Position numbers and translations under genes: made by a program
The notes under the pieces: generated by a model
Told to the model about the DNA's origin: nothing
Database searches by the model: none
Seen by the model: only the letters and a program-made list of their open reading frames with translations
Assembly (NCBI GenBank): GCA_977020255.1
Contig: CDROCS010003840.1
Span: forward strand, 248,001-312,000
Direction: 5' to 3'
Source: Obrimoposthia wandeli
Taxonomy: Eukaryota
Length of the DNA: 64,000 bases
In this document: one piece after another, positions 1 through 64,000 of the stretch
Position numbering within the stretch: position 1 is the stretch's first letter
Layout of the letters: each line of letters opens with the position of its first letter

Positions 1-306
1 GATCATTGAACCATCTTTGAATAGGTATTTTGCCCATTCTTTTTCTTGTTCTGCGGCTTCTTTGAAAATGTCAAAGCAATCTTGTTGGCATTCTTGCGCA
101 ATGTCAGCCATTTCAGGATCATCGTGTCGACCACGAAGAAGGTTCAGAATGTGTTGAGTACCCGTTAGATGAAGGGCTTCATCACGGGCAATTAGCTTGA
201 TGATTTTCGCATTACCTTCCATTAATTCACGCTCGGCAAATGCAAATGAACATGCAAAGCTGACGTAGAAACGGATAGCCTCAAGTGCATTAACTGACAT
301 CATACA
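1..306 (-). pseudogene. nrdB: Second, 5'-truncated copy of the 3' half of ribonucleotide reductase beta subunit (runs off the window start)
   Basis: Aligns without gaps to 13806-14111 (offset 13805) with 20 mismatches in 306 nt by hand count. Open frame [17 protein letters not shown]...KDGSMI; no start codon or N-terminal half. Confidence 0.9.
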
Positions 307-773
307 TGTGGGTTTATCGTAGGAATGAATATATGGTAAAGCCGGTTGTAATCTACGATTACCAACCAAGCCGAGCACGTAGCTGTCCAAAAACATTTTA
401 ACCGGGTACGCAGGTTACTTACAGAGTGATGGTTACAGTGCTTATGAAAATGTCGACAATATAATTCCTGTTGGTTGCTGGGCACATGCAAGGCGTAAGT
501 TTCACTATGCCTTAACCGCACAGCCAAAAAAACGGGTACGGGTAAAGCCACGGTCGCCATCAATCACATCCAATCACTTTATGCGATAGAGAAAAAAGCC
601 AAATCATTAACGCCTGAAGAACGGCAACAATGACGCGTTAAAAAAGCAGAACCCGTCTTGCTCCAATTTCATGAATGGTTGGTTAAAAGTGCAGAAACAG
701 TCACGCCAAAAAGTAAAATAGGCGTGGCGATTTTATATACCTTAAATCAATGGGAAAAGCTGAGGCGCTATCT
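300..773 (+). mobile_element. IS66-family transposase (TnpC) remnant with frameshifts and a stop
   Basis: Translates to SYMWVYR, YLQSDGYSAY, GCWAHARRKF and AILYTLNQWEKLRRYL, all IS66 TnpC motifs, but in broken frames. Confidence 0.85.
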
Positions 774-1186
774 TTATTGGCAGATGCAAAAACCGGAGCC
801 CTCATTATTACAGCAGGTCTCAATTTACTGACAAACAAAGGTATTTATCAATGCTGAAGTTTAGAGTTGCCCCTCAACAAAGTCATTTAGGTTCACTATT
901 AGATAGTATTCGTTGGCAAGAGTAATTAAAGTTAGACAAGTCTTTGGTGCCTGTTGTTGATGGAGAAGTAGATTCAGTAAAAAAATCGGAGCCATTTAGA
1001 CTCAGTTTACGCGCTAACTCGAACTATAGCAGGCTCAACGTTCCGTCACTAAGGTAAAGAAGGCTATCTATTTGTTGGGGAAACGACCGTTGAGTTACAT
1101 CGGAGATCTGAAAAGCTTGCTTCAGCACCCACTTGTCGCTTTGTTATGAGCTTAGTCACGGATGACAAAGACAAATAGTTAGCAGG

Positions 1187-1420
1187 ATGGTGTTACTTAT
1201 TAATAACGGATTAATTACCATGCAAACAATTACCAGACCTATTGTTAGTGATGCATTATTAACGTCACTAAAGTCTATTTGGTCAATAGATGAAGAGCAG
1301 ATATACACAAAACTAAAAGAATTGGATTTAGAGCTAAAAATAAGTGATAAAATAATATGTGTTGATGAGGGTGATACAAATAAAAAAATGATCTTCTTTT
1401 TTTTTGGGATAGAACTCTGA
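1187..1420 (+). pseudogene. Probable N-terminal part of the downstream radical SAM gene, separated by a frameshift
   Basis: The frame of ORF 1537-2736 stays open back to 1384. One extra base in A7 (1382-1388) or T9 (1397-1405) fuses the two ORFs. Confidence 0.6.
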
Positions 1421-1536
1421 ATTTTATAGATTGGTGTACTTACAATCATATAGAGCATTATTATGATTTTTTTGAAGGTAGAGTATTCCATGAAAAAGAG
1501 CAGGATTATATTGAATACATTCTCGTATCAAAATAC

Positions 1537-2736
1537 ATGTTGTATAAACTACTCCGTAGTCACCCTGCGAGCATAGATGACATACTAAGGTGGAATAAAA
1601 AATCATCTGTTAATGATTTTATTATTAATGAAACAATAAAATTGTTTGTTAAAAATCCCCCATCAGAAAATGTAGCATTGTCATTACCGACGAGAAAATA
1701 TCAAGGGTATTGTAATCAGGCCTTCATTGCATTTATTGTTGGGTACGATGAATCTCATCTCTGTTGTAGTGGATGGCAAGCATCGAAAAGTATAGGTAAC
1801 CCTTCAAAGGAACCTTTGAAGGAGATATGGAATAGCGAGCAGGCGAAAGCATTTAGAAAGTCTATCATTGACGGCTCTTATCGGTACTGTTTAGATGATA
1901 CTTGCCCATTCTTAAGCTCAGATAATAATAACTTCCCTAGATTAGAACAATATCCGACCTCTATTCAAAATGATATCATTCGTGGTGACGGTGTCATGTC
2001 TCATGGTCCGGCGTTTCTTAATTGTGGTTTTGATATGTCTTGCAATCTTTCTTGCCCATCTTGTAGAAGCGAAAAAATCATTGAAGTTGGAGAGCGAGCA
2101 GATAACATCAAAAAAATTGAAAACAAGATAGAAGAGATTGGTTCATTCTTCCATAATATTTCAATCTCAGGCTCAGGTGACCCATTCGGCTCTCCATATT
2201 CAAAAAGATTCTTAAAAAGAATTAATAGCACCATATTTCCAAATCTTAAAAATATCAACTTGCACTGTAATGGGCAGTTATTTACGCAACGTAATTGGGA
2301 GCAATTACCACAAATTTTTCAAGATAGTACAATTAGCGCAGAGATATCACTCGATGGCTCTACAAAAAAAACAATCGAGTGCAACCGCAGAGGCGTAATT
2401 TTTGAAAAGTTATTAACTAATCTAAAATTCATTGCTAAATTAAGAAACCAGCAAAAAATTAACAGTTTAAAATTTAGTTTTGTTGTACAAGATAATAACT
2501 TTCATGAAATGAGTGATTTTGTTGAATTATGTGTTGGGTTGAATGCCGACTTTATTATCTTTACTAAGATTGTAAATTGGGGAACATTTACCGAAGAAGA
2601 ATATGCTAAAAAGGCAGTTCATATGAAAACTCACCCGAATCACCATGCTTTAGTAGAAGTTATCAATAATGAAAACTTAAAAAATAGAATTGTCATGTTA
2701 GGGAATTTAGAACCATTACTTTATGATGAAAGATAA
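1537..2736 (+). CDS. Radical SAM protein with N-terminal SPASM/twitch-like Cys cluster
   Basis: CNLSCPSC (CxxxCxxC), SGSGDPF and ISLDG motifs. Upstream YC...LCC...IGN...EIWNS...C....CP pattern is SPASM-like. Confidence 0.85.
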   Translation: MLYKLLRSHPASIDDILRWNKKSSVNDFIINETIKLFVKNPPSENVALSLPTRKYQGYCNQAFIAFIVGYDESHLCCSGWQASKSIGNPSKEPLKEIWNSEQAKAFRKSIIDGSYRYCLDDTCPFLSSDNNNFPRLEQYPTSIQNDIIRGDGVMSHGPAFLNCGFDMSCNLSCPSCRSEKIIEVGERADNIKKIENKIEEIGSFFHNISISGSGDPFGSPYSKRFLKRINSTIFPNLKNINLHCNGQLFTQRNWEQLPQIFQDSTISAEISLDGSTKKTIECNRRGVIFEKLLTNLKFIAKLRNQQKINSLKFSFVVQDNNFHEMSDFVELCVGLNADFIIFTKIVNWGTFTEEEYAKKAVHMKTHPNHHALVEVINNENLKNRIVMLGNLEPLLYDER

Positions 2737-2804
2737 TAAATTTTTTGTTGCTATAAAAATTTTTGCGAAACATGCCTCTGTACTTAACTCAGCTCTAAAC
2801 TTTA

Positions 2805-3821
2805 CCTGATTACCACCGAACCTCAGCTAGCTTGAGTAAATGTTGAGGCATCGGTGTTGTTTGAATACTTGAATAAATTAGCTGTTCAAGCATCTTTTCT
2901 AAATTAAACCGTCGATTGAACTTAAAACAGAACTCTGCAAGATAACGGGGTAAATGCTTATTATTGATTGAATGATAAGTGCCATGCATTGAGTTTTTAA
3001 CATTACTAATCATGGTGTTGACCCATTTAAAATAAGGCAACTCTACACAACCAGCTCCACCGCCTGTGACAATCGCATGGTGAAAGCTTTTTGCATCTTC
3101 AATACCACGAAAGCAGGCTAGACCATCAGAAATAACGAGTGATTTAGGCCTTAAATATACTTTAGCCCAGCGAGTCAGTTCTGCTTTCTTAAATCCATCA
3201 ACAGCACTAAAACGCATCCGCATAGGATGACTATCGTCATTCATTGATACGGCAGCAACAAAAGGCCGTTTCCCTTTAGCTCCTCGTCCTCGGATGCCAC
3301 GCTGGACACCGCCCCAGTAGGCATAGTCTATTTGAACGCAATCACCTAACGGTGTTTTATCGTCACGTTCTTTTATTGCTTGCATGAGTTTCTGTTTGAC
3401 TCGCCATGCCGTGTTGTATGAGACACCGAGTTGCCTTGAAAGATCAAGGGCTGAAATACCGTTTTTTTCTTGTGTTATAAGATAAATAGCTAAGAACCAA
3501 ACAGTTAAAGGCAGTTTGGAATAGGCAAACAGAGTACCCGATATCAATGAAGTTTGATGATGGCATAGGTTACATTGAAATAAAGCGCGAGATTGTAAAT
3601 GGCAATATCTGTCATGGTTGCAGTTAGGGAAACGGTATCCCGTCGGCCCTCGCTTCTCGAACAACCTTTTCAGGCATTGCTCCTCAATACCATACTTATT
3701 CATAAAGTCATGGATAGAAATGCCTTTTTGAAACTGAATTTTATTTTTAGCCATGATCTCACCCTCATGAAATCACTTATATAAGTGTAGTTAAGAAGGT
3801 GGAGTATTAGGGGTAATCAAG
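2805..3821 (-). mobile_element. Complete IS1595-family element, 1017 bp
   Basis: Terminal inverted repeats CCTGATTACC (2805-2814) and GGTAATCAAG (3812-3821), flanked by an 8-bp direct repeat AAACTTTA at 2797-2804 and 3822-3829. Confidence 0.9.
2810..3754 (-). CDS. IS1595-family transposase, possibly inactive
   Basis: N-terminal Zn ribbon, GISALDLSRQLGVSYNTAW, SDG and YLAEFCFKFNRR motifs. Normally conserved residues look substituted (RGP for RWP, FPNC for CPxC, IDYAY at the first catalytic position). Confidence 0.88.
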   Translation of the reverse strand: MAKNKIQFQKGISIHDFMNKYGIEEQCLKRLFEKRGPTGYRFPNCNHDRYCHLQSRALFQCNLCHHQTSLISGTLFAYSKLPLTVWFLAIYLITQEKNGISALDLSRQLGVSYNTAWRVKQKLMQAIKERDDKTPLGDCVQIDYAYWGGVQRGIRGRGAKGKRPFVAAVSMNDDSHPMRMRFSAVDGFKKAELTRWAKVYLRPKSLVISDGLACFRGIEDAKSFHHAIVTGGGAGCVELPYFKWVNTMISNVKNSMHGTYHSINNKHLPRYLAEFCFKFNRRFNLEKMLEQLIYSSIQTTPMPQHLLKLAEVRW

Positions 3822-3861
3822 AAACTTTATGTTATTACAGACCATATAAACGAGAGCTGCC

Positions 3862-4160
3862 ATGGACATGCCAGAAGCAAGCTTTTTGAATTAGCAACAA
3901 CAGCTTAGTAACGAAGATGATTGCCTTAACTATTTGAAGCAAATGAAATGGCCCAACGGTTTTGTTTGTCCTTGTTGTGGAAGTGAGTGCAGCTGCGAAT
4001 AACAGACTCGAAAATTATATGAATGTAGCGACTGTCACAAACAGACATCAGTAACTGCCGGCACCCTTTTCCATCACAGCCCTATTTCACAGATGAAATG
4101 GTTCTGGGGCATCTATTTTTCAGGCTCTGATAAAGGAAGCATTTCGACGCTAAGACTCAG
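3862..4160 (+). mobile_element. Second, decayed IS1595-family transposase N-terminal fragment
   Basis: Reads MDMPEASFLN*QQQLSNEDDCLNYLKQMKWPNGFVCPCCG...YECSDCHKQTSVTAGTLFH...KGSIST with two in-frame stops. Confidence 0.8.
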
Positions 4161-4222
4161 AGCGGTCACAAACCTATCAAGCAGGACTAACCCCTAGTGG
4201 TCATTGCACTATTTTCCTGAGG

Positions 4223-4585
4223 ATGAAAAGATCTGCCCCTGTTGTTAGGGACGTAATGCATAAAGCATTGTTCAATGAGCGGGTTATCCACGGCGACGAA
4301 ACGACACTTCAGGTTCTAAAGGAACCCGGCAGAAAGGCGCAGAATAAATCCTATCTCTGGGCTGACTCCAGCCCTGAACAAAGTACCACGTCAGTGGTGT
4401 TTTCGAGTACTAGACGGGTAGGGCACATACTTACGGCAATACTTACAGACTTCCACATCTGGCTTGATAAGACGGCAGCTAAACTGCTTTCCCAGAGCCC
4501 GATGGGAAGGCGGTTAGTTATGCGCTCAAACAGTGGATCTACTTGAAAATGTATGTCGAGGATGGTTCTACCCTATAGCAATACG
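4223..4585 (+). mobile_element. IS66-family transposase remnant with internal deletion
   Basis: IHGDETTLQVLKEPGRKAQNKSYLW, then in a shifted frame AVSYALKQWIYLKMYVEDG. Confidence 0.8.
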
Positions 4586-4890
4586 CCCGCTAAATAGCTA
4601 GGTGGGAGGAAGCACTCGCCTGCAGTGGAACAGTAAGAGGGGAGGGCTGGTTGTTGCGATTCAGGGGGCGCAAGCTTTGTGTTCCAGCTAGTGCTTTAAT
4701 GGTGGGTGGACCTGTTTGCGAAAGCCAGCGGCTGGTAGAAGCACGTCAAGGCCAATACCATTCCCTCCAGAATGTGTCCTCCGTCTGGGCAGGGAAGTAT
4801 TATGGCACCGAAGCTACAGACTGATGAAAATAAACATACTCAAGCGTTGCTGTTTATCCGAAAGGTCAGGGTGAGTGGCAATGTACAGCC
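4581..4890 (+). other. Possible 5' remnant (domain I) of a group II intron
   Basis: Non-coding, GC/purine-rich. Begins ATACGCCC (similar to the GTGCGCCC intron start) right at the IS66 EDG..DNN position. Nested stems GCTGG/CCAGC, TTGCG/CGCAA and GGAGGG/CCCTCC. Confidence 0.35.
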
Positions 4891-4920
4891 CTTTTTAAGG
4901 CGAACTTTCAAGCAGGCTCT

Positions 4921-7050
4921 TTAAGCGACAGCGTTGCGTGTAGTTGACTCTGTACTTTGGCTAATATCGATACTCCTATCAGCCGCAGCGATAGTTTCAG
5001 GTCGATGAGCGATCTGAACTGCCGGTAAGTTTAAGTCACGTATCGCTTGTATAATCTTTTTCTCGCTAGCAACATCCAGGTGGCTTGTCGCCTCATCGAG
5101 AATCAATAATTTAGGTCGCTTATAAAGCGCCCGCGCAAAGATAATACGCTGTTTTTGTCCGCCGGATACTGTGCTCCCCATCTCTCCAACCAGAGTTTGA
5201 TATCCCATAGGCATAGCTTCGATCTCATCGTGAATATTTGCAAGCTTGGCACACTCAATGGCCCTTTCCATGTCTACCTGTTCGGAGAAGAAACAAATAT
5301 TGGACAGGATTGAGCCATTAAATAACTGATCATCCTGAAAGACAGAGCCAATATCCGTTCTCAGCTCAGCAAGATTACAGTGAGAAACATCCTGGCCAAA
5401 TATTCTTATTTGCCCAGTGTTGGGCTGATAAAGCCCTAGGATCAGTTTGGCCAAGGTGGTTTTCCCGCACCCGGATCGACCGGTTATTGCCACCACCTCG
5501 CCAGGTGACACTGTAAAAGACAGGTTTTCAAACAGCACTGGGCTGTTGTCAGAGTAACGAAAGCTTAGGTTGTCTGCGCTCACTGTTACGGCATCACGTC
5601 CCGGTTTTCGGTGAGCCTGCGAGGGAAAATCTGCGTTAAGCCGCTCTTTTTTTGTTAACACTATGTCTGCCAAGCGCTCGGTATGTACAGACAACATTTT
5701 AAATTCAAAGTAATTGTTAATCAGCCCAGTAACGCTTGCCGAAAAACGTGCCTGAAAGGATAAGAAGGCAATGAGCATACCTACGGTAAAAACATCATCC
5801 AATACTAGTTTAGCTCCCAGCCACAACACCCCTGCCGTGGTAATAGCCACTAAACCCTCAATTAACACACTATAAATCATCAGTAATTTGGACTCATTAA
5901 GCTGGGCATTTCTCCGAGCAATGTTTAGATTTTTCCAAGCGTTTTCCCGCCATCCCATCCCTCCATTGATCCTAACACTTAGGATCCCATGTAGCGTTTC
6001 AAGAAAGTGACTCAGTTCTTTGGCATTCGTTGACCAGATATCTTCTTCTGCTCGCTTGAAACTGTCGAACCAGGCAAAACGTATCAGGGCATAGATTAAT
6101 GTTGTAGTGATGCATACCATTGTCAGTGTAGGGCTGTAGACCAGCATAATAACGAGCGTTCCGGTTACCAAAATAATGTCCAGTAGCGCCTGAATAATAT
6201 TCGTGGTAATTGCATGCTGGATGGTATTCAGTGAATCAAATTTAGCTGATATATCCCCCAATTCTCTCTTTTCATACCAATCAATAGGAAGTCTAATCAG
6301 ACGGTGAAAGACATTGGCAGCCCACTGCATATTAAAGTTGACCGACAAATAAATGGTGAACCATTGGCGCGCAAAACTGACTAGGCTTTGCGTCGCCGCA
6401 AGCATTAACAAGGCTACTATCACCAAGTCAAGTAAGTTGTGGTCAAAGCCGACTAAAACTTCATCAATAATAACCTGATTAACCAGTGGTGCCATAAGAG
6501 CCAACACTTCGAGTGCCACTGCAAAGATGAAAATTTTAGTAAGCGCTCGTTTAAACCCCAACGTTTTTCCGATTAGATCCCTGATCCGAACTTTTTTCCG
6601 AACATCTGTCTTTTCAAAGTCATGCGTTGGTGCCAGCTCCAGTGCAATGCCTGTGTAGTGCTTGTTCAGCTCAGTCCCAGTGACTTTTCTTACTCCCGAT
6701 GCTGGATCGTAGATTTCGTAGTACTTGTCGGTGACTTTACTGAGAACGACAAAATGGTTCATATCCCAATGTAAAATACACGGTAAAGCCAGTTGCGGTA
6801 AGTCATCCAAACTGGCATGTAAAGGCCTGGAAGAAAGATTCAAATTCTGCGCAGAACTAATCACATCCGCTAGTGTCAGCCCATGCTGTGAGAAGTTATA
6901 GCGTGACCGTAAAGCAGGCAGATCGATTTTGAAGCCATGCCAATCAGCGATCATCGCCAAACAGGCCACACCACACTCAGCCGATTCTGTCTGTCTGATC
7001 AGCGTGAGCTTTTTCCGCCATGTCCAGTCGAGACTTTCCATTTGGATCAT
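4921..7050 (-). CDS. C39 peptidase-containing ABC transporter (CvaB/MchF-like peptide exporter)
   Basis: ECGVACLAM (catalytic Cys) and LHWDMNHFVVL (His), TM domain, Walker A GRSGCGKTT, signature VSGGQKQR, Walker B ILDEAT. Likely start at 7050 overlaps the HlyD stop (ATGA). Confidence 0.93.
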   Translation of the reverse strand: MIQMESLDWTWRKKLTLIRQTESAECGVACLAMIADWHGFKIDLPALRSRYNFSQHGLTLADVISSAQNLNLSSRPLHASLDDLPQLALPCILHWDMNHFVVLSKVTDKYYEIYDPASGVRKVTGTELNKHYTGIALELAPTHDFEKTDVRKKVRIRDLIGKTLGFKRALTKIFIFAVALEVLALMAPLVNQVIIDEVLVGFDHNLLDLVIVALLMLAATQSLVSFARQWFTIYLSVNFNMQWAANVFHRLIRLPIDWYEKRELGDISAKFDSLNTIQHAITTNIIQALLDIILVTGTLVIMLVYSPTLTMVCITTTLIYALIRFAWFDSFKRAEEDIWSTNAKELSHFLETLHGILSVRINGGMGWRENAWKNLNIARRNAQLNESKLLMIYSVLIEGLVAITTAGVLWLGAKLVLDDVFTVGMLIAFLSFQARFSASVTGLINNYFEFKMLSVHTERLADIVLTKKERLNADFPSQAHRKPGRDAVTVSADNLSFRYSDNSPVLFENLSFTVSPGEVVAITGRSGCGKTTLAKLILGLYQPNTGQIRIFGQDVSHCNLAELRTDIGSVFQDDQLFNGSILSNICFFSEQVDMERAIECAKLANIHDEIEAMPMGYQTLVGEMGSTVSGGQKQRIIFARALYKRPKLLILDEATSHLDVASEKKIIQAIRDLNLPAVQIAHRPETIAAADRSIDISQSTESTTRNAVA

Positions 7051-8309
7051 TCGTTTATTCCTTGCATACGAGCAATTGGCCCCAATAACCATTCATAGAG
7101 CTTTCTCGTTTCCACATTAATATCAGCGCTGACTCGCATCCCGACTTTCAGTGGCTCTTCCCGGCCATAGACATCAATAGTGGGTTTGTGGAGTGAAACC
7201 ACTATTTTGTACAGCGTTTCGGTGTCGGAGCGGATAGTTTGATCCTGAGCCTTAAGCTCTAGGGGGGAAACGGTAGACTGGGAAATACTGAGTACCTTAC
7301 CCTTCTGAATACCAAACTTCTCATGTGGATAAGCATCGAAGCGCAATCCAACAGGTTGCCCTGTGTGTAGAAAGCCTATCGATCGACTCGGCGCATAGAG
7401 CTCCACCTGTAACTCGGCTCCATCAGGGATTATATTAAGGAGCACTTCTCCCTGACTGATTGCTTGACCGCTTTCAGCTCTTAGGGTGGTAACCTTGCCA
7501 TCGATCGGGGCGTGCACGACGGTTTCTGAGGCAGAGGTAAGCTCAATTTGTTGTTGATTCAAACTGTCTAGCTGTCTTTCAAGCTCCAGCCCCCGCATCT
7601 TTCCTTGCAACGATATATAGTCAATTTGATGCTCAGTAGCGATGCGCTCTCTTTCCAATTGCTGAATAAACAGTTTTTGATTCTCTTCTTCGGCCTGCAA
7701 GCTGACTAGGCTAGACAAATAATCTTTGAAGGTTAAATCGGAGATATATTGATTTTCCAGTAGCTTCTTGTAGCTCCCGTTTGCCTGTCGTTTTAACGTC
7801 GTCCTTACTTTGGCAAACTCGAGAGACTGCTTCGCACTCTCGACCTCTAGATCTAGCCGCGTGATCTTGCTCTCCAGATCACCAATACGGGATTTATTCA
7901 TTAGTTGCTCATAATCTCGCTGACTTCTGAGTGAAGAAAACTGCTGCGCTAGACTATGCTGTAAACGCTGGTTGATGCTTGCTCCGCTACTGTCAAACAG
8001 CTCGCTGTTTACTTTAAGCAGACCTGTTGACTTAGCAACGCGCTGCCCGTCTTTAATATGGATTTCTTCAATCACTCCACTTTGAGCGGATTTAACAGCG
8101 ATAAGACCGGTCGACGGTACAATAACACCCTCTAAATACGTTTTTTTTGTGTAGCTACCAAGCACAAGCAATGCCAAAATAGCGGAAATAACCAAGATGC
8201 AGCAAGCCGTCACTATGCGTTGATTCAAGCCTGACAATAATAGGATTTGCCCGGTTTCTGCTTGGTGCTGCTGCTGAAGATATTCTTGCCGAAAGATTTG
8301 CTGTGACAT
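7047..8309 (-). CDS. HlyD-family membrane fusion protein (CvaA/MchE-like)
   Basis: N-terminal TM anchor, long coiled coil, HAPIDGKV lipoyl-like motif, LRFDAYPHEKFG and the ETRKLYEWLLGP tail typical of bacteriocin secretion adaptors. Confidence 0.92.
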   Translation of the reverse strand: MSQQIFRQEYLQQQHQAETGQILLLSGLNQRIVTACCILVISAILALLVLGSYTKKTYLEGVIVPSTGLIAVKSAQSGVIEEIHIKDGQRVAKSTGLLKVNSELFDSSGASINQRLQHSLAQQFSSLRSQRDYEQLMNKSRIGDLESKITRLDLEVESAKQSLEFAKVRTTLKRQANGSYKKLLENQYISDLTFKDYLSSLVSLQAEEENQKLFIQQLERERIATEHQIDYISLQGKMRGLELERQLDSLNQQQIELTSASETVVHAPIDGKVTTLRAESGQAISQGEVLLNIIPDGAELQVELYAPSRSIGFLHTGQPVGLRFDAYPHEKFGIQKGKVLSISQSTVSPLELKAQDQTIRSDTETLYKIVVSLHKPTIDVYGREEPLKVGMRVSADINVETRKLYEWLLGPIARMQGINE

Positions 8310-8338
8310 ACTTAAGTTGCGCTACCTGCCCTTATCTG

Positions 8339-8363
8339 AAAAACAGGGACAAAAGTGCCCCTG
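8339..8363 (-). terminator. Intrinsic terminator between precursor and export genes
   Basis: Minus strand reads CAGGGGCAC-TTTT-GTCCCTG followed by TTTTT. Confidence 0.6.
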
Positions 8364-8406
8364 TCATATTGATATCAGGCTTGCGCCTATTGCTGAGAAT
8401 TACCGA

Positions 8407-8550
8407 TTAACGGTAGTAACTTTCTTCGCTAGTACCGCCACCGCCAATTGGGCGACCTTCTTCGTCAGTACCACTACCACCACCAGTACTACCTTCTTCG
8501 CCGCCGGCACCAGTGACTAGCTTGATTTGGTCTTCATTAAGTTCAAACAT
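8407..8550 (-). CDS. 47-aa double-glycine-leader precursor peptide MFELNEDQIKLVTGA-GGEEGSTGGGSGTDEEGRPIGGGGTSEESYYR (not in ORF track)
   Basis: Translated by hand: ATG at 8550, TAA at 8407-8409, AGGA RBS upstream. The 15-aa leader fits the M-x-E-L-x-x-x-x-I-x-x-V-x-G-[GA] pattern. Lies directly upstream of the HlyD and C39-ABC genes. Confidence 0.88.
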   Translation of the reverse strand: MFELNEDQIKLVTGAGGEEGSTGGGSGTDEEGRPIGGGGTSEESYYR

Positions 8551-8654
8551 ACATATTTCCTATATATTAAATGATGCAGCAAAAGTGCGCTGCCCACATT
8601 GAGACTGAAAACAGCCTAATTTTTTGATTACTGTTTTGGAGTAAATTATTAGCT

Positions 8655-9827
8655 TTAACGAGTCAGCCACTTTTTGTCTCGGCCGATGATTTCATCCAAA
8701 TACCCCAGAATATTGGGAATCCAAGTAATAAAACGTAGCAGGTGGGTAAATAGAGGCAGCATGGCCATTTCTAGCCAGCTGAGATTATGTGGGTTACCCG
8801 TTTTCCCGATGAAGATAAAAATAAATATTGATTCGACCAGTAGAGCTATAGTCATGATGGTCAAAGGGAGCCACATATCGAAGATTGCAAACAGCGGCAT
8901 CGCAATTAATATTGGTGGAAACAAAAATTCGGTTGCTGAAATCAGGAACCAAGGCAAAGAAACGATGCCCATAAATGGCGAAACCTTCCAAGTTTCCCAG
9001 AATGCTTCTACACGCCCCCTAGACCACCTTCTGCGTTGTCGGAACAGTGCATTGTTATTTTCAGGGCATTGAGTAGTAGCAATAGCCTGAGCGGCATATC
9101 CAGTTCGGTAGCGATTGGCCAACGCTTTCCAACACCAGGCAATGTCTTCAACCAACCATTCACTCCAGCCTCCGAGTTCTTGCACTACACTGGCTCGATG
9201 TGCGACAAATGCACCTGCAAGCACTGGCACGACTCCTAACTGATCCTGAGATGTTCTAAGTGCACCATGAACGCCTATATGCTCATAGAATTGTGATTTA
9301 CAAAGTAGGTTGCTCTCGCGATTTTTTGGCACAACGTAACCGCAAACTGCAGCGTATTCAGGGTGGCTCCAAATTTTACTGGCTAGTGAAAGAATACCGC
9401 CGGGTTCAATAAAAGTATCACTGTCAACTATGATGTAAATTTCTCCCGTAGCGACCTGCCGCTCTAGGGCAAAGTCTAATGCAGCACCTTTTCTCCCCGT
9501 ATTTTCATCTCTGGTCAGTAATAGGTATTCTTGCTTTCTTTTTTTCTGCAACCATATTTCTACGCTAGCTGGTGTTTTATTTGTAGAACCATCATTAATA
9601 ATAAGCACTTGGATTTTTGACGGATATTCCTGTACATCAACTTTCTCAAGCGCAGTTAGTAATAAGTTTTCATCCTCATTATAAAAAGGGACAAACACTG
9701 TAACTAAAGGAAGATCATTCCTAATTGTTTCTGGTTTCCACTTCAGCATAAAGATAGCCATTAGAGCCATAACGCACATAAGCTCTACTATAAGCGGTAC
9801 TGATATTATTATTGATAGCGTGTCCAT
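8655..9827 (-). CDS. Family 2 glycosyltransferase, processive membrane type (PgaC/IcaA-like)
   Basis: VPFYNE, INDGS, VDSD, VED and QRRRW motifs; N- and C-terminal TM segments. Confidence 0.9.
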   Translation of the reverse strand: MDTLSIIISVPLIVELMCVMALMAIFMLKWKPETIRNDLPLVTVFVPFYNEDENLLLTALEKVDVQEYPSKIQVLIINDGSTNKTPASVEIWLQKKRKQEYLLLTRDENTGRKGAALDFALERQVATGEIYIIVDSDTFIEPGGILSLASKIWSHPEYAAVCGYVVPKNRESNLLCKSQFYEHIGVHGALRTSQDQLGVVPVLAGAFVAHRASVVQELGGWSEWLVEDIAWCWKALANRYRTGYAAQAIATTQCPENNNALFRQRRRWSRGRVEAFWETWKVSPFMGIVSLPWFLISATEFLFPPILIAMPLFAIFDMWLPLTIMTIALLVESIFIFIFIGKTGNPHNLSWLEMAMLPLFTHLLRFITWIPNILGYLDEIIGRDKKWLTR

Positions 9828-9849
9828 TACACCAACCTACTTATGATAC

Positions 9850-11232
9850 TTAAATCAGATAATCTGACATTAATTCATGTATTTTTTTTCTTGAACCACA
9901 ATTACCTTTCAGTCTCGGGTCAGAAAATATGGTAAATCTCGAGTACTTTATGTTTCTGTATTTGAATTTAGGCTTTGCTTCCTGATAGCCAACTAATTCA
10001 AGTGCTGAATGTATTTCACTTGCAAATCTATTTTCATCAAAATCACAATCAGACAGTCTCGATACGTGCTCTTTTCCCTTTCTTAATACTTCTTTTATTT
10101 TTTTTCCGATTTCGGTAAGGTCTTTTGTCTTTAAGGGGATACCACACTCAATAGCGGTATACCTATTTTCCTGCTCTTCCAATGTTGAAATGAACTTATC
10201 TATCAGCGCTCTCCGTTGCTCAAGAGCAAGACCTGACTGGCTATGTTTATTTAAGTGATAGAAAAAAGTTTCTAGCCACTCGGTTATTCCACAGTGGTCA
10301 TCCCAAGTAGCACCTAGGCCTGATGTAAGTAAAACGTTAGAAAAATCACCTATACCTGACATTGTTCCTAAGTCTAAAAAGCGTCCATCAAGTGCAATAT
10401 TTGAACTGGTTAACGAACCATGTGGCATCCCTTTCACCCGGCTAGCCGCCATTTGCGTAGCAAACCGAATAACAAACCGTTCAACTATGTCGTAAATCGG
10501 GGTATCGCTCCCTGTTTTAGAACGTTCGTTTTCCTCCAGTATCGTTATCGACTCTTCAACATACTTGTGTGTTGCGTCGCGAAGGCGTACGTATTCCTGC
10601 TTTGGCCAAAAATTCAACGCTGGTTCGAAGTGTGCTGGTCGGGTAGCAACTTCTCGAATCATGATCGAGCAAGGCTGCTCAACGATGTCTCCAAAAGTAT
10701 TGGCGCCAACGATAGTCTGAGGAGTTCTTATGACAGCAATAATGCGTAAAGCACCAAAAGGCAGTTCCCTATGACAGATTTCGCTCCAGATGGATTCACT
10801 CAACGCTTCACTCAACGGTAACTTACCTGATGAATGTCCTTCATCAACATTGATTGCAACTAGAGGGTTGACACCGTTACCTTTAATCTGCAACTGGCCG
10901 TTCAACCCACAGCGCGCGCTGCCTCCATTCCCCACATCACCAGTATTACCATACCGATCTGCAAGAAACATTTTTTTGTCACCCAAGTTTAGATCTGTAT
11001 CGTCAGCATAGCCGCGGCTAACATAAGCAAAGTTATCTAATATGAGTTTTTCCGCACTTTTGATGCTAATACCATGCTCTTCAAGATAGTTTTCATTGAG
11101 CCAGGAAATTTCGGGATTTTTTATTTTATAGGCCGGATATTCGACAAAACTGCACTCTGCAAGGCAGTCTCCAAAGATCAACGTATTATCTCTGTCTGGG
11201 CTATCGTAAGTCTCAAGAATGTTATCTTTCAT
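9850..11232 (-). CDS. MchC/MceJ-like protein (SelO/YdiU pseudokinase-like fold)
   Basis: ADRYGNTGDVGNGGSARCG, QIKGNGVNPL, HSSGKL and HGSLTSSNIALDGRFLDLG motifs. Confidence 0.8.
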   Translation of the reverse strand: MKDNILETYDSPDRDNTLIFGDCLAECSFVEYPAYKIKNPEISWLNENYLEEHGISIKSAEKLILDNFAYVSRGYADDTDLNLGDKKMFLADRYGNTGDVGNGGSARCGLNGQLQIKGNGVNPLVAINVDEGHSSGKLPLSEALSESIWSEICHRELPFGALRIIAVIRTPQTIVGANTFGDIVEQPCSIMIREVATRPAHFEPALNFWPKQEYVRLRDATHKYVEESITILEENERSKTGSDTPIYDIVERFVIRFATQMAASRVKGMPHGSLTSSNIALDGRFLDLGTMSGIGDFSNVLLTSGLGATWDDHCGITEWLETFFYHLNKHSQSGLALEQRRALIDKFISTLEEQENRYTAIECGIPLKTKDLTEIGKKIKEVLRKGKEHVSRLSDCDFDENRFASEIHSALELVGYQEAKPKFKYRNIKYSRFTIFSDPRLKGNCGSRKKIHELMSDYLI

Positions 11233-11238
11233 GTTAAT

Positions 11239-11727
11239 TTACCAACTATATACTGGTGATGAACTTCCCGGTTCTCGGTAGTAAATGCTTTTTACACCTG
11301 ATTCTTTTAGTTCTTTTTTTATTTTTATCAGGTCTTTGATAAATTTCATTTCTGGACAAGGCAAGCAGATATCAAGCATGATAAGATTTGCCCCCTCATT
11401 CCACTGAGAAGGATGAGGAACGAATTGAGGGTTAGTCAAATACTCATCGAGTGTTTTATCATTAACCCATGCCCAAACTAAATATCCAGAAGGATATTGA
11501 TCGAACTCTCCTTCAAGAAGTTTAATTTGTTCATTATTTATTGCTGGTATCATCCAGTGATAAAATGAACCGATGCTAATTTTTTTTCTATCATTATTTT
11601 TTGCATAGACATAGCAAAGATCACCAAGAAGAGCCCGTCGGGTCTCAAATTGAATATTTCTAAGTGAAGTCTCCAGGATTATTGAATTCCAAGCGTGAAT
11701 AGTTGGTATATCGTTATCAATTATCAT
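11239..11727 (-). CDS. HlyC/RtxC-family acyltransferase-like protein (MchD/MceI-like)
   Basis: PAI..EQI, PSGYLVWAW and HPSQWNEG..L..LD...P motifs; 162 aa; ends 6 bp upstream of the MchC-like gene. Confidence 0.8.
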   Translation of the reverse strand: MIIDNDIPTIHAWNSIILETSLRNIQFETRRALLGDLCYVYAKNNDRKKISIGSFYHWMIPAINNEQIKLLEGEFDQYPSGYLVWAWVNDKTLDEYLTNPQFVPHPSQWNEGANLIMLDICLPCPEMKFIKDLIKIKKELKESGVKSIYYREPGSSSPVYSW

Positions 11728-11926
11728 CTGTCACCATTATTTATACGCTCACCACAAAAAATTGTCTTATATTAAAATTTCATTAAGTAAAACAAGAATT
11801 AATATATATACCAATAATTATATTAATAGAAGGGAGGTGAAAAAGAAACTCGACAAGGTTCTTAAATATAACTAATTAACAATAGAAGGGGACATGAAAT
11901 TTGCGACTAGATTCATGATTTTAAAT

Positions 11927-12110
11927 AATACCCAATCAACTTGAAGCTGCTTGCTTTAAGCTGAAAATTATCGTTAATTCGATACGTCAATGAGTCTGCG
12001 ATTTCTGGAAGAGTGACAGTAAAAAATTGGTCTATAGCTTCCTTGAAGTAACGTTTACTCTTGAAGTAAACGTTATTCTTCGCCTTCTCGTTCATCACTT
12101 TAAAAAGCTA
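11927..12110 (-). mobile_element. IS630-family transposase C-terminal remnant with right end
   Basis: KVMNEKAKNNVYFKSKRYFKEAIDQFFTVTLPEIADSL..RINDNFQ, followed by an IS630-like end (TCAAGTTGATTGGGTAT). Confidence 0.75.
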
Positions 12111-12149
12111 AGGTAGTACCCAAACACAGTGAAGATGATTGAATTCACT

Positions 12150-12419
12150 TTAGAGCTGGTAACTGTTCGGTTGGTATTAGCAATGTAATACTACGAGCGA
12201 CTCGGGGGAATTTTTGAATGAGCCCCTTTTTTCTAAGGTGTTAATCATTTGGTTAACACTGGGCGGAGTGACCTCAAAATATTTCTGCATATCAGTGTGT
12301 GCAGGTGGTACACCATTGGGTTCGGTGTACTGAGAAATAAATGCTAAATACTGGCCTTGCTTGTCAGTAAATGAAAAAACGTGGTTCAATGATCGACATA
12401 TCAAGCTATCTGTGATCAA
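12150..12419 (-). pseudogene. Small MarR/LexA-N-type winged-HTH protein, frameshifted near the C-terminus
   Basis: FTDKQGQYLAFI...PPAHTDMQKYFEVTPPSVNQMINTLEKRG; the expected LI...ARSI continuation is in another frame. Confidence 0.55.
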
Positions 12420-12451
12420 TTGTGGTAATTAAAAATTATCCAGATAATACC

Positions 12452-13220
12452 ATGAATATCAAATATATAGTTGAATTAAGCAAACAAGAAAAAGACGATT
12501 TAAACTAACTAACCTCGAAAGGAAAATCATCAGAGAGAATGCTTAAGCGAGCAAATATTTTGCTGATGGCTGATTGTCGAAACCATCAGGACAAAGACAT
12601 TTCAAAGGCGTTAAATGTTGGTTCTACTACAATTGGTCGTACGAAAAAGAGATTTGTTGAGCATGGTTTGACTGAAGCCTTTAATGAAGGTGCTCGATTA
12701 GGTATGCCCCGGAAATTAGATGGAAATCAAGAGGCCTTATTGATTGCTCTAGCATGCAGTAAACCACCAGAAGGTTGCTGCCGTTGGGCACTAAATTTGA
12801 TTGCCGACAGATTCATTTCTTTGAGTGATTTGAATGTTGTTTCAATCGAAACTATTCGTCGTCGATTCAAAGAAAATGATTTGAAGCCTTGGCAGAAAAA
12901 AATGTGGTGTGTTGGGAAAATGAATACCGACTATATTGCCCAAATGGAGCACATACTCGATTTATATGCTAAGCCAGCAAATCCAGCTCAACCCGTTGTT
13001 AATTTCGACGAAGCGATGAAACAACTCGTTTCTGATATTACGCCACCAAGCCCAGTCAAACTAGGCAACTCGCTCGAATGGACTATGAATATAAACGTGT
13101 GTGTGGCAAACATATTCATGTTTTTTGACCGCCATAATGGCTGGAGAAAAGCGAAAGCAACACTGAGTAAAAAAGCCAAAGATTTTGCCCATTGTATGAA
13201 AGATCTAGTTGATGAACTAA
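12452..13220 (+). mobile_element. IS630-family transposase pseudogene (premature stop near 12505, truncated 3')
   Basis: MNIKYIVELS..., GRPRKL-like motif, ACSKPPEG..RWAL, LKPWQKKMWC and VVNFDE. Confidence 0.8.
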
Positions 13221-13281
13221 ACCTGCCCGTGGATTCGCGAATAAATATAACCAGAATCGGTTGTGTTCGATGCGTAGCATC

Positions 13282-13569
13282 TTAACCAGTTAGAGACTTC
13301 AAGCAAGTTATGAGTTCGTAATCAAATTCGATGTCGATATTAGCCTTGGGGATTGAACGACAAGCCAGAATTTCATTTGAACCGACAAAAGCCATCGCAT
13401 CTTGCTGGTCTACTGCACCTGACTTCAACTTACAGCGGCACGCACCGCACATGCCGTTACGGCATTGATATTCAGGTTGAATACCGGCACTTTCTAATTG
13501 GGTAAGCAAAGATTCACGGCTATTGCCGTGAACCTCTTGACCGTTAACCTTAATGGTTAGTCGGCTCAT
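13282..13569 (-). CDS. yfaE: 2Fe-2S ferredoxin, RNR maintenance protein
   Basis: CRNGMCGAC...C motif; ATGA overlap with the nrdB stop. Confidence 0.9.
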
Positions 13570-14702
13570 AGCTCGAAGTCACCGAGATCGTCTGCACTTA
13601 CATCGTTGTCGATTTGACCAACAAGGTAAGAACTGATTTCAGCTTCTTGTGGCGCAACCTGTACATTATCAGAAGATAACCATGAGTTAATCCATGGAAT
13701 CGGGTTCTGATTAGCACCAGGATAAGCCTGCTCAAGACCTACCGCTTTCATGCGCAGGTTTGTGATGTATTCAACGTACTGACAAAGAATTTCTTTGTTA
13801 AGACCAATCATCGAACCATCTTTGAATAGGTATTCTGCCCATTCTTTTTCTTGTTCAGCGGCTTCTTTGAAAATATCAAAACATTCCTGCTTACATTCTT
13901 GCGCAATGTCAGCCATTTCTGGATCATCGTGTCGACCACGAAGAAGGTTCAGAATGTGTTGAGTACCCGTTAAATGCAATGCTTCATCACGGGCAATTAG
14001 CTTGATGATTTTCGCATTACCTTCCATTAATTCACGTTCAGCAAATGCAAATGAACATGCAAAGCTAACGTAGAAACGGATAGCCTCAAGTGCATTAACA
14101 GACATCATACAAACGTATAATTTCTTTTTAATGTCACGCAGATTAACAGTGATCGTTTCACCATTAACGGTATGCTTACCTTCGCCTAAACGGTGATAAT
14201 CACTCGTTGCTGCAATTAGGTCGTCATAGTACTTAGAAATATCACCAGCACGTTTGACGATATATTCATTTTCGACGATATCATCAAAGACAATGGCAGG
14301 ATCATTCACGATATTACGGATAATATGCGTGTAAGATCGCGAGTGAATAGTCTCAGAGAAAGACCATGTCTCAATCCATGTCTCTAGCTCAGGAATAGAC
14401 ACTATTGGCAGAAGAGCAACGTTTGGACTACGGCCTTGAATCGAATCAAGCAGTGTTTGATATTTCAAATTACTGATGAAAATATGTTTTTCATGATCTG
14501 GTAAGTTGTTGTAATCAATGCGATCACCAGATACATCAACTTCTTCTGGACGCCAGAAGAAGGAAAGTTGCTTCTCGATGAGTTTCTCGAAAATCTCGAA
14601 TTTTTGTTGGTCATAACGAGCAACATTAACAGATTGACCAAAGAACATCGGTTCTTTCATCTGATCGTTATTAATTTGACAAAAAGTGCTATACGCCATC
14701 AT
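13566..14702 (-). CDS. nrdB: Class Ia ribonucleotide reductase beta subunit
   Basis: [20 protein letters not shown] and DEALH motifs. Confidence 0.98.
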
Positions 14703-14749
14703 TTCCTCAATATTAAAGGGGAGCCGTAGCTCCCATTCAATGTAAATAC

Positions 14750-17011
14750 TTAAATTTTACAGCTTACACAGTCTTCAGCATCGTCTTGTATGTCAGACGC
14801 ACCATCACGGGTGTTGTGATAGTAAAGTGTCTTCAGGCCCAGTTTATACGCGTTAAGCAGGTCTTTTAGCAAGAGCTTCATAGGCACTTTGCCATTAGCT
14901 TGCTTGCTTGGGTCGTAGTTAGTGTTAGCTGAAATCGATTGGTCGATAAATTTCTGCATAATGCCAACAAGCTGTAAATAGCCGTCATTACTACCGATAT
15001 TCCACAGTAGTTCGTAATTATCTTTATATTTGCTGTACTCTGGAACCACTTGTTTCAGTATGCCATCTTTAGATGCTTTTACCGAAACAAAACCACGTGG
15101 TGGTTCAATACCATTAGTTGCATTCGAAATCTGAGATGATGTCTCTGATGGCATTAATGCAGACAAGGTTGAGTTACGTAAGCCGTGCGTTTTAATTTCT
15201 TCACGTAAGGTTTCCCAGTCGTAATGAAGTTCTTCACTACACACATCATCGATAGCCTTTTTATAGGTATCGATAGGTAGAATACCTTTAGAGTACGTGG
15301 TTTCATTAAATGCAGGGCATGCACCTTGTTCTTTTGCCAAGCCAACAGATGCTTTCAATAAGTAGTATTGAATCGCTTCAAACGCTTGGTGAGTAACATT
15401 GTTTGCACTGCCGTCAGAGTAACGTACGCCATTTTTTGCAAGGTAGTATGCATAGTTGATAACACCAACACCCAGGGTACGACGGTTCATTGTTGAACGA
15501 CGTGCTGCAGGTAGTGGGTAATCTTGATAATCAAGCAATGCATCAAGCGCACGAACGGTTAGATCTGCAAGTTCTTCTAAATCATCCAGTGTATCAATCG
15601 CACCTAAGTTAAAGGCAGATAACGTACAAAGAGCAATTTCACCGTTTTCATCTTCAACATTATTCAGTGGCTTGGTTGGCAATGCAATCTCAAGACAAAG
15701 GTTAGATTGACGAATCGGTGCAACAGCCGGATCAAATGGGCTGTGTGTATTACAGTGATCGACGTTCTGAATATAGATACGGCCAGTTGATGCACGCTCT
15801 TGCATAAGAAGAGAGAACAGCTCGATGGCTTTAATTGACTCTTTCTTGATGCTTGTATCTTGTTCGTATTTTACGTAAAGACGTTCAAATTCATCTTGAT
15901 CAGCAAAGAATGCGTCGTATAAACCTGGAACATCAGATGGTGAGAACAAGCTGATGTTTTGACCTTTAATTAGGCGTGTGTACATCAGTTTATTGAGTTG
16001 AACGCCGTAGTCCATGTGACGAACACGGTTTTCTTCAACACCACGGTTATTCTTCAGTACCAGTAGTGATTCTACTTCGCGGTGCCAAATAGGGTAGAAC
16101 AAGGTAGCAGCACCACCGCGAACACCGCCCTGAGAGCAGCATTTAACCGCTGTTTGGAAGTATTTATAGAATGGGATACAACCCGTGTGGAAAGCTTCAC
16201 CATCACGAATTTCAGAGCCAAGAGCACGAATACGGCCAGCATTGATACCAATACCTGCACGTTGAGAAACATAACGCACAATTGAGCTTGCTGTTGCGTT
16301 GATTGAGTCTAGGCTATCGTCACATTCAATTAATACACATGAACTGAATTGACGAGTCGGTGTACGTACACCTGACATGATCGGTGTTGGTAATGAGATC
16401 TTAAATGTCGATGCGGCATCATAGAAACGCTTAATGTAGCTAAGGCGCGTTTCTTTTGGATATTTACCGAAAAGACAAGCAGCAATCAGGATGTACAAAA
16501 ACTGTGCACTTTCAAAGATTTCGCCTGAAACACGGTTTTGTACTAGATACTTACCTTCTAGCTGTTTTACAGCAGCATAAGAGAAGTTCATATCACGCCA
16601 GTGATCGACAAAAGTATCCATCGTGGCAAATTCTTCAGCGGTATAGTCTTCAAGCAAATGGTTGTCGTACTTACCTTTATTTACAAGGTTTGTAACATGA
16701 GCAAAAAGTGTTGGTGGCTCGAATTGACCATACGCTTTTTTACGTAGGTTAAATATTGCAAGACGTGCTGCAAGGTATTGGTAATCTGGAGACTCTTCTG
16801 AAATCAGATCAGCTGCTGCTTTGATGATGGTTTCGTGGATGTCGGCGGTTTTTATACCATCGTAGAATTGGATATGAGACTTAAGTTCTACTTGAGATAC
16901 CGATACATTGGTTAGGCCTTCTGCTGCCCAGTCAATAACACGGTGAATTTTATCCAATTCAATAGTTTCTTTACGACCATCACGTTTGGTTACTGTTAGC
17001 TGTTGATTCAT
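14750..17011 (-). CDS. nrdA: Class Ia ribonucleotide reductase alpha subunit (likely start 17011)
   Basis: ATP cone [21 protein letters not shown] and C-terminal CVSC. Confidence 0.98.
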
Positions 17012-17114
17012 TATAGTTTGATTTCCCGAAATCCTTCCACTGCAGTGCTTTGCAAATTTTGATTTAAGACTAGCAAAGAATGTGACCTTTGCTTTATTTT
17101 TCTTATTGGTCAAA

Positions 17115-17160
17115 ACACTACATATTGGGGTGCTGAGCTTGATGGGTTACAAGATAGTGA
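17115..17160 (-). promoter_or_regulatory. Two tandem NrdR boxes
   Basis: ACACTACATATTGGGG (17115-17130) and GGTTACAAGATAGTGA (17145-17160) upstream of nrdA match the NrdR consensus. Confidence 0.8.
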
Positions 17161-17199
17161 TGATCTGACGTTTTTGCAAGATGGTATTTTTTAACCAGC

Positions 17200-17208
17200 T
17201 GTGGATAA
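17200..17208 (-). promoter_or_regulatory. DnaA box upstream of nrdA
   Basis: TGTGGATAA is the reverse complement of the consensus TTATCCACA. Confidence 0.7.
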
Positions 17209-17387
17209 CGTGGGGATTGAAATGTTTAGTTAGCGCCCACTAACACGATGCTGGTAGGCGGGTCAGTATTAAAGAAAATTGCAACAAATTATCATGAGTT
17301 TTTTTATGAAATTAAAATATATTTATCTTGATCTTTAGTCGTTTTAACACAGGGTGCTTAACGTCAAAATCTTGGTTAATAAATGAT

Positions 17388-18065
17388 TCAATTGAGCTGT
17401 TTTTGGTTTTCTAGTGTGGTGATGAGTGAATAAGGCGAATTGAGAATATCGTGTGCATTCCATTGGCACGGTGCGTGTTCTGTACCTATATATCCCCAAC
17501 CCGCGACATAGGCGTGCATTTTTGCAGCTTGTGCTGCGATCATATCTTTTTCAATATCGCCGATATATGCGCAAGCAAGGTGATCGACATTAAGTAATTC
17601 GCTGGCATAAAGTAGAGGTTCAGGATGGGGTTTAGCTACTGCTAGGGTATCGCCGCAGACCACAACCTGTGCTTTCATTAGTTCAGGAAAGAAAGGTAAT
17701 AGCAGGTCAGTAAGGAATCCTGGCTTATTCGTCATTATGCCCCAAGGTATATTGTGTTGCTCTAAATAGGCGAGTAATGGCTTTATGCCGTCATAAAGTG
17801 AAGTGCCTACACAAATTTTTTCTTCATAATAATTTAGAAAAGCTTGACGTAAATGAACCATCTCTAAATGTTGTGGTATTTCACCAAAACCAGCACTTAA
17901 TAATCCTTTTGCACCATAGCTAGTATTTGCTTTTATTTGTTGGTCATTAAGCGGCCCATGTCCGTGATCGGCTAGCACTCGGTTAGCGGCATCGGCCATA
18001 TCGGGTGCGGTATCTAATAATGTACCATCAAGGTCAAATAAAACGGCTTTTATCGTCTTCGACAT
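17388..18065 (-). CDS. HAD-superfamily phosphatase (Gph/MupP-like)
   Basis: FDLDGTL, TNK, KPHPEP and IGD..KD motifs; lies next to ubiG. Confidence 0.9.
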   Translation of the reverse strand: MSKTIKAVLFDLDGTLLDTAPDMADAANRVLADHGHGPLNDQQIKANTSYGAKGLLSAGFGEIPQHLEMVHLRQAFLNYYEEKICVGTSLYDGIKPLLAYLEQHNIPWGIMTNKPGFLTDLLLPFFPELMKAQVVVCGDTLAVAKPHPEPLLYASELLNVDHLACAYIGDIEKDMIAAQAAKMHAYVAGWGYIGTEHAPCQWNAHDILNSPYSLITTLENQKQLN

Positions 18066-18218
18066 TTTGTATATCCCTATAACAAAGGTTTAGAGGCTAT
18101 AGAAAGCATATACCTTTCTAGTAAGAAGAAGTACTTGTACGCTGCTGAACAGTTAAAACGGGAAAGAGAGTTGTGATACGGGGAGTATTACTAGAGTAAG
18201 GCTCTGTTAGTTGATACA

Positions 18219-18246
18219 AAAAAGGACGCCTTAGCGTCCTTTATGT
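18219..18246 (-). terminator. Hairpin terminator after ubiG
   Basis: AAAAAAGGACGC-CTTA-GCGTCCTTT. Confidence 0.65.
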
Positions 18247-18263
18247 AGTAATTTTTTAATAGC

Positions 18264-18983
18264 TTACGGTTTCACTGTGTGAACGATGTAATTCACCTCA
18301 ACACTTTTACCTAGCCAGTAGTTATCAGTCAGCGGGTTATAGTGTAACCCCGTGATATGGCGATCTTGCAAAGGCGTTTGATCAATCATTGCGATAAGTT
18401 CAGAAGGGCGTATAAATTTCTTGTGGTCGTGAGTACCTTTTGGCACTAGTTTCAATAATTGTTCAGCACCGACAATCGCAAATAAATATGATTTAGCATT
18501 GCGGTTTAAGGTAGAGAAGAAAACATGCCCGTTAGGTTTCACCATTTTGGCGCATGCCGCAATAACAGATGCAGGGTCGGGAACGTGCTCAAGCATTTCC
18601 ATACAAGTAACGATGTCGTACGTTTCTGGATGTAACTCTGCTTGCTCTTCAGCTGTACGTAGTACATAGTCCAATTTTGCACCAGTTTCTAATGCATGAA
18701 GGCGTGCAACCGTTAAAGGTTCTTTACCCATATCAAGGCCAGTAACATCTGCGCCTTCATTTGCCATGCTTTCAGCAAGAATGCCGCCACCACAACCGAC
18801 ATCAAGAATTTTTTTACCAAACAGCCCGCCAGCGTGGTCAATCACATAGTTAAGGCGAAGGGGGTTGATTTGGTGCAAAGGTTTAAATTCACCCTCTAAA
18901 TCCCACCAACGTGACGCCATATCTTCAAATTTACTGATTTCTGCCGGATCGACATTTAACTGCTTGGTCATTCTTATCGCCAT
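18264..18983 (-). CDS. ubiG: Ubiquinone biosynthesis O-methyltransferase
   Basis: [27 protein letters not shown] and [11 protein letters not shown] motifs. Confidence 0.97.
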
Positions 18984-19173
18984 TTGCCTTAATTGATAGG
19001 CGGATTATAAACTATGACTTGGGTATAAACCATGAATTGATAGCACTGAATGAGCAGTGTATGGAAAGTGAAAAAGAACAGGAAAAGAGGGACTAAAAGC
19101 AGTGAAAATGACGGTATCACTGCTTAATATGATATTTATCGGATATATCTTATTATTACTTCTTGGCGTTAAG

Positions 19174-19320
19174 TTATTCAGATGTACCAGTGATACTGAA
19201 TGTTAAAAATTCAGGGCTGATAGAACCTGAAGAAAGGGTTAGTGCTGCCAAAATAAGTATAAGAATGTATTTTCCACCAATGATACAAAGTCCGATGGTG
19301 TTGATTGCTGTGCCTAACAT
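19174..19320 (-). CDS. Putative 48-aa hydrophobic small protein (not in ORF track)
   Basis: MLGTAINTIGLCIIGGKYILILILAALTLSSGSISPEFLTFSITGTSE; GAGG RBS upstream; sits in the 770-bp ubiG-gyrA gap. Confidence 0.4.
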   Translation of the reverse strand: MLGTAINTIGLCIIGGKYILILILAALTLSSGSISPEFLTFSITGTSE

Positions 19321-19751
19321 AACGACCTCACTTTTAAGTCAATTACAGTTATTGCTTAATATGCATGTTGTTTTACTTAGTACAGAAGTGATACTACTCG
19401 GTACTTGTTTATGAAAATTGATAGCGATCACTTTTCTATTCAGTGTGGAGTCAGCTTGGCGATGAATATGTATTAAAAGCGGGGTGGGTTGTTTTTTTAC
19501 AATTGCTTACAGTTTAATTGAAAAGTGATAGTAAAAACGATTAGGGAGTATCGGGTTTGGTTGATAATTAATCACTCGAAAGAAAATACATTCAGATGTT
19601 AGTCGCATTGTTTCTGATTTTTTCTAAATACGCTAAATTACTCACAACATACGTCGTGAAATGTGTGCCTATTAAGTGCGAATTATGCTATATTCTCGTA
19701 CCTTGCACGTATTAAAAATACGACAGAAATTACCTGAGGGATATTGGCTCA

Positions 19752-22430
19752 ATGAGCGATCTTGCAAAAGAGATCACGCCCGTTAACATTGAAGATGAGC
19801 TGAAAAGCTCGTATCTCGACTACGCGATGTCAGTTATCGTGGGTCGTGCTCTTCCGGATGTGCGTGATGGCCTAAAGCCAGTGCACCGTCGCGTATTATT
19901 CGCGATGAATGTGCTAGGCAATGACTGGAATAAAGCTTACAAAAAATCTGCCCGTGTGGTTGGTGACGTAATCGGTAAATATCACCCACATGGTGATAGT
20001 GCTGTATACGATACTATCGTACGTATGGCGCAACCATTCTCGCTACGCTATATGCTTGTTGACGGCCAAGGTAACTTTGGTTCTGTCGATGGTGATTCAG
20101 CGGCGGCAATGCGTTACACCGAAATCCGTATGTCAAAAATCGCCCACGAATTGTTGGCTGATCTTGACAAGGAAACCGTTGATTATGTACCTAACTACGA
20201 TGGTACAGAATTCATTCCTGCGGTTATGCCAACTAAGGTTCCAAACCTTTTAGTTAATGGTTCTTCGGGTATCGCGGTAGGTATGGCAACAAACATACCG
20301 CCCCATAACCTAGGCGAAGTGATCAATGGTTGTTTAGCATTTATCGATAATGAAGATATCACTGTCGAACAGCTAATGGATTACATCCCTGGACCAGACT
20401 TCCCAACAGCAGCCTTGATCAACGGCCGTAAAGGTATCGTTGATGCTTATCATACTGGTCGCGGCAAAGTTTACATGCGTGCCAAAGCGAATATTGAAGT
20501 TGAGAAAAATGGTCGAGAAACCATTATTGTCACTGAGATTCCATATCAGGTTAACAAAGCACGCTTAATCGAAAAGATTGCAGAGCTAGTTAAAGATAAG
20601 AAAGTTGAAGGCATTAGCGCATTACGTGATGAATCTGATAAAGATGGCATGCGTATTGTTGTTGAATGTAAGCGTGATGCGGTAGGTGAAGTTATTCTGA
20701 ATAACCTTTACTCGCAAACTCAGCTGCAAACAACATTTGGTATTAACATGGTTGCACTTGACCATGGCCAGCCGAAGTTGTTCGGCCTTAAAGAAATGTT
20801 GAAGTGCTTCGTTAATCACCGCCGTGAAGTGGTGACGCGTCGTACTATCTACGAATTGCGTAAAGCACGTGAACGTGCACACCTTCTTGAAGGTCTTGCA
20901 ATTGCTTTGGTTAATATCGATGCAATTATTGAATTAATTCGAAATGCACCAACGCCACAAGTTGCACGTGAAGGGCTACTTGCTCGTCCGTGGCAGCTAG
21001 GTGATGTTGCAGCAATGCTTGAACGTGCTGGTGTTGACGCTGCACGACCTGAGTGGTTAGAGCCACAATTCGGTATTCACGGTGGTCAGTACTTCTTAAC
21101 TGAACCACAAGCACAAGCAATCCTTGAGCTACGTTTACACCGTTTAACAGGTCTTGAGCACGAGAAGATCCTTGAAGAATACAAAGGCCTTCTTGATGTT
21201 ATCGAAGAATTACTTCTTATTTTAGGCAATCCTGAGCGCCTAATGGAAGTGATTCGTGATGAGCTTCATGCTGTTAAAGAACAGTTTAACGATGAACGTC
21301 GTACTGAAATTACAGCAGCAAGCCATGATATCGATCTTGAAGATTTGATTACGCAAGAAGATGTTGTCGTGACTTTGTCTCACGAAGGTTACGTTAAGTA
21401 CCAGGTTTTGAGCGATTACGAAGCTCAGCGTCGTGGTGGTAAAGGTAAAATAGCAACACGCATGAAAGATGAAGATTTCATCGAGCGTCTGCTAGTGGCT
21501 AATACACACGATACGATTTTGTGCTTCTCAAGCCGCGGTCGTATGTACTGGCTGAAAGTTTACCAGTTACCATTAGCGAGCCGTACTGCTCGTGGTAAGC
21601 CAATCGTGAATATTCTTCCACTGGAAGAAGGTGAGCGTATTACTGCAATTCTGCCTGTACGTGAGTACGAAGCAGACAAGTATGTATTCATGGCTACCGC
21701 TGATGGTACTGTGAAGAAGACACCATTGACTGATTTCAGCCGCCCTCGTAGCGCTGGTATCATTGCTGTGAATCTGCGTGAAGGCGATTCATTGATTGGT
21801 GTTGATATTACTAACAGCACCGATGACATCATGCTGTTCTCTAAATTCGGTAAAGTTGTTCGTTTCTACGAAAGCGCCGATGAGAATGGTAAAGGTGGTG
21901 TTCGCGGAATGGGTCGAACTGCTGCGGGTGTCCGTGGTATGAAGCTTGCTGCAGGTGATAAAGTTGTATCACTGATTGTTCCACACAACGAAGGTGATGT
22001 ACTAACTGTAACTGAAAACGGTTACGGTAAGCGTACAGCACTTACAGAATACCCAGCGAAGAGCCGTGCAACACAAGGTGTTGTGTCAATTAAGGTTTCT
22101 GATCGTAATGGTAGCGTTGTTGGTGCAGTTCAAGCTGAAGACGGCGATGAGTTCATGATGATCACCAACGGCGGTACGTTAGTACGTACACGTGTTGCTG
22201 AAGTAAGTCGTGTCGGTCGTAACACTCAAGGTGTTACATTGATCCGTACTGCTGAGAAAGAACTTGTTGTTGGCCTACAGCGTATTGATGAACTTGAAGT
22301 TGTTGAGCTGGAAGAAGACGCTATCGTAGATGGTGAAATTGCAGTTGACGGCGAACAAGTTGTTGATACCGATGCAGCACAGCAGCCAGAAGCAGATTCA
22401 GAGCAAGGCGAATCAACTGACGAAGAGTAA
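19752..22430 (+). CDS. gyrA: DNA gyrase subunit A
   Basis: [20 protein letters not shown], GyrA box QRRGGKG and acidic tail. Confidence 0.99.
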
Positions 22431-22453
22431 TCTTGTTAGTTTGATACGTTAAT

Positions 22454-22483
22454 AAAAACGCAGCCTAAGGGTTGCGTTTTTTT
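22454..22483 (+). terminator. gyrA terminator
   Basis: AAAAACGCAGCC-TAA-GGGTTGCGTTTTTTT. Confidence 0.8.
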
Positions 22484-22600
22484 ATGCCTGAAAAACGTCA
22501 ATTACTGGCTGATATGACCAAATATTACTGAGTTATCTTTTTTTCTATAAATAGTTACGCTCAGGGCTTTTCAGAATTGAAATAAAGGTGTAAAAAATGA

Positions 22601-22866
22601 TATACCCAAACCACTTCAAGATGCAGGGTTCAGCGAGAATTCAGTGACTTTTAGGCAAGGCAGCCATATGAGCGAATAGTTATTCTATTTGGAGTGTGGC
22701 TAACGCAGTATAAAATCCACTGAAACTCGCCCTTTGGGAGCTCCTCTGGAAACTCACTTCCGCGCAAAATGTGCTTGAAAGGGGATGCCATTCCTACACA
22801 CATTTCGCTTGAATTGAATTCCCAGAGGAAGCTCTGAATCATGCATCTTGAAGTGGTTTGGCTATA
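22601..22866. mobile_element. ERIC-like MITE, 266 bp
   Basis: 33-bp terminal inverted repeats (30/33 match) beginning TATACCCAAACCACTTCAAGATGCA; TA at both ends; further inner inverted repeats. Confidence 0.8.
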
Positions 22867-22958
22867 AGTTGATCCTTGTTACAACGTCTTTTTAGCGTTT
22901 TTAGTGGCAGGTATAAAGTAAGTATTCCCAATTGCACAGCAGGAGCACGTTTTTCATC

Positions 22959-24041
22959 ATGGAAAAAGTCTATAACTTTTGCGCTGGCCCAGCGATGATC
23001 CCAGCGGAAGTTTTAAAAAAGGTTCAGGAAGAGCTCGTTAACTGGAATGGTTTAGGTACGTCTGTTATGGAAATTAGCCATCGCAGTAAAGAGTTTCTAG
23101 CGGTTGCAAAACAGTCTGAAAAAGACCTACGTGAGCTTTTAGCTATTCCTTCCAATTACCATGTACTTTTTTGTCATGGCGGGGCGCGTGGGCAATTCGC
23201 AGCCGTTCCTATGAACCTATTGGGTGATGCTAATACTGCTGATTATATGGACGGTGGCTATTGGGCGCACAGTGCTATTGCTGAAGCCAAGAAGTATTGT
23301 TCGCCTAATGCGGTTGATATTACGTGTGAACGCGAGGGTAAAAAAGCCATTCTACCTGCCCGTGAGTGGTCTCTTTCTGATGATGCTGCATTTGTGCACT
23401 TTTGCCCGAATGAAACTATCGATGGAATCGAAATTCGTGATTTGCCTGAAACGGATAAGCCGATTGTTGCCGATTTATCATCAACGATTCTTTCTCGTCC
23501 TATCGATGTGTCAAAGTATGGTGTTATTTATGCTGGTGCACAGAAAAATATTGGCCCAGCAGGCTTAACCATTGTTATTGTTCGTGATGATCTTCTTGGT
23601 AAAGCCAAGCAAGAAATTCCGAGTATTTTTGATTACACCGTCTTAGTCGATAAAGAGTCGATGTTTAATACGCCTCCTACATTTGCATGGTATTTAGCGG
23701 GTGAAGTATTTAAGTGGTTGAAAGAACTCGGTGGTTTGGAAGCCATGAAGCAACGTAACGATGCTAAAGCTGAATTATTATACAACTTTATTGATACCTC
23801 AGATTTTTATAAGAACGATGTTCACGTTGATAACCGTTCTTTCATGAATGCACCTTTTCAACTTAAGAAACCTGAATTAGACAGCAAGTTTTTAGAACAA
23901 GCTGATGCTGCTGGCTTGAAGGCGCTAAAAGGACACCGTGTTGTTGGCGGTATGCGAGCGTCAATTTATAACGCAATGCCGATTGAAGGTGTGCAAGCAC
24001 TCGTCGATTTCATGCGCCAGTTTGAGCAAGATAATACGTAA
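22959..24041 (+). CDS. serC: Phosphoserine aminotransferase
   Basis: [25 protein letters not shown] and [15 protein letters not shown] motifs. Confidence 0.98.
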
Positions 24042-24079
24042 TCGTTGTTGGTGATATCACAAACAACGTTAACAAAAAT

Positions 24080-24102
24080 AACCGTCGTAAGACGGTTTTT
24101 TT
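24080..24102 (+). terminator. serC terminator
   Basis: AACCGTC-GTAA-GACGGTT followed by a T tract. Confidence 0.75.
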
Positions 24103-24200
24103 GAATCTGGAATCTAATACCAATCCACATGAGCTTTCAGAATAATAATAGGTTGCGTGTAGATTGATAGAGGTAATTAACCACAATAAATAAGGTGTTA

Positions 24201-24731
24201 TTATTGCGAGGCAGTGCGTTGCGGATAAATCAGTTTGCTGGTGTCAAAGCCTGCTTGTTGCGCACGCTGTGTGTAATCCGCCAATGTGGCATCAGGTATT
24301 GTAGGTTGACGCGATAATATCCAGAAATACTCATCATTGTAGCTACTTATAAGCGCTGACGAGTAATCCGGTTCTAAATGAAACACGATATAACTGCCAT
24401 AGAATGGACCAAAGAATGAGACTTTAAGATGCGCTGTGTCGCTCTCGCCTACAAATTTAGCTTTGCCTTCTGCTTCTTTCCAGTTATTGGTTTCGGCATT
24501 AAAGCCGCGATTAATGACTTTGACTGAACCGTCTTCATTCATGGTGTATGTTGCGGTAACCTCGGTTAAGCCTTCCTCAAAACTGTGGTCTAAGCGGGCT
24601 ATTTCATACCACGTCCCTAAATAGCGGTCGAGGTTAAATGGACTCACAGGGGTAACGTTATCAGGCATGCCAGTGCATCCGGTTAATGTGATGAAGCCTA
24701 ACAGAGCGCAAAGTGTACGAAAATAATGCAT
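24201..24731 (-). CDS. blc: Outer-membrane lipoprotein lipocalin
   Basis: Lipobox LTGC; YLGTWYEIAR, LKVSFFGPF and WILSR motifs. Confidence 0.93.
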   Translation of the reverse strand: MHYFRTLCALLGFITLTGCTGMPDNVTPVSPFNLDRYLGTWYEIARLDHSFEEGLTEVTATYTMNEDGSVKVINRGFNAETNNWKEAEGKAKFVGESDTAHLKVSFFGPFYGSYIVFHLEPDYSSALISSYNDEYFWILSRQPTIPDATLADYTQRAQQAGFDTSKLIYPQRTASQ

Positions 24732-24986
24732 GATCTATCCTTCTTGTGATTCTGATTCTTCCATAAAGTTGATGCTTGTTGTGAATGCTGTACTGCTAAC
24801 ACTGGAACTATATATCCAATGCATACGTTCACAGATACGTTCTACGATCACTAATCCACTATATCTTGCATCAAATGTTTCATTGCCATCATGGCGGTTG
24901 ATAATGGTGAGAGTGTTGCCTACTAAATTTACCTAATATTACCAATGTTGTAGCTGACCGTCGGTTATTAGGCCAAATGAATAGCA

Positions 24987-25415
24987 TTAATCATTTATGC
25001 AAAAAGTATTGTTCAAATAACACTGAATAGATTGTTCGCTTGCATCAAATTGAGGGTTAGGAACGTCTTTAGGGTTAACCCACAACCAACCGTCACATTT
25101 ATCCGGTTCTTTCAGTTCTGCGTTGCCAGTGAAATCAGTCACAAGTAGTGCAACGCTTATGTAGTGTTTACCTGATTCATGAAACGTCGCGAGGTTATTC
25201 GTTATAGCGATGACCTCAGGGTTACGAATAATAATCCCTGTTTCTTCTTCCATTTCACGTGTTGCACACTGAGTGAATGTTTCACCAATCTCCATATGCC
25301 CACCAGGAATAGAATAGTAAGGGGCGTGGCTATTTTTACGTTTACCAATCAGAATTTCACCCTTGTCATTAACAACAATAATACCAATGCCGACTTTAGG
25401 TGTTTCAGAACTCAC
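24987..25415 (-). CDS. Nudix hydrolase (MutT/NUDT15-like), likely GTG start at 25415
   Basis: Nudix box GGHMEIGETFTQCATREMEEETG. Confidence 0.9.
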   Translation of the reverse strand: MSSETPKVGIGIIVVNDKGEILIGKRKNSHAPYYSIPGGHMEIGETFTQCATREMEEETGIIIRNPEVIAITNNLATFHESGKHYISVALLVTDFTGNAELKEPDKCDGWLWVNPKDVPNPQFDASEQSIQCYLNNTFCIND

Positions 25416-25769
25416 ACTTGATTCCTTATTTAATAGTAATACCAATCTAGACAAGTATCTGATCATTCTTGTTGGTTTAAATTGCTTATAACTACGTTAG
25501 AAATTTTATAATTAGAATAACTGGTTACTTCAATTTCTGCCTTGTTATTATCAATTTTTCCTGCGCAATTATCTGACCATTTACTTATCCAGAATGGTAT
25601 GATTTCGCGTGTAAACAAGCGTTACGAATAGCGAAAAGACGAAGTTTAGAGTACCTGCTGGTTAGACCAAAAGCTATATAAAGAAGGAATCGGTAAATGG
25701 TACTAGCGAACTGATGCATTATTCGCTAATCTGCAGAAACGCCCAAAATACAGGATTGAAGAATAACAA

Positions 25770-27056
25770 ATGGAAAGTTTAACGTTACAGCCGATAAGTC
25801 AGATCAATGGGGAAGTGAATCTACCGGGTTCGAAGAGTGTTTCTAACCGTGCACTATTATTGGCAGCGTTAGCACAGGGTACGACTCGTCTTACTAACCT
25901 TTTAGACAGTGATGATATTCGCCATATGCTGAATGCACTAAAACAGCTAGGGGTAAATTATCAATTATCAGCCGATAAAACTGTTTGTGAAGTTGAAGGT
26001 CTTGGTTCTGCATTCAATACGTCACACGCTTTAGAGTTATACCTCGGTAATGCAGGCACAGCAATGCGCCCATTAGCTGCGGCACTTTGCCTTAGTCAGG
26101 GTGAGTTTGTATTAACGGGTGAACCTCGAATGAAAGAACGCCCGATAGGGCACCTTGTTGATGCACTTCGTACTGCGGGCGCAGATATTACCTATTTAGA
26201 AAATGAAAACTATCCGCCATTAAAAATTACAGGCACAGGCCTTCAAGGTGGAGAGGTCGAAATTGATGGGTCAATTTCAAGCCAGTTTTTAACAGCCTTT
26301 TTGATGGCAGCTCCTCTAGCGACTGCTGATACAGTTATTCGGATTAAAGGCGATTTAGTCTCTAAGCCTTATATTGATATAACGTTACACATCATGGCGC
26401 AATTTGGTGTTACGGTCGAAAATCGTAATTACCAAGAGTTCTTTATCCCTGCAGGGCAGACATATCAAGGTGCTGGTGACTTCTTAGTGGAAGGCGATGC
26501 GTCTTCCGCTTCTTACTTTTTAGCTGCCGCTGCGATTAAAGGCGGTGAAGTTAAAGTGACAGGCATCGGTAAAAAGAGCATTCAAGGCGATGTTCAATTT
26601 GCCCATGCACTTGAAATGATGGGTGCTGAAATCGAATGGGGTGATAATTACGTTATTGCTCGTCGTGGTGAATTAAAAGCCGTTGATATGGATTTCAACC
26701 ATATTCCTGATGCCGCGATGACTATTGCTGTTGCTGCATTATTTGCTGAAGGCACAACGTCTATCCGTAATGTGTATAACTGGCGCGTGAAAGAAACTGA
26801 TCGCTTAGCGGCAATGGCGACAGAGTTACGCAAAGTTGGTGCAGAGGTTGAAGAAGGTCATGACTATATTACCATTGTACCGCCAACACAGTTACAGCAT
26901 GCAACGATCGATACCTATGACGATCACCGTATGGCGATGTGTTTTTCATTAGTCGCGTTGAGCGATACCCCCGTCACGATTAATGATCCTAAATGTACAT
27001 CTAAAACCTTTCCTGATTATTTTGATAAATTGGCAGGGCTAAGCCAGCCAGCTTAA
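25770..27056 (+). CDS. aroA: EPSP synthase
   Basis: [26 protein letters not shown] and DHRMAM motifs. Confidence 0.98.
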
Positions 27057-27080
27057 CGTCTTTTAAATCCGATTGGTGTA

Positions 27081-27134
27081 AAACCCACACAACGTTTATT
27101 TGTTCCAGTCAAAAATAAACGTTGACGTGGGTTT
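27081..27134. terminator. Long hairpin between aroA and cmk
   Basis: AAACCCAC..CAACGTTTATTT and AAATAAACGTTG..GTGGGTTT form an inverted repeat. Confidence 0.55.
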
Positions 27135-27329
27135 GTTGTATATGCACTAAGATTACATCGAAACTAGGCTGCTTGAAATTTCACCGCTAATAAAAACGCA
27201 CACGTTTATCTGGATTCTTTTCTCAATACGCATATAACTTTTCGATTTAATTACGTATAATGCGTCCCCGTTTAGTCAGCAGTTTTGCTGTTTAACAAAA
27301 AGATTGCTGAAATAATTTCGGAGAAACTT

Positions 27330-28016
27330 ATGTCTACTTATGCTCCAGTTATCACTGTCGATGGACCAAGCGGTGCCGGTAAAGGTACTCTATGTATGCT
27401 GTTGGCAGAAAAGCTGGGCTGGCATTTACTCGACTCTGGCGCCATTTATCGAGTACTAGCTCTTGCTGCAATTCATCATAGTGTTGACCTAGAATCTGAA
27501 GACGTCTTAGTACCATTAGCTGCACATTTGGATGTGCAATTTAAAGCCGAAGGTGACCTTGTTAAGGTTATTTTGGAAGGTGAAGACGTTTCTAGCGAAT
27601 TGCGCAAAGAAGAAACGGGCATGGCAGCATCAAAAGTGGCTGCATTACCTCGTGTACGAGAAGCATTGCTCCGTCGTCAACGTGCTTTCTGTAATGCTCC
27701 TGGTCTTGTTGCCGATGGTCGTGACATGGGTACCGTTGTTTTCCCTAACGCTATCGTAAAAATATTCCTAGATGCAAGTGCTGAAGAACGTGCAAATCGC
27801 CGTATGAATCAGTTGCAACAAAAAGGCTTAGATGTTAACTTTGGCAGCCTTTTAAGCGAAATTCAGGAACGTGATGACCGAGATCGTAATCGATCTGTGT
27901 CGCCGTTGCGTCCCGCAGAAGATGCTTTGGTGCTAGACTCTACTGATATGTCAATAGAGCAAGTTACAGCCCAAGCATTCGCTTATATAGAACAAGCTTT
28001 AAAACAAAAATCCTAG
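27330..28016 (+). CDS. cmk: Cytidylate kinase
   Basis: [10 protein letters not shown] and VADGRDMGT motifs. Confidence 0.98.
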
Positions 28017-28128
28017 TCTGCCGAATAATCGGTTAGGCGCTGTCGGTATCATGGATGACAACTGACTTTTTTATCAACCCCATGAGGTAGGATACCCATG
28101 GTTGTTTATCATATTGAAGATTAATTAA

Positions 28129-29799
28129 ATGACTGAATCTTTTGCTTTACTCTTTGAAGAGTCTCTAAACGAAATCGAAACACGCCCAGGCGCTATCGTT
28201 AAAGGTACTGTTATCGCTATCGAGAACGGTTACGTTCTTGTTGATGCAGGCCTTAAGTCAGAATCTTCTATCCCAGTTGAAGAATTCAAGAACGCTGCTG
28301 GCGAACTTGAAGTTGAAGTTGGTGCAGAAGTTGACGTAGCACTTGATGCTATCGAAGATGGTTTCGGTGAGACTAAACTTTCTCGTGAAAAAGCTAAGCG
28401 TCATGAAGCTTGGATCCAGCTTGAAAAAGCTTACGAAGAAGCTGAAACAGTTGTTGGTATCATCAACGGTAAAGTTAAGGGCGGCTTCACAGTTGAACTT
28501 AACGGTATCCGTGCGTTCCTACCTGGTTCACTAGTAGACGTTCGTCCAGTTCGTGACACTGCTCACCTTGAAAACAAAGAGCTAGAGTTCAAAGTAATCA
28601 AGCTTGATCAGAAGCGTAACAACGTTGTTGTTTCTCGCCGCGCAGTTATCGAATCTGAAAACAGCGTTGAGCGTGACGAGCTACTTGCTTCTCTACAAGA
28701 AGGTATGGAAGTTAAAGGTATCGTTAAGAACCTTACTGACTACGGCGCATTCGTTGATCTTGGCGGTGTTGATGGTCTTCTTCACATTACTGATATGGCT
28801 TGGAAGCGCGTTAAGCACCCAAGCGAAATCGTTAATGTTGGCGATGAAATCAACGTTAAAGTTCTTAAGTTCGACCGTGAGCGTACTCGCGTATCACTAG
28901 GTCTTAAGCAACTTGGCGAAGATCCATGGGTAGCAATCGCTAAGCGTTACCCAGAAAGCACTAAGCTTTCTGGCCGTGTTACTAACCTTACTGACTACGG
29001 TTGCTTCGTTGAAATCGAAGAAGGCGTTGAAGGTCTTGTACACGTTTCTGAAATGGATTGGACTAACAAAAACATCCACCCATCGAAAGTTGTTAACGTT
29101 GGCGACGAAGTTGAAGTTATGGTTCTTGATATCGACGAAGAACGTCGTCGTATCAGCCTAGGTCTTAAGCAGTGTAAAGCTAACCCATGGCAGTCATTTG
29201 CAGAAATGCAAGCTAAGGGCGATCGCGTAACTGGTAAGATCAAGTCTATTACTGACTTCGGTATCTTCATCGGTCTTGACGGCGGTATCGACGGTCTTGT
29301 TCACCTATCTGACATTTCTTGGAATGTTACAGGTGAAGATGCAGTTCGTGACTTCAAGAAAGGCGACGAAATTTCTGCAGTAGTTCTAGCAGTAGACGCA
29401 GAGCGTGAGCGTATCTCTCTTGGCGTTAAGCAGATCGAAGAAGACCCATTCAACAGCTACGTAGCTGATAATAAGAAAGGTGTTCTTGTAAACGGTACTG
29501 TTACTGCAGTTGACGCTAAAGGCGCAACAGTAGAACTAGCTGTAGGCGTTGAAGGTTACCTTCGCGCTTCTGAAGCATCTGTAGATCGTGTTGAAGACGC
29601 AACTCTAGTACTTTCTGTTGGCGATTCTGTTGAAGCTAAATTCACAGGCGTTGACCGTAAGAACCGCGTAGTTAACCTATCTGTTCGTGCTAAAGATGTT
29701 GCTGATGAGCAAGAAGCAATGGCTACTCTGAACAAGCAAGAAGAAGCTTCGTTCGGTAACGCTATGGCTGACGCTTTCAAAGCTGCTAAAGGCGAATAA
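28129..29799 (+). CDS. rpsA: 30S ribosomal protein S1
   Basis: Six S1 repeats; strong codon bias; SD-less GAAGATTAATTAA leader. Confidence 0.99.
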
Positions 29800-29881
29800 T
29801 TGAGCTTAGAGAGAAAAGGCTTTTAGCATTTTCTCTCTAAACGGTTATACTATTGAGAAACATACTAAAAACGGAGTGTTT

Positions 29882-30172
29882 ATGACAAAGTCTGAATTAA
29901 TTGAAAGGCTATGTAGTCAACAAACACATCTTTCTGCCAAACAGGTAGAAGATGCAATCAAGGAAATCCTTGAGCACATGGCGGGTACCCTTGCAGAAGG
30001 CGACCGTATTGAGATCCGTGGCTTTGGTAGCTTCTCTTTACATTACCGTGCTCCGCGCGTAGGCCGTAATCCTAAAACGGGTGATAAAGTTGAGCTGGAC
30101 GGTAAATACGTTCCTCACTTCAAGCCTGGTAAAGAATTACGTGACCGTGTTAATGCTGCAATTGCTGCTTAA
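29882..30172 (+). CDS. ihfB: Integration host factor beta
   Basis: MTKSELIE and IEIRGFGSF...GRNPKTG motifs. Confidence 0.98.
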
Positions 30173-30185
30173 CCGCGAATAGAAC

Positions 30186-30221
30186 AAAAAAACGGCATAC
30201 TACTTAGTATGCCGTTTTTTT
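30186..30221 (+). terminator. ihfB terminator
   Basis: AAAAAAACGGCATAC-TACTTA-GTATGCCGTTTTTTT. Confidence 0.85.
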
Positions 30222-30302
30222 ATGTCTATTGATCATGGTCTGATGAGTAAATTTACTGCATAATCGAGACATCAAACTTTTGAACAAACCTGAGGATTTA
30301 CG

Positions 30303-30587
30303 ATGAAGATAATAAGCATTCTTATTTTAGTGGTTTGCTTTCTGATCACCCTTGCACTGGGTGCTCAAAACCAAGAACTTGTTAATTTTAATTATCTTGC
30401 TGCTCAAGGTGAATTCCAGTTATCGACTTTACTGGGAATTGCATTCGGTTCAGGCTTTGGGCTTGGTTGGCTGATTTGCGGTATGCTATACCTAAAAGCA
30501 CGCTTTTCTAAAAACCGTCTAACAAAGAAAGTTGTTAAGCAACAAAAAGAGTTAGATCAGCTTCGTGCCGAGCCTATTAAGGAATAA
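30303..30587 (+). CDS. lapA: LPS assembly protein A
   Basis: Two TM segments, NQELVNFNYL motif; position upstream of lapB. Confidence 0.9.
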   Translation: MKIISILILVVCFLITLALGAQNQELVNFNYLAAQGEFQLSTLLGIAFGSGFGLGWLICGMLYLKARFSKNRLTKKVVKQQKELDQLRAEPIKE

Positions 30588-30593
30588 CGTTTA

Positions 30594-31763
30594 ATGCTAG
30601 AACTGTTGTTCCTGTTGCTTCCTATTGCCGCCGCTTACGGTTGGTATATGGGTAACAGGAGCGCTAGTAATCAACGCCAAGAGCAATCTCATCACATGTC
30701 ACGTCAATACGTGACAGGTTTGAATCTACTGTTATCTGATCAGTCTGATAAAGCGGTAGACCTTTTTATTGAGTTGCTTCAAGTTGATAGCGAAACAATT
30801 GATACTCACCTTGCTTTGGGTAACCTATTTCGAAGCAGGGGTGAGGTCGATCGTGCAATTCGTATCCACCAAAACCTTATCGCCCGTCCCAACCTGACCA
30901 TTGACCAACGAAACCTTGCATTACAGCAATTAGCAAAAGACTACATGGCTGCTGGTTTTCTTGATCGCGCTGAAAAAATCTTCGAACAATTACTTGATGA
31001 ACCTGACCATCGTAAAGGTGCACTGCAGCAGTTGTTGTCTATCTATCAACAAACCCGCGAGTGGGATAAAGCGATAGAGATGTCAAATCAGCTCGTTAAG
31101 ATGGGAAAAACCAAACTTAAGCATAACATCGCCCATTATTGGTGTGAGCTTGCGATGCTCGAGATAGGGGCGCAAAATCCAGATAAGGCGAAGCAATGTT
31201 TAAAGAAAGCCTTATCTGCAGATAAAAATTGCGTACGTGCTTCGCTTACAATGGCCCGTATTCTGATTAAAGCGGGTGATTATAAAACGGCGTCTAAGCA
31301 GCTTGAACGTGTTACCGAGCAAGAGGTCGATTTTGTCGGTGAAGCTTTGCCACTGTTACTTCAATGCTATGAAGCGACAAATAATGAAGCGGGTTGGTTG
31401 AAGTATTTACAACATTGCGTAGATATGAAAGCGGGCTCGACGGCTGAATTAATGCTCGCTGATGAGATATGCAAACGTGAGGGAGCTATTCTTGCTCAAA
31501 CGTTTATGACTCGTCAGCTGACAAAAAATCCGACCATGAAAGGCTTCTATCAATTGATGGATTATCACCTTGATGAAGCAGAAGAAGGCCGAGCAAAAGA
31601 AAGTTTAACCAGTTTACGCCATTTGGTGGGTGAGCAGCTTAAAATGAAGCCTCACTACCGTTGCCATAAATGTGGTTTTGCCACCCACTCTTTATATTGG
31701 CAGTGTCCTTCGTGTAAAGGGTGGGGCACCATTAAGCCAATTCGTGGTCTAGATGGTGAATAA
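30594..31763 (+). CDS. lapB: LPS assembly protein B
   Basis: TPR repeats, LFRSRGEVDRAIRIHQ and C-terminal rubredoxin-like CxxC...CPSC. Confidence 0.96.
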   Translation: MLELLFLLLPIAAAYGWYMGNRSASNQRQEQSHHMSRQYVTGLNLLLSDQSDKAVDLFIELLQVDSETIDTHLALGNLFRSRGEVDRAIRIHQNLIARPNLTIDQRNLALQQLAKDYMAAGFLDRAEKIFEQLLDEPDHRKGALQQLLSIYQQTREWDKAIEMSNQLVKMGKTKLKHNIAHYWCELAMLEIGAQNPDKAKQCLKKALSADKNCVRASLTMARILIKAGDYKTASKQLERVTEQEVDFVGEALPLLLQCYEATNNEAGWLKYLQHCVDMKAGSTAELMLADEICKREGAILAQTFMTRQLTKNPTMKGFYQLMDYHLDEAEEGRAKESLTSLRHLVGEQLKMKPHYRCHKCGFATHSLYWQCPSCKGWGTIKPIRGLDGE

Positions 31764-31803
31764 TACCAGCGGGTATTTTTCTGGATATGAAATTGAATAA
31801 TGT

Positions 31804-31835
31804 AAAAGGGCTAACCTATGGTGAGCCCTTTTTTT
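31804..31835 (+). terminator. Terminator after lapB
   Basis: AAAAGGGCT..AGCCCTTTTTTT. Confidence 0.65.
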
Positions 31836-31880
31836 AAGTTGCCAAGTTAACTCTAAAACGAAGTCTAAGCAGGAGATTCA

Positions 31881-32576
31881 ATGTTAGACCCTAAAGTGAT
31901 TGTCGCACTCGACTACCCGAACCAAGATGCAGCATTAGCGTTTGTCGACCGTATTGAGCCGGGAAGCTGTCGTCTGAAAGTGGGTAAAGAAATGTTCACT
32001 TTATATGGCCCAGACTTCGTGCGTAAATTGCATGAACGTGGTCACTCTGTATTTTTAGACCTGAAATTCCACGATATCCCAAATACCTGTTCGCGTGCTG
32101 TTGCCGCTGCGGCAGAGTTAGGGGTTTGGATGGTAAACGTTCATGCAAGTGGTGGTGAGCGCATGATGGCTGCATCACGTGATATTCTAGAGCCGTATGG
32201 TAAAGATCGTCCGCTATTGATTGCGGTAACGGTATTAACCAGTATGGAAGCGTCAGATCTTGCTGGTATTGGTATTGGTATTGCGCCACAAGAACACGTC
32301 TTAAATTTGGCAACGTTGACTAAAAACAGTGGCCTTGATGGCGTAGTTTGTTCTGCTCAAGAATCAACGATGTTGAAATCAGCATTGGGTAATGAGTTTC
32401 AGTTAATTACTCCTGGCATTCGTCCTGTTGGTAGTGCTGCTGGCGATCAGCGTCGTGTTATGACACCAGTTGAAGCCGTTAATGCGGGGTCTGATTACTT
32501 AGTTATCGGCCGTCCGATTACACAGGCTACTGATCCTGCTGCTGTATTAGCTGAAATAAATCAATCACTGGCTTAA
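31881..32576 (+). CDS. pyrF: Orotidine-5'-phosphate decarboxylase
   Basis: [18 protein letters not shown] and VIGRPIT motifs. Confidence 0.98.
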
Positions 32577-32658
32577 TTGTTTTGCGATAAAAAGCAAACG
32601 TTTACTAACCCCGCAACGACCTATTAGTCATAACAAGTGCGGGGTTTTTATCTTCAAA

Positions 32659-33483
32659 TTAACATTTAATCTTGGGTGTCGCTTTACTGATTCTATTGGT
32701 TCTATCGTGTGTCGGGGCAGAGAAGTGACTATCTAACAGTTTCTGAGTCAGTGAGTGCTGTGGCGAACTGAATACTTTTTCGGTTGGTCCTTTTTCTACA
32801 ACTTCACCATCTTGCATGACGATCACTTTATCTGAGAAGTGTTTAACTACGCCCATATGTTGCGATACATAAACATATGACAAACCCATTTCTTCTTGAA
32901 GCTCTAAGAGCAAGTTCAGTATCTGTGACCGCATTGACATATCTAACCCGTTTAACGCCTCATCAGCAACGATAATACATGGCTGAAGGATCAGAGCACG
33001 TGCGAGTGATACACGTTGTTTTTGACCCGTAGCAAGCATCTGAGGGTAAAAATACGCATGTTCAGGCAGTAAGCCTACTCGTTTCAACGTAAGCATAATA
33101 CGACGCTCACGCTCTTGTGGGGTCATATTGGTATTTCGTTTTAATGGACCTTCTAATATGCGACCAATTTGAATGCGTGGGTTCAGTGATGTATTGGGAT
33201 CTTGGAAAATCATGCGGATCAATTTACATCGCGTCTGAAAATCCTTAGGTGCTAACACTTCACCATTAACTCTAATTTCACCAGCGGTAGGCTCAACAAC
33301 GCCTGAAAGCATTTTGGCTAATGTGGATTTACCAGAGCCATTTTTCCCGATAAATGCAATGGTTTCCCCCGCATCTAACTTGAACGAAATCGGTTTAATG
33401 GCTTCAATAGTACGGCGGCGAAATAACCCTGCACGGTAGTGATAAGATTTTTCAAGGTTATCGACTTCAAGTAAAGAACTCAT
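32659..33483 (-). CDS. sapF: Peptide ABC transporter ATPase
   Basis: Walker [10 protein letters not shown]; [12 protein letters not shown] signature. Confidence 0.9.
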
Positions 33484-34478
33484 TTCTTTTTATCCTCCAT
33501 ATTCAGCGGGAAGTGGCAGCTGAACTTATGGCTTTTTATCTTCTGTCTTTTGGGTACTTCAACACATTTACGTTGTGCATGTGGGCAACGTGGACCTAAT
33601 CGGCAACCAATAGGTAGATGTTGAAGGGGAGGGATAGAACCTGGCAGGGTTTCCAATTTACTTTTATGTGCAACATCTAAGCTAAAGTCAGGCATCGCCC
33701 GCATTAGTGCTTCAGTATATGGGTGGTGTGGTGATTCCAGCAATTGCTTTCGGCTACCTGATTCGACAGATTGCCCACAATACATAACAGTAATCCGATC
33801 TGCCCATTGTGTTACGGTCGTTAAATCATGGCTTACAAGCAGTATGGTGGTATTACCTAGTTGGTTCATCCGGCTTAGTAAACGGAATATTTGTGCTTGT
33901 GTAATCGGATCTAAATCATTGGTTGGTTCATCGGCAATAAGCAGGCGAGGGCGGTTTGCAATTGCCATAGCAATCATGACTTTTTGACATTCACCATCGG
34001 TCAATTCATACGGGTAACTTTTCATTACGCGTTTATGCTCTTTGATACCGACTTTGTGTAACAGGGCAATAGCTTGTTTCTCGCGCCAATTAACCCGTTG
34101 CCACCATCGACCAGAAAATGATGATGAAGGAATGGCTTCTTCTAATTGTTCGCCAATGTTTTCAGATGGGTCAAGGCAAGAGGAAGGTTCTTGGAATATC
34201 ATCGCAATTTCACGACCCACAATCTTTCTGCGTTCACGTGCTGATAGAGCCAATAAATCGACATCACCTAGACGTAAGCGATCGGCCGTCACTTTCCAGT
34301 TGTCTTTTGTGACACCAGCAATGGCTTTAGCAACTAGGCTTTTTCCTGACCCTGATTCACCTACAAGCCCCCGGATTTCACCTTCGTTTATGGTTAAGCT
34401 CATGCGATCTACCGCTTTAACCATACCTTGTGGAGTATCAATTTCTATCGTCAGATTACGAATATCGAGTAATGGCAT
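33480..34478 (-). CDS. sapD: Peptide ABC transporter ATPase
   Basis: GESGSGKS; [12 protein letters not shown] signature. Confidence 0.92.
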
Positions 34479-35366
34479 TTAATCAATCCCCGCATTTAAT
34501 GCTTGGCGAAGTCCGTCTCCAACTAAGTTTACCGATAATACGCTAAACATGATTGCAAGCCCTGGCAAGGTTACGGTCCAAGGTGCTAAGTAAATCAATT
34601 CTATAGAGTCTCCCAGAATTGCTCCCCACTCAGGAGAGGGGGCTTGTGCGCCTAAACCGAGAAAGCCTAAAGCTGCGATATCTAAAATTGCAATGGAGAT
34701 AGCACGTGTTAATTCAGTCGTAATAACGGTTAAAATATTGGGCAAAATAGAGTTATACAGTAAGTAGAAGTTGTTAGCCCCATCAAGGCGTGCAGCAATG
34801 ATATAGTCTTTTTCTACTTCAGTGTGCACAGCTGTATAAACGGCACGAATGAATCGAGGAATTAATGCTAACCATATCGCCAATAAAATATTGGTTTCAC
34901 CAGGTCCCATATAAGCGACAACAATAATCGCTAATAATAAAGAGGGAATAGATAAAACAGTATCAAGTACATGGTTAAGTATGCTTGATTTTAAACCACG
35001 AGTCATACCCGCTGTTACACCGATTAAAAACCCAATAAGGCTTGCTGCAATAGCGACAAGTAGCGCATAGCCAAATGTGAGCTGAGAACCGAGAAGCAGG
35101 CGTGTTAAAATATCTCGACCAAGGTCATCAGTGCCAAAGAAGAATTCAACATGACCATATTGATCCCATGATGGGGGCATAAGCAGTTCCCCAACTTGTT
35201 GATAAGGGGAATAGGGCACTAACCACTGGGCGGTAATGGTAATTAAAATCAGGAAGAGTAAACACCACAACCCAAATACGGCTAATGAATTAGCTTTGAA
35301 ATTGATCCATGAACGCTCCCATTGTGTCGGGATCTTTTGTTCCTGATAAATGTTATTTGATAGCAT
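34479..35366 (-). CDS. sapC: Peptide ABC transporter permease
   Basis: GTDDLGRDIL and EAA-like loop; operon position. Confidence 0.92.
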   Translation of the reverse strand: MLSNNIYQEQKIPTQWERSWINFKANSLAVFGLWCLLFLILITITAQWLVPYSPYQQVGELLMPPSWDQYGHVEFFFGTDDLGRDILTRLLLGSQLTFGYALLVAIAASLIGFLIGVTAGMTRGLKSSILNHVLDTVLSIPSLLLAIIVVAYMGPGETNILLAIWLALIPRFIRAVYTAVHTEVEKDYIIAARLDGANNFYLLYNSILPNILTVITTELTRAISIAILDIAALGFLGLGAQAPSPEWGAILGDSIELIYLAPWTVTLPGLAIMFSVLSVNLVGDGLRQALNAGID

Positions 35367-36315
35367 ACCATTCTTTCCTTACAAGCGGATTCACGGCTGC
35401 ACCAGCAAGATCTGATAGTATGTTGGCCAATAGTATAAAGCTCGCGACTGTAATTACACCCGCTTGAATCGCCACATAATTTTCTTCTGCAATCGCGTTT
35501 AATAACCAGCGACCAATGCCTGGCCAATTAAAGATTGATTCGGTAAGCATTGCAAATGTCATCATGGTTGAAAACTGCATACCTAGTTTAGGAATAATGG
35601 GCGGTAACGCGTTTTTCATTCCGTGGCGTCTTACAATTTCAAACATTGATAAGCCTTTAGTCTGCGCAACTTTAATAAAGTTTTGAGTCATGACTTCAGA
35701 GATAGATGCACGCGTTAGTCGTATCACTTCCGTTGTTGGTGCCATAGCCAGCACCAATGTGGGTAAAATAAGGTGCCGAATAACATCTGTTAGCGCTTCT
35801 GAACGGTAAGGTTTATCCGACAATAAAACATCAATAATCGCCACCCCAGTAACATGATCAATTTCATATAGCAGGCTGTAACGACCCGCGACGGGTAGCC
35901 AACCAAGGTTGAGTGAAAACATCAAAATTAACAGCATGGCTAGCCAAAATAAAGGAATGGAATACCCTACGATGGTGATTGAAGATATGAGGGTATCAAT
36001 AAATCGTCCACGATTTACTCCTGCGATCGTACCCAGTGGTATACCGACAAACAGCGATAATATAAACGCGAAAAAACACAGCTCTAACGTAGCAGGAAAC
36101 ACCATCATGACTTCATTCAAAATGGACTCACCGCTTTGATTTAGCCCTAAATTACCTAGTGCTAATTCTTCAAGATAAGCGATCCACCCCCCAAAAAAAG
36201 GTTGACTGCTCCACTGTGATGCTTCGTCTAAGCGCAGAATGCTAAAACCAATCATCGTCAAAATAGCGAGAGTGATGATGAAAAGATTTAATCGGCGAAT
36301 GGTATATATCAGCAT
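35353..36315 (-). CDS. sapB: Peptide ABC transporter permease
   Basis: PATLEL, HLILP and ESIFNWPGIG motifs. Confidence 0.92.
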   Translation of the reverse strand: MLIYTIRRLNLFIITLAILTMIGFSILRLDEASQWSSQPFFGGWIAYLEELALGNLGLNQSGESILNEVMMVFPATLELCFFAFILSLFVGIPLGTIAGVNRGRFIDTLISSITIVGYSIPLFWLAMLLILMFSLNLGWLPVAGRYSLLYEIDHVTGVAIIDVLLSDKPYRSEALTDVIRHLILPTLVLAMAPTTEVIRLTRASISEVMTQNFIKVAQTKGLSMFEIVRRHGMKNALPPIIPKLGMQFSTMMTFAMLTESIFNWPGIGRWLLNAIAEENYVAIQAGVITVASFILLANILSDLAGAAVNPLVRKEWYAIK

Positions 36316-36318
36316 ATT

Positions 36319-37938
36319 TTACTCGCTTCGATAAACACTAGAAAATGAGCGAGTACCGAAAGGACTCATTTGTAATCCACCTAATGATTTATGGTGAACC
36401 TGAAAGTGCACGCCATGTGCTAATGGGATTAATGGCACTTGTTTGTCTAAAATATTTTGCGCAAGGTGATAATAATTTAAGCGTTGTTCAAGCTTACCGG
36501 TGCGTAAAGCCAATTCGAGTAAATTATCAAAATCCAGATTACACCAATTGGCAATGTTAAGCCCTGCTTGCTTGGCATCGCACGATAAGAGTGGGCGTAG
36601 GAAGTTATCTGGGTCGCCATTATCAGCAATCCACCCTGATAAGATAAGATCAAAAGATGTCGATTCACCCATACTGATACGATCAAGCTTATCTTGATGT
36701 GACATAGTCACTTTAATACCAATTGTTTTTAGGTTTGCTTGAATTAGCTCTGCTGTTTTTCGAGGGCTAGGGTTATAGGGGCGAGGTTCAGTGGGAACCC
36801 ACATCGATAATGTCAGTTCATTATCATACCCTGCCTCTTTTAATAATCTAATGGCTTCTTCAGGATCAAAATCTAATGCTTGGCTATTGTGATTATAGGC
36901 CCATGACATGGGAGGCAACATGCTTTTTGCTTTTGTGCCCGTACCGTAATAAACCGAATCCAGTAAGTTATTACGATTAATGGCAAGGCTAATGGCTTTG
37001 CGTACCCGAATATCTTGCAAGATAAGCTTGTTATTATTGAGCGCTAGAAATGACACATTCATGCCAGTTTGCGCCATTAATTCAAATTCTGAATTGTTAG
37101 AAATAACGGATAGCTGGCTGGCGACAGGTGATGATAGTACATCACATTCGTGACTTAATAGTTTCGCCAGCGAACCTGTGCCGCGTGATGAGATATCAAA
37201 TACCACTTGATCCATTGGTGCAGCACCTTGCCAATAGCCCCAGTGACGTTTCAAACGAATAAGATCGTTAGGTATGTACTGGTCTAAATAAAAAGGCCCG
37301 GTTCCGATAGGTTTCATATCGAGTAGATTTAACTGACCAGCTTGAAGTAGCTGCTGCCCGTATTCTTGTGAATAAATGACCGCATAGCTTGTGGCTAGGT
37401 TCGATAGAAAAGAGTTATCAGGGCGGCTTAAAATAAATTTAACAGTATGAGAATCAATCGCGACGATATCATCGATTAATTTATCAAAACCTAAACTTTC
37501 AAACCAAGGATAACGCCCTCCAGAGATGTTAAAGAATGGATGGCTAGGGTCAATAACACGTTTAAAACTGAAAATAACATCTTGAGCATTTAATTGACGC
37601 GTTGGGGTGAACCAATCAGTATTCTGGAACTCAATGCCTTTACGTAGCGCAAGAGTGTATTCAAGTCCGTCGTCATTAATCGACCAGCTACGAGCTAGCC
37701 CTGGTAGCGGTTGGTGGCTAACAGGATCGAGCACTAATAAGCGATCAAATATTTGAGCGGCTAGGGTATCTGTTGTCAGCCCACCGTCTGTTAACTGTGG
37801 ATTGAATATTGTGGGTGTGTCTTGGCCACAATAAATGAAGCCACGGCTTCGTATATCAGTATCTTTTTGTGGCTCAGAACAACCCATAAGGCTAACTAGG
37901 CTAAAACAAGCAAACAAAAGGCGAGTGTATGCGCTCAT
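36319..37938 (-). CDS. sapA: Peptide ABC transporter substrate-binding lipoprotein
   Basis: Lipobox LMGC; family 5 SBP motifs (PIGTGPF, GWIADNGDPDNF). Confidence 0.92.
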   Translation of the reverse strand: MSAYTRLLFACFSLVSLMGCSEPQKDTDIRSRGFIYCGQDTPTIFNPQLTDGGLTTDTLAAQIFDRLLVLDPVSHQPLPGLARSWSINDDGLEYTLALRKGIEFQNTDWFTPTRQLNAQDVIFSFKRVIDPSHPFFNISGGRYPWFESLGFDKLIDDIVAIDSHTVKFILSRPDNSFLSNLATSYAVIYSQEYGQQLLQAGQLNLLDMKPIGTGPFYLDQYIPNDLIRLKRHWGYWQGAAPMDQVVFDISSRGTGSLAKLLSHECDVLSSPVASQLSVISNNSEFELMAQTGMNVSFLALNNNKLILQDIRVRKAISLAINRNNLLDSVYYGTGTKAKSMLPPMSWAYNHNSQALDFDPEEAIRLLKEAGYDNELTLSMWVPTEPRPYNPSPRKTAELIQANLKTIGIKVTMSHQDKLDRISMGESTSFDLILSGWIADNGDPDNFLRPLLSCDAKQAGLNIANWCNLDFDNLLELALRTGKLEQRLNYYHLAQNILDKQVPLIPLAHGVHFQVHHKSLGGLQMSPFGTRSFSSVYRSE

Positions 37939-38136
37939 ATCGTAAAGGCGTCGAATGAAATCAAGTCGTTAAATTTAACATTTTCCATCACAGCCACCAA
38001 GTCATCATCCTTGATATCCACCTTTTTCTTAACGTTATGTTGCTTAAACAGCTGCTGGTCTTTGATTTCCATTGAAATGATGGAGATTAATTGGTCAACC
38101 TCGAGAGAAGGCGAAAGAGGTGCGACACCGTCAATG

Positions 38137-39150
38137 TTACGTCTCGTTACTGCCGACTAGCTGATATTTACGTAATAGCCCTCTAAGTTGATGGTAGCTT
38201 AAACCTAATAGTTCAGCGGCTTTTCTTTGGTTAAATTTGGCTTGTTCCAGCGCGTTACGCATTATTTCGATTTCTTGATCTTGTTGCCATTGCCGTAAAT
38301 CCATCGGAAAAATAACATCAGTAGCGAAAGCATTTGTTGAATCTTCTGTTGTGCGAGTGTCATCTTGCTTATCGTGCCAAGGTGCATGAAAAGGGTTAAT
38401 AATAATGTGCTCGACAGGCTCATCTTCAAGGCTATGACGAAACACCGAGCGCTCAACCACATTTTTAAGTTCACGAATATTACCAGGCCAGTGGTACTCG
38501 AGTAAGGCGGTACGTGCTTGTGGAGTGAAACCAGAAAAGTAGCCAAACCCTAATTCTTGACACATACGTACGGCATAGTATTCCGCTAAAGGAAGAATAT
38601 CGTCATAGCGTTCACGTAATGGCGGCAAATGAATAATATCGAAAGCAAGGCGATCAAGTAAGTCTGCGCGGAATTGTCCATTTTGCGCAAGCTGCGGCAA
38701 GTTTTCATTGGTTGCACAGATTAAACGAACGTTAGCTTGGCAGGTCTTACTGCCACCCACACGTTCATATTCCCCATATTCAATGACGCGTAGTAATTTT
38801 TCTTGCACCCCGAGTGGTGCCGTGGATAATTCATCAAGAAACAAGGTGCCGTCTTCTGCTCGTTCAAAGCGACCTTGATGCCTTCCTTTTGCGCCAGTAA
38901 ATGCCCCAGCTTCGTGACCAAATAGCTCTGAATCAATTAAACCGTCACTTAACGCTGCACAATTAAGGGTTATTAAGGGCTGATCCCAACGACGAGATAA
39001 GTAATGCACTCGTTGTGCTATCAACTCTTTACCTGTACCTCGTTCACCTAAAATGAGGATCGGGCGATTAAGTGTTGCTAATCGAGATGCTTGATCAAGC
39101 ACAGTAAGGAACGCTTCTGATTCACCGATTAAATTATCTTTATTGTGCAT
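38137..39150 (-). CDS. pspF: Phage shock operon sigma54 activator
   Basis: GERGTGKE, GAFTGA and Fis-type HTH; divergent from pspA. Confidence 0.97.
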   Translation of the reverse strand: MHNKDNLIGESEAFLTVLDQASRLATLNRPILILGERGTGKELIAQRVHYLSRRWDQPLITLNCAALSDGLIDSELFGHEAGAFTGAKGRHQGRFERAEDGTLFLDELSTAPLGVQEKLLRVIEYGEYERVGGSKTCQANVRLICATNENLPQLAQNGQFRADLLDRLAFDIIHLPPLRERYDDILPLAEYYAVRMCQELGFGYFSGFTPQARTALLEYHWPGNIRELKNVVERSVFRHSLEDEPVEHIIINPFHAPWHDKQDDTRTTEDSTNAFATDVIFPMDLRQWQQDQEIEIMRNALEQAKFNQRKAAELLGLSYHQLRGLLRKYQLVGSNET

Positions 39151-39247
39151 GGTTAATCTCGCTAAATATTGGCGTATTAGCCCTCACCATAACAGCCTGT
39201 TTATTGAGCTGTAAAGTTAAGTGTATGATTTTTATTAAACAAAAAGT

Positions 39248-39262
39248 TGGCACGCGACTTGA
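39248..39262 (+). promoter_or_regulatory. sigma54 -24/-12 promoter of pspA
   Basis: TGGCAC-GCGAC-TTGA; IHF-like AAACAAAAAGTTG just upstream. Confidence 0.8.
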
Positions 39263-39337
39263 TATATATTTGATGTGACATTAAGTTATTAATTATAAAT
39301 CGGCCTTACGTGCAGGTTTAATAAAGGAGTTTTTATT

Positions 39338-40003
39338 ATGGGTATTTTTTCTCGCTTTGCAGACATTGTTAATGCAAACGTAAACTCACTGCTTGATAAG
39401 GCTGAAGATCCACAAAAGTTGATCCGCCTTATTATTCAGGAAATGGAAGACACTTTAGTTGAAGTACGTACTTCATCAGCGCGTGCATTAGCTGATAAGA
39501 AAGAACTGCAACGTCGTATTCATTCGATTGAAGCACAATCAAACGATTGGCAGCAGAAAGCGAGCTTGGCATTACAGAAAGGTCGCGAAGATCTTGCTCG
39601 TGCTGCGTTAATTGAAAAGCAAAAAATAAGTGATGTAGCACTAACACTGAATGAAGAGTTTAAGTTAGTTGACGAAACAATTGATAAACTGAGCTCTGAA
39701 GTTGCAGAGTTAGAAAGAAAGCTGCAAGAGACTCGTGCTCGTCAACAATCACTGGTTCTTCGACATAAAGCCGCGGGTAATCGTCGTGATGTTCGTCGTC
39801 AGCTTGATACTGGTAAAGTGGATGAAGCACTATCAAAATTCGAGCAATACGAACGTCGTATAGATGAGATGGAAGCAGAAGCTGACAGTTACAATCTTGG
39901 TCGTGGTAAGAACTTAGAAGATGAGTTTGCGAATCTTCAGGCTCAAGACAGCATTGAACAAGAGTTAGCTCGTATGAAAGCGAACATTAAAGATAAAGAG
40001 TAA
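39338..40003 (+). CDS. pspA: Phage shock protein A
   Basis: [14 protein letters not shown]...AEDPQK start; coiled coil. Confidence 0.98.
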
Positions 40004-40111
40004 TATCATTCTGGATAAGTCAATGAGCAGAGACTTGTCTGGATTGGTACCATTAACTCTGATTAATTTGGAACAACGTCACTGATTCTGCGCGGATAAG
40101 GAGAGAAACGA

Positions 40112-40339
40112 ATGTCTATGGGTTTTATTGTTGGTCCGTTAATGGTGTTTTTAGTTATTGTTGCACCATTATGGTTGATTCTTCATTACCGCAGTAAGCG
40201 TCACGCTAGTCAGGGATTATCTGGTGACGAGCATGAAAAATTGCAAGCGTTAGCGGTCCGCGCAGAACAAATGCAAGATCGTATCATGACGCTTGAGCGC
40301 ATCCTTGATGCTGAAGCTCCCCAATGGAGGCATAAGTAA
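40112..40339 (+). CDS. pspB: Phage shock protein B
   Basis: APLWLILHYRSK and RIMTLERILDAE motifs. Confidence 0.96.
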   Translation: MSMGFIVGPLMVFLVIVAPLWLILHYRSKRHASQGLSGDEHEKLQALAVRAEQMQDRIMTLERILDAEAPQWRHK

Positions 40340-40725
40340 TGAGTAAAATCTTATACCGTGATACAAAAAATGGAAAATTGGGTGGGGTGTGTGCGGGTAT
40401 CGCAGAATACTTTGGTATGGAAATTTGGCTCGTCCGAATTCTTGCGGTATCGGCATTTTTACTCGGCGTTGGCTTTTTTGCGACACTGGCATATATTGCA
40501 GCGTGTTTAATACTTGATAAAATGCCAGAAGAACGTACACAGCAACAAACGACATATAAAGAACATAATGTGAAACAAAAACCATGGCAAGCAGGGCAAC
40601 CTGCAGAGCAGATTTTACGAAATGTCGAATCTGAATTAAATGGCATGGAAGGCAATTTGCGCAAAATGGAAGCTTATGTCACATCTTCCGCATTCAACGT
40701 TGATCGAGAGTTTAAAAATCTATAA
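40339..40725 (+). CDS. pspC: Phage shock protein C
   Basis: GKLGGVCAGIAEYFG and YVTS motifs. Confidence 0.96.
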   Translation: MSKILYRDTKNGKLGGVCAGIAEYFGMEIWLVRILAVSAFLLGVGFFATLAYIAACLILDKMPEERTQQQTTYKEHNVKQKPWQAGQPAEQILRNVESELNGMEGNLRKMEAYVTSSAFNVDREFKNL

Positions 40726-40951
40726 GGCATCGTCTATTTTAAAGAGTGGACTAAGTAGCCCGTTCATCTTGAAAGCGCATATGCGTACATCTCATACTCG
40801 TTACAATGAGCAGGCTTAGGCCTGCTTTTTCGTTAACCGTAGAAAATTGAACGTATTCTTACTTAGGTTGATATAAAAAAGAATACGTTCATCATCAGTT
40901 AATTTTACTTTGTGTATGCTATCTCCAGAATAAAAAGAACTAAGGCATGAT

Positions 40952-42349
40952 ATGAATCGTATTGGTAATGAGTTAAATAAACTGGTTAATCGTAGTTTAG
41001 ATCGTCACGTACGTTTAGCGGTAACGGGATTATCTCGGTCGGGTAAAACGGCATTTATTACTTCATTGATCAATCAGCTACTGCATGTTAACACCAATCC
41101 ACGTTTACCCCTTTTTACGGCTGTACGTGATGGTAATTTGTTAGGGGCTAAGCGAGTACCTCAACGCGATATGCATGTACCAAAATTTGGCTATGATGAA
41201 GGTATGGGGTCGTTGTTATCTTCACCGCCTGCTTGGCCCGAACCGACTCGTGATGTTAGCCAAACACGATTAGCGTTACGTTATAAACCACAGAAAGGTC
41301 CGATGAAACTGTTTCAAGAAACAGCCACTTTATATCTTGATATTGTGGATTATCCGGGTGAGTGGTTACTTGATTTACCTTTGCTTGATCTGGATTTCAT
41401 GGCGTGGTCTAAACAGCAGACAAAGGTGTTAAAAGGTAAACGGCTGGAATTAGCGCAAGAATGGATGGCAATGGGGGAAACATTCGACCCCTTTGCACCT
41501 GCTGATGAAGTCTTAATTGAACGCATTTCGGCAGCATTTACCGATTACTTGTATAAGTGCAAGGCTGAAGGTGGATTACATTGGGTTCAACCTGGGCGTT
41601 TTGTGTTACCTGGCGAGTTAGCAGGGGCGCCGGTATTGCAGTTTTTCCCTATGATTTGGGAACACAAATACACCGAACAACAACTTCAACAAGCAGATGA
41701 ACACAGTAACATTGGTATGCTGAAGAGCCGATATAAATACTATCAGCAGCATGTTGTAAAAGCGTTTTATCGAGATCATTTTTCTAAGTTTGATCGCCAG
41801 ATCATATTGGTCGATTGTTTACAGCCATTGAATGCTGGAACCGAGTCGTTTAACGATATGCGCCAAGCGCTGGATCAGTTAATGCAGAGCTTTAAATACG
41901 GTCGTAGTTCGTTATTACGTCGGTTGTTTTCACCGCGTATTGATAAAGTATTATTTGCCGCGACAAAATCAGATCATGTTACCCCAGAGCAACACCCGAA
42001 TTTGGTGAGCTTATTGCAGCAGTTGGTGAATGAAGCATGGCAAACGGCATCGTTTGAGGGCATTAAAATGGATTGTGTTAGCTTGGCATCCATTCAAGCA
42101 ACAGAGCCCGGTTTTGTCGCTCATCAAGGGTCACAAGTGCCTGCTTTACGTGGGTGCAATCTAGAAGGGGAATCCCAAACAATATTTCCTGGCGAAGTTC
42201 CCCGTCGATTGCCTAACGAGAACTTTTGGCAAAATAATGGCTTTGATTTTGTCAATTTTCGCCCATTGGTCCAACAAAGCGATGAACCATTGCCTCATAT
42301 CCGTATGGATAAAGCGCTTCAGTATTTGCTAGGAGATAAATTGAAATGA
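40952..42349 (+). CDS. ycjX: YcjX-family P-loop protein
   Basis: AVTGLSRSGKTAFITS, DYPGEWLLDLP and ATKSDH motifs. Confidence 0.95.
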   Translation: MNRIGNELNKLVNRSLDRHVRLAVTGLSRSGKTAFITSLINQLLHVNTNPRLPLFTAVRDGNLLGAKRVPQRDMHVPKFGYDEGMGSLLSSPPAWPEPTRDVSQTRLALRYKPQKGPMKLFQETATLYLDIVDYPGEWLLDLPLLDLDFMAWSKQQTKVLKGKRLELAQEWMAMGETFDPFAPADEVLIERISAAFTDYLYKCKAEGGLHWVQPGRFVLPGELAGAPVLQFFPMIWEHKYTEQQLQQADEHSNIGMLKSRYKYYQQHVVKAFYRDHFSKFDRQIILVDCLQPLNAGTESFNDMRQALDQLMQSFKYGRSSLLRRLFSPRIDKVLFAATKSDHVTPEQHPNLVSLLQQLVNEAWQTASFEGIKMDCVSLASIQATEPGFVAHQGSQVPALRGCNLEGESQTIFPGEVPRRLPNENFWQNNGFDFVNFRPLVQQSDEPLPHIRMDKALQYLLGDKLK

Positions 42350-43398
42350 GTAAATCTTTTCAAAATAAAGCATTCAAAACAAAAATCGTATTTGATGAAG
42401 CGAAACAAACAGATTCAGATGCAGATGCAGAATTGACCGCTCAAGTACAATTCGCAGAGAGCAATACCTTTTTGCCAGAAGTGAAAGCTGATGATGATAT
42501 AGAAGAGCAGCTTTCTCATACTTTGGCGAGTAAACCGAAGAAACGTTCGAGCTGGTTTAAAGGTTTATTGGTTGCTGGCGCGGCGATGACAGGTTGGCAA
42601 ACGGTGGATTATGTTGTTTCAGCCTATCAAACCGGCGATTGGTTAGCATTAGGTTGGAGCGTTATTGTCGCAGGTATTGCGACAATGGGAATTACTGCGC
42701 TGGGACGTGAATTATTGACACTTCGCCGTTTAAAGCAACGGCAGACAGAGCGTGAGCAAGCACAAGTATTATTAGATGCAGACGGTATTGGGCAAGGTAA
42801 AGCGTTTTGTATGAAGTTGGCCAAGCTAAGTGATATCCGTGATGAACATGCAGGTTATGAGCGGTGGGTGCAGTCATTAGCAGCCACGCACAACGATCGG
42901 GAAGTACTTGAACTGTATGACCAAATGGTACTCAGCCATCAAGACCGATTATCACGTCAGCTGGTGGCTAAGTATTCGAGTGAAGCGGCAGTCATGGTTG
43001 CAATGAGCCCGCTAGCGGTGGTAGACATGTTGCTGGTGGCATGGCGGAACTTCAAATTGATCGAGCAAGTCTCTGTCGTCTATGGGGTTGAGCTAGGCTA
43101 TTGGTCTCGTATTAAGTTGGTTAAATTAGTATTAGCCAATATGGCTTTTGCTGGGGCAACGGAAGTGATTGCCGATACGGGAATGGATATGCTATCGATG
43201 GATTTAGCTGGTCGAGTGTCAACCCGAGTTGCCCAAGGTGTGGGGGTAGGTTTGCTGACGGGTCGATTGGGGCTTAAAGCAATTACATTAATGCGACCAT
43301 TACCATGGCAACCCGATCAACAGCCAAAATTGAGTGAAATACGACGTGATTTATTACTGAAGTTAACGCATAAAAATGAAAGCTCACAAAATAATTAA
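42346..43398 (+). CDS. ycjF: YcjF-family membrane protein
   Basis: AMSPLAVVDM and GVGVGLLTGRLG motifs; follows ycjX. Confidence 0.94.
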   Translation: MSKSFQNKAFKTKIVFDEAKQTDSDADAELTAQVQFAESNTFLPEVKADDDIEEQLSHTLASKPKKRSSWFKGLLVAGAAMTGWQTVDYVVSAYQTGDWLALGWSVIVAGIATMGITALGRELLTLRRLKQRQTEREQAQVLLDADGIGQGKAFCMKLAKLSDIRDEHAGYERWVQSLAATHNDREVLELYDQMVLSHQDRLSRQLVAKYSSEAAVMVAMSPLAVVDMLLVAWRNFKLIEQVSVVYGVELGYWSRIKLVKLVLANMAFAGATEVIADTGMDMLSMDLAGRVSTRVAQGVGVGLLTGRLGLKAITLMRPLPWQPDQQPKLSEIRRDLLLKLTHKNESSQNN

Positions 43399-43544
43399 TA
43401 GTAATAAATAACAATGAGATAGTTGTTTTATTAGTGATAATTATTAGCTTGGTCGATTATAAAGTGAATTTATAGTCGACTAATCTCTCATCATACAACA
43501 TCAGTGACTTGACTCATTTTCCGCTTCGTCGCACACTTCATAAG

Positions 43545-43562
43545 TGTCAACTATTCCTGACA
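43545..43562. promoter_or_regulatory. TyrR box (autoregulation)
   Basis: TGTCAA-CTATTC-CTGACA upstream of tyrR. Confidence 0.7.
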
Positions 43563-43644
43563 CATTAAACTGAATCATCGTAATATTAATTGAAAGCGTA
43601 ATTCCGCTGCAGTTAAACGACGTTTATATCATAAGGCGCACGAT

Positions 43645-45180
43645 ATGAGGCTACAGGTCTTTTGTGAAGATCGACTAGGAATGACCCGAGAGCTGCTGGA
43701 TATTCTTACCAGTCAAGAGATTGATCTCAGGGGAATTGAAATTGATCGCATTGGTATTATTTATCTCAATTGTCCTGAAATTGAATTTGAACCATTTAGC
43801 CAGCTTATGTCGCAAATACGTCAGTTAGACGGTGTTACAGATGTACGGAAAATTCAGTTCATGCCGAGTGAACGAGAGCATAAAGAGCTAAAAGCCTTAT
43901 TACAAACGCTGCCCGACCCATTTTTCTCTATAAATCTCAGTGGTAAAGTTGACCTAATTAATGAAGCTGCAGAGCAATTAATGAGCAACGTGAGTACTGA
44001 TGTTTTAGGTGAGTACATTCAGATTCTTCTTGGCTTTAACTACACCCGATGGGTCGAAAAAGAAGGGGCAAACAAGCGTAGTGAAATGGTCGTCATTGCG
44101 GGTTTAGACTACCTGATGGACGTTATGCCAGTATATGTTACGAATGAAAATGAAGAGTCTGTCATGGTGAGTGCTGTGATTTTACTCAAATCATTATCTG
44201 AAGCTAAAATGCCCATTGTAATGCGAGAGATCAGTGGTGATAACGGCTTTGAACATTTAGTCGGTCAATCTTCACGTTTTAAGCACCTTTTAGTTCAAGC
44301 GAAGAAGCTTGCATTACTCGATGCCCCCTTATTGATTCAAGGCGAAACAGGAACAGGTAAAGAAATGTTAGCGCGTGCTTGCCATCAACGCTCAATGCGT
44401 CGTGAGCACCCATTTCTTGTCGTGAACTGTGTCTCAATGCCAGATAATGCAGCAGAAACTGAATTATTTGGCTTTTCTGGCGGCGCAAATGAAGCCGGGA
44501 AAAAAGGCATTTTTGAACAAGCTGCTGGTGGTACGGTTTTCTTGTATGAAATCGGAGAAATGTCGGCACACTTACAAATAAAATTACTTCGATTCTTACA
44601 AGATGGGACTTTTCGCCGCGTAGGGGAAGAAGAAGAAATTAAAGTTGATGTACGGGTTATTTGCTCGACTCAGAAAAAATTGCCTGATCTTATTGCTGCG
44701 GGTGAATTCCGTGAAGACTTGTATTATCGCTTAAATGTGCTGGCCCTAGTTGTGCCACCATTACGTGAACGTACCGCTGATATTGTGCCTCTTGCTGAGT
44801 TATTTTTAGCGCAATTTGCTCAAGAGTTGCAGCAAGCTAAGCCTAAAATTTCAGACAAACTTTCTCAGTACCTTAGTCAATACGCATGGCCGGGTAATAT
44901 TAGGCAATTACGAAACGTATTATTCCGTGCGATGACACAAGTCGAAGGGCCTGAAATTACGATTGATGATGTTCAATTACCAGAAAATGAAACAACTAGC
45001 ATTATTAGTGATGAAACACTTGATGGTTCGTTGGATGAAATCATGAAACGTTATGAATCGGGTATATTGTCTAACCTTTACAGTAGCTATCCATCAACGC
45101 GAAAGTTAGCAAAACGCCTTGGTGTATCTCATACCGCTGTTGCGAATAAATTGCGCGAGTATGGTTTAAGTAAACGTTAA
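43645..45180 (+). CDS. tyrR: Aromatic amino acid regulator TyrR
   Basis: MRLQVFCEDRLG ACT domain, GETGTGKE and HTH LGVSHTAVANKLREYG. Confidence 0.96.
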   Translation: MRLQVFCEDRLGMTRELLDILTSQEIDLRGIEIDRIGIIYLNCPEIEFEPFSQLMSQIRQLDGVTDVRKIQFMPSEREHKELKALLQTLPDPFFSINLSGKVDLINEAAEQLMSNVSTDVLGEYIQILLGFNYTRWVEKEGANKRSEMVVIAGLDYLMDVMPVYVTNENEESVMVSAVILLKSLSEAKMPIVMREISGDNGFEHLVGQSSRFKHLLVQAKKLALLDAPLLIQGETGTGKEMLARACHQRSMRREHPFLVVNCVSMPDNAAETELFGFSGGANEAGKKGIFEQAAGGTVFLYEIGEMSAHLQIKLLRFLQDGTFRRVGEEEEIKVDVRVICSTQKKLPDLIAAGEFREDLYYRLNVLALVVPPLRERTADIVPLAELFLAQFAQELQQAKPKISDKLSQYLSQYAWPGNIRQLRNVLFRAMTQVEGPEITIDDVQLPENETTSIISDETLDGSLDEIMKRYESGILSNLYSSYPSTRKLAKRLGVSHTAVANKLREYGLSKR

Positions 45181-45241
45181 TTCATTATTCTATAATCAGG
45201 TAAATACCACACTGAGGTGAGTGACAGTGTGGTATTTCTCT

Positions 45242-45745
45242 TTATTTGATAATGGTTGGTATCAGCGATAGCTGGCCCGATTCTAATGCCAGTAATTGAG
45301 AGACCATTTCTTGACCGTAGCGATAATTACATAATGAATTGTTGTTGTTGAGCACGCGGTGGCAAGGAATAATAATTGGAATGGGGTTTACGTTTCTTGT
45401 TATACCAATAGCTGGAGCAGCACTCGATGTGCCAAGCTTGTCGGCGATTTGTTGGTAGTTGAAGGTTTCACCAAAGGGGATTTCAGTGAGCGTTTGCCAA
45501 ACTTTTTGTTGGAACGGTGTGCCTTGAGGCGCTAAAGGAATGGTGAATTTTTGCCTTTTCCCACTTAGATATTCTGTAAGTTGATCCGTGTAAGGTTTCA
45601 TAGCATCGGGATCATGTTCCCAACTTGAATCGGGACTAAATCCAGCGCTACCCACAGTGAGTTGTCGTAACCCTTTGCTGTCGGCAAGAAGGTAGACTTT
45701 TCCTAGTACAGTATCAATAACGTCGTAATACATCATAACAGCCAA
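45242..45745 (-). CDS. ogt: Methylated-DNA--protein-cysteine methyltransferase
   Basis: GTPFQQKVW and IPCHRV active-site motif. Confidence 0.85.
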   Translation of the reverse strand: MAVMMYYDVIDTVLGKVYLLADSKGLRQLTVGSAGFSPDSSWEHDPDAMKPYTDQLTEYLSGKRQKFTIPLAPQGTPFQQKVWQTLTEIPFGETFNYQQIADKLGTSSAAPAIGITRNVNPIPIIIPCHRVLNNNNSLCNYRYGQEMVSQLLALESGQLSLIPTIIK

Positions 45746-45773
45746 AGTACACCATAAGTTTTAAGGGACTAAT

Positions 45774-46355
45774 TTGTTTAACTCTATTATAAACCGCTCT
45801 ACAACATTAGTGGTTGATGAACTTAAAATTCGTTTGATCGATAACAAAGATTCTGCTCGAATTACAGCTTACTACCAAAAAAACCGAGCATATCTACAGC
45901 CATGGGAACCGTTACGCGATGAAAATTTTTTCTTGCCTGCAGGGTGGGAGAAGAGGCTGTTACAGTTAACCGAACTTCATAAGCACAATCTTGCTTATTA
46001 TTTTGTTATTACGATGAAAGATTCAGATGACATTATAGGGGTTATCAACTTTAGTAATTTAGTGAAGCACCCATTTCATGCATGCCATGTCGGCTACTCA
46101 TTAGCTGAAGACTATCAAGGCAAAGGCATTATGCATCGTGCACTTGATGCCGTTGTCGAGTGGATGTTTGAAGAGAAACAGTTTCACCGCATTATGGCTG
46201 CCTATATGCCAAGAAATAAACGCAGTGGTAAAGTACTAGAAGATTTAGGCTTTGAAAAAGAAGGCAGAGCGAAAGAGTACTTGCTGATCAATGGTAAATG
46301 GGAAGATCATATACTTACCGCAAAAACGAATCATAACTGGGTGCCACCCAAGTAG
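45774..46355 (+). CDS. rimJ: Ribosomal protein alanine N-acetyltransferase
   Basis: LQPWEP, QGKGIM, HRIMAAYMPRN and INGKWEDH motifs. Confidence 0.9.
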   Translation: MFNSIINRSTTLVVDELKIRLIDNKDSARITAYYQKNRAYLQPWEPLRDENFFLPAGWEKRLLQLTELHKHNLAYYFVITMKDSDDIIGVINFSNLVKHPFHACHVGYSLAEDYQGKGIMHRALDAVVEWMFEEKQFHRIMAAYMPRNKRSGKVLEDLGFEKEGRAKEYLLINGKWEDHILTAKTNHNWVPPK

Positions 46356-46485
46356 CTAACAGGCTCGTAAACATTGTTTGCTAATGACTTCATAATGCCT
46401 ATGTTTTATTGCCCAGCGTGCTTACTGTTATTACCTGATATAAAAAAGGCTTGCTATTACAGCAAGCCTTTTATGTTTTAGAGGC

Positions 46486-47931
46486 TTATTCGACAGTAAG
46501 AATACGCATATTGTTAGTAGAACCAACCGTATCCATTACGTCACCTTGAGTAATAATAACAAGATCACCCGTTGTTAAGTAACCATGTTCTTTTAGAACA
46601 GCCAGCGCGTGTTTAGCCGCTTCAAGACCTGCGTCGCTATCTCGATCGAAATAGACTGGTGTTACACCGCGGTACAGTGAAGAACGGTTCAACGTACTTT
46701 CGTTACGAGACATCGCGAAAATAGGCAAACCAGATGAGATACGAGACATCATTAGTGGTGTACGACCAGATTCAGTCATAGCTACCATCGCTTTTACGCC
46801 TTCCATATGGTTTGCAGCATACATGGTAGACATTGCGATAGTTTCTTCAGATGACGCAAATGTGTGATCTAAACGGTGATTGGATATATTGATGCTAGGC
46901 TCTTTTTCTGCACCAATACAAACACTCGACATTGCTTGAACCGTTTCAACAGGGAAATCACCCGCTGCTGTTTCTGCAGAAAGCATTACTGCATCAGTAC
47001 CATCCAATACGGCGTTAGCAACGTCCATCACTTCTGCACGTGTTGGCATCGGGCTAGTAATCATCGACTCCATCATTTGAGTCGCAGTAATAACGGTGCG
47101 GTTAAGGCTACGAGCACGACGAATCAATTTCTTTTGAACGCCAACCAGCTCAGGATCGCCAATTTCAACACCAAGGTCACCACGAGCAACCATCACAACA
47201 TCAGATGCCATGATGATGTCATCCATTGCTTCTGTTGTAGCAACAGCTTCTGCACGCTCAACTTTAGCGACTAACTTAGCTTCAAGACCAGCATCTAACG
47301 CTAGGCTTCGAGCATATTTCATGTCTTCGCCGTTACGTGGGAATGATACAGCAAGGTAGTCAACACGCATTTTTGCCGCTGTAATAATGTCGGCTTTGTC
47401 TTTATCGGTTAGTGCTTCAGCAGAAAGCCCACCGCCTTTTTTGTTGATGCCTTTATTGTTAGATAATGGGCCACCAACAGTGACTTCGGTATGTACTTTA
47501 TTTCCACTAACGGCTGTTACTTTAAGTTGAACACGACCATCGTCTAGAAGTAAAACATCGCCAGTCACAACATCATTGGGTAGCTCTTTATAGTCAAGAC
47601 CGACTGCATCTTGATAACCTTCACCTTTTGGAAGGTCGCTATCTAGCGTGAACGTATCACCGATAGCCAGTTGAATTTTACCGTCTTTAAAAGTAGAAAC
47701 TCGAATTTTCGGACCTTGAAGGTCGCCAAGAATAGCAATATGCTTACCAAGTTTTGCTGCAATTTCACGTACCTTTTTTGTACGTTGAATGTGATCTTCA
47801 GAGCTACCGTGAGAGAAGTTCATTCGAACTACGTTAGCGCCAGCAGCGATAATTTTTTCAAGGTTATTATCGCGGTCAGTGGCGGGGCCTAGTGTAGTTA
47901 CGATTTTGGTACGTCTTAGTCGTTCAGACAT
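46486..47931 (-). CDS. pykA: Pyruvate kinase II
   Basis: [19 protein letters not shown] and TATQMMESM motifs; adjacent to hexR. Confidence 0.96.
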
Positions 47932-48005
47932 TTGAAACTCCATCTTTTATTTAACGGTTCATTGCAGTTATACCGATCACATCGTGTACCAGTTACTGAC
48001 ATAAT

Positions 48006-48020
48006 TGAAATATTACTACA
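48006..48020. promoter_or_regulatory. Putative HexR operator upstream of pykA
   Basis: Reverse complement TGTAG-TAATA-TTTCA; the same pattern recurs at 49316-49330. Confidence 0.5.
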
Positions 48021-48250
48021 GGAAAGTGAATATGAAAGCTGTTCTTCATCAATAAACTGAAAAAAACATACATTTATTATGAGAGTATAGGATGAATATT
48101 TCCTTACAATTATTGAATGAATTTACCGGTGTAGTTATTGATTCATTGATTACTTAAATAGATTCAATGCGTAGACGACGGCTCAATGTTTGATTAAAAA
48201 AAAAGGCACGAATATTTATTCGAGCCTTTTTTTATAGAGATAATGTAGGG

Positions 48251-49105
48251 TTAAATAATATTATCTTTTGAAAAACGAGAGTCTTTTAATGATTCCTTTA
48301 CACGTTTTAAGTTTTCTCTAAAGCCTGAACCACGGCGTAATGTAAAGCCAGTAGCAAGCACGTCAATGACGGTCATTTGTACTACACGGCTAGCCATTGG
48401 CATGTATATGTCAGTGTCTTCAGGTACATCGAGGCATATAGAGAGAGAGCATTCACGATCAAGCGGTGAATCTTTGGCTGTAATGCCAATAACGGTAGCG
48501 CCATTTTCACGAGCAATACGTGCTATATCTACCAAACTTTTGGTACGACCTGTGTGGGAAATCATTACAACAACATCACCATCTGAACAATTGATGACAC
48601 TCATGCGCTGCATAACGATATCGTCAAAGCATACAATAGGAATGTTAAAACGGAAAAATTTGTTTTGTGCATCGTGCGCGACAGATGCTGATGCCCCTAA
48701 ACCAAAGAACGATATTTTCTTCGCTTGAGTCAGCAAATCAACAGAACGGTTGATTTGTATTGGGTCAAGGCTATTCTTAGCTACATCAAGACAAGCCATA
48801 GTAGATTCGAATATTTTTGAGGTGTAAGCATCTGGGCTATCATCTTCTTCGACATTACGGTTAACGTAAGGCGTTCCATTTGCAAGGCTTTGAGCTAAAT
48901 GCAATTTGAAGTCAGGGAAACCTTTGGTGTCTAAGCGCCGACAGAAACGGTTAACCGTAGGCTCACTAACATCCGCCATTTTAGCGAGTGTAGCAATGCT
49001 TGAATGAATAGCTGTTTGTGGTGATGCAATAATTACTTCAGCAACTTTACGTTCGGATTTACTGAAGTTATCTAAATTTTTTTGAACTTTTTCTAGGGTA
49101 TTCAT
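48251..49105 (-). CDS. hexR: RpiR-family regulator HexR
   Basis: FSKSERKVAE, VSEPTVNRFC HTH, SIS domain and YMPMASR. Confidence 0.94.
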   Translation of the reverse strand: MNTLEKVQKNLDNFSKSERKVAEVIIASPQTAIHSSIATLAKMADVSEPTVNRFCRRLDTKGFPDFKLHLAQSLANGTPYVNRNVEEDDSPDAYTSKIFESTMACLDVAKNSLDPIQINRSVDLLTQAKKISFFGLGASASVAHDAQNKFFRFNIPIVCFDDIVMQRMSVINCSDGDVVVMISHTGRTKSLVDIARIARENGATVIGITAKDSPLDRECSLSICLDVPEDTDIYMPMASRVVQMTVIDVLATGFTLRRGSGFRENLKRVKESLKDSRFSKDNII

Positions 49106-49315
49106 AGTGATTACCGCGTTAGTTGCTGAATTACATTCGTGGGCTTAATTAAGATATAAAGCCAATATGGTGAAACTATACTACTTTTCATCGATTCGCT
49201 CCTAGTAGTTAGCTTTCTATTTTTATTATAGTTTGATCGGGATCGACTTTTTTCTTTCAGTTTTGAAACTAAATTCAAAAAATAAGGCTTTTTTTACTCT
49301 TATAAAAGGTTATTT

Positions 49316-49330
49316 TGTAGTTTAATTTCA
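49316..49330. promoter_or_regulatory. Putative HexR operator in the hexR divergent gap
   Basis: TGTAG-TTTAA-TTTCA; weaker copy at 49171-49185. Confidence 0.45.
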
Positions 49331-49432
49331 TGTGTGAGGGATTAATTTACAGGGTGAAATAAATAAAAAGTCATTTTATATCTTTTAGCGCACTTCGGTA
49401 TGTTTTTAAATATAACAAGATAAGGTAATAGT

Positions 49433-50260
49433 ATGAAAGTAAGTATATGTGGTTGTGGTTGGTTAGGTTTACCGTTGGCAAAATATTTAGTGTCTCAAGG
49501 CTTTGATGTCTATGGCAGTAAAACAAGCCTAGAGGCGGCTAAACAGCTAGAAAGTGTCGGTATTCATGGTTTTGAATTAACGATTCCGCTTGAGCAATCA
49601 CAGATCAGCCCTGATATGAACGCTTTTTTCGCCACAGATTTGCTGGTTATCAATGTTCCACCAAGACGAAGAACAGTACAGAGTGATGAGTATATTGCTT
49701 CGGTTTTATCATTATCTGTAGCAGCAAAGGAAAATGGTTGTAAGCGAGTTATTTTTATCAGTACCACATCGGTATATGGCAATATGCAAGGTGAAATTAC
49801 GGAGTCAATGCAACCAAGCCCTGATGGTGAATCGGGTATAGCACATTATAAATTAGAACAACTATTGCGTGACATATGGGAAGATGATTTAGTTGTGTTG
49901 CGCTTGTCTGGATTGATTGGACCGAATCGTCATCCTGCTAAGTTTTTATCGGGGCGCACTGGCATCAAGGGGGGGAAATCACCGGTTAATTTAATTCACC
50001 TTGATGACTGTATTCAAGCAATCACGAGCATTATTGTAAAATCCCCAGATTTAAAAACACTGCATCTGGCTGCGCCTAGCCACCCAACACGTGAAGCGTA
50101 TTACACTGCGATGGCATTAAAAGCGGGTCTAGAGCTGCCGAGCTTTGAGGACGATTTAACACCAAAAGGGAAAGTGATTAATTCAGATAGAACAATTAAA
50201 GCGTTAAATCTATCGTTGAAACATCCAGAACTTGCGGTATCAGCGTTAGACATTGGTTGA
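49433..50260 (+). CDS. Atypical SDR / NAD(P)-dependent epimerase-dehydratase (YeeZ-like)
   Basis: GCGWLG, FISTTSVYG, LRLSGLIGP and VNLIHLDD motifs. Confidence 0.88.
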   Translation: MKVSICGCGWLGLPLAKYLVSQGFDVYGSKTSLEAAKQLESVGIHGFELTIPLEQSQISPDMNAFFATDLLVINVPPRRRTVQSDEYIASVLSLSVAAKENGCKRVIFISTTSVYGNMQGEITESMQPSPDGESGIAHYKLEQLLRDIWEDDLVVLRLSGLIGPNRHPAKFLSGRTGIKGGKSPVNLIHLDDCIQAITSIIVKSPDLKTLHLAAPSHPTREAYYTAMALKAGLELPSFEDDLTPKGKVINSDRTIKALNLSLKHPELAVSALDIG

Positions 50261-50277
50261 ATTTTGACGTATCAGGT

Positions 50278-50418
50278 AAAAAAAATCCTGTTGAAAATCA
50301 ACAGGAAATTGTTTTTACACAATAAGGAATTTGTAGCAGCAGTGGCAATTCAGACTATCTAGCTAAATGTAACTTCATCATCCTTTTGGTAAGGATGCGA
50401 ACCAGTAATCTCAATCAT
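50278..50418 (-). ncRNA. VrrA-like sigmaE-dependent sRNA, copy 1 (variant 3' end and terminator)
   Basis: GAACTA-N16-TCTTA promoter at 50424-50450; GCCACTGCT seed; AATTCCTTATTGTGT; TCCTGTTGA/TCAACAGGA hairpin plus T tract. Confidence 0.7.
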
Positions 50419-50534
50419 AGTAATAAGAGTGTGTATTGCTGAGATAGTTCAGATTAATTTTAAAAAAATTAGTCATTTGTTTTAGCGAGAGTGTGAGAAT
50501 GCTTCGTCGGTGTTTTTGTGTGTGTTTATAGGAT

Positions 50535-50682
50535 AAAAAAATCCCGCTGAGAATAATGTCAGCGGGAGGAATGTTCAATAAAACAATTAGGAGTTTGTAG
50601 CAGCAGTGGCAATTTAGACTATCTAGCTAAATGTAATTTCATCATCCTTTTGGTAAGGATGCGAACCAGTAATCTGAATCAT
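50535..50682 (-). ncRNA. VrrA-like sRNA, copy 2
   Basis: Same promoter; GCCACTGCT seed; AACTCCTAATTGT; TCCCGCTGA/TCAGCGGGA terminator. Confidence 0.7.
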
Positions 50683-50798
50683 AGTAATAAGAGTGTGTAT
50701 TGCTGAGATAGTTCAGATTAATTTAAAAAAGTGTCTTATTTACTTTAGCGAGAGAGTGAGAATGCTTTGGCGGTGTTTTTTTTGTGTGTTTATAGGAT

Positions 50799-50946
50799 AA
50801 AAAAATCCCGCTGAGAATAATGTCAGCGGGAGGAATGTTCCAAAAAACAATTAGGAGTTTGTAGCAGCAGTGGTAATTTAGACTATCTAGCTAAATGTAA
50901 CTTCATCACCCTTTTGGTAAGGATGCGAACCAGTAATCTCAATCAT
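50799..50946 (-). ncRNA. VrrA-like sRNA, copy 3
   Basis: Same architecture; ACCACTGCT seed. Confidence 0.7.
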
Positions 50947-51062
50947 AGTAATAAGAGTGTGTATTGCTGATATAGTTCAGATTAATTTAAAAAAAGTGTC
51001 TTATTTACTTTAGCGAGAGAGTGAGAATGCTTTGGGGGTGTTTTTGTGTGTGTTTTCAGGAT

Positions 51063-51210
51063 AAAAAAATCCCGCTGAGAATAATGTCAGCGGGAGGAAT
51101 GTTCCAAAAAACAATTAGGAGTTTGTAGCAGCAGTGGTAATTTAGACTATCTAGCTAAATGTAACTTCATCACCCTTTTGGTAAGGATGCGAACCAGTAA
51201 TCTCAATCAT
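51063..51210 (-). ncRNA. VrrA-like sRNA, copy 4
   Basis: Same architecture; ACCACTGCT seed. Confidence 0.7.
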
Positions 51211-51325
51211 AGTAATAAGAGTGTGTATTGCTGAGATAGTTCAGATTAATTTAAAAAAGTACCTTATTTATTTTAGCAAGAGAGTGAGGGTGCTTTGGGG
51301 GTGTTTTTTTGTGTGTTTATAGGAT

Positions 51326-51473
51326 AAAAAAATCCCGCTGAGAATAGTGTCAGCGGGAGGAATGTTCAATAAAACAATTAGGAGTTTGTAGCAGCAGTGG
51401 CAATTTAGACTATCTAGGTAAATGTAACGTCATCACCCTTTTGGTAAGGATGCGAACCAGTAATCTGAATCAT
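51326..51473 (-). ncRNA. VrrA-like sRNA, copy 5
   Basis: Same architecture; GCCACTGCT seed. Confidence 0.7.
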
Positions 51474-51578
51474 AGTAATAAGAGTGTGTATTGCTGAGAT
51501 AGTTCAGATTAATTTAAAAAAGTACCTTATTTATTTTAGAGGGTGCTTTGGGGGAATGTTTTTAGTGTTTTTCAGGAT

Positions 51579-51726
51579 AAAAAAATCCCGCTGAAAATAA
51601 TGTCAGCGGGAGGAATGTTCCAAAAAACAATTAGGAGTTTGTAGCAGCAGTGGTAATTTAGACTATCTAGGAAAATGTAACTTCATCACCCTTTCGGTAA
51701 GGATGCGAACCAGTAATCTGAATCAT
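51579..51726 (-). ncRNA. VrrA-like sRNA, copy 6
   Basis: Perfect sigmaE -35 GAACTT (51753-51758), 16-nt spacer, -10 TCTTA; ACCACTGCT seed. Confidence 0.72.
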
Positions 51727-51873
51727 AGTAATAAGAGTGTATGCTTCTTGAAAAGTTCAACAATTTTAATTTTAATAAATCATGAATATTCACTTATTGA
51801 CAACGATATTGCCTTCAACAAATGGATGGTTTTTGTTGGAGATATTGTGTACTAAAAATACATAAAAAAACTC

Positions 51874-52012
51874 GCTGAATATCAGCGAGTAGAAGTTTAA
51901 AGTATTCAAACACAATAAGTAGGAGTTTCAGCAGTAGCATTGCTAATTAAAGGAACGATTAATTTTGCGTGGGCGGCCAGCTCACAAAATAATCCTTTAA
52001 TCTTAATGTCAA
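51874..52012 (-). ncRNA. vrrA: Divergent VrrA-like sRNA, probable canonical vrrA ortholog
   Basis: GAACTA-N16-TCCTA promoter (52017-52043); ATTGACA start region, CTGGCCG, TACTGCT and AACTCCTA..TTGTGT; ACTCGCTGA/TCAGCGAGT terminator; near TetR-fadE-fabV. Confidence 0.65.
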
Positions 52013-52345
52013 TATATAGGACTCGTGTTTTCAGTGTTAGTTCAAATTAGTTCTATTTAATTTTAGCCATTAGTATAAATTACTGATCTTATTAATTAAT
52101 TCATATCGTCATTTCATTTAGGTGAGGCACTTTTTATTGGAAACATATGATGCAAATCAGAGCATAGTCACGAGTACTCTGGCACATTATCATCAGGCTA
52201 CCTCAACACGTTGGATTCAGAATTCTCGCTTGAGGTAACTTGGGGATCATATCTCTATGATGTTCTAAATCCCTTTTCTGTCTGGCACCGCCTTTCTACC
52301 ATAATTGTGCCAGTCGTGGTCTACGACGTATTGAAGGAGAGCAAA

Positions 52346-53470
52346 GTGGCTCTGAATCTTGACCTAGATATCTATTTAAATCAGCTTCAACAACTTGTAA
52401 ATATCGATTGTGGTACGCGAACACCATCTGGCGTAGCTAAAATTGCTGATGTGTTGACACCAATGTTTGAACAAATTGGGTTTCATGTTGAGCGTTTTCA
52501 ATTACATAATGATGCAGGTCCTTGCCTAAAAATAACCAATAAGCCTGACGCGCAATTCTATGACGTGATGTTAAGCGGCCATATGGATACCGTCTTTCCT
52601 GAAGGTACAGTTGCTAATCGTCCGATGACGTATGATGACGAGAAAGCTTACGGTCCTGGTGTCACCGATATGAAATCTGGCATATTGAGTGCGTGGTATG
52701 CCTTACAGGCGTTGACGCTTGAAGATCTGGATCGCTTATCAATTGTTGTCGCCTTAAATTGCGATGAAGAGATTGGTTCTTTATATTCTCGTGAATGGCT
52801 AGAAAGTATTGCACGTCAAAGTCGTCAAGTATTAGTGTGTGAAGCGTCACGTCCGACCGGAAACCTAATCCGATCTCGTAAGGGTAATGCTAAATATGAA
52901 CTTGAATTTCATGGGGTTGCTTCTCATGCCGGTTCCGCTTTAGCTGATGGTATTTCTGCTATTTATGAGTTGAGCCATTGGTCGTTGGCAATTAAAGATA
53001 TGGTTAACCTGAGTACTGGCACCACGATGAATGTGGGGGTTATTGAAGGGGGCATGGCTGTTAATGTTGTGCCTGATTACGCAAAAGCCATTGTTGATCT
53101 GCGTTTCTGGAATACAGAAGAAGCGGAAGCTATCGATAAAACGTTGCGTGAAATGGCGGAAAATCCTTTTGAAAAAGGGGCAAGCGTAACTGTAAATCGT
53201 GTCACTTTTAAGCCATCTATGCAACCGACCGTAGATACCGAAGCACTCATTAAATTGGTGAGTGAAGAGGCAGATAAATTAACAATAACGTATGGCTGGG
53301 AAGATGCAGGAGGTGGTTCTGATGGTAACTTTACAGCAGCACTTGGTATTCCGACGTTAGATGGTTTTGGTCCTATGGGGGCTGGTTTCCATAGCGACAA
53401 AGAGTATTTGTTAATTAATTCAATTCAGCCTCGTATCCAGTTACTCGCTAATGTACTAAAGCGTATTTAA
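52346..53470 (+). CDS. M20-family metallopeptidase (glutamate carboxypeptidase-like), likely GTG start at 52346
   Basis: GHMDTV, DMKSG, CDEEIGS, HAG, SDGN and H-x-x-E motifs; AAGGAG RBS. Confidence 0.92.
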   Translation: MALNLDLDIYLNQLQQLVNIDCGTRTPSGVAKIADVLTPMFEQIGFHVERFQLHNDAGPCLKITNKPDAQFYDVMLSGHMDTVFPEGTVANRPMTYDDEKAYGPGVTDMKSGILSAWYALQALTLEDLDRLSIVVALNCDEEIGSLYSREWLESIARQSRQVLVCEASRPTGNLIRSRKGNAKYELEFHGVASHAGSALADGISAIYELSHWSLAIKDMVNLSTGTTMNVGVIEGGMAVNVVPDYAKAIVDLRFWNTEEAEAIDKTLREMAENPFEKGASVTVNRVTFKPSMQPTVDTEALIKLVSEEADKLTITYGWEDAGGGSDGNFTAALGIPTLDGFGPMGAGFHSDKEYLLINSIQPRIQLLANVLKRI

Positions 53471-53494
53471 TACACTACCTATTATAAGCCATTG

Positions 53495-53519
53495 AAAAGC
53501 CTCTTTTAGAGGCTTTTTT
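53495..53519 (+). terminator. Terminator after the M20 peptidase
   Basis: AAAAGCCTC-TTTTA-GAGGCTTTTTT. Confidence 0.75.
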
Positions 53520-53923
53520 ATATTGAGATGAACCTCAATAAAGAAAACCCGTCTCTATAAGGGGACGGGTTATGAAGAATGTCTTCTAAGAAAAAGCAGT
53601 GGCATAATATAAGACCTGCAAGTCCACTATTTGTTCCCAAAAATGTGATCTTTTTCAATAAAAGATCACATTTAAATTAAGATTTATGCTTGTAAAGAAT
53701 AAGTGTCATTATTAATCATCGATTTACCCTTTCTTGAATTCTGGTGTTTCTGGCCATTTCTGCTTAATAAAAAGCACATCAATATCTAAACTTCTGTGCA
53801 TCTCTTATTGAGAGGCTGTGAAGGATCGGCGTCACATTTTAGAATGTATTTCAATATGAGATACGTAAAACTAACGTTATTTAATTGATTTTAACTTGTT
53901 AAATATGTTGTCGAGATGTAAAG

Positions 53924-53940
53924 TTCAAACATGTGTTTAA
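53924..53940. promoter_or_regulatory. PsrA-type operator upstream of the TetR gene
   Basis: TTCAAACA-TG-TGTTTAA palindrome; implies the true gene start is 53955. Confidence 0.6.
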
Positions 53941-53954
53941 TACGGGTGAATGAA

Positions 53955-54629
53955 ATGGCGGGAAAAGGAGAAACAAAAGGGCGTATTTTGGATGCTGCTG
54001 AACTGCTATTTGCTGAACATGGATTCAAAGAAACCTCACTAAGGACAATAACAAGTAAAGCTGGCGTTAATTTAGCTTCAGTTAATTATCATTACGGCGA
54101 TAAGAAAACATTGGTTAGAGCCGTACTTAGCCGTTATTTAGAACAATTCATGCCTTCGATTAAAAATGAATTGGAAACATTACTTAAGCACGATGAGATT
54201 ACGATGGAAGATGTTTTCTGTTGTGCGAAACAGCCTTTATCATCATTGAATGATTATCGACCTCATGGCGCAACTATTTTTATGTCGTTGATTGGGCGTG
54301 GTTACACCGATGTTCAAGGTCACTTGCGTTGGTTTATCATAACGCGCTACAACGATGTGTTAACCCTTTTTACGAGCGCGGTATGTCGTGCAAACCCATC
54401 GCTTGATCCTGAAACGCTTTTTTGGCGACTGCATTTCACGTTGGGTGCTGCAGTATTTACGATGGCATCAAGTACAGCATTGCGCGAAATCGCTGAAAAT
54501 GATTTTTCCTGCAAAGTTGAAACTGAAGATCTTATTGATCGTTTAGTCCCTTATTTAGCGGCGGGTGTAGCTGCACCTATCGATCAAGGTTTGTCTTTAG
54601 TCTCACCTCCCAAAACAGGCACAGAGTAA
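53955..54629 (+). CDS. TetR-family regulator (PsrA-like)
   Basis: ILDAAELLFAEHGF..TSLRTIT..AGVNLASVNYHYG HTH; lies upstream of fadE. Confidence 0.9.
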   Translation: MAGKGETKGRILDAAELLFAEHGFKETSLRTITSKAGVNLASVNYHYGDKKTLVRAVLSRYLEQFMPSIKNELETLLKHDEITMEDVFCCAKQPLSSLNDYRPHGATIFMSLIGRGYTDVQGHLRWFIITRYNDVLTLFTSAVCRANPSLDPETLFWRLHFTLGAAVFTMASSTALREIAENDFSCKVETEDLIDRLVPYLAAGVAAPIDQGLSLVSPPKTGTE

Positions 54630-54693
54630 CTCTAATGATTTAACGTATCCCTACATTAATAATAACGATAAATGAAACAAAAGGACCTGAAAA

Positions 54694-56970
54694 ATGAGCA
54701 CTTTAACTAATTTGCGTCAACGCTACATCAGTGATCCCGCTTTTAAAATGTTTAAAAAAGTGCTGCCACCATTATCTGATACAGAGCGAGAAGCGATGGA
54801 AGCAGGTAGTGTGTGGTGGGATGGAGAGTTGTTTAGTGGTTCACCTAATTGGAATACTTTGCTGACTTACCCAAAACCAAAGCTCACGGATGAAGAGCAA
54901 ACGTTTATCGATACAAAGCTCGAAACTTTATTGGAGATGCTGAACGATTATGAAATTGTTCAGGAAGACAAAGATCTTTCGCCAGAGGTATGGGCGTATC
55001 TACGAAAAGAAAAGTTTTTCTCGCTGATTATTAGTAAAGAATATGGTGGTTTGAATTTTTCAGCGCTGGCGAACTCTACGATTGTGACAAAAATTGCGAC
55101 GCGCAGTTTAAGCGCTGCAGTCACTGTTATGGTACCTAATTCGTTAGGGCCTGGTGAGTTGCTGTCTCATTACGGCACGCAAGAGCAAAAAGACTATTGG
55201 CTACCACGTTTAGCGCATGGTGAAGAAGTCCCTTGTTTTGCGTTAACTGGTCCTGAAGCGGGTTCAGATGCTGGTAGCATCCCCGATATGGGTATTGTTT
55301 GTTACGGCGAACACCAAGGTAAAGAAGTGCTGGGTATTAAGGTTAGCTGGAACAAGCGTTATATCACCCTTTCACCCGTTGCAACCGTGTTAGGCCTTGC
55401 GTTCAAGCTGCAAGACCCTGACGGCTTGATTGGTGATAAAACGGATATTGGTATTACTTGTGCTTTAATCCCTGCTGATCATCAAGGTGTTGAGATTGGT
55501 GAACGTCACGATCCACTGAATATGGCATTCATGAATGGTCCTACACGTGGGCAAGATGTCTTTATTCCGATGGATTGGGTCATTGGTGGTCAAGAATATG
55601 TGGGTCGCGGCTGGCGTATGCTGGTGGAGTGTCTATCAGCTGGGCGTGGTATTTCATTACCTGCGTTAGGTGCCGCAGTTGGTCACCTAACAGCACGTAC
55701 TACAGGGGCATATTCCTATGTACGTAAGCAATTCGGTATGTCGATCGGTAACTTTGAAGGTGTAGCACAAGCAATGGGGCGTATTGGTGGTTACACCTAT
55801 ATGTTAGAAGCGTCTCGAACGTTAACAACAACGTCGTTGGATCAAGGTGAAACTCCCGGAATTGTTACGGCGATTGCTAAATACCACATGACAGAAATGG
55901 CCCGTACAATCTTAAATGATTCGATGGATATTCATGCCGGACGCGCGATTCAGCTTGGGCCTATGAACTACTTAGGTCACCATTACTTCGGTATTCCTGT
56001 TGCGATTACCGTTGAAGGCGCAAACATTCTGACCCGAAACTTAATGATCTTTGGTCAAGGGGCAACACGTTGTCACCCGTTTGTACTGAAAGAAATGGAA
56101 TCTGCAGCAAATCCTGATGCTAAGCAAGGCGCAAAAGAATTTGATGGCTTGTTATCGAAACACATCAGTTTTGCGGTGGGTAATGTCGCAAAGTCAGTAT
56201 TGAATGCATTCACGGGTTCACGATTTAATTCAGCACCTGTTAGTGGTGAAACTGCGGTGTATTATCGCCATTTATCACGCATGAGTAAGGCACTAGCCGT
56301 TGCTGCTGACTTTGCAATGTTGAGTCTTGGTGGTGAGTTAAAGCGCCGTGAACTGGTATCAGCACGATTAGGTGATGTACTCAGTCACTTGTATTTAGCC
56401 TCTGCAACTTTAAAGCGCTTTGAAGATGAAGGCCGTCAACAACAAGATCTTCCGATGGTGCACTACGCGCTACAACATTGTTTACACCAGTGTGGTGTTG
56501 CCTTTCATGAAGTGCTTAACAACTTCCCACGTAAAGGGGTAGGTCGTACATTGCGTACCATTTTGTTCCCGCTTGGTATTCGTTATGACGCACCAAGTGA
56601 TGAAGTAACGGTTCAAATTGCAAAGCTACTGATGACTCCAGGCGCACATCGCGAGCGTTTAACGAGTCTCTGCTACATAGGCGATAAAGAGTCAGATCCG
56701 GTTGCGATTATGGAACGTGCGTTTGTTGCCATGTACAGCGTGAAAGATATTGAGCGTAAATTGGTACAAGCAACGAAGTCGGGTGAGATCCCACGCAAAA
56801 TTTCATTAACAGAAAAGTTACAAATCGCGCTGGGTGCGGGTATTGTCACAGAAGTAGAAGTTGAAAAAATGCACAATGCTGACCAGTTGAGACAGCAAGC
56901 GATCCAAGTGGATAACTTTGATGCTGATAAATTCAAAAAAAGTGGTCTGCAACCAGGAAAGGCGGCTTAA
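54694..56970 (+). CDS. fadE: Acyl-CoA dehydrogenase
   Basis: VPNSLGPGELL, FALTGPEAGSDA and ITVEGANILTR motifs. Confidence 0.93.
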   Translation: MSTLTNLRQRYISDPAFKMFKKVLPPLSDTEREAMEAGSVWWDGELFSGSPNWNTLLTYPKPKLTDEEQTFIDTKLETLLEMLNDYEIVQEDKDLSPEVWAYLRKEKFFSLIISKEYGGLNFSALANSTIVTKIATRSLSAAVTVMVPNSLGPGELLSHYGTQEQKDYWLPRLAHGEEVPCFALTGPEAGSDAGSIPDMGIVCYGEHQGKEVLGIKVSWNKRYITLSPVATVLGLAFKLQDPDGLIGDKTDIGITCALIPADHQGVEIGERHDPLNMAFMNGPTRGQDVFIPMDWVIGGQEYVGRGWRMLVECLSAGRGISLPALGAAVGHLTARTTGAYSYVRKQFGMSIGNFEGVAQAMGRIGGYTYMLEASRTLTTTSLDQGETPGIVTAIAKYHMTEMARTILNDSMDIHAGRAIQLGPMNYLGHHYFGIPVAITVEGANILTRNLMIFGQGATRCHPFVLKEMESAANPDAKQGAKEFDGLLSKHISFAVGNVAKSVLNAFTGSRFNSAPVSGETAVYYRHLSRMSKALAVAADFAMLSLGGELKRRELVSARLGDVLSHLYLASATLKRFEDEGRQQQDLPMVHYALQHCLHQCGVAFHEVLNNFPRKGVGRTLRTILFPLGIRYDAPSDEVTVQIAKLLMTPGAHRERLTSLCYIGDKESDPVAIMERAFVAMYSVKDIERKLVQATKSGEIPRKISLTEKLQIALGAGIVTEVEVEKMHNADQLRQQAIQVDNFDADKFKKSGLQPGKAA

Positions 56971-57192
56971 GAGTTATTGTGCCATTTGTGTTCAGTAATT
57001 CTTTAAAAGAATAATAAACCTGGTGTCTCCCATGTGTCATGCAAAGATTGAAAAATCGATTGCATGGCACTTTTTTTTGCCTAAATTTAGTGTCCACACC
57101 TCCAACCACTGTAATTTTTACGGCTTTTAGACATAAAAATAATGCGAAGTTGCCAGTAACCTTTTATCCTACAGTCAATTATGTAAGGGAAG

Positions 57193-58401
57193 TTGAAGAT
57201 GATCATCAAACCTAAAATTCGTGGATTTATTTGTACAACAGCGCACCCAGTGGGTTGTGAAGAGAACGTTAGAGAGCAAATCGCATACACTAAAGCTCAA
57301 GGTCCAATTGCAAATGCACCTAAGCGTGTACTTGTTGTAGGCTCTTCTAGTGGTTACGGTTTGTCATCACGTATTGCTGCGGCATTCGGTGGTGATGCAG
57401 CAACTATTGGTGTGTTCTTTGAAAAGCCAGGTACAGAGAAAAAAACCGGTACAGCAGGTTGGTATAACTCAGCAGCATTCGACAAATTGGCTAAAGAAAA
57501 AGGTCTTTACTCTAAGAGCTTGAATGGCGATGCTTTCTCTCATGAAGCGAAACAGAAAACAATCGATCTGATCAAAGCCGACCTAGGTCAGATTGATATG
57601 GTGGTGTATTCGTTAGCATCACCTGTTCGTAAAATGCCTGAAACGGGTGAAGTTGTACGTTCAAGCCTAAAACCAATGGGTGAAACATACACAGCAACAG
57701 CCGTTGATACGAACAAAGATGTATTAATTGAAGCAAGCGTTGAGCCTGCAACAGAGCAAGAAATCGCTGATACCGTTACCGTAATGGGCGGTCAGGATTG
57801 GGAGCTTTGGATTAATGCTCTGTCTGAAGCGGGTGTTCTAGCGGATGGTTGTAAGACAGTTGCTTACAGCTACATCGGTACTGAAATTACTTGGCCAATA
57901 TACTGGCATGGCGCACTAGGCAAGGCGAAGATGGACCTTGATCGTGCAGCATCAGAATTAAATAACAAGCTATCTGCTACTGGTGGTTCAGCGAATGTTG
58001 CCGTATTAAAGAGTGTTGTTACTCAGGCGAGTTCTGCAATTCCAGTAATGCCTCTTTATATCGCAATGGTCTTTAAGAAGATGCGAGAAGAAGGAGTGCA
58101 TGAAGGTTGTATGCAGCAAATCTATCGTATGTTCACTCAACGCTTGTACAAGGCTGATGGTACAGTTGCGGAAGTAGACGAAGAGAATCGTTTACGTCTT
58201 GATGATTGGGAACTGCGTGAAGACATCCAGAAGCACTGTCGTGACTTATGGTCTAGCGTAACCAATGAAAACTTGTTTGAAGTTGCTGATTATCAGGAAT
58301 ATAAAGACGAGTTCATTAAGTTATTTGGCTTCGGCATCGATGCAATTGATTATGATGCAGACGTTAATACACTGGTTGAATTTGATGTAGAAAGTATTTA
58401 A
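57193..58401 (+). CDS. fabV: Enoyl-ACP / trans-2-enoyl-CoA reductase
   Basis: [14 protein letters not shown] and [10 protein letters not shown] motifs. Confidence 0.96.
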
Positions 58402-58418
58402 TCATATTCAATGAGTAT

Positions 58419-58450
58419 AAAAAAACCGCCTTAAGTCAGGCGGTTTTTTT
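58419..58450. terminator. Bidirectional terminator between fabV and the sensor kinase
   Basis: AAAAAAACCGCCT..AGGCGGTTTTTTT. Confidence 0.85.
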
Positions 58451-58475
58451 GTTTGGGAAATTTAAACCAACAGTA

Positions 58476-59822
58476 TCAGTTTTTGGGTAGATGAATAATA
58501 AAGGCAGCACCTTCTATACTTGCTGTATCTACATGAATTTTCCCTTGATAACTTTCAACTATCTCATGACAAACCGATAGGCCAATACCTTGACCAGGAT
58601 TGAGTTGATCAGCACGAATACCACGTTGGAAGATCGCTTCTCGCATATCTGGTGTCACACCTGGCCCATCATCTTCAATACGAATGATATAATGGTCGCT
58701 ATACTCTGCAACATTAATGCGTACTTCACTGATACAAAAACGGTAAGCATTTTCCAAAATATTACCGAGTAGCTCCATGAGATCGTCACGATTAATCGGT
58801 AATTTTAATGATGTGTCGAAGCTCTCGGAGAATTTTACCTGTTTATCGGCATATATCTTACTGAGCATACGAGAAAAGCTATCTATAGCGGGTTTAAGCT
58901 CCGTTTTGTCTTTTTGTAAGCCTTGCTGACCCATCATTGCACGCTTTAGCTGGTACTGAACTAAATTGTCCATTTGGCTGATTTGTTCGAGTACCCGTTG
59001 GTTTAATTCAGCACGTGAAATGTCTTTGTCGTCTAGTAGGGCATTGGTTGCTGCAAGACGTGTTTTAAGGCTATGGGCTAAATCATCCACCGAATGGCGA
59101 TAACGCCCTTTTTGGTCATTACTGATTCGAATTAAGCGGTTTAAGGCAAGGGTTATATCTTGTAACTCCATTGGGAAGTCACTATCAAGGCTGTCGCGTT
59201 TAGCATCTGTCATTTGATCAAGCTGTGTAGCCAGTCGACGCAATGGTTGAAAGCTCCAATGAAATGCGGCAATTAAAAATGCGATGGCAATAAGAACAAA
59301 TAAACCTAAATAAAAGGTCGTGCGTTTATGCAGTTGCGTGAGCGATGCCTCGTAGGGCCCTGCTGGGCGAAGTACGACTAATTGATAAATAGTGCCACGT
59401 TCACGGTCTCGACTCAGATTATAAGCAATGTAGCTGCTTTCATCGGGTAGTTTAACCAATGTCGGTGTGGGTATTTCTTCTGGTAGATTACGGCATATGT
59501 CTGCTAGATTTACGGTTTTAGCTTCATCAGAAAGCCATACCGTATTATCATTTTGATCACAAACGACAGACATGTAATCACTATCGGAAGGGTCGACAGA
59601 ATCTATCCACTTATCAACATCTTTAATCAATCCAGCTTGATTAAGTTGTGCCACAACCATTGGCATCTGGGCTACTAACTCTGAAGAATAAGAAGCCATA
59701 TAACTTTGTGAGTAGAGCTGGTTAATAACCCCTGCAAGCGCAGAGGTTATTAATACAATAATAGCTACAGATGTCACTAAAACCCGACGTCGAAGACGAG
59801 GTTGAAGAATGGTTGTCTTCAT
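58476..59822 (-). CDS. PhoQ-like sensor histidine kinase
   Basis: Two TM segments, HAMP, DLAHSLKT H box, GNILENA, EDDGPG and GQGIGL. Confidence 0.9.
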   Translation of the reverse strand: MKTTILQPRLRRRVLVTSVAIIVLITSALAGVINQLYSQSYMASYSSELVAQMPMVVAQLNQAGLIKDVDKWIDSVDPSDSDYMSVVCDQNDNTVWLSDEAKTVNLADICRNLPEEIPTPTLVKLPDESSYIAYNLSRDRERGTIYQLVVLRPAGPYEASLTQLHKRTTFYLGLFVLIAIAFLIAAFHWSFQPLRRLATQLDQMTDAKRDSLDSDFPMELQDITLALNRLIRISNDQKGRYRHSVDDLAHSLKTRLAATNALLDDKDISRAELNQRVLEQISQMDNLVQYQLKRAMMGQQGLQKDKTELKPAIDSFSRMLSKIYADKQVKFSESFDTSLKLPINRDDLMELLGNILENAYRFCISEVRINVAEYSDHYIIRIEDDGPGVTPDMREAIFQRGIRADQLNPGQGIGLSVCHEIVESYQGKIHVDTASIEGAAFIIHLPKN

Positions 59823-60493
59823 TGAGCTTGTAACTCAAAAATGTAGCCCTGACCACGAATGGTCGTAATAGGGTTGTCTTGTCCTGTTGTCATGAACTTC
59901 TTACGTAGGCGGCTTATCATCACCTCGATAGTGTTTGGATCACCTTCTTGATCTTCATAAAGCACATCCAGTAAACGTTGTTTTGAAACAACCTGACGGC
60001 TATGGCGCATGAGATATTCAAGTAAGTCATATTCAAATGCAGTTAGTTCAAGTAGGGTCTCAGCAACAAACACTTGCTTTGCTAGTAAATCGACACGGAT
60101 ATCACCCGCTGACATTTCTGGTTTTACAAAGCCAGCGCTACGACGAACTAAAGCACTTAAACGAGCAACCATCTCTTCTTTTTGAAACGGTTTAACTAAA
60201 TAATCATCAGCACCCGCTTCTAGACCGGTTACTTTATCTTGCCAATTGGCACGCGCTGTTAAAATGAGTACGGGTAAGCGAAGCCCTTTTTTTCGCATAT
60301 CTTTTATCAAGCTTATTCCGTCACGATCAGGTAAACCTATATCGACAACCGCAATATCATTAGGATAATTTTGTGCAAAAAACAGACCTTCTTCGGCTGT
60401 ACCGGCACATTGGACTTGATGACCCAATTCACTGAGTTGAGACTTTAGATGATGACTCAGAATTTGATCATCTTCGACAATTAGGATTCGCAT
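59819..60493 (-). CDS. PhoP-like OmpR-family response regulator
   Basis: ILIVEDD, VVDIGLP, GADDYLVKPF and TIRGQGY motifs. Confidence 0.92.
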   Translation of the reverse strand: MRILIVEDDQILSHHLKSQLSELGHQVQCAGTAEEGLFFAQNYPNDIAVVDIGLPDRDGISLIKDMRKKGLRLPVLILTARANWQDKVTGLEAGADDYLVKPFQKEEMVARLSALVRRSAGFVKPEMSAGDIRVDLLAKQVFVAETLLELTAFEYDLLEYLMRHSRQVVSKQRLLDVLYEDQEGDPNTIEVMISRLRKKFMTTGQDNPITTIRGQGYIFELQAQ

Positions 60494-60723
60494 AATTTTG
60501 ATTACCAAAGATAAATATATCTAATGAATATACGTAATAGAAAAGAAGCTTGCGAGATTAAGTGTAGGGAATGTGACTGAATAGACGCTGACTCATTAAA
60601 TTTTAGCGATAACAAATCATTTTTGCATCGTTTAGTAACAATTACAGACCTTAAGTGATGGCTCTTTCTATTAAAACGATGTGTGAATTAAGAGAGAAGA
60701 GCCATGAAATCATATACTGAACA

Positions 60724-62406
60724 TTAATTCATGATGATGAATAACGTACCGGCAATGGTTAACAGTACGTTGGCAATGGCATAAGTACCAGCATAGCCTA
60801 AAGCTGGAATTGTGCTTCGAGCATGTTCATTGATCATATCCATCGCAGGTGCACAAGTTCGAGCACCAATGATGGCACCAAATAAAAGTGCACGGTTCAT
60901 CTTCAGTACGTAAGCACCAAATAGGTATGCCAATACAACAGGGATCACACTTACCATAAGGCTAGTGACTAATACCATAGGACCAATATGTGCAAGTGAA
61001 TCGAATAAATTAGAACCCGCACTTAAACCAATCCCAGCCATGAAGACCATTAAGCCAAGATCTTTCGCCATATTAAGCGCACCTTGGGGTACATAGCCAA
61101 AAGTAGGGTGGTTAGCACGTAGGAATCCTAATGTAATACCTGCAATCAGAAGCCCTGCAGCACTACCCAAACCAAATGCAACGTGACCAAATGCTAATGT
61201 AATTGAACCGATAAGTAACCCGATGATAAAAAAGCAGCAGAATGCTAATAGATCGGCAATTTGACTGTGAATCGAGATAAAACCAATACGTTCAGCAAGA
61301 CCAAGTACTCGACTTTTCTCCCCACTGACTTGCAAAATATCCCCTTTATTCAACAGAATATTATGGTCCATCGGCATTTCTATTTGTGCGCGAACAACAC
61401 GGTTCAAAAAACAGCCGTATTCTGATAAATTTAGCTCAGATAGGCGTTTGCCCGAGATGTTGTCATTCTTAACCACAATCTCTTCTTCAACAATGCGAAG
61501 GTCGAGAAGATCACGGTCAAAAACTTCTTTGCCGTTTCGAAAGCTGGGGTCCAAACGTGCGTGGCTGTCTGGGTAACCCACTAAGGCAATCTCATCACCT
61601 TCTTGTAAAATTGCGTCACCATCTGGGTTTGCTAATATACCGTTTCGTCGTACACGTTCGATGTAGCAACCTGTTTGGCGGTAGATACCCAATTCTCGTA
61701 AGTTACGACCATCAATCCAGTTAATTAGCTCAGGACCAACACGGTAAGCGCGAATGATCGGTAAATATACTTTACGTTGAGCCACTTCACCAATACCACG
61801 TTCACGGGCAATTTGTTGCGACGATTCAGCCAGGTCTTGTTTCTGTAACTTAGGCATTAGCTTAGCGAGAAAAATAAGACTGATTAAACCCATCAAATAT
61901 GACATCGCATAGCCAACGCTTAGGCTATCAATGGTTTGTTTAATGATATCAGGATCGCTAATTCCAGATAATCCGGAATTCAATGCGTCTTTAGCACCAA
62001 CAAGAACAGGTGTTGCCGTCAATGCACCAGCCATTAAGCCTGTCGCTAAACCTATATCAAGATCAAGATAGTGAGTCATGGTTAAAGTGATGGCTATGGC
62101 AGAAAGCAGTACAACGAGAGCGAGTAAAAGATAATGTTTACCATCTCGGAAGAAAATACCGAAAAAGTTAGGACCAGCTTCAATACCCACACAAAAAATA
62201 AATAGCATAAAGCCAATATTTAATGCTTCAGTATTAAACGTAAATCCGGCATTACCAAATAGTATGGCAGTCAGTAAAACACCAATAGAATTGCCTACTT
62301 GCATCTTAGCAAAACGAATTTTACCGAAACTTAGACCAACAGCGAGAACAACAAAAAGCAACAAAATATCATTCTGATGGAGAAGGGATGCTACATCGAT
62401 ATTCAC
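60724..62406 (-). CDS. ybjL: Aspartate:alanine exchanger family transporter
   Basis: GIEAGPNFF, two TrkA-C domains and [10 protein letters not shown]; adjacent to grxA as in enterobacteria. Confidence 0.92.
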
Positions 62407-62730
62407 AACATTTTTTCCGGGAAGGGGAACATAACAAAAGTGACGAAATTCTAGCTGATTTTAGAGATTTGTCATATCAGAATTCCACATTTTTTAGATT
62501 ATTTTTTTCTTAGAATAGCTATTAGATAAAGTTATACCTTTTGCACATCTTAACCGTTCATCGTGTGCTATAACCTCAAAATAAAGACGAATTCACTTAA
62601 TATCAGCGTATTATTTGGTGGTGAGAGAAAATGGAAGTGAAAGGTAGGAAATAAAAGTATTAAAAGGGCTGAAAGATCAGCCCTAATTGATTCTTCTAAC
62701 AACTATTGCGCTGTTATTTACTGTTCGCCA

Positions 62731-62994
62731 TTATTGAAAAAGGCTTAGGTTTTCTTTTGCGTATGCTTCAAATTCTGTATAGCCACCAACGTGGTCTTGG
62801 TCAACAAAAATTTGAGGAACTGTTTCAACAGGTTTTCCCACCGTTTTTTCTAGATCAGCTTTGCTGATGCCTTCCGCGTGAATGTCTACATAACGGAAGT
62901 TAAAATCGTCGCGCTCTTCTTTTAGTTTTTCAGCAAGGTCTTTTGCACGAACACAGAATGGGCAACCAGGACGACCAAAAATAACAACGAACAT
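62731..62994 (-). CDS. grxA: Glutaredoxin 1 (start 62994)
   Basis: FGRPGCPFC and TVPQIF motifs. Confidence 0.96.
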   Translation of the reverse strand: MFVVIFGRPGCPFCVRAKDLAEKLKEERDDFNFRYVDIHAEGISKADLEKTVGKPVETVPQIFVDQDHVGGYTEFEAYAKENLSLFQ

Positions 62995-63446
62995 AATATC
63001 TCTCCTCAAATTTATTGCGTTTACTATAACTTGCCAACGCTCGATGAGAAAGCGGGTTTTATCTCTTACTCTGATAGATAAAACCGATTGATGTTTTTTG
63101 TATACATCCAAAAAGGTACGAGAAGTATATAAACGACGAAACCAGACTAAAGAGTCTGTTTTTTTCTTTGACGTTGTAGACACCTTGGAAAATGAACTGA
63201 TTAAGCGTCACTTTCACGACATATATTTATGTGCTTTGTCAATATTTTATGTGACGAAGAACTTATTCCTTTAAGTTGAAATTTTATAGCGGTCAAATAT
63301 TGTTCAGAATCAAAATGAGTAACTAATATTCCGTAATACTAAGTTAGGTATATGTTTATCAATTTAAATACTCACTTATTTTCAGTTAAGTAAAGTAGTC
63401 AGGTGATTATTCAAATTTGTATTGTAGTTTGTGTAATGGAGTACCT

Positions 63447-64000
63447 ATGTTTCAATTTATGACATCGTCAAGGATTGTTTTTGGTGAAGGGGCGTTAATC
63501 AACTCATTCTCTACACTCAATCAATTTGGTTACAGTGTTTTATTGGTAACAGGGAAAGATAATCAGCGCTCTGAACCTTTGGTTAATTATTTAAAGCAAC
63601 AAAATATGCGTTATCAACAAGTGGCTGTATTGGGTGAGCCTCTTATTGCAATGATTGAAGAAATGGCTGCAATGGGCAGGCGTTTTCGACCTGATATGGT
63701 AATTTCTATTGGTGGTGGCAGTGTACTTGATGCAGGTAAAGCCCTTGCCGCATTGATCCCCAACCAAGGCAGTGTCTATGACTATGTGGAAGTGGTTGGA
63801 CGTAATGTACCGCTTCAAGCCAAGCCTTTGCCATTTATCGCCATTCCCACTACATCAGGAACGGGCTCTGAAGTCAGTAAAAATGCAGTGCTTCGTTCAG
63901 CCCAAGAAAATGTAAAAGTGAGCCTAAGAAGTGCTGAGATGTTGCCCGACTTAGCGATCATTGATCCGACATTAACCTATGGTATGGATCCTGTTATGTC
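63447..64000 (+). CDS. Iron-containing alcohol dehydrogenase (5' part; runs off the window end)
   Basis: MFQFMTSSRIVFGEG, IGGGSVLDAGK, IPTTSGTGSEV and IIDP motifs; GGAG RBS. Confidence 0.93.
   Translation, partial: MFQFMTSSRIVFGEGALINSFSTLNQFGYSVLLVTGKDNQRSEPLVNYLKQQNMRYQQVAVLGEPLIAMIEEMAAMGRRFRPDMVISIGGGSVLDAGKALAALIPNQGSVYDYVEVVGRNVPLQAKPLPFIAIPTTSGTGSEVSKNAVLRSAQENVKVSLRSAEMLPDLAIIDPTLTYGMDPVM

Follow-up and report, generated by a model that had tools for sequence, protein, structure and literature searches.

We show herein that the 64-kb stretch of DNA analyzed (the window) contains, between positions 4921 and 11727, an operon of six intact, co-oriented minus-strand genes whose very likely function is to produce, modify, and export a small acidic peptide. 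The best explanation for this operon is that it is dedicated to a peptide of ribosomal origin that is modified after translation and then exported, with a sugar source that differs from that of the class IIb microcins. By analogy with these microcins, we lean somewhat toward a system in which a peptide carboxylate is joined to a saccharide of the GlcNAc type, in place of glucosyl-enterobactin; the product would then be a glyco-conjugate.

The ORF listing of the window confirmed every gene coordinate given in a preliminary description of the region, and family matches bore out the gene identities proposed there. From its upstream end, the operon encodes an HlyC/MchD(MceI)-like acyltransferase of 162 aa (11239-11727), an MchC(MceJ)-like, nucleotidyl-transferase-like protein of 460 aa with a SelO/YdiU fold (9850-11232), a membrane-embedded processive-type GT2 glycosyltransferase of 390 aa resembling IcaA, NodC, and PgaC (8655-9827), a 47-aa precursor with a double-glycine-type leader (8407-8550), an HlyD-family type I secretion adaptor of 420 aa (7047-8309), and a C39-peptidase ABC exporter (PCAT), the longest ORF of which has 723 aa (4921-7092). 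The gaps of 6 bp (HlyC-like/MchC-like) and 22 bp (MchC-like/GT2) and the overlap of the HlyD and ABC genes are likewise as first described. Since the identical order was found again in dozens of species, the arrangement is not due to chance.

The first two genes really do belong to the MchC/MchD (MceJ/MceI) families, so the ligase pair is retained, as had been claimed. Of the profile searches proposed in the preliminary description, those for HlyC, Peptidase_C39, and GT2 gave clear matches. The HlyC-like protein exceeded the Pfam HlyC gathering cut-off (E = 1.7e-13), and its orthologues (162-174 aa) lie directly upstream of the MchC-like gene in the related loci examined. W58, Q67, W85, W109, G112, and D119 are invariant in 21 family members, including Photorhabdus MchD, while His57 varies among them. 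The MchC-like protein matched Pfam SelO by sequence at only E = 0.019, but its database homologues bear the names "MchC protein" or "SelO family", and its AlphaFold model (pLDDT 81) retrieved YdiU/SelO with Foldseek (E~1e-11, TM 0.59). It is about 32% identical to Photorhabdus MchC and, at 460 aa, shorter than most family members (roughly 500-700 aa). With SelO/YdiU it shares a kinase-like fold, and a profile alignment with YdiU showed that the ATP- and metal-binding residues are retained, namely the Lys of KGxGxxP, the Arg pair R193/R198, the metal-binding Asn (N278), and the DFG-like Asp (D287). It differs from SelO/YdiU in its marginal sequence similarity, in always being paired with an HlyC-like protein, in its presumed substrate (a carboxylate versus a hydroxyl), and in the catalytic-base Asp of the SelO T-D-N motif, which is Ser277 here. 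This Asp is missing from all eight aligned MchC-family proteins, among which the single canonical MchC is that of Photorhabdus; the replacement is mostly Ser, or Pro in Photorhabdus and Cellvibrio, and is followed by an invariant Ser-Asn. Because a carboxylate requires no base, this loss fits adenylation rather than hydroxyl AMPylation.

Profiles, motifs, and structural modelling support the earlier view that the glycosyltransferase is a PgaC-like GT2; it is a membrane-embedded processive-type synthase unrelated to the GT1 enzymes IroB/MceC. Pfam GT2 families matched at 1e-17 to 1e-19; the TIGR PgaC_IcaA profile matched at 2.5e-39 and 135 bits, below its equivalog cut-off of 422 bits, and the NodC profile at 90 bits, below its cut-off of 550 bits. 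The motifs DDGS (D79-G-S), DSD (D135-S-D137), ED (E227-D228), and QRRRW (Q264-R-R-R-W268) are invariant in 24 orthologues. For the predicted structure (pLDDT 90), the best PDB matches were hyaluronan synthase (HAS), BcsA, and chitin synthases, and the nearest Swiss-Prot relatives were IcaA, NodC, and PgaC (TM 0.75-0.81 over the full length). The protein resembles these three in size, in having one N-terminal and several C-terminal membrane helices, and in a GT-A domain with D, DxD, ED, and Q(R/Q)xRW. It is only about 20% identical to them, however, and sits in a peptide-export operon without their partners NodA/NodB, IcaD/IcaB, and PgaD/PgaB/PgaA. Its nearest out-of-cluster relatives, in Lysobacter (38-41% identical), adjoin a CE4 polysaccharide deacetylase; such synthase-deacetylase pairings are those of NodC-NodB, PgaC-PgaB, and IcaA-IcaB.

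The precursor ORF is preceded, 7 nt upstream, by an AGGAAA ribosome-binding site, and close relatives carry two to three paralogues each with the same leader; the window holds no second peptide of this type. The leader spans 15 aa and ends in G-A; the remaining 32 aa form an acidic, Gly-rich core that contains three Glu-Glu pairs and terminates in Y-Y-R and, as had been noted, not in Ser. The computed monoisotopic mass of the core after G-A cleavage, 3091.29 Da, agrees with an earlier hand-calculated value of about 3091 Da, and its charge is about -5. As the core lacks Lys, the HlyC-like protein cannot perform RTX-type Lys acylation on it. Exactly three Glu-Glu pairs occur in 11 of 12 cores, and every core contains Ser/Thr and a Tyr near the C-terminus; the Glu-Glu pairs are missing from a larger Gly-rich subtype. 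This absence and the variation of the C-termini across the family, which leave no evident recognition element, count against our reading. Between the precursor and hlyD lies a terminator/attenuator-like hairpin (8337-8365, minus strand) with a 10-bp stem, a 4-nt loop, and U5. The region 8312-8410 of this strand folds at -30.3 kcal/mol (z = -3.4), and none of 200 shuffles folded as well, although the hairpin was absent from the output of a simple terminator scan.

The adaptor matched Pfam HlyD_3 (3e-18) and TIGR01843 type_I_hlyD (3e-40), and the exporter matched Peptidase_C39 (4e-35), ABC_membrane (5e-41), and ABC_tran (3e-35). In the ABC translation, the Cys and His motifs read ECGVAC and NHFVVL, and the DP motif and Walker A/B are present as well. 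Its longest ORF, from 7092, overlaps the HlyD gene by 46 bp; the true start is probably at 7050, giving 709 aa, since orthologues measure 706-711 aa and the start codon at this position shares an ATGA with the stop of hlyD.

The system is not peculiar to this genome but represents a widespread family. Neighborhood mining, as proposed in the preliminary description, covered 56 species-representative MchC loci, and 33 of them encode the HlyC-MchC-GT2 triad together with HlyD and PCAT, all on one strand. Among the 31 loci with an MchC at least 37% identical to that of the window, 30 do so. More than 30 species, chiefly marine and chitin-degrading bacteria, carry the operon; most are Vibrionaceae, joined by Chitinibacteraceae, Janthinobacterium, and Dryocola. 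The system also occurs in V. cholerae MZO-2, A. fischeri, E. coralii, a V. alginolyticus plasmid, and, by a separate look-up, Serratia fonticola. The GT2 family comprises more than 120 clusters at 90% identity. Three gene orders were seen: the window has HlyC-MchC-GT2-peptide-..., the Chitinibacteraceae have MchC-HlyC-rSAM-GT2-..., and V. mediterranei, whose GT2 is just 32% identical, has peptide-...-HlyD-ABC-SelO-HlyC-GT2. In all three, and down to about 32% identity, the GT2 gene adjoins and often overlaps the ligase genes, and this tight co-conservation argues that the sugar enzyme belongs to peptide maturation. Against this, two relatives, Aliivibrio wodanis pAWOD920 and P. frigidiphilum, have the order HlyC-MchC-peptide-HlyD-ABC without GT2, which suggests that the ligase pair can use another acceptor or a glycosyltransferase in trans. 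All six genes are under purifying selection (dN 0.10-0.30, dS saturated; dN/dS < 0.11 wherever defined, and 0.08-0.11 for the precursor).

The claim that the system is undescribed stands in part. The literature searched for such a cluster yielded no characterized counterpart. Nonetheless, Dudkiewicz et al. in 2012 noted that V. cholerae MZO-2/AM-19226 has mchC and export genes along with a cryptic mchD, and predicted an undiscovered microcin, identifying neither the precursor nor the GT2 (PMC3281104). The A. wodanis locus (AWOD_p920_61-66), correlated with growth inhibition of Moritella viscosa and other A. wodanis isolates, shares the order of HlyC-like, MchC-like (37% identical), GG-leader peptide, HlyD, and PCAT genes; it differs in lacking a GT2 and in its 112-aa Gly-rich peptide with an MFCL...VDGGG leader, and the sixth gene listed for it in the paper is a CAAX/Abi protease (PMC4462113). 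With the class IIb systems for MccE492 (mceABCDEFGHIJ, Klebsiella) and MccH47/M (mch, E. coli), the window operon has in common a double-glycine-leader precursor, PCAT and HlyD, the pair of MceJ/MchC (SelO-fold) and MceI/MchD (HlyC-fold), and a glycosyltransferase in the cluster. There, the MceJ/MceI complex links glucosylated enterochelin to the C-terminal Ser84 of MccE492 (PMC6071977). The class IIb glycosyltransferase is, however, a soluble IroB-like GT1 rather than a membrane GT2 synthase, and the class IIb peptides have a Ser-rich tail ending in Ser; the window operon contains neither a GT1 nor an IroD-like esterase, in line with the earlier remark that no siderophore esterase is present, and it contains no immunity gene.

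On the reading we favor, the 47-aa precursor would be made in excess, the hairpin 3' of its gene suggesting attenuation ahead of the export genes. The fold, motifs, and nearest relatives of the GT2 suggest that it would build a short beta-linked saccharide at the cytoplasmic face, as NodC does, from a UDP-sugar, most likely UDP-GlcNAc. Homology to MceIJ and the loss of the SelO catalytic base suggest that the MchC-like protein would activate a peptide carboxylate with ATP, most likely the C-terminal one by analogy with MceJ/MceI, or possibly those of Glu side chains. Its MchD-like partner would then place this peptidyl group on a hydroxyl of the sugar, so that a peptide-saccharide ester forms; the sugar, attachment atom, and chain length are all inferred. 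Finally, the C39-ABC protein would remove the leader by cleavage behind Gly-Ala15 and, together with HlyD and a channel in the outer membrane, secrete the modified 32-aa core, a step strongly supported by family membership. Outside the cell, the product may act as an antibacterial "Trojan horse", a signal, or a metal binder. The label "microcin", which denotes an antibacterial, is unproven for the window subtype, given the strongly acidic, hydrophilic core and the missing immunity gene, none being found in the window operon or in the loci of its subtype; this absence also counts against our reading.

The GT2 might instead glycosylate Ser, Thr, or Tyr of the precursor directly, perhaps with chain extension, as in glycocins, while the ligase pair adds a separate modification, such as a nucleotide on the conserved C-terminal Tyr or some other acyl transfer. 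Glycocins (sublancin, glycocin F) are ribosomal peptides that receive sugar from GT2-family enzymes and are exported by C39-ABC proteins, and enzymes of the SelO/YdiU family transfer AMP or UMP to hydroxyl side chains; candidate hydroxyls occur in every core, and the MchC-like fold is that of SelO/YdiU. However, glycocin transferases of the SunS type are soluble and non-processive, adding single sugars to Cys/Ser/Thr of helical, disulfide-bonded Gram-positive peptides, and their systems have no MchC/MchD pair, whereas the window GT2 shows the complete architecture of a membrane synthase and carries QRRRW, the signature by which polymerases bind their acceptor. Moreover, the MchC-like protein has no base to deprotonate a hydroxyl, and the sole characterized pair forms a carboxylate-sugar ester. 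Direct glycosylation is thus unlikely. A glycolipid product, either joined to the peptide by the ligase pair to give a lipo-glyco-peptide or serving the membrane separately, draws on matches to cyanobacterial beta-monoglucosyl-diacylglycerol synthases (TM 0.74-0.78), which also count against our reading, and on one to Pfam Glyco_transf_21. We consider it highly improbable, because GlcNAc polymerases are the better structural matches and supply all top NCBIfam matches, the deacetylase neighbors in Lysobacter point the same way, and an acidic 32-aa peptide bearing a lipid would be unusual cargo for a PCAT.

A further point against our reading is that processive GT2s normally extrude their polymer outward, away from cytoplasmic enzymes; NodC is the sole precedent under which this topology fits. 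The GT2 might make a PNAG- or chitin-like exopolysaccharide for self-protection or as a peptide matrix, the ligase pair using some other cellular acceptor; the lack of another immunity candidate in the window subtype and the two relatives without GT2 would agree with this. It is nonetheless a very improbable role, given that the GT2 stays beside the ligase genes in three gene orders, that the Gly-rich subtype has, besides its GT2, distinct small membrane ORFs of the type expected of immunity proteins, and that PgaD/IcaD, PgaB/IcaB, and a porin partner are all absent.

Though the family is real, the window copy might be an inactive remnant that has lost its expression or function on an IS-rich island in decay. 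The bounds of 4921-11727 hold for the six genes, but a probable accessory gene of the island lies outside them, on the plus strand opposite to the operon (1187-2736). It encodes a SPASM-type radical SAM protein (Pfam SPASM 2e-07, Radical_SAM 2e-06) split into ORFs of 77 aa (1187-1420) and 399 aa (1537-2736), and IS elements separate it from the operon. The split protein is 61% identical over 446 aa to a 509-aa Photobacterium jeanii protein, whose gene follows the ABC and methyltransferase genes of its cluster, and 36-38% identical to two copies within Iodobacter and Jeongeupia clusters; methyltransferases and SPASM-type radical SAM proteins are the accessory genes of the relatives. This broken, inverted gene, the IS1595 and IS66 fragments abutting the ABC gene, the single precursor, the fully decayed copy in V. 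maritimus, and the absence of a strong promoter match directly upstream of the first gene would all suit a remnant. The IS-ridden setting, the single precursor, and the broken gene also count against our reading. A remnant is distinctly unlikely, however, as all six ORFs are full length and equal in length to their orthologues (162/460/390/420 and about 709 aa), the catalytic motifs are intact, and the ribosome-binding site and hairpin are retained. The operon thus pairs the "ligase" enzymes known from microcins with a sugar enzyme resembling chitin and PNAG synthases, which stands in place of a siderophore pathway.

The operon at 4921-11727 on the minus strand of the window (6.8 kb) consists of six ORFs, coding for an HlyC/MchD-like protein (11239-11727), an MchC-like protein of SelO fold (9850-11232), a GT2 glycosyltransferase (8655-9827), a 47-aa precursor (8407-8550), an HlyD protein (7047-8309), and a C39-peptidase ABC exporter (PCAT; 4921-7092). 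These are exactly the boundaries given in the preliminary description, and the intergenic gaps of 6 and 22 bp and the overlap of the last two genes were likewise reproduced. hlyD overlaps the longest ABC ORF by 46 bp; the true start of the ABC gene is likely 7050, because an ATGA start/stop overlap occurs there and the orthologues are 706-711 aa in length. The precursor gene has an AGGAAA ribosome-binding site, a hairpin with a 10-bp stem followed by U5 (z = -3.4) lies between it and hlyD, and all six genes are under strong purifying selection. HlyC, GT2, HlyD, and Peptidase_C39 plus ABC domains were all recovered with Pfam and NCBIfam, the exporter pair carrying the Peptidase_C39, ABC and HlyD domains (Pfam); among NCBIfam families, the HlyC-like and MchC-like proteins and the precursor have no equivalog. 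On family, fold and motif evidence, the gene identities and operon structure claimed for this locus stand, and a glyco-conjugate peptide as its product is a well-motivated hypothesis.

The MchC-like protein (460 aa) falls below the gathering threshold of Pfam SelO (E = 0.019; 14.2 bits, cut-off 22.8), and its homologues bear the names MchC or SelO-family. The structural relatives of the two ligase proteins are detectable only by profile and fold searches; a phmmer search of PDB sequences returned nothing meaningful for either the MchC-like or the HlyC-like protein. The predicted model of the MchC-like protein (pLDDT 81) matches Escherichia coli YdiU and P. syringae SelO at E~1e-11 (Foldseek), and a profile alignment to YdiU shows that the lysine of KGxGxxP, the Arg pair, the metal-binding Asn278, and the DFG-like Asp287 are retained. 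The kinase-like fold and the inverted-ATP-site residues of SelO/YdiU are present, and are invariant among aligned relatives. The Asp that serves SelO/YdiU as the catalytic base in hydroxyl AMPylation is missing: that of the SelO T-D-N motif is replaced by Ser277 (local motif H-G-S-L-T-S-S-N), and it is absent from all eight aligned MchC-family proteins, including the canonical MchC of Photorhabdus asymbiotica. The residue at this position is mostly Ser, or Pro in Photorhabdus and Cellvibrio, and is followed by an invariant Ser-Asn. Carboxylate adenylation requires no catalytic base, so the loss of this Asp fits the chemistry of MceJ/MceI. That pair puts glucosylated enterochelin on the C-terminal Ser84 of MccE492 (PMC6071977). 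The short MchC form (roughly 460 aa) is a small branch of a superfamily of 1,126 clusters at 50% identity (E <= 1e-10).

The HlyC-like protein matches Pfam HlyC (1.7e-13; 51 bits, cut-off 25) and aligns with Photorhabdus MchD, and signature motifs are common to the window's MchC-like protein and Photorhabdus MchC. Together with the homologue names, these matches confirm the proposed MchC/MceJ and MchD/MceI maturation pair. A TAAT-type catalytic His was not confirmed in the HlyC-like protein, since His57 varies across the family; its D119 may conceivably be the counterpart of HlyC Asp93. RTX toxin-activating acyltransferases of the HlyC family acylate internal Lys residues of a protoxin, with acyl-ACP as donor. 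The 32-aa core, with a charge of about -5, contains no Lys and hence does not suit that reaction, and no RTX protoxin gene occurs near the operon.

The GT2 protein matches Pfam GT2 families at 1e-17 to 1e-19, and scores far below equivalog level against TIGR PgaC_IcaA (135 bits, cut-off 422) and NodC (90 bits, cut-off 550). No PgaABD, IcaBCD or NodAB neighbours were found in the window or the related loci inspected. With scores below cut-off and partner genes absent, the protein is by this test not an orthologue of PgaC/IcaA or NodC. Its model (pLDDT 90) has the complete architecture of membrane-embedded processive synthases, with a GT-A domain and a transmembrane bundle; among PDB structures it best matches hyaluronan synthases, PcManGT, BcsA and chitin synthases, and among reviewed proteins IcaA, NodC and PgaC (TM 0.75-0.81, full length). 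DDGS, DSD, ED and QRRRW motifs are invariant across 24 orthologues. Motifs and modelled architecture both place the protein in the superfamily of processive membrane-embedded GT2 synthases.

The precursor is the sole peptide of its kind within the 64-kb window. The monoisotopic mass of its 32-aa core is 3091.29 Da, agreeing with the earlier hand calculation, and the core ends in S-E-E-S-Y-Y-R, so the earlier remark that the peptide lacks a C-terminal Ser was correct. The end of its leader, V-T-G-A, aligns with V-S-G-[A/G] in 11 paralogues, which marks a leader of the double-glycine type; the paralogues end in G-R-Y, R-Y-R, Y-Y-R or Y-P-Y-R.

The triad of HlyC-like, MchC-like and GT2 genes is common to two precursor subtypes. 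The acidic subtype, to which the window's peptide belongs, is found in P. lipolyticum, P. jeanii, P. nomapromontoriensis, V. cholerae, a Vibrio MAG, and E. coralii, and also, as a decayed copy or in a poor assembly, in V. maritimus. These peptides are 41-62 aa long, with the leader M-F-E-L-x3-Q-I-K-L-V-S-G-[A/G] and acidic cores. Exactly three Glu-Glu pairs are present in 11 of the 12 cores, although the intervening sequence diverges, and the last pair lies 3-5 residues from a Tyr/Arg C-terminus. The larger subtype, hosted by many Vibrio, Aliivibrio and Photobacterium species and also by Serratia and Dryocola, comprises Gly-rich peptides of 81-126 aa with the leader M-Y-N-L-...-V-D-G-G-G; downstream of its precursor genes lie small membrane ORFs and the gene for a radical SAM of about 330 aa. 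A Glu-Glu pair as a universal recognition motif of the triad was considered and rejected: cores of the larger subtype lack it, and it therefore cannot be the triad's recognition element. In P. lipolyticum (locus L009, own coordinates 11863-11959), a third precursor gene is frameshifted, with the leader in one frame and a tail ending in G-E-E-G-Y-Y-R in another; its orthologue in P. jeanii is intact (locus L010, ORF 11783-12058, with the leader Met internal to the ORF).

To our knowledge, class IIb microcins are the only characterised setting in which the MchC/MchD ligase pair is used. The operon shares with them a double-glycine-type leader, C39-ABC and HlyD export genes, and the maturation pair itself. 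In class IIb microcins, however, the peptide carries a Gly/Ser-rich tail of ~10 aa ending in the Ser to which the siderophore is attached, and an IroB-like GT1 (MceC/MchA) and an IroD-like esterase (MceD/MchS1) supply glucosylated linear enterobactin; the window core has no such tail, and the operon none of these enzymes. Neither IroB-like GT1 nor IroD-like esterase genes occur in the operon, in the window flanks, or in the flanks of related loci inspected, and GT2 is the operon's sole glycosyltransferase. Class IIb systems are also antibacterial and have a small membrane immunity gene alongside. The operon has no such gene: small membrane ORFs are absent from it and from its immediate surroundings in the window, P. 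lipolyticum, P. jeanii and V. cholerae, and no immunity-like gene was found in acidic-subtype loci. Since the operon has no Ser-rich tail on its peptide, no genes of its own for enterobactin supply through GT1 and esterase, and no immunity gene beside it, it is not a member of class IIb.

The enzyme families of the operon are already known, and part of the locus has been noticed previously. In V. cholerae MZO-2 and AM-19226, Dudkiewicz et al. (2012; PMC3281104) described mchC together with genes for export and an mchD that had not been annotated, and proposed an undiscovered microcin; no precursor was found, and GT2 was not mentioned. A 2026 study of Serratia (PMC13101503) described MchC and lysine-acyltransferase genes beside NRPS-type genes, which is another microcin locus. 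The full-text papers searched, among which subscription journals are largely missing, describe no characterised cluster joining an MchC/SelO-HlyC pair to a glycosyltransferase, and within that scope the label "undescribed" is upheld for the GT2-containing system. MvcC of V. cholerae is a microcin of class IIa type that carries no modification and is encoded elsewhere than at this locus.

The gene set is not peculiar to one genome; neighbourhood comparison shows that it recurs in several. The same operon is found in Photobacterium lipolyticum (proteins 76-84% identical), V. cholerae MZO-2, A. fischeri, Serratia fonticola, Enterovibrio coralii, and on a V. alginolyticus plasmid. A scan for MchC-like loci with one genome per species returned 56 loci, 33 of them with the window-type GT2 subfamily on the same strand; where MchC was at least 37% identical to the window's, the proportion was 30 of 31. 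The triad occurs in three gene orders, the third being that of V. mediterranei, with a GT2 only 32% identical. Two loci, those of A. wodanis pAWOD920 and P. frigidiphilum, lack GT2 and keep the ligase pair, peptide and exporter; the former has been described as a bacteriocin locus (PMC4462113). In Vibrio maritimus JCM 19240 (locus L014), the whole operon is present with each gene in 2-3 ORF pieces, either through decay or because the assembly is poor. In the V. mediterranei cluster (locus L068, 1765-3123), a further gene, between those for an 86-aa GG-leader peptide and the exporter, codes for a 452-aa protein that Pfam matches to Gly_transf_sug and to a glycosyltransferase of TcdA_TcdB type; by these matches, this related system has a second sugar enzyme of another kind.

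The window also holds a SPASM-type radical SAM gene split into ORFs of 77 and 399 aa (1187-2736, plus strand), 61% identical to a P. jeanii gene downstream of the exporter. Downstream of the P. jeanii ABC gene come a methyltransferase gene and one for a 509-aa radical SAM of SPASM type, of which a second copy is also present. Two copies and a methyltransferase are found within the clusters of Iodobacter and Jeongeupia, the window's gene being 36-38% identical to these copies, and P. lipolyticum has only a stub. The window's gene lies on the strand opposite to the operon, with an IS1595-family transposase (2810-3754, minus strand) and an IS66 transposase fragment (4223-4546, plus strand) in between, and is probably a broken, IS-displaced accessory. 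As the copies are split, reduced to a stub or variable among relatives, the six genes form the core and the radical SAM is dispensable. It does not resemble the radical SAM of ~330 aa found with the Gly-rich subtype, and belongs instead to another, SPASM-type accessory family. A PqqA-like Glu-Tyr cross-link was considered as the central chemistry and discarded, since most acidic-subtype loci have either no radical SAM or a broken one. On the other side of the operon is an HTH-only transposase-like ORF (12539-13285, plus strand), beyond which lie a yfaE-like ferredoxin gene (13282-13569) and an intact nrdB (13566-14702). Bracketed by these elements, the operon sits on an IS-rich island beside nrdB-yfaE, with a G+C content somewhat above the flanks; its neighbourhoods differ between species, and these features are consistent with horizontal transfer. 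Upstream of the operon and co-oriented with it, an 80-aa ORF (12177-12419, minus strand) gives weak matches (about 4e-05) to the N-terminal DNA-binding families LexA_DNA_bind and Fe_dep_repress. The region's best sigma-70-like promoter match (12462-12435, minus strand) lies just upstream of this ORF, which may be either a small regulatory gene or a fragment of a gene; no counterpart was seen next to the operon in relatives.

Which sugar the triad would handle is suggested by three observations, all pointing to a GlcNAc oligomer. The close structural relatives of GT2 among reviewed proteins all polymerise GlcNAc. The nearest GT2s outside MchC clusters (38-41% identical) are those of Lysobacter, adjoining a CE4 polysaccharide deacetylase gene, and CE4 deacetylases are classic partners of GlcNAc-polymer synthases. 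In Lysobacter sp. TAB13 (locus L067, 5913-7779), GT2 and the CE4 deacetylase, a NodC-NodB-like pair, occur without MchC/HlyC genes. Finally, the hosts belong almost wholly to chitin-degrading lineages: Vibrionaceae, four members of the small family Chitinibacteraceae (Chitiniphilus, Jeongeupia chitinilytica, Iodobacter and strain HSL-7), Janthinobacterium and Serratia. That distribution would be accounted for just as well by a common habitat and gene transfer. In P. lipolyticum (locus L001, 17663-19549), directly downstream of the operon is a gene whose 628-aa product has PKD and CBM_5_12 (chitin-binding) domains, a proximity that may be coincidental.

The host range and the Lysobacter GT2 beside a deacetylase hint at a bolder and rather unlikely reading, in which the triad makes conjugates of peptides with chitooligosaccharides or other GlcNAc oligomers, "nutrient-mimic" Trojan horses that enter competitors via chitin-oligosaccharide uptake, for example through chitoporin. 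Such peptides would be the counterpart of siderophore-microcins, which enter by catecholate receptors, and the three conserved Glu-Glu pairs of the acidic subtype would provide several sites for ligation or metal binding.

Class IIb microcins have so far been regarded as an enterobacterial, siderophore-specific curiosity. Here, dozens of marine and chitinolytic species have an MchC/MchD-like pair linked to a GT2 of the polysaccharide-synthase type. If the triad does join sugar to peptide, the precursors and the extra enzyme that were missed in 2012 for V. cholerae MZO-2 and AM-19226 would be supplied, and a branch of the SelO family without the AMPylation base would gain a biochemical role. 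The system would then represent a new kind of secreted glyco-peptide, and would suggest a general route of peptide-to-sugar ligation with interchangeable sugar modules.

Follow-up and report, generated by a model that had tools for sequence, protein, structure and literature searches.

Among the closest described relatives of the locus analyzed here are the class IIb microcin systems, in which the enzymes MceIJ and MchCD join glycosylated enterobactin to a precursor at its C-terminus, which is Ser/Gly-rich; in every characterized case, MchC and MchD act on the co-encoded peptide (PMC7472721). Within Vibrio, Dudkiewicz et al. 2012 placed proteins of strain MZO-2 and strain AM-19226 of V. cholerae in the mchC group and described the island GI-52, with genes resembling mchD, hlyD and hlyB, and wrote that a microcin gene like mchB could not be found in Vibrio (PMC3281104). 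Further, Hjerde et al. 2015 described in A. wodanis a plasmid locus lacking a GT2 gene, which encodes a 112-aa bacteriocin with a GG motif along with MceI and MceJ homologues and is transcribed in vivo (PMC4462113). Full-text literature searches on related terms gave no description of the peptide family reported below, and the recent surveys of class II microcins that were consulted mention neither this peptide type nor a GT2 partner; the V. cholerae microcin MvcC lay outside our comparison.

The window, i.e., the whole stretch of 64,000 nucleotides that was analyzed, resembles the MccH47 (mchBCDEF) and MccE492 (mceAGHIJ) systems in its 15-aa leader of the GA/GG type, its C39-ABC exporter with an HlyD partner, its MchC/MchD-type pair and the Gly-rich core of its peptide. 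Comparison with homologous loci identifies a 47-codon frame in this stretch as a conserved gene for a small secreted peptide. On balance, this is probably the structural gene of an mchCDEF-type island of Photobacterium, whose ribosomal product would be tailored by conjugation to a glycan and exported.

The peptide gene and its island

The contig is bacterial, inside a eukaryotic assembly of 1.35 Gb and 6912 contigs. Its GyrA shares 94% identity with that of Photobacterium lipolyticum and 93% with that of P. nomapromontoriensis, and the peptide island is assigned to a marine Photobacterium. A search of sequencing runs found the stretch in one DNA sample and in no RNA run. Both the window peptide and its 460-aa neighbor are missing from a collection of 5.8 billion proteins, and thus the whole genome is seemingly not represented there.

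Pfam and NCBIfam scans delineated an operon on the minus strand that comprises, in order, genes for an HlyC-like protein, an MchC-like protein, a GT2, the peptide, HlyD and a C39-ABC exporter. This block is adjoined by nrdB, nrdA and gyrA, and IS remnants lie on both sides of it. Apart from the peptide gene itself, the features are as follows:

1537..2736, plus strand: radical SAM protein with an N-terminal SPASM/twitch domain
2810-3754: IS1595, flank of the island
4223-4546: IS66 fragment, flank of the island
4921..7092, minus strand: C39 peptidase-ABC exporter, MchF/MceG homologue; likely true start at the ATG at 7050
7047..8309, minus strand: HlyD-family membrane fusion protein, in the role of MchE/MceH
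8655..9827, minus strand: membrane GT2, a synthase of the processive type, with matches to GT2 families and to Chitin_synth_2 in Pfam
9850..11232, minus strand: MchC/MceJ homologue of 460 aa with a SelO/YdiU kinase-like fold
11239..11727, minus strand: MchD/MceI homologue of 162 aa, HlyC-family acyltransferase (Pfam HlyC, E 1.7e-13)
12539-13285: HTH transposase-like ORF, flank of the island

The radical SAM protein shares 63–66% identity with the products of a tandem gene pair that lies directly downstream of the cluster in P. jeanii and 34–36% with those of two genes within the MchC clusters of Jeongeupia and Iodobacter, and it is not related to the radical SAM protein of the long-peptide Vibrio clusters. 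Its gene is a probable accessory of the island, now displaced and cut off by IS1595 and the IS66 fragment. No methyltransferase remnant was found in the window. Likewise, a search of the window for a Fur box, allowing up to three mismatches, gave none, so that iron control as in mceX/mchX is not indicated.

The peptide gene lies between the GT2 and hlyD genes and is laid out as follows:

8558..8561, minus strand: Shine-Dalgarno sequence AGGA, 7 nt 5' of the ATG at 8550
8407..8550, minus strand: precursor gene, 47 codons plus stop, based on translation, 16 syntenic homologues and leader pS/pN
8550-8506, minus strand: leader, codons 1–15
8505-8410, minus strand: 32-aa core
8409-8407, minus strand: stop codon

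The original prediction had proposed a 47-aa precursor at this position with an AGGA ribosome-binding site; translation yielded the peptide exactly as it had been written, with the AGGA 7 nt from the start codon. The core after residue 15 contains 12 Gly, 6 Glu, 4 Ser, 3 Thr, 2 Arg, 2 Tyr and one residue each of Asp, Pro and Ile, and recomputation reproduced the residue counts, the lack of Cys and the net charge of about -5 claimed beforehand. Its computed pI is 4.06, its GRAVY index -1.35 and its monoisotopic mass 3091.29 (3.1 kDa). The core is also devoid of Lys and of a hydrophobic toxin domain, and the single Lys of the precursor, K10, belongs to the leader, where it is not an invariant residue. 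The tail reads T-S-E-E-S-Y-Y-R, i.e., it follows the pattern E-E-x-Y-Y-R. Tandem Repeats Finder detected no DNA-level repeat in the ORF, and a threefold unit is visible solely at the protein level, more clearly in homologues. No family in Pfam or NCBIfam matched the peptide.

Two sequence features were considered and set aside. An RTX-like GGxGxD motif occurs in a few members of the family, is unconserved and was dropped as a defining feature. A PqqA-like E-x3-Y spacing in the tail was a mere idea, and a radical SAM partner is missing from most clusters.

A search of the 5.8 billion proteins returned three small homologues, and further ones were obtained by examining, for small ORFs, the contigs of these three and those of the homologues of the 460-aa neighbor. 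Altogether, the same slot between a membrane GT2 and the HlyD and C39-ABC genes is occupied by no fewer than 16 homologues, which come from about 11 genomes of Vibrionaceae, with one to three related small ORFs per cluster, so that the frame anticipated by the original prediction is indeed conserved in homologous loci. The gene order is the same in P. nomapromontoriensis, P. lipolyticum, P. jeanii, V. cholerae MZO-2-type contigs, a Vibrio MAG, V. cionasavignyae, V. maritimus and E. coralii; E. norvegicus has the same genes, but with the GT2 inverted downstream, and a short Logan contig carries the peptide and exporter genes only.

In the alignment of 16 peptides, M1, F2, E3, L4, V12 and G14 are invariant and Q8, I9 and S13 nearly so, as are three Glu-Glu (EE) motifs, which are invariant or nearly invariant. 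Together with a Tyr within the last three residues, these EE motifs are the most conserved features of the core. The reading frame is preserved across several indels, and an AAGGAAA-type ribosome-binding site precedes all homologues. Over the 15 leader codons, the mean pairwise proportion of synonymous differences (pS) was 0.62 vs. 0.14 for non-synonymous ones (pN), a ratio that marks the leader as being under purifying selection. These data bear on the trivial explanation that the frame arose by chance in an intergenic spacer, a notion invited by its shortness, its Gly richness and its lack of a Pfam or NCBIfam match. However, a frame held through indels in 16 syntenic homologues, an excess of synonymous over non-synonymous changes in the leader, and a conserved ribosome-binding site and downstream terminator-like hairpin all contradict it, and we consider a chance frame extremely improbable.

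A profile of the 16 peptides was also run against 1.84 billion cluster representatives, where it retrieved 11 small peptides of the family. We take the peptide family, as defined by these matches, to be real but rare. The same profile matched two giant proteins, which proved to be cadherin-like repeats and not relatives. In the 1.35-Gb assembly, the DNA pattern of the leader gave 21 matches vs. 6 for the control, and the window copy was recognized among them.

Three hairpins accompany the precursor gene:

8338..8365, minus strand: terminator-like hairpin with a 10-bp stem, a 4-nt loop and a U-run, between the precursor gene and hlyD
8576..8594, minus strand: upstream hairpin or palindrome 2 (GCAGC..GCUGC), near-invariant in sequence, about 25 nt 5' of the Shine-Dalgarno sequence
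8599..8619, minus strand: upstream hairpin 1, just past the GT2 stop codon, with arms that vary by taxon and complementarity that is kept

The downstream hairpin folded at -35.9 kcal/mol (z -3.0), and comparable GC-rich hairpins with a U-run are found 3' of the final precursor gene in the majority of homologous clusters that were examined, namely in P. lipolyticum, P. jeanii, P. nomapromontoriensis, V. cholerae, E. norvegicus, E. coralii, V. cionasavignyae and the Logan contig, with stem or loop letters that vary between taxa; V. maritimus has only a weak stem at this site. With regard to upstream hairpin 1, the summed minimum free energy of 11 orthologous 30-nt stretches was -71, vs. -22 ± 5.6 for shuffles. 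None of the flanking hairpins matched a family in Rfam. The gene would be translated as a 47-aa precursor from an mRNA that probably ends, at least in part, at the hairpin at 8338-8365.

The leader and its proposed processing and export

The C39-ABC exporter and the HlyD protein are encoded directly 3' of the precursor gene and on the same strand, as expected from the link to a C39 exporter put forward in the original prediction. The exporter matches Pfam Peptidase_C39 (E 4e-35), ABC_membrane and ABC_tran, shares 40% identity with MchF over its full length, and fits the published patterns of the C39 Cys and His motifs exactly at residues 34–62 and 113–130, respectively.

The leader had been likened to the 15-aa leaders of the microcin V/E492 type, here ending in GA, and its double-glycine register turned out to be conserved: counted back from Ala15, the 14 distinct leaders show M (-15), L (-12), Q/E (-8), I/L (-7), V (-4), G (-2) and A/G (-1). 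Canonical class IIb-type peptides retrieved in our survey of MchC-type clusters (see below) likewise possess leaders of 15 aa with GA or GG as the last two residues. The motif described for Gram-negative GG leaders, M(R/K)ELX3E(I/L)X2(I/V)XG(G/A) (PMC4462113), is matched by the window leader at 13 of its 15 positions, with F2 and Q8 deviating. Cleavage after G16-G17 had been offered as an alternative. However, residues 16–17 lack conservation (among the homologues, position 16 is G, Y, C, E, A or F), which makes a cut at this point unlikely, and it would also break the register at -4, -7 and -12. Cleavage very probably takes place after Gly14-Ala15, as judged from the conserved register. A complex prediction with the C39 domain (residues 22–165) and the 47-aa peptide reached 0.27, the mark being 0.34, and is counted neither for nor against this assignment.

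In the pathway that we propose, the 15-aa leader would be recognized by the C39 domain of the exporter and cut off after Gly14-Ala15 during export, which would proceed by way of the ABC/HlyD pair and of a TolC-like channel whose gene lies elsewhere.

Tailoring genes and the proposed conjugate

The 460-aa protein has no significant match in Pfam, where SelO appeared at an E value of 0.019 only, and its homologues carry the names MchC or SelO-family in their sources. As references for MchC and MchD, we used the genes on a Salmonella plasmid beside an mchF sharing 97% identity with the reference mchF (BLASTP). The 460-aa protein shares 36% identity with this bona fide MchC over 230 aa (E 2e-33), and the 162-aa protein shares 39% identity with MchD over 67 aa (E 3e-14). 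From these matches, the two upstream genes are regarded as true homologues of mchC and mchD. The HlyC-like protein alone gave no meaningful match when compared with the PDB.

The family profile of the 460-aa protein matched crystal structures of SelO/YdiU, and its AlphaFold model (AF2, pLDDT 80) had YdiU/SelO as its sole strong Foldseek matches (E 1e-10, TM 0.57). In the catalytic loop, the metal-binding Asn278 and the DFG-type Asp287 are invariant. Invariant, too, is Ser277, which aligns with the Asp of the SelO TDN motif, in what we take to be the SelO residue numbering, and which is Ser in bona fide MchC as well. A Ser at this position would fit the activation of a carboxylate better than the deprotonation of a hydroxyl.

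According to the mechanism that we favor, the 32-aa acidic, Gly-rich core would be tailored before export by the MchC-like SelO-fold enzyme and the MchD-like acyltransferase. In the siderophore microcins, the corresponding reaction has reportedly been described by Nolan and Walsh as ATP-dependent and as yielding an ester to a glucose hydroxyl. Following that precedent, the enzyme pair would use ATP to join the C-terminal carboxylate to a sugar hydroxyl, and the sugar would most likely be, in this case, a GlcNAc-type oligosaccharide made by the co-conserved PgaC/NodC-like GT2, giving a peptide-glycan conjugate. The parts of this proposal differ in strength: it is likely that the MchC- and MchD-like enzymes act on the window peptide, while a C-terminal ester to a glycan made by the GT2 is, by analogy, a tentative suggestion.

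The same enzymes could instead modify side chains, export being unchanged. Such a modification might be the nucleotidylation of the conserved C-terminal Tyr, or the activation of Glu residues in the EE motifs to form an ester or amide, the partner being either the GT2 product or another part of the peptide. Enzymes of the SelO/YdiU family attach AMP or UMP to Ser, Thr and Tyr, and the fold of the 460-aa protein is theirs; further, the three EE motifs and the Tyr in the last three residues are just the features of the core that are best conserved, with the Tyr remaining constant while the terminal residue varies. However, the replacement of the TDN Asp by Ser, with the metal-binding Asn and Asp kept, better fits a carboxylate acceptor, and the only characterized members of the enzyme pair target a C-terminal carboxylate (PMC7472721). 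Side-chain modification therefore appears unlikely, although it carries more weight than the other alternatives considered here.

Three further points weigh against the proposed conjugate. A membrane-embedded processive synthase would be an odd supplier for a conjugation in the cytoplasm; the C-terminal residue of the window peptide is not Ser, unlike that of the characterized MceIJ substrate; and a purely C-terminal modification would leave the three internal EE motifs unexplained.

The membrane GT2 is the only sugar enzyme in the operon: neither an IroB-type GT1 nor an IroD-type esterase was found by Pfam and NCBIfam among the operon ORFs between the flanking IS elements. It carries the motifs DSD (residues 135–137), ED (227–228) and QRRRW (264–268), which mark processive enzymes akin to cellulose synthase, with hydrophobic segments at the N- and the C-terminus, and its best relatives of solved structure are PDB 6yv7 and BcsA. 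It scored 135 bits against PgaC_IcaA, for which the NCBIfam cut-off is 422, and 90 bits against NodC, with a cut-off of 550; as judged by these scores, it is related to PgaC/IcaA and NodC and a member of neither. A GlcNAc-type oligomer is the most economical guess for its product.

Features of this enzyme also speak to another possibility, namely that the peptide serves as a primer or carrier for a poly-GlcNAc-like chain built by the GT2, the product being a secreted peptidoglycan-like molecule or a molecule of the biofilm or adhesion matrix rather than a small, discrete conjugate. The processive QxxRW signature, the membrane segments and the best family match, to the PNAG synthase PgaC/IcaA, would suit such a role, and a recent paper reportedly describes microcins that promote biofilm formation in Acinetobacter. 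However, a C39-ABC/HlyD exporter is built for peptides, with a long polymer being an unlikely cargo, and the cluster lacks PgaB-, PgaD- and PgaA-like partners. We therefore regard a carrier role as very improbable.

In order to place the locus among its relatives, species-representative genomes were scanned with an MchC-like profile, and the resulting 78 loci were screened for neighboring genes and for ORFs with a GG leader. Four types of cluster were distinguished:

Type 1, that of the window: short acidic EE peptides of 41–62 aa in Photobacterium, Vibrio and Enterovibrio, with a GT2 60–84% identical
Type 2: long Gly-rich, partly hydrophobic peptides of 80–105 aa with the leader MYNL..VDGG in many Vibrio and in Photobacterium, Aliivibrio, Serratia and Dryocola
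Type 3: short peptides in Chitiniphilus, Jeongeupia, Iodobacter and Janthinobacterium, with a GT2, radical SAM genes and a methyltransferase
Type 4: canonical Ser-tailed, class IIb-like peptides in Enterobacterales and Pseudomonas, without a GT2

Type 2 clusters have a GT2 of the same family, a radical SAM gene and often a hexapeptide acetyltransferase, with small membrane ORFs in a few, and the type 3 peptides of Iodobacter and Jeongeupia are 44–46 aa long. In A. wodanis and P. frigidiphilum, the MchC/MchD pair and a peptide occur without an adjacent GT2, which indicates that the GT2 is not obligatory for the pair. In a list of tails that includes some spurious ORFs and in statistics that ignore kinship, 27 of the 39 peptides from GT2-linked clusters had an aromatic residue among the last four, and the last ten residues contained 1.0 Ser on average, vs. 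2.1 Ser in GT2-less clusters. Ser-rich tails were confined to the latter, with examples in Enterobacterales and Pseudomonas. The tails of the window family end in YYR, RYR, PYR, GRY, GYK and similar triplets, i.e., with R, Y, K, N or S as the terminal residue.

A simple hydropathy scan of nine window-type clusters revealed no conserved small membrane ORF, and hence no apparent immunity gene; nor was a conserved sensor kinase or regulator found in the window-type clusters examined. Related Gly/Ala-rich peptides of Vibrio and Serratia are hydrophobic in part and, in a few clusters, accompanied by small membrane ORFs, whereas here neither holds, in agreement with the earlier view that the core is unlike pore-forming microcins. 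The lack of a hydrophobic domain in the core and of a detectable immunity gene in the cluster favors an uptake-targeted, signaling or matrix role of the peptide over membrane-pore toxicity. The original prediction had proposed signaling, metal binding or a scaffold as plausible functions; the gene context is more specifically suggestive of a sugar conjugation of the MchC/MchD type.

The same observations could be accommodated by an unmodified product that would only have the exporter in common with such systems, either a pheromone or signaling peptide with a GG leader or a class IIa-like microcin, with the trio of MchC-like, MchD-like and GT2 enzymes making something unrelated. Apart from the small size of the peptide, its lack of a hydrophobic domain and the undetected immunity gene, this would be consistent with the one to three diversified paralogues per cluster, a situation also known for pheromone genes. 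It is, however, at odds with the lack of a conserved sensor kinase or regulator, with the adjacency of the trio and the peptide in one operon despite differing flanks (in E. norvegicus, with the GT2 inverted downstream), and with the action of all characterized MchC/MchD enzymes on a co-encoded peptide. An unmodified signaling peptide or microcin is, accordingly, improbable.

Returning to the tailored and conjugated peptide, a broader though rather unlikely extension is that MchC/MchD serve quite generally as a ligase module for the coupling of ribosomal peptides to sugars and, together with a NodC/PgaC-like GT2, would generate peptide-(GlcNAc)n 'glyco-microcins' entering target cells via chito-oligosaccharide uptake. 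It would draw on the GT2 pairing in Vibrionaceae, Serratia, Chitiniphilus, Jeongeupia, Iodobacter and Janthinobacterium, the last four being chitin degraders. If this were true, entry would parallel the use of catecholate receptors by siderophore microcins, and the short acidic EE peptides would represent a cargo-less or signaling form of the Trojan horse.

Comparison with known systems

The window peptide works like the class IIb microcins in its export and probably in its ligation chemistry. However, its core is only 32 aa long and strongly acidic, in contrast with the class IIb core of 5–10 kDa with a hydrophobic toxic domain; its E-E-x-Y-Y-R tail differs from the class IIb motif of about 10 Ser/Gly-rich residues ending in Ser; among the operon ORFs, a membrane GT2 stands in for the IroB-type GT1 and the IroD-type esterase; and neither an immunity gene nor, in the window, a Fur box was found. 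Since three hallmarks of class IIb, namely the Ser tail, the enterobactin enzymes and the toxic domain with its immunity, do not apply to the peptide, we do not file it in that class.

The A. wodanis locus on pAWOD920 and the long-peptide clusters share with the window an MceI/MceJ-like pair, a GG-leader peptide, HlyD and a C39-ABC exporter. Most of the long-peptide clusters of Vibrio, Photobacterium and Serratia also possess a GT2 of the same family, at 46–52% identity, which A. wodanis lacks. In contrast with the window peptide, the peptides of A. wodanis and of these clusters are 80–113 aa long and Gly/Ala-rich, with hydrophobic stretches. In addition, an Abi/CAAX protease, a radical SAM enzyme or a hexapeptide acetyltransferase is often present in the long-peptide clusters, while the window operon has none.

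The GT2 resembles NodC and PgaC/IcaA in size, membrane topology, the D, DxD, ED and QxxRW motifs and its best profile matches. It departs from them in scoring far below the equivalog cut-offs, in the lack of NodA-, NodB- and PgaB-like partners, and in its location within a peptide operon. A ribosomal peptide beside a GT2-family enzyme and a C39-ABC exporter is also found in glycocins of the sublancin and glycocin F type. The transferases of glycocins, of the SunS type, are soluble enzymes without processivity that attach sugars to Cys, Ser or Thr within disulfide-stapled helices; the window GT2, on the other hand, is of the membrane synthase type, and the core contains no Cys. Unlike the RTX toxins activated by HlyC, the core of the window peptide also has no internal Lys as an acylation site.

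The peptides thus described constitute a rare conserved family, defined by a leader of the MFEL type, three Glu-Glu motifs and a tail with Tyr. The MchC/MchD pair, known only from enterobactin-linked microcins, is widely paired with a membrane GT2 instead. Should the peptide-glycan ester prove true, it would represent a modification of the RiPP type that is new, and possibly also a new strategy of uptake hijacking. Among described loci, GI-52 of V. cholerae is a cluster of the same type with identical gene order, whose MchC-like protein is 64% identical to that of the window. Between its GT2 and hlyD genes lie two homologues of the window peptide, of 48 and 49 aa, which supplies a structural gene for the mchC island of non-O1 V. 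cholerae that was reported in 2012 without a recognizable microcin gene.

Origin and mobility of the island

The host assembly from which the contig was obtained is eukaryotic and comprises 1.35 Gb in 6912 contigs. Since the GyrA protein encoded at 19752-22430 shares 94% identity with that of Photobacterium lipolyticum, the contig is bacterial, as judged by sequence similarity, and the bacterium carrying it is a symbiont, an associate or a contaminant of the sequenced host.

Two genes were located immediately upstream of the operon:

12177-12419, minus strand: 80-aa ORF, which looked like a small winged-helix regulator (putative)
12539-13285, plus strand: HTH transposase-like gene

Because these two genes lie on one side of the cluster and IS1595 and an IS66 fragment on the other, we mark it as a mobile cassette. 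The flanks of the cluster were different in each species examined.

A candidate tailoring gene beyond the IS elements

A candidate accessory tailoring gene was detected on the far side of the IS elements:

1537-2736, plus strand: radical SAM protein, SPASM/twitch domain at its N terminus

Its product showed 63-66% identity to those of two tandem Photobacterium jeanii genes, which lie downstream of an ABC exporter and a methyltransferase in a cluster with the same peptide type as the window, and 34-36% identity to those of two genes within the Jeongeupia and Iodobacter MchC clusters. From these comparisons, this is probably an accessory tailoring gene of the island, moved and inverted through the action of IS elements. 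The window showed no remnant of a methyltransferase.

Hairpins and repeats around the precursor gene

Two conserved hairpins precede the precursor:

8576-8619, minus strand: hairpin pair between the GT2 stop and the precursor RBS

In hairpin 1, the arms vary among taxa while complementarity is kept; hairpin 2 (GCAGC..GCUGC) is almost invariant in sequence. Neither matched a family in Rfam. They could act in the processing or stability of the mRNA, or as a site for a regulator. Separately, a 7-bp inverted repeat (8399-8417) spans the precursor stop codon.

Related clusters in other genomes

Two further kinds of short ORF were found in other genomes:

L005:15703-15909: second ORF with the MFEL leader start, Enterovibrio norvegicus
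L045:6744-6878 and L046:6738-6878: short GG-leader peptides of 44-46 aa, Iodobacter and Jeongeupia

After its MFEL start, the E. norvegicus ORF continues in a hydrophobic, unrelated frame and adjoins an inverted GT2, a gene absent from the operon proper; this locus appears to be a cluster that has been rearranged and in which one copy of the precursor is degenerate. The Iodobacter and Jeongeupia peptides are Gly-, Trp- and Tyr-rich and encoded upstream of MchC-like genes, in clusters that contain a GT2 and a methyltransferase as well as a pair of radical SAM genes of the SPASM type. The GT2-bearing genera are all known to degrade chitin.

A large set of MchC/MchD/GT2 clusters (loci L008, L009 and L022-L044), hosted by Vibrio, Photobacterium, Aliivibrio, Serratia and Dryocola, encodes Gly-rich peptides of 80-105 aa with the leader MYNL..VDGG and, in many, GGYGY-like tails. 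A radical SAM gene, often with a hexapeptide-repeat acetyltransferase, lies 3' of the exporter, and in a few clusters (L009, L026) small membrane ORFs follow the peptide gene. These clusters look like an uncharacterised microcin class.

What the first reader, a model, noticed from the sequence alone, without database searches (positions are those of the whole stretch)
8655..9827. Polysaccharide-synthase-type GT2 embedded in a peptide maturation operon
Seen: a full D, DxD, ED, QRRRW motif set plus TM helices, as in PgaC/IcaA/NodC-like processive synthases, with no pgaABD or ica partners nearby. Glycocin GTs are soluble and non-processive. Inference: it may make a short oligosaccharide that replaces the siderophore as the acceptor ligated by the MchCD-like pair, possibly as an uptake handle.
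Basis: partly seen in the sequence, partly recalled or inferred. Interest (0 to 1): 0.72.

Follow-up and report, generated by a model that had tools for sequence, protein, structure and literature searches.

The report
NodC-like sugar synthase in microcin operon
A membrane sugar-chain synthase related to the Nod-factor enzyme NodC sits inside a conserved secreted-peptide operon of marine Vibrio-family bacteria, where it most likely makes a short N-acetylglucosamine chain that is joined to the peptide in place of the iron carrier used by known E. coli microcins.

Summary
Window 8655-9827 (-) encodes an intact 390-aa membrane GT2 with D79, D135xD137, E227-D228 and Q264RRRW268. It lies between an MchC/SelO-like gene and a 47-codon double-glycine precursor, in the order MchD-MchC-GT2-precursor-HlyD-PCAT.

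It is neither PgaC nor NodC: it scores 135 and 90 bits against cut-offs of 422 and 550, and a canonical pgaABCD operon lies on another contig. It belongs to a separate family that shares DSDT and a C-terminal WL(T/S)R with true NodC. Its fold is a minimal four-helix synthase (hyaluronan synthase Z 29.6).

Of 54 species loci, 37 carry MchC beside the GT2 and 32 carry the whole set. The genes diverge together (rho 0.93-0.96).

Where MchCD is missing, the partners are sugar-tailoring enzymes: a NodB-like deacetylase in 12 of 12 Xanthomonadales loci, and a NodU-like carbamoyltransferase plus a deacetylase in Cellvibrio. GH18 chitinase genes are present in all 15 non-Vibrionaceae carrier genomes tested, against 12 of 200 sampled Pseudomonadota.

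My best reading (about 0.55) is that the GT2 makes a cytoplasmic GlcNAc oligosaccharide that MchCD join to the peptide. No chemistry exists and I found no paper on this GT2. The scan had already noted the precursor and the cluster on this same window.

The parts
11239..11727 (-). MchD/MceI-like acyltransferase (HlyC family), first gene of the operon
   Evidence: Pfam HlyC 1.7e-13. Homologues stand in the same position in 35 loci.
9850..11232 (-). MchC/MceJ-like SelO-fold (kinase-like) protein, presumed ATP-dependent carboxylate activator
   Evidence: Homologues are named MchC or SelO-family by NCBI. The Gly-rich loop, K117, H271-G-x-x-T-S-S-N278 and D287-x-G289 are conserved in 31 sequences.
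8655..9827 (-). The finding: 390-aa membrane GT2 synthase of a distinct NodC/PgaC-related family
8407..8550 (-). 47-aa precursor with a double-glycine-type leader (cleavage expected after GA or GG at about residue 15-17) and an acidic Gly-rich core with three EE motifs
   Evidence: ORF found. There is an AGGAAA ribosome-binding site 7 nt upstream. Homologous small ORFs stand between GT2 and HlyD in L001-L004, L030 and V. cholerae L057.
8337..8365 (-). Terminator-like hairpin (10-bp stem plus U-run) just after the precursor gene
   Evidence: Fold -15 kcal/mol, z -4.09. Sequence.
7047..8309 (-). HlyD-family membrane fusion protein
   Evidence: Pfam HlyD_3 3e-18; TIGR01843 3e-40.
4921..7092 (-). 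Peptidase-C39 ABC exporter (PCAT)
   Evidence: Pfam Peptidase_C39 4e-35, ABC_membrane and ABC_tran.
1537..2736 (+). Radical SAM/SPASM gene homologous to radical SAM genes inside GT2-MchCD clusters elsewhere. Here it is cut off from the operon by IS elements and inverted.
   Evidence: Pfam SPASM and Radical_SAM. jackhmmer E 4e-157 with the cluster radical SAM genes of L038, L050, L006 and L002.
12539..13285 (+). IS630-family transposase bounding the operon upstream
   Evidence: NF033545 5.7e-30.
2810..3754 (-). IS1595-family transposase downstream of the exporter. An IS66 fragment lies at 4223-4546 (+).
   Evidence: NF033547 3.6e-61; PF03050 2e-12.

Best explanation
The GT2 is a NodC-type minimal membrane synthase. 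Its catalytic domain faces the cytoplasm, and it builds a short beta-linked N-acetylglucosamine oligosaccharide from UDP-GlcNAc. The chain is probably chitooligosaccharide-like; whether the linkage is beta-1,4 or beta-1,6 is not settled. The SelO-fold MchC homologue activates a carboxylate of the ribosomal precursor with ATP, most likely the C-terminal one. The HlyC-family MchD homologue then transfers the peptidyl group to a sugar hydroxyl, as MceIJ/MchCD do with glucosyl-enterobactin in class IIb microcins. The C39-ABC exporter removes the double-glycine leader and, with HlyD, secretes the glycan-tagged peptide. The glycan therefore takes the place of the siderophore. It may serve as a handle for chitooligosaccharide uptake systems of competitors. 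Shown here: gene content, motifs, fold, family distinctness, conserved synteny, co-divergence, and the partner genes in other lineages. Inferred: the donor sugar, the chain length, the ester link, the order of steps, and any uptake role.
For: (1) The motif set is invariant and the fold is that of a synthase: Chlorella virus HAS Z 29.6 over 365 residues and PcManGT Z 29.4. (2) The best-scoring curated families all use UDP-GlcNAc: PgaC_IcaA 135 bits, NodC 90 bits, Pfam Chitin_synth_2. (3) An alignment with six true NodC proteins (over 716 bits) shows a shared DSDT and a C-terminal W-L-[TS]-R; the ED region resembles PgaC. (4) There are only four TM helices and the region matching the last part of HAS is absent (model 3-382 aligns to chain 38-452). 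This fits a non-secreting enzyme with a short product. (5) MchD-MchC-GT2 stand in that order in 35 of 54 species loci, 37 loci have MchC, and 32 have MchC, MchD, HlyD and PCAT, across Vibrionaceae, Chitinibacteraceae, Oxalobacteraceae, Enterobacteriaceae and Alteromonadaceae. The MchC-to-GT2 gap is 36 nt or less in 28 of 35 loci, and pairwise distances of GT2, MchC, MchD and ABC correlate at rho 0.93-0.96, with 0 of 999 permutations as high. (6) Family members without MchCD or a peptide pair with a CE4 deacetylase whose best match is NodB (128.6 bits), in 12 of 12 Xanthomonadales loci. In Cellvibrio the partners are a carbamoyltransferase whose only NCBIfam match is NodU (255.7 bits) and a CE4 deacetylase. 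Seventeen Vibrio-type loci add a LacA/NodL-class hexapeptide O-acetyltransferase. (7) The MchC active-site residues are conserved. (8) All 15 non-Vibrionaceae carrier genomes tested have GH18 genes, some up to 20 copies, against 12 of 200 sampled Pseudomonadota (Fisher 4e-16, not corrected for phylogeny). (9) From established knowledge: MceIJ ester-link the C-terminal carboxylate of MccE492 to a glucose hydroxyl in an ATP-dependent reaction (Nolan et al. 2007, cited in PMC12219008).
Against: There is no biochemical or mass-spectrometric datum for any member. Scores to PgaC and NodC are far below their cut-offs, so the donor and the linkage are extrapolated. Precursor C-termini vary (R, Y, F, L, S) and differ from the Ser-rich class IIb tail. 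In the window's clade the conserved feature is a thrice-repeated EE motif, so side-chain carboxylates could be the sites instead. MchCD-type clusters without any GT exist (L066). Cellvibrio loci have GT2 plus PCAT without MchCD, and no double-glycine peptide was found there. The GH18 association is not corrected for shared ancestry. No RNA data were available.
Confidence: 0.55

Rival explanations
1. The GT2 glycosylates the precursor peptide directly on Ser, Thr or Tyr side chains, possibly adding several sugars. The MchCD pair would then attach a different, unidentified moiety or do another job.
For: Glycocin-type RiPPs are made by GT2-family enzymes (established knowledge). The cores are rich in Ser, Thr and Tyr. 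ppGalNAc-transferases appear among the lower structural matches, Z about 19.
Against: The fold, the QRRRW and WLTR motifs and the TM region are those of sugar-to-sugar synthases, with top matches at Z 29 against 19. Sixteen family members work in loci with no MchCD, and 12 of these have no exporter or visible peptide, only a NodB-like deacetylase. Core sequences are unrelated between clades while the GT2 stays conserved.
Confidence: 0.13
2. Same components, different order or site. MchCD first fix a single GlcNAc-type primer on the peptide and the GT2 then elongates it, or the sugars are esterified to the Glu side chains of the repeated EE motifs rather than to the C-terminus.
For: Synthases of this fold elongate a GlcNAc primer (HAS structures with a GlcNAc primer are among the top matches). 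Three EE[GNSY] motifs recur in every clade-A precursor, the last one 2-3 residues from the end. MchC-type enzymes activate carboxylates.
Against: The NodB-paired and NodU-paired relatives need no peptide primer. Class IIb precedent points to the C-terminal carboxylate. Clade-B precursors lack EE repeats.
Confidence: 0.14
3. The GT2 makes an exopolysaccharide (PNAG- or chitin-like) for producer self-protection or biofilm, and is only co-inherited with the peptide genes.
For: PgaC_IcaA is the best curated match. The window's clade shows no obvious immunity gene.
Against: No PgaA/B/D-type export partners lie in any MchCD-type locus, and a full pgaABCD operon exists elsewhere in the assembly. With only four TM helices a channel is unlikely. 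The gene is translationally close to mchC and co-diverges with it in five bacterial families. Clade-B loci carry separate small TM immunity-like genes.
Confidence: 0.08

Closest known systems
NodC, rhizobial chitooligosaccharide synthase (TIGR04242)
   Same: Size of about 390-440 aa. One N-terminal and three C-terminal hydrophobic helices. DSDT, ED and QxxRW motifs, and a C-terminal W-L-[ST]-R aligned column for column with six true NodC proteins. Relatives pair with NodB-like, NodU-like and NodL-class tailoring enzymes.
   Different: Only 22% identity. The NodC model scores 90 bits against a cut-off of 550. The QxxRW motif reads QRRRW rather than QQLRW. The ED region is PgaC-like. There is no NodA. 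It is found in chitin-degrading gamma- and betaproteobacteria, and here it is coupled to peptide genes.
PgaC/IcaA, poly-beta-1,6-GlcNAc synthase (TIGR03937)
   Same: Best curated sequence match, 135 bits over residues 7-280. Similar VEDIxWxWK and QRxRW regions.
   Different: Far below the 422-bit cut-off. There are no pgaA, pgaB or pgaD partners. A true PgaC (662 bits) sits in a pgaABCD operon elsewhere in the assembly. The C-terminus differs.
Class IIb (siderophore) microcin maturation: MchA/MceC, MchCD/MceIJ, MchEF
   Same: Double-glycine precursor, MchC (SelO-fold) plus MchD (HlyC-family) pair, HlyD and C39-ABC exporter. The V. cholerae version (GI-52) was noted as mch-like in 2012 (PMC3281104).
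   Different: No IroB-type GT1 C-glycosyltransferase and no esterase. A membrane GT2 synthase stands in their place. The precursor tail is not Ser-rich and does not end in Ser. The window's peptide is short and acidic.
Glycocins (SunS/GccA-type GT2 peptide glycosyltransferases)
   Same: A GT2-family enzyme encoded in an exported-peptide operon with a C39-ABC exporter.
   Different: From established knowledge, glycocin enzymes are soluble, add single sugars to Cys, Ser or Thr, and lack QxxRW and the membrane synthase architecture. Here the enzyme has four TM helices and synthase motifs.
Chlorella virus hyaluronan synthase and PcManGT (solved structures)
   Same: Whole-chain structural match: Z 29.6 (365 aa, rmsd 3.3) and Z 29.4 (329 aa).
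   Different: 16-20% identity. It lacks the region matching the last TM helices of HAS. Function cannot be read from the fold.

Membership tests
Membrane GT2 synthase superfamily (cellulose, chitin, hyaluronan, NodC, PgaC type) | GT-A domain with D, DxD, ED and QxxRW motifs | tested here: met
   D79, D135xD137, E227-D228 and Q264RRRW268 are invariant in 21 sequences. Pfam PF13632, PF00535 and PF03142 score above their cut-offs.
Membrane GT2 synthase superfamily (cellulose, chitin, hyaluronan, NodC, PgaC type) | Synthase fold with interface helices and TM helices after the GT domain | tested here: met
   AlphaFold model pLDDT 89.8. CvHAS Z 29.6, PcManGT Z 29.4, BcsA Z 25.6, Chs1 Z 24.5.
Membrane GT2 synthase superfamily (cellulose, chitin, hyaluronan, NodC, PgaC type) | Processive polymerisation with secretion through its own channel | not testable with these tools
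   Only four hydrophobic helices are present, and the model aligns to HAS residues 38-452 only. This suggests there is no complete channel, but it is not proof.
PgaC/IcaA (TIGR03937) | Score at or above the curated cut-off of 422.3 bits | tested here: not met
   135.4 bits. The true PgaC of the same assembly scores 661.7 bits.
PgaC/IcaA (TIGR03937) | Operon partners PgaA, PgaB and PgaD (or IcaD, IcaB, IcaC) | tested here: not met
   The neighbours are MchC, MchD, the precursor, HlyD and PCAT. pgaABCD is on G000:C666.
NodC (TIGR04242) | Score at or above the curated cut-off of 550 bits | tested here: not met
   90.2 bits. True NodC proteins score 716-766 bits.
NodC (TIGR04242) | DSDT and the C-terminal W-L-S-R motif after the last TM helices | tested here: met
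   Alignment with five distinct NodC sequences: DSDT is identical, and the family's K-x-W-[LM]-T-R aligns with NodC's D-W-L-S-R.
NodC (TIGR04242) | Makes chitooligosaccharides of DP 4-5 from UDP-GlcNAc | not testable with these tools
   Indirect evidence only: NodB-like, NodU-like and NodL-class partners in related loci.
Class IIb siderophore-microcin system | Double-glycine precursor, PCAT and HlyD-type adaptor | tested here: met
Class IIb siderophore-microcin system | MchC/MceJ plus MchD/MceI ligase pair | tested here: met
   HlyC Pfam hit. Homologues are named MchC or SelO. The active-site residues are conserved.
Class IIb siderophore-microcin system | IroB-type glycosyltransferase (MchA/MceC), enterobactin esterase, and a Ser-rich tail ending in Ser | tested here: not met
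   No such genes lie in the operon, which is bounded by IS elements. The precursor ends in Y-Y-R.
Glycocin glycosyltransferases | Soluble enzyme that adds a single sugar to a peptide side chain | tested here: not met
   Four hydrophobic helices and synthase motifs. The activity itself was not testable.

The most novel reading that the evidence does not exclude
These operons make peptidyl-chitooligosaccharides. A ribosomal peptide would be ester-linked by an MchCD-type ligase to a NodC-type GlcNAc oligomer, giving a peptide analogue of a Nod factor. Among chitin-degrading bacteria (Vibrionaceae, Chitinibacteraceae and others) the glycan would act as a Trojan-horse handle for chitoporin or chitooligosaccharide uptake. 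This would define a new, widespread microcin class parallel to the siderophore-microcins. The window's short acidic peptides might be a non-toxic variant, for example a signal or a metal binder.
Probability: 0.3. Interest if true: 0.88.

Novelty: new variant of a known kind. Interest (0 to 1): 0.74.

Why it matters
Class IIb microcins are the textbook case of a peptide antibiotic that enters its target through a nutrient receptor, but only the siderophore version is known. This work points to a second, much more widespread version in marine and soil chitin degraders. It occurs in at least 37 species-level genomes across five named families, including V. cholerae, A. fischeri relatives, V. coralliilyticus and V. 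mediterranei. In this version a NodC-like synthase, not an IroB-like enzyme, supplies the moiety that the MchCD ligase attaches.

If confirmed, it would have four consequences.
- It would explain the mch-like island of V. cholerae, for which no microcin was found in 2012.
- It would give a function to an unstudied NodC/PgaC-related GT2 family outside rhizobia.
- It would add a new post-translational modification (peptide-glycan ester) to RiPP chemistry.
- It would suggest a general rule that bacteria tag toxins with whatever nutrient their competitors import.

The related bacteriocin operon has been linked by others to oyster-protective V. mediterranei strains.

Tried and rejected
- **Membership in PgaC/IcaA and NodC:** tested and rejected by curated score. 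The absence of pga partners and the presence of a true pgaABCD operon elsewhere also count against PgaC.
- **Polyprenol-phosphate GT (ArnC/GtrB/DPM type):** these appear only as partial N-terminal matches and lack QxxRW, so I did not pursue this.
- **PDB sequence search with the last 61 residues**, to test the WGTR-like motif: no hits. I tested the motif instead against true NodC sequences fetched from genomes. The likeness to the chitin-synthase and HAS 'WGTR' motif remains a recollection and was not tested.
- **Literature:** seven full-text searches found no paper on this GT2 or on a glycan-tagged microcin. Two papers touch the cluster: the 2012 note on V. cholerae GI-52 (PMC3281104, which does not mention a glycosyltransferase) and a 2026 preprint that lists the V. 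mediterranei operon without the GT2.
- **Expression data:** no RNA runs hold the stretch.
- **Double-glycine peptide in the Cellvibrio GT2-PCAT loci:** none found with a loose pattern.
- **Residue-level check** of the acceptor pocket or of channel closure: not possible, because model coordinates are not exposed.
- **Large protein-representative search:** not used, because no claim here rests on absence of relatives.
- **Caveats on the locus set:** The search for related loci seeds on two family motifs and takes one genome per species. ORFs are longest-ORF calls. Flanks are 10 kb or less, and some loci end at contig ends.

Full report
**What is at the coordinates.** Window 8655-9827 on the minus strand is an uninterrupted 390-codon ORF. 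Its ATG lies 22 nt after the stop of the preceding gene. It carries D79, D135-S-D137, E227-D228 and Q264-R-R-R-W268. All of these are invariant in an alignment of 21 homologues that goes down to 27% identity. Also invariant are C162, C254-P255, R270-G-R272 and a C-terminal K385-x-W387-x-T389-R390. Pfam places it in the GT2 group families and in Chitin_synth_2, all above their cut-offs. Hydropathy gives one N-terminal and two to three C-terminal membrane segments. The AlphaFold model (pLDDT 89.8, pTM 0.89) has helices at the same places.

**The surroundings.** The gene is the third of six co-directional genes:
- a HlyC-family acyltransferase (11239-11727);
- a 460-aa protein whose homologues NCBI names MchC or SelO-family (9850-11232);
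- the GT2;
- a 47-codon ORF (8407-8550) with a double-glycine-type leader and an acidic, Gly-rich core;
- a HlyD-type adaptor (7047-8309);
- a C39-peptidase ABC exporter (4921-7092).

The small ORF has a ribosome-binding site. It is followed by a 10-bp hairpin and a U-run (-15 kcal/mol, z -4.1), the usual way to over-produce a precursor relative to the genes downstream of it (here the HlyD adaptor and the exporter). IS630, IS66 and IS1595 elements bound the operon. No pga or ica partners are nearby. A canonical pgaABCD operon (PgaA 921, PgaB 895, PgaC 662 bits) lies on another contig of the same assembly with similar G+C content. The assembly is 1.35 Gb in 6,912 contigs, so it is more than one organism. 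The closest homologues of the window's genes are from Photobacterium.

**What kind of GT2 it is.** Against curated families it scores 135 bits on PgaC_IcaA (cut-off 422) and 90 bits on NodC (cut-off 550), so it is a member of neither. By fold, the whole chain matches three groups:
- Chlorella virus hyaluronan synthase: Z 29.6, 365 residues, rmsd 3.3, model 3-382 on chain 38-452;
- the 'minimal' archaeal synthase-like PcManGT: Z 29.4;
- BcsA and chitin synthases: Z 24-26.

I fetched six true NodC genes (716-766 bits) from sampled genomes and aligned them with the family and the true PgaC. The family shares DSDT and the terminal W-L-[TS]-R with NodC. It shares a VEDIxWxWK-type ED region with PgaC. 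Identity to either is 22-24%. On a tree rooted with PgaC the family is one well-separated group. It is therefore a distinct NodC/PgaC-related family with a short, four-helix membrane part.

**Conservation of the context.** A motif-seeded scan of one genome per species returned 54 loci. I annotated them with profiles built from the window's proteins, with these counts:
- 37 loci have MchC within 10 kb.
- 35 loci have MchD-MchC-GT2 in that order.
- 32 loci have MchC, MchD, HlyD and the PCAT.

These loci come from Vibrionaceae, Chitinibacteraceae, Oxalobacteraceae, Enterobacteriaceae (Dryocola), Alteromonadaceae and unclassified lineages. The MchC stop lies 36 nt or less from the GT2 start in 28 of 35 loci. 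Pairwise distances of GT2, MchC, MchD and the ABC exporter correlate at rho 0.93-0.96, with 0 of 999 permutations as high.

The precursors differ by clade:
- The window's clade, which includes V. cholerae GI-52, has one to three 47-62-aa acidic peptides with three EE motifs.
- Most Vibrio, Photobacterium and Aliivibrio loci have 80-126-aa Gly-rich microcin-like peptides. These loci also carry a small TM protein, a radical SAM enzyme (24 loci) and often a hexapeptide O-acetyltransferase (17 loci).
- Jeongeupia and Iodobacter have 44-46-aa peptides with a methyltransferase and radical SAM enzymes.

The GT2 and the MchCD pair are the constant part, while peptides and extra enzymes change.

**Family members outside peptide operons.** All 12 Xanthomonadales loci have the GT2 followed by a CE4 deacetylase whose best curated match is NodB (128.6 bits, full length). 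None has MchCD or an exporter. Three Cellvibrio-type loci have GT2-HlyD-PCAT-PhyH, then a carbamoyltransferase whose only NCBIfam match is NodU (255.7 bits), then a CE4 deacetylase. They have no MchCD. These partners act on GlcNAc-type glycans. This shows that the family's basic activity does not need a peptide substrate. It is the main argument for an oligosaccharide product and against direct peptide glycosylation.

**Ecology.** All 15 non-Vibrionaceae genomes that carry the family have GH18 genes, several with 13-20 copies. In an even sample of Pseudomonadota, 12 of 200 genomes have them. Fisher's test gives 4e-16, uncorrected for relatedness. Vibrionaceae are chitin degraders by established knowledge. 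This is a correlation only. It fits a chitooligosaccharide product and an uptake-handle role, but does not show either.

**Mechanism proposed.**
- The GT2 makes a short GlcNAc oligomer at the cytoplasmic face. This rests on motifs, fold, best family matches and partner genes, and is inferred.
- MchC activates a peptide carboxylate with ATP. Its Gly-rich loop, Lys and HG...N/DxG residues are conserved.
- MchD transfers the peptidyl group to a sugar hydroxyl. This follows the precedent of MceIJ with glucosyl-enterobactin, which is established knowledge.
- The PCAT and HlyD cleave the leader and export the conjugate.

I put this at about 0.55. The rivals are:
- elongation on a peptide-bound primer, or esterification at the Glu side chains of the EE motifs (0.14);
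- direct side-chain glycosylation (0.13);
- an unrelated exopolysaccharide or immunity role (0.08).

Two facts limit the model. MchCD-type clusters without any GT exist. The Cellvibrio loci have no MchCD, and I found no double-glycine peptide there.

**Novelty.** Dudkiewicz et al. 2012 (PMC3281104) recorded MchC, MchD, HlyD-like and HlyB-like genes in V. cholerae GI-52 and found no microcin gene; the text never mentions a glycosyltransferase. A 2026 preprint on V. mediterranei lists an 88-aa bacteriocin operon with a YydG-like enzyme, an acetyltransferase and secretion genes, which matches the clade-B architecture (L015), and it also does not mention the GT2. Recent microcin surveys define class IIb by the siderophore and the Ser-rich tail. 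None of the seven searches found a paper on this GT2 family or on glycan-tagged microcins. I rate it a new variant of a known kind: a class IIb-like maturation system with a NodC-like synthase in place of the siderophore glycosyltransferase. Earlier notes of this scan on the same window had flagged the precursor and the cluster. I found the precursor independently before reading them.

Noticed in passing
window 1537-2736 (+): A radical SAM/SPASM gene is homologous (jackhmmer E 4e-157) to radical SAM genes that sit inside GT2-MchCD clusters of Jeongeupia, Iodobacter and Motilimonas, and just after the exporter in Photobacterium jeanii (L002, together with a methyltransferase). In the window it is on the opposite strand and is separated from the operon by IS1595 and an IS66 fragment, so the island looks rearranged.
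   Followed up: partly
window 8407-8550 (-); L001-L004, L057: Every precursor of the window's clade carries three spaced EE[GNSY] motifs, the last one 2-3 residues from the C-terminus, while the rest of the core varies. These Glu pairs could be recognition or modification sites for the carboxylate-activating MchC homologue.
   Followed up: no
G000:C666:172832-179019 (L076 2832-9019): A complete canonical pgaABCD operon (PgaA 921, PgaB 895, PgaC 662 bits, plus a 187-aa fourth gene) lies on another contig of the assembly with G+C of 0.40-0.41.
   Followed up: yes
L034, L035, L051 (Cellvibrio-type), about 9980-19460: A different operon is built around the same GT2 family: GT2, HlyD, C39-ABC exporter, PhyH dioxygenase, NodU-like carbamoyltransferase, CE4 deacetylase and an unannotated 370-aa protein. 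It has no MchCD, and no double-glycine peptide was found.
   Followed up: partly
L036, L039-L041, L044-L049, L052, L054, L055 (Xanthomonadales): A two-gene unit of the GT2 plus a NodB-like CE4 deacetylase occurs in Lysobacter, Luteimonas and Luteibacter. This is a NodC/NodB-like pair outside rhizobia whose product is unknown.
   Followed up: partly
L066 8001-12575: An MchC-like (583 aa) plus HlyC-like pair stands with HlyD, a 74-aa ORF and a PCAT, but with no glycosyltransferase within 8 kb. The ligase pair is therefore used with other, unknown acceptors too.
   Followed up: no
whole assembly G000: The assembly that holds the window has 1.35 Gb in 6,912 contigs, far more than one bacterium. 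The window's contig is bacterial and Photobacterium-like. Many unrelated GT2 genes and TAA-interrupted matches elsewhere suggest a host plus several microbes.
   Followed up: no
window 11913-12419 (-) and 13282-14702 (-): Upstream of the operon lie two short ORFs (61 aa, and 80 aa with a LexA-type HTH) that look like remnants. Beyond the IS630 are a 2Fe-2S ferredoxin gene and a ribonucleotide reductase small-subunit gene.
   Followed up: no
L015 (Vibrio mediterranei) 8132-16152: The 'predicted bacteriocin operon' that a 2026 preprint links to oyster-protective V. mediterranei strains appears to be the clade-B form of this GT2-MchCD cluster (87-aa precursor, radical SAM, HlyC-type acyltransferase).
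   Followed up: partly

What the first reader, a model, noticed from the sequence alone, without database searches (positions are those of the whole stretch)
50278..51758. Tandem array of six self-contained sigmaE-type sRNA genes (amplified VrrA-like locus)
Seen: each 253-264 bp unit on the minus strand has GAACT[A/T]-N16-TCTTA, then ATGATT[G/C]AGA, [G/A]CCACTGCT, an anti-Shine-Dalgarno-like AACTCCTA (AATTCCTTA in copy 1), and a GC hairpin plus T tract, giving a 141-148 nt RNA. There is no conserved ORF. Known: VrrA is a roughly 140-nt sigmaE-dependent sRNA that represses outer-membrane protein mRNAs and shares the CRCUGCU seed with MicV and RybB. Multi-copy sRNAs exist (Qrr, CsrB), but I am not aware of a head-to-tail array of envelope-stress sRNAs. 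Inference: gene-dosage amplification of the sigmaE RNA arm.
Basis: partly seen in the sequence, partly recalled or inferred. Interest (0 to 1): 0.85.

Follow-up and report, generated by a model that had tools for sequence, protein, structure and literature searches.

The report
Tandem array of VrrA-family sRNA genes
A deep-sea Photobacterium carries seven copies in a row of a small envelope-stress regulatory RNA gene (VrrA) that its Vibrio relatives keep as a single copy, and the copy number differs between strains.

Summary
On the minus strand of 50278-51758 there are six head-to-tail units (253-264 bp). Each has a sigmaE-type promoter, a predicted RNA of about 140-148 nt and an intrinsic terminator.

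The window is Photobacterium profundum. Rfam's VrrA model gives no hit here, even at E<=10. The locus is nevertheless syntenic with Rfam-verified vrrA of Vibrio: same strand, upstream of TetR-FadE-FabV. Reciprocal and leave-species-out profile searches link all seven units to the VrrA family.

U0 is the vrrA orthologue. U1-U6 are a P. profundum-specific tandem expansion of a Photobacterium paralogue. Vibrio, Aliivibrio and Enterovibrio have one copy at this locus, and other Photobacterium species have two to four.

Three independent assemblies carry 4, 5 and 6 array units. Promoter boxes and seed are 97-100% conserved between strains, against 57% for the spacers.

Published RNA-seq of strain SS9 lists four unnamed transcripts with a 263-nt period at this locus.

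SigmaE dependence, Hfq binding and targets are inferred, not shown. I file it as a new variant of a known kind. Multicopy envelope-stress sRNAs already exist (LhrC1-5 in Listeria).

The parts
51864..52043 (-). U0, the vrrA orthologue. The sigmaE-type promoter GAACTA-N16-TCCTA is at 52043-52017. The predicted RNA runs from about 52010 to 51864. It has an apical-loop motif CUGGCCGCC, an R1 variant GCUACUGCUG, R2 AAACUCCUAC and a terminator at 51890-51870 followed by U7.
   Evidence: A Vibrio-only profile hits it at E=0.0015 and the leave-species-out profile at E=2e-14. It groups with the A-type copies of other Photobacterium species in the tree.
51579..51758 (-). U1, the first array unit. Its promoter region differs from the inner units. 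The RNA runs from about 51725 to 51579.
51326..51505 (-). U2, array unit. The RNA runs from about 51472 to 51326.
51063..51242 (-). U3, array unit. The RNA runs from about 51209 to 51063.
50799..50978 (-). U4, array unit, 98% identical to U3. The RNA runs from about 50945 to 50799.
50535..50714 (-). U5, array unit. The RNA runs from about 50681 to 50535.
50278..50450 (-). U6, the terminal unit. It carries the conserved R2 variant AAAUUCCUUAUUGUG and its own, different terminator. The RNA runs from about 50417 to 50278.
   Evidence: It is orthologous to the last unit of strain BAA-1252 (88% identity). The same variant occurs in the metagenome contig and in the last P. lipolyticum copy.
50286..50306 (.). 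A palindromic hairpin that scores as a terminator on both strands. It ends U6 on the minus strand and the convergent epimerase gene on the plus strand.
49433..50260 (+). Flanking NAD-dependent epimerase-family gene, convergent with the array.
52211..53470 (+). Flanking peptidase T-like (M20) gene, divergent from U0. The ORF starts at a TTG and the true start may lie slightly downstream.
53931..58401 (+). TetR-family regulator (53931-54629), FadE-type acyl-CoA dehydrogenase (54694-56970) and FabV enoyl reductase (57193-58401). This is the synteny anchor shared with the vrrA locus of Vibrio.

Best explanation
The locus is a cluster of seven VrrA-family small-RNA genes in Photobacterium profundum. 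It comprises the vrrA orthologue (U0) followed by six tandem copies (U1-U6) of a Photobacterium-specific paralogue. Each gene is an independent transcription unit with a sigmaE (RpoE)-type promoter and a Rho-independent terminator.

Each RNA of about 140-148 nt has three parts: a long 5' hairpin, an unpaired stretch, and a terminator hairpin with a U tail. The unpaired stretch carries the two VrrA pairing regions. R1 is GCCACUGCUGCU, whose first nine bases match the 5' end of E. coli RybB. R2 is AACUCCUAAUUGU, an anti-Shine-Dalgarno block.

Inferred mechanism: envelope stress releases sigmaE, which fires all seven promoters together. The RNAs, probably with Hfq, pair through R1 and R2 with the translation-initiation regions of mRNAs for outer-membrane proteins and lipoproteins and repress them. 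This lowers the load on the envelope.

The five identical-seed copies (U1-U5) multiply output per unit of sigmaE activity. U0 and U6 carry conserved seed variants that may shift target preference.

The array arose and is kept homogeneous by unequal crossover or gene conversion, so its copy number varies between strains.

Shown by computation: the anatomy, homology to VrrA, synteny, selective constraint and copy-number variation. Partly shown from the literature: transcription. Inferred: sigmaE dependence in this organism, Hfq dependence, the targets and the dosage effect.
For: Anatomy. There are seven promoter motifs, seven seed blocks and seven terminators, all on one strand and far above chance. 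The folds show a 5' hairpin, an unpaired seed and a terminator, with z-scores of -3.2 to -4.5.

Host and synteny. FadE is 99% identical to P. profundum ATCC BAA-1252. Rfam VrrA hits (77-158 bits) in four Vibrio species lie at 8942-9115 on the minus strand of FadE-anchored loci. That is the same place and strand as the Photobacterium units.

Homology.
- Iterative nhmmer from the window's units reaches those vrrA genes. All 92 hits are syntenic and there are no off-target hits in about 1.7 Mb.
- A Photobacterium-only profile finds Vibrio vrrA with E down to 1e-6.
- A Vibrio-only profile finds Photobacterium copies with E down to 2e-11, and U0 at E=0.0015.
- A profile built without any P. profundum sequence finds all seven units (E from 2e-14 to 1e-3) and nothing else in the window at E<=10.

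Promoter. In all 91 family members GAAC is invariant, the spacer is exactly 16 nt and the -10 TC is invariant. The geometry matches E. coli rybB. VrrA is experimentally sigmaE-dependent in V. cholerae (PMC6694218).

Pairing regions. R1 and R2 are defined in PMC6694218. They are the most conserved blocks across about 50 species and are mostly unpaired, with P(unpaired) of 0.68-0.78 against 0.30-0.41 for the 5' domain.

Constraint. Between-strain identity is 57% for spacers, 100% for the -10 box and 97% for R1-R2.

The array is real and dynamic. Three independent assemblies carry 6, 5 and 4 array units. Inner units are more alike within a strain than between strains, while edge units are orthologous. 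Short-read contigs break at the array edge.

Expression. Table S8 of PMC3505737 lists PBPRA2428a-d, four transcripts with a 263-nt period in a 'repeated' intergenic region. They sit next to genes with the same COG classes, order and orientation as the window's epimerase, HexR, pyruvate kinase and TyrR.
Against: - Rfam's curated VrrA model (RF01456) gives no hit in the window, even at E<=10.
- A Vibrio-only profile reaches only U0 directly, not U1-U6. The array units therefore connect to VrrA through intermediate Photobacterium copies and through shared 3' modules.
- The array units lack the VrrA apical-loop motif GGCCGYC and have a different 5' stem.
- Covariation support for the 5' stems is inconclusive on sequence-based alignments. 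Only the terminator helix is clearly supported.
- The array units have C, not the usual G, before the -10 TC. The effect on promoter strength is unknown.
- The 2012 RNA-seq was not strand-specific. I could not map its SS9 coordinates onto the window exactly, because the SS9 locus differs in length.
- No data here bear on sigmaE dependence, Hfq binding or targets in Photobacterium.
Confidence: 0.8

Rival explanations
1. Diversification, not dosage. The copies persist because they have diverged in function, with different targets or different induction kinetics, and not because more of the same RNA is needed.
For: There are three seed classes. U0 has GCUACUGCUG--AAACUCCUAC. U1-U5 have GCCACUGCUGCUACAAACUCCUAA. 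U6 has the R2 variant AAAUUCCUUA. The U6 variant is conserved in strain BAA-1252, in the metagenome contig and in the last P. lipolyticum copy. U0 has a different 5' domain and U1 has a different promoter spacer. Other Photobacterium species keep two or three clearly diverged paralogues that are orthologous across species.
Against: U1-U5 have identical R1-R2 blocks and nearly identical promoters and are kept homogeneous within each strain. Diversification cannot explain that part, and dosage or simple array dynamics can. The two ideas are compatible, each applying to different members.
Confidence: 0.3
2. A neutral or decaying tandem repeat. Only U0 is a working vrrA gene, and the six units are a by-product of replication slippage or unequal crossover with no selected function.
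For: The array is unstable in copy number (4, 5 or 6 units). The units lack the VrrA apical loop. Rfam VrrA does not recognise them.
Against: Promoter boxes, seed and terminators are intact in every unit of all three assemblies. Between strains the -10 box is 100% and R1-R2 97% identical, while the spacers have dropped to 57%. That is the pattern of purifying selection on each gene. Transcripts with the array's period were recorded in SS9.
Confidence: 0.06
3. Small-protein or dual-function genes. Each array unit encodes a 19-residue peptide translated from a leaderless or near-leaderless AUG at the 5' end of the RNA.
For: All six window units begin with ATG 5 nt after the -10 box, followed by a 19-codon ORF (MI[QE]ITGSHPY[QR]K[GD]D[ED][VI]TF[ST]). 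Strain BAA-1252 has a related ORF in its units.
Against: The ORF is absent from U0 and from most family members. In BAA-1252 the stop is displaced (22 codons) and one unit is frameshifted. The differences between the two strains' peptides listed are amino-acid replacements (for example S/L, E/Q and F/L). No Shine-Dalgarno sequence is possible. By analogy with rybB and V. mimicus vrrA, which have 6 nt between the -10 box and +1, the A of the ATG may not even be transcribed. The ORF lies wholly within the 5' hairpin.
Confidence: 0.04
4. Real sRNA genes under a different regulator. The GAAC-N16-TC motif would be read in Photobacterium by another ECF sigma factor, or the genes would respond to a signal other than envelope stress.
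For: SigmaE dependence was not tested in Photobacterium. The array units have CTCTTA in place of the family's usual GTCTNA.
Against: The motif, with its exact 16-nt spacer, is invariant from V. mimicus to P. profundum. It matches E. coli rybB. It is experimentally RpoE-dependent for vrrA in V. cholerae (PMC6694218).
Confidence: 0.07
5. Assembly artefact: the repeat number was created by misassembly.
For: Short-read assemblies break at the array edge, which shows that the region is hard to assemble.
Against: Units differ from each other by unit-specific substitutions (81-98% identity). Edge units have unique flanks. Two other independent assemblies, one of them a 324-kb metagenome contig, carry the same architecture with 5 and 4 units. 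Other species have 2-4 diverged copies.
Confidence: 0.02

Closest known systems
VrrA of Vibrio (Rfam RF01456; Song et al. 2008; Peschek et al. 2019, PMC6694218)
   Same: The genomic position and strand are the same, upstream of TetR-FadE-FabV. The sigmaE-type promoter has the same geometry. The RNA is about 140 nt. The layout is the same: a 5' hairpin, then R1 (C-R-CUGCU), then R2 (AACUCCUA..UUGU), then the terminator. Profile-level sequence homology is present.
   Different: There are seven copies instead of one. The Rfam model does not detect any of them. The six array units have a different 5' stem and lack the GGCCGYC apical loop. R1 reads GCCACUGCUGCU instead of ACGCUGCUUUU. Function in Photobacterium is untested.
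RybB of E. coli and Salmonella (sigmaE-dependent OMP-repressing sRNA)
   Same: The promoter has the form GAACT-N16-GTCTTA, and the seed 9-mer GCCACUGCU is identical. The presumed job is the same: sigmaE-triggered repression of OMP mRNAs.
   Different: RybB is 79 nt, its seed lies at the very 5' end, it is single-copy and it sits in an unrelated locus (rcdA-ybjL). There is no overall homology. The seed is shared, as PMC6694218 describes for VrrA, MicV and RybB.
MicV of Vibrio (PMC6694218)
   Same: It is sigmaE-dependent, shares the R1-type seed and is functionally redundant with VrrA.
   Different: MicV is a 68-nt sRNA at a different locus (next to vc2640) with the seed at its 5' end. It is not homologous to the units here. 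Whether P. profundum also has micV could not be checked.
LhrC1-5 of Listeria monocytogenes (PMC4132741)
   Same: It is a multicopy sRNA family induced by cell-envelope stress. Each copy has its own promoter under one regulator, the copies act additively, and they repress envelope protein mRNAs through anti-SD-like motifs. From my own knowledge, not from a tool: lhrC1-4 lie next to one another at one locus.
   Different: The host is Gram-positive, the regulator is LisRK and not sigmaE, the sequences are unrelated, and there are five copies, not seven.
Other sibling or multicopy sRNAs (from my own knowledge, and as listed in the discussion of PMC4132741): Qrr1-5 of Vibrio, OmrA/OmrB, PrrF1/PrrF2, RsmX/Y/Z, csRNAs
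   Same: They are duplicated sRNA genes under one regulator that act redundantly or additively. Some are adjacent pairs.
   Different: Most are dispersed or occur as pairs. None is a sigmaE-dependent array of six or seven head-to-tail genes with strain-level copy-number variation.

Membership tests
VrrA (Rfam RF01456) | Match to the curated covariance model at or above its gathering score (50 bits) | tested here: not met
   There is no hit in the window at gathering and none at E<=10 in 49500-52800. The same model scores 77-158 bits on four Vibrio loci but also misses the syntenic homologues in Aliivibrio (L017) and P. phosphoreum (L014). The model's reach appears limited to Vibrio.
VrrA (Rfam RF01456) | Sequence homology to verified vrrA genes by profile search | tested here: met
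   The iterative search reaches the Rfam-verified genes with no off-target hits. One-step reciprocal profiles work in both directions. The leave-P. profundum-out profile hits all seven units at E from 2e-14 to 1e-3. Caveat: a Vibrio-only profile reaches U0 (E=0.0015) but not U1-U6.
VrrA (Rfam RF01456) | Conserved genomic context: upstream of and opposite to the TetR-FadE-FabV cluster | tested here: met
   In P. profundum a pepT gene lies between TetR and the sRNA genes.
VrrA (Rfam RF01456) | SigmaE-type promoter (GGAACTT-N16-TCnnA class) | tested here: met
   The sequence motif is present in all seven units. Its geometry is invariant in all 91 family members and matches rybB.
VrrA (Rfam RF01456) | Transcription depends on RpoE | not testable with these tools
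   This is shown for V. cholerae vrrA in PMC6694218. There are no data for Photobacterium.
VrrA (Rfam RF01456) | Two conserved pairing regions: R1 (seed shared with MicV and RybB) and R2 (nt 90-107, anti-RBS) | tested here: met
   Both blocks are present in every unit, are the most conserved columns of the family alignments and are predicted to be unpaired. They are defined.
VrrA (Rfam RF01456) | Secondary structure: long 5' stem-loop with a GGCCGYC apical loop, plus a terminator hairpin | tested here: inconclusive
   U0 has the loop motif and U1-U6 do not. Every unit folds into a 5' hairpin plus a terminator. On MAFFT alignments only the terminator helix beats the slid-partner controls (75% against 38-52%). 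The 5' stems do not, and RNAalifold gives no consensus.
VrrA (Rfam RF01456) | Represses ompA and other OMP or lipoprotein mRNAs | not testable with these tools
Tandem multicopy sRNA array | Each repeat is a complete gene with its own promoter and terminator, not a repeat inside one transcript | tested here: met
Tandem multicopy sRNA array | The units are transcribed | tested here: inconclusive
   Table S8 of PMC3505737 lists PBPRA2428a-d with a 263-nt period at the equivalent SS9 locus. The library was not strand-specific. Exact coordinate mapping failed because the SS9 locus differs in length.

The most novel reading that the evidence does not exclude
The array is an evolvable dosage dial for the RNA arm of the sigmaE response. 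Unequal crossover changes the number of identical-seed vrrA-type genes, seen here as 4, 5 and 6 and possibly more in SS9. That number would set how strongly outer-membrane protein synthesis is shut down per unit of sigmaE activity. The largest arrays occur in the cold- and pressure-adapted P. profundum because envelope stress is chronic there. In SS9 the rpoE locus is already known to control OMP synthesis and growth at low temperature and high pressure (Chi & Bartlett 1995, cited in PMC3505737).
Probability: 0.2. Interest if true: 0.75.

Novelty: new variant of a known kind. Interest (0 to 1): 0.55.

Why it matters
**Known and new.** VrrA, MicV and RybB are textbook single-copy sigmaE sRNAs. 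This locus shows that the same family can expand into a head-to-tail array of complete genes that evolves in concert and varies in copy number between strains.

**Natural experiment.** It offers a way to ask whether sRNA output is limiting in the envelope stress response, and how sRNA families are born, homogenised and diversified. One orthologue, five identical copies and a conserved seed variant sit side by side.

**Link to SS9 physiology.** It gives a concrete RNA candidate for the old observation that the rpoE locus governs OMP synthesis and cold and high-pressure growth in P. profundum SS9.

**Practical points.** Four anonymous transcripts from the 2012 SS9 transcriptome (PBPRA2428a-d) probably correspond to units of this VrrA-family array. 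The Rfam VrrA model misses the Photobacterium and Aliivibrio homologues and could be widened.

Tried and rejected
- **Rfam.** I ran Rfam at gathering on the whole window and at E<=10 on the locus. There was no VrrA, MicV or RybB hit. The only matches were weak terminator-driven ones to unrelated families such as anti-hemB and mir-651.
- **Plasmid collection.** A distant blastn of the array against plasmids found nothing.
- **RNAalifold.** On mixed paralogues it recovered only the terminator. On 51 orthologue-type sequences it gave no consensus. Projecting the Rfam VrrA structure onto the MAFFT alignment supported the terminator but not the 5' stems. I did not build an Infernal model because the profile-HMM results were already decisive.
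- **Exact SS9 coordinates for the window.** The HexR, pyruvate kinase and TyrR distances agree within 8 nt. The epimerase-hexR spacer is 264 nt longer in SS9, and the pepT side is about 460-500 nt longer. A 16-mer from the paper's small-ORF table matched at 53638-53653, but that region is flagged as repeated, so the match is unreliable. Codon 89 of the epimerase is not a start codon, so annotation does not explain the offset. I conclude that the window is probably not identical to the SS9 reference.
- **Exact-protein look-ups** with the epimerase, pyruvate kinase and TetR found nothing. HexR found only short contigs that end at the array.
- **The 19-codon ORF** was considered and rejected as a conserved gene.
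- **The eighth promoter-motif match** (28495, + strand) lies inside an rpsA-like ORF and is a chance hit.
- **Target prediction** was not attempted, because no P. profundum OMP or lipoprotein mRNA sequence could be obtained.
Full report
**1. The observation.** The minus strand of 50278-51758 holds a tandem array: Tandem Repeats Finder gives period 264, 5.4 copies and 93% matches. Reading the sequence and scanning it shows six units with promoter-to-promoter distances of 253, 263, 264, 264 and 264 bp. Each unit has GAACTW-N16-TCTTA, then ATGATT[C/G]AGA, [A/G]CCACTGCTGCT, AAACTCCTAA (AAATTCCTTA in the last unit), a GC-rich hairpin and a T run. The promoter motif occurs 8 times in the window against 0.15 expected from shuffles. 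Seven of those are these units. The eighth is inside an rpsA-like ORF. The seed block occurs 7 times against 0.01 expected. Seven minus-strand intrinsic terminators follow the units.

**2. The predicted RNAs.** From about 5-6 nt after the -10 box to the end of the U run, each unit gives an RNA of 140-148 nt. It folds into a long 5' hairpin, an unpaired stretch carrying CCACUGCUGCUACAAACUCCUAAUUGU, and a terminator hairpin. The z-scores are -3.2 to -4.5 against shuffles.

**3. Rfam.** No family reaches its gathering score anywhere in the window. At E<=10 on the locus there is still no VrrA, MicV or RybB hit, only weak terminator-driven matches to unrelated models.

**4. Host and context.**
- The neighbours on one side are TyrR-like, pyruvate kinase, HexR/RpiR and an NAD-epimerase-family gene that is convergent with the array.
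- On the other side are peptidase T (divergent from U0), a TetR regulator, FadE and FabV.
- A FadE-anchored scan of one genome per species returned 80 loci. The best, at 99% identity, is Photobacterium profundum ATCC BAA-1252. It is followed by other Photobacterium, Enterovibrio, Aliivibrio and about 45 Vibrio species, then Alteromonadales.

**5. Synteny with vrrA.** Rfam's VrrA model hits V. mimicus, V. splendidus, V. cincinnatiensis and V. ordalii (77-158 bits). The hits are at 8942-9115 on the strand opposite to FadE, which starts at 10001, directly upstream of the TetR gene. The Photobacterium units occupy the same place and strand. The model finds nothing in the Aliivibrio and P. phosphoreum loci, so its reach is limited.

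**6. Homology.**
- An nhmmer profile of the window's units finds 2-6 copies in other Photobacterium loci.
- Iterating four times reaches 60 loci and 92 hits. All are on the same strand at the syntenic position, they include the four Rfam-verified vrrA genes, and there is no off-target hit in about 1.7 Mb.
- Against profile drift, a Photobacterium-only profile finds Vibrio vrrA with E down to 1e-6, and every hit up to E=1 is at the vrrA site.
- A Vibrio-only profile finds Photobacterium copies with E down to 2e-11 and the window's U0 at E=0.0015, but not U1-U6.
- A profile of 78 members from 57 loci with all P. profundum sequences left out finds all seven window units (E from 2e-14 to 1e-3) and nothing else in the 64 kb at E<=10.

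**7. What is conserved.**
- In all 91 family members GAAC is invariant, the spacer is exactly 16 nt, the -10 TC is invariant, and A occupies the sixth -10 position in 89 of 91.
- The annotated E. coli rybB gene has the same geometry (GAACT-N16-GTCTTA, then 6 nt to +1). Its RNA begins GCCACUGCU, the same 9-mer as the Photobacterium R1 block.
- Peschek et al. 2019 (PMC6694218) showed that vrrA and micV are RpoE-dependent and that VrrA has two pairing regions. R1 is the seed shared with MicV and RybB. R2 (nt 90-107) pairs with the lpp ribosome-binding site.
- In alignments across about 50 species the near-invariant columns are exactly ..CTGC.. (R1), AACTCCTA (R2) and the base of the terminator.
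- Across 73 members the R1-R2 stretch has a mean unpaired probability of 0.68-0.78, against 0.30-0.41 for the 5' domain.

**8. Orthologue and paralogues.**
- U0 keeps the VrrA apical-loop motif CUGGCCGCC. It groups with the copy nearest TetR/pepT in P. lipolyticum, P. marinum, P. proteolyticum, P. alginatilyticum and P. nomapromontoriensis, so it is the vrrA orthologue.
- The additional copies lack that loop and have other 5' hairpins, but share the seed, R2 and terminator.
- Copy number at this locus is 1 in the sampled Vibrio, Aliivibrio, Enterovibrio and Parasalinivibrio. It is 2-4 in eleven other Photobacterium species, 6 in P. profundum BAA-1252 and 7 in the window.
- The tree is built from short sequences and resolution is modest. 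It indicates several lineage-specific tandem duplications, and all 11 P. profundum array units form one clade.

**9. Array dynamics.**
- Inner units are 92-98% identical within a strain but only 79-86% between the two strains.
- The terminal units pair across strains (88%), as do the U0 copies (80%). This is the pattern of concerted evolution or ongoing unequal crossover.
- A 324-kb metagenome contig carries U0 plus four array units with a 263-nt period. Three independent assemblies therefore have 6, 5 and 4 array units.
- Short-read contigs containing the flanking epimerase end at the array edge.
- Misassembly is therefore not a tenable explanation.

**10. Selection.** Between-strain identity by segment:

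| Segment | Identity |
|---|---|
| Inter-gene spacers | 57% |
| Promoter N16 spacer | 72% |
| -35 box | 88% |
| -10 box | 100% |
| 5' hairpin | 87% |
| R1-R2 | 97% |

The functional parts of each gene are maintained while the DNA between genes drifts. The terminal unit's R2 variant AAAUUCCUUAUUGUG is shared by both strains, by the metagenome contig and by the last P. lipolyticum copy. It is a conserved variant, not decay.

**11. Expression.**
- Campanaro et al. 2012 (PMC3505737) list four transcripts in Table S8: PBPRA2428a-d, at chr1 2812170-2813123, with starts 263 nt apart, marked 'repeated', with no Rfam name.
- Their UTR table places these transcripts next to PBPRA2429 (minus strand, COG MG). 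Next come PBPRA2430 (plus, K), PBPRA2431 (plus, G) and PBPRA2434 (minus, KE). That is the window's epimerase, HexR, pyruvate kinase and TyrR in reverse orientation.
- Anchoring on the epimerase start puts a-d on U3-U6, with 3' ends 6-10 nt past the terminators. Transcript d is 8 nt shorter than b and c, and U6 is 7 nt shorter than the other units.
- Caveat: the library was made with random hexamers and most strands are 'nd'.
- Caveat: the SS9 locus is about 264 nt longer between hexR and the epimerase, and about 460-500 nt longer on the pepT side. The window is probably not the SS9 reference, and SS9 may carry more units. I could not obtain the SS9 sequence.

**12. The short ORF.** All six array units begin with ATG and a 19-codon ORF. 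It is absent from U0 and from most family members. In BAA-1252 it runs to 22 codons with several replacements, and one copy is frameshifted. It lies within the 5' hairpin and has no room for a ribosome-binding site. By analogy with rybB and V. mimicus vrrA, the A of the ATG may be at -1. I treat it as incidental, with a small residual probability of a leaderless peptide.

**13. Structure tests that did not work.** RNAalifold recovers only the terminator on mixed paralogues and nothing on the 51-sequence alignment. With the Rfam VrrA structure projected onto that alignment, the terminator is 75% paired against 38-52% for slid controls. The 5' stems do not beat the controls. The variable-length 5' domain is not alignable by sequence alone, so this is inconclusive, not negative.

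**14. Mechanism.**
- Shown: seven independent promoter-RNA-terminator units of the VrrA family, under purifying selection and with variable copy number.
- Supported by the literature: they are transcribed.
- Inferred from V. cholerae and E. coli: RpoE released by envelope stress fires all the promoters. The RNAs use R1 and R2 to pair with the translation-initiation regions of OMP and lipoprotein mRNAs, probably with Hfq, and so reduce envelope load.
- U1-U5 have identical seeds, which fits dosage. U0 and U6 have conserved variants, which fits some diversification.
- In SS9 an rpoE-like locus controls OMP synthesis and growth in the cold and at high pressure (Chi & Bartlett 1995, reference B41 of PMC3505737). 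That makes this array an obvious candidate effector, but the link is a hypothesis.

**15. Comparison and novelty.**
- The locus belongs to the VrrA family by synteny, profile homology, promoter and pairing modules, but not by the curated Rfam model.
- It shares its seed and promoter type with RybB and MicV without being homologous to them.
- Multicopy envelope-stress sRNAs are not new. LhrC1-5 of Listeria are LisRK-dependent, envelope-stress-induced and additive (PMC4132741). Sibling sRNAs such as Qrr, OmrA/B and PrrF1/2 are well known.
- What I did not find in the searchable literature is a multicopy or tandem VrrA, or any sigmaE-dependent sRNA array. Only one paper contains both 'VrrA' and 'Photobacterium', and it concerns V. 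anguillarum. A 2026 Vibrio sRNA survey mentions VrrA only as a conserved single sRNA.
- I rate it a new variant of a known kind, of moderate interest.

Noticed in passing
window 51864-52043 (-): There is a seventh, diverged sRNA gene (U0) just upstream of the six-unit array, outside the finding's coordinates. It keeps the VrrA apical-loop motif and is the likely true vrrA orthologue.
   Followed up: yes
window 50286-50306: The terminator of the last array unit is a near-perfect palindrome. It also scores as a plus-strand terminator 26 nt after the stop of the convergent epimerase gene, so it may serve as a shared bidirectional terminator.
   Followed up: partly
window U1-U6, e.g. 51726-51667 (-): Each array unit starts with ATG and a 19-codon ORF (MI[QE]ITGSHPY...). 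It is kept in 11 of 12 P. profundum units, with a displaced stop in the other strain, and is absent elsewhere in the family. It is probably incidental, but a leaderless peptide is not excluded.
   Followed up: partly
window 28495-28521 (+): The only other match to the sigmaE-type promoter motif in the window lies inside a 556-codon ORF that looks like ribosomal protein S1. I take it to be a chance match.
   Followed up: partly
window 49106-49432, compared with SS9 chr1 about 2813963-2814553: By the published UTR coordinates, the hexR-epimerase spacer is 264 nt longer in the SS9 reference than in the window. SS9 has a 'repeated' transcript (PBPRA2429a) there. The extra length equals one array period, and its nature is unknown.
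   Followed up: partly
L017 (Aliivibrio kagoshimensis) 7581-7747 and L014 (P. phosphoreum) 8533-8968: Syntenic VrrA-family genes with an intact sigmaE promoter and terminator are not detected by Rfam RF01456 at its gathering score. The curated model appears too narrow for Vibrionaceae outside Vibrio.
   Followed up: partly
L024 (V. galatheae) about 9085-9105 and L066 (V. ouci) about 9090-9110: The vrrA genes of these two Vibrio species carry an extra GC-rich hairpin of about 17 nt (for example GGGGCTGATGCCCC) inserted in the 5' domain. This shows that the domain tolerates insertions.
   Followed up: no
L082 1-121 and L083 1-206: Short-read assemblies (SRA and JGI) that encode the window's exact HexR protein end within about 120-200 nt beyond the epimerase gene, at the edge of the array. 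Copy number will be invisible in most short-read data.
   Followed up: no
window 53638-53653 (-): A 16-mer given in the SS9 small-ORF table for PBPRA2425b (a region flagged as repeated) matches between pepT and the TetR gene. The neighbouring PBPRA2425a string does not match, so this intergenic region differs between the window and SS9 or contains a dispersed repeat.
   Followed up: no
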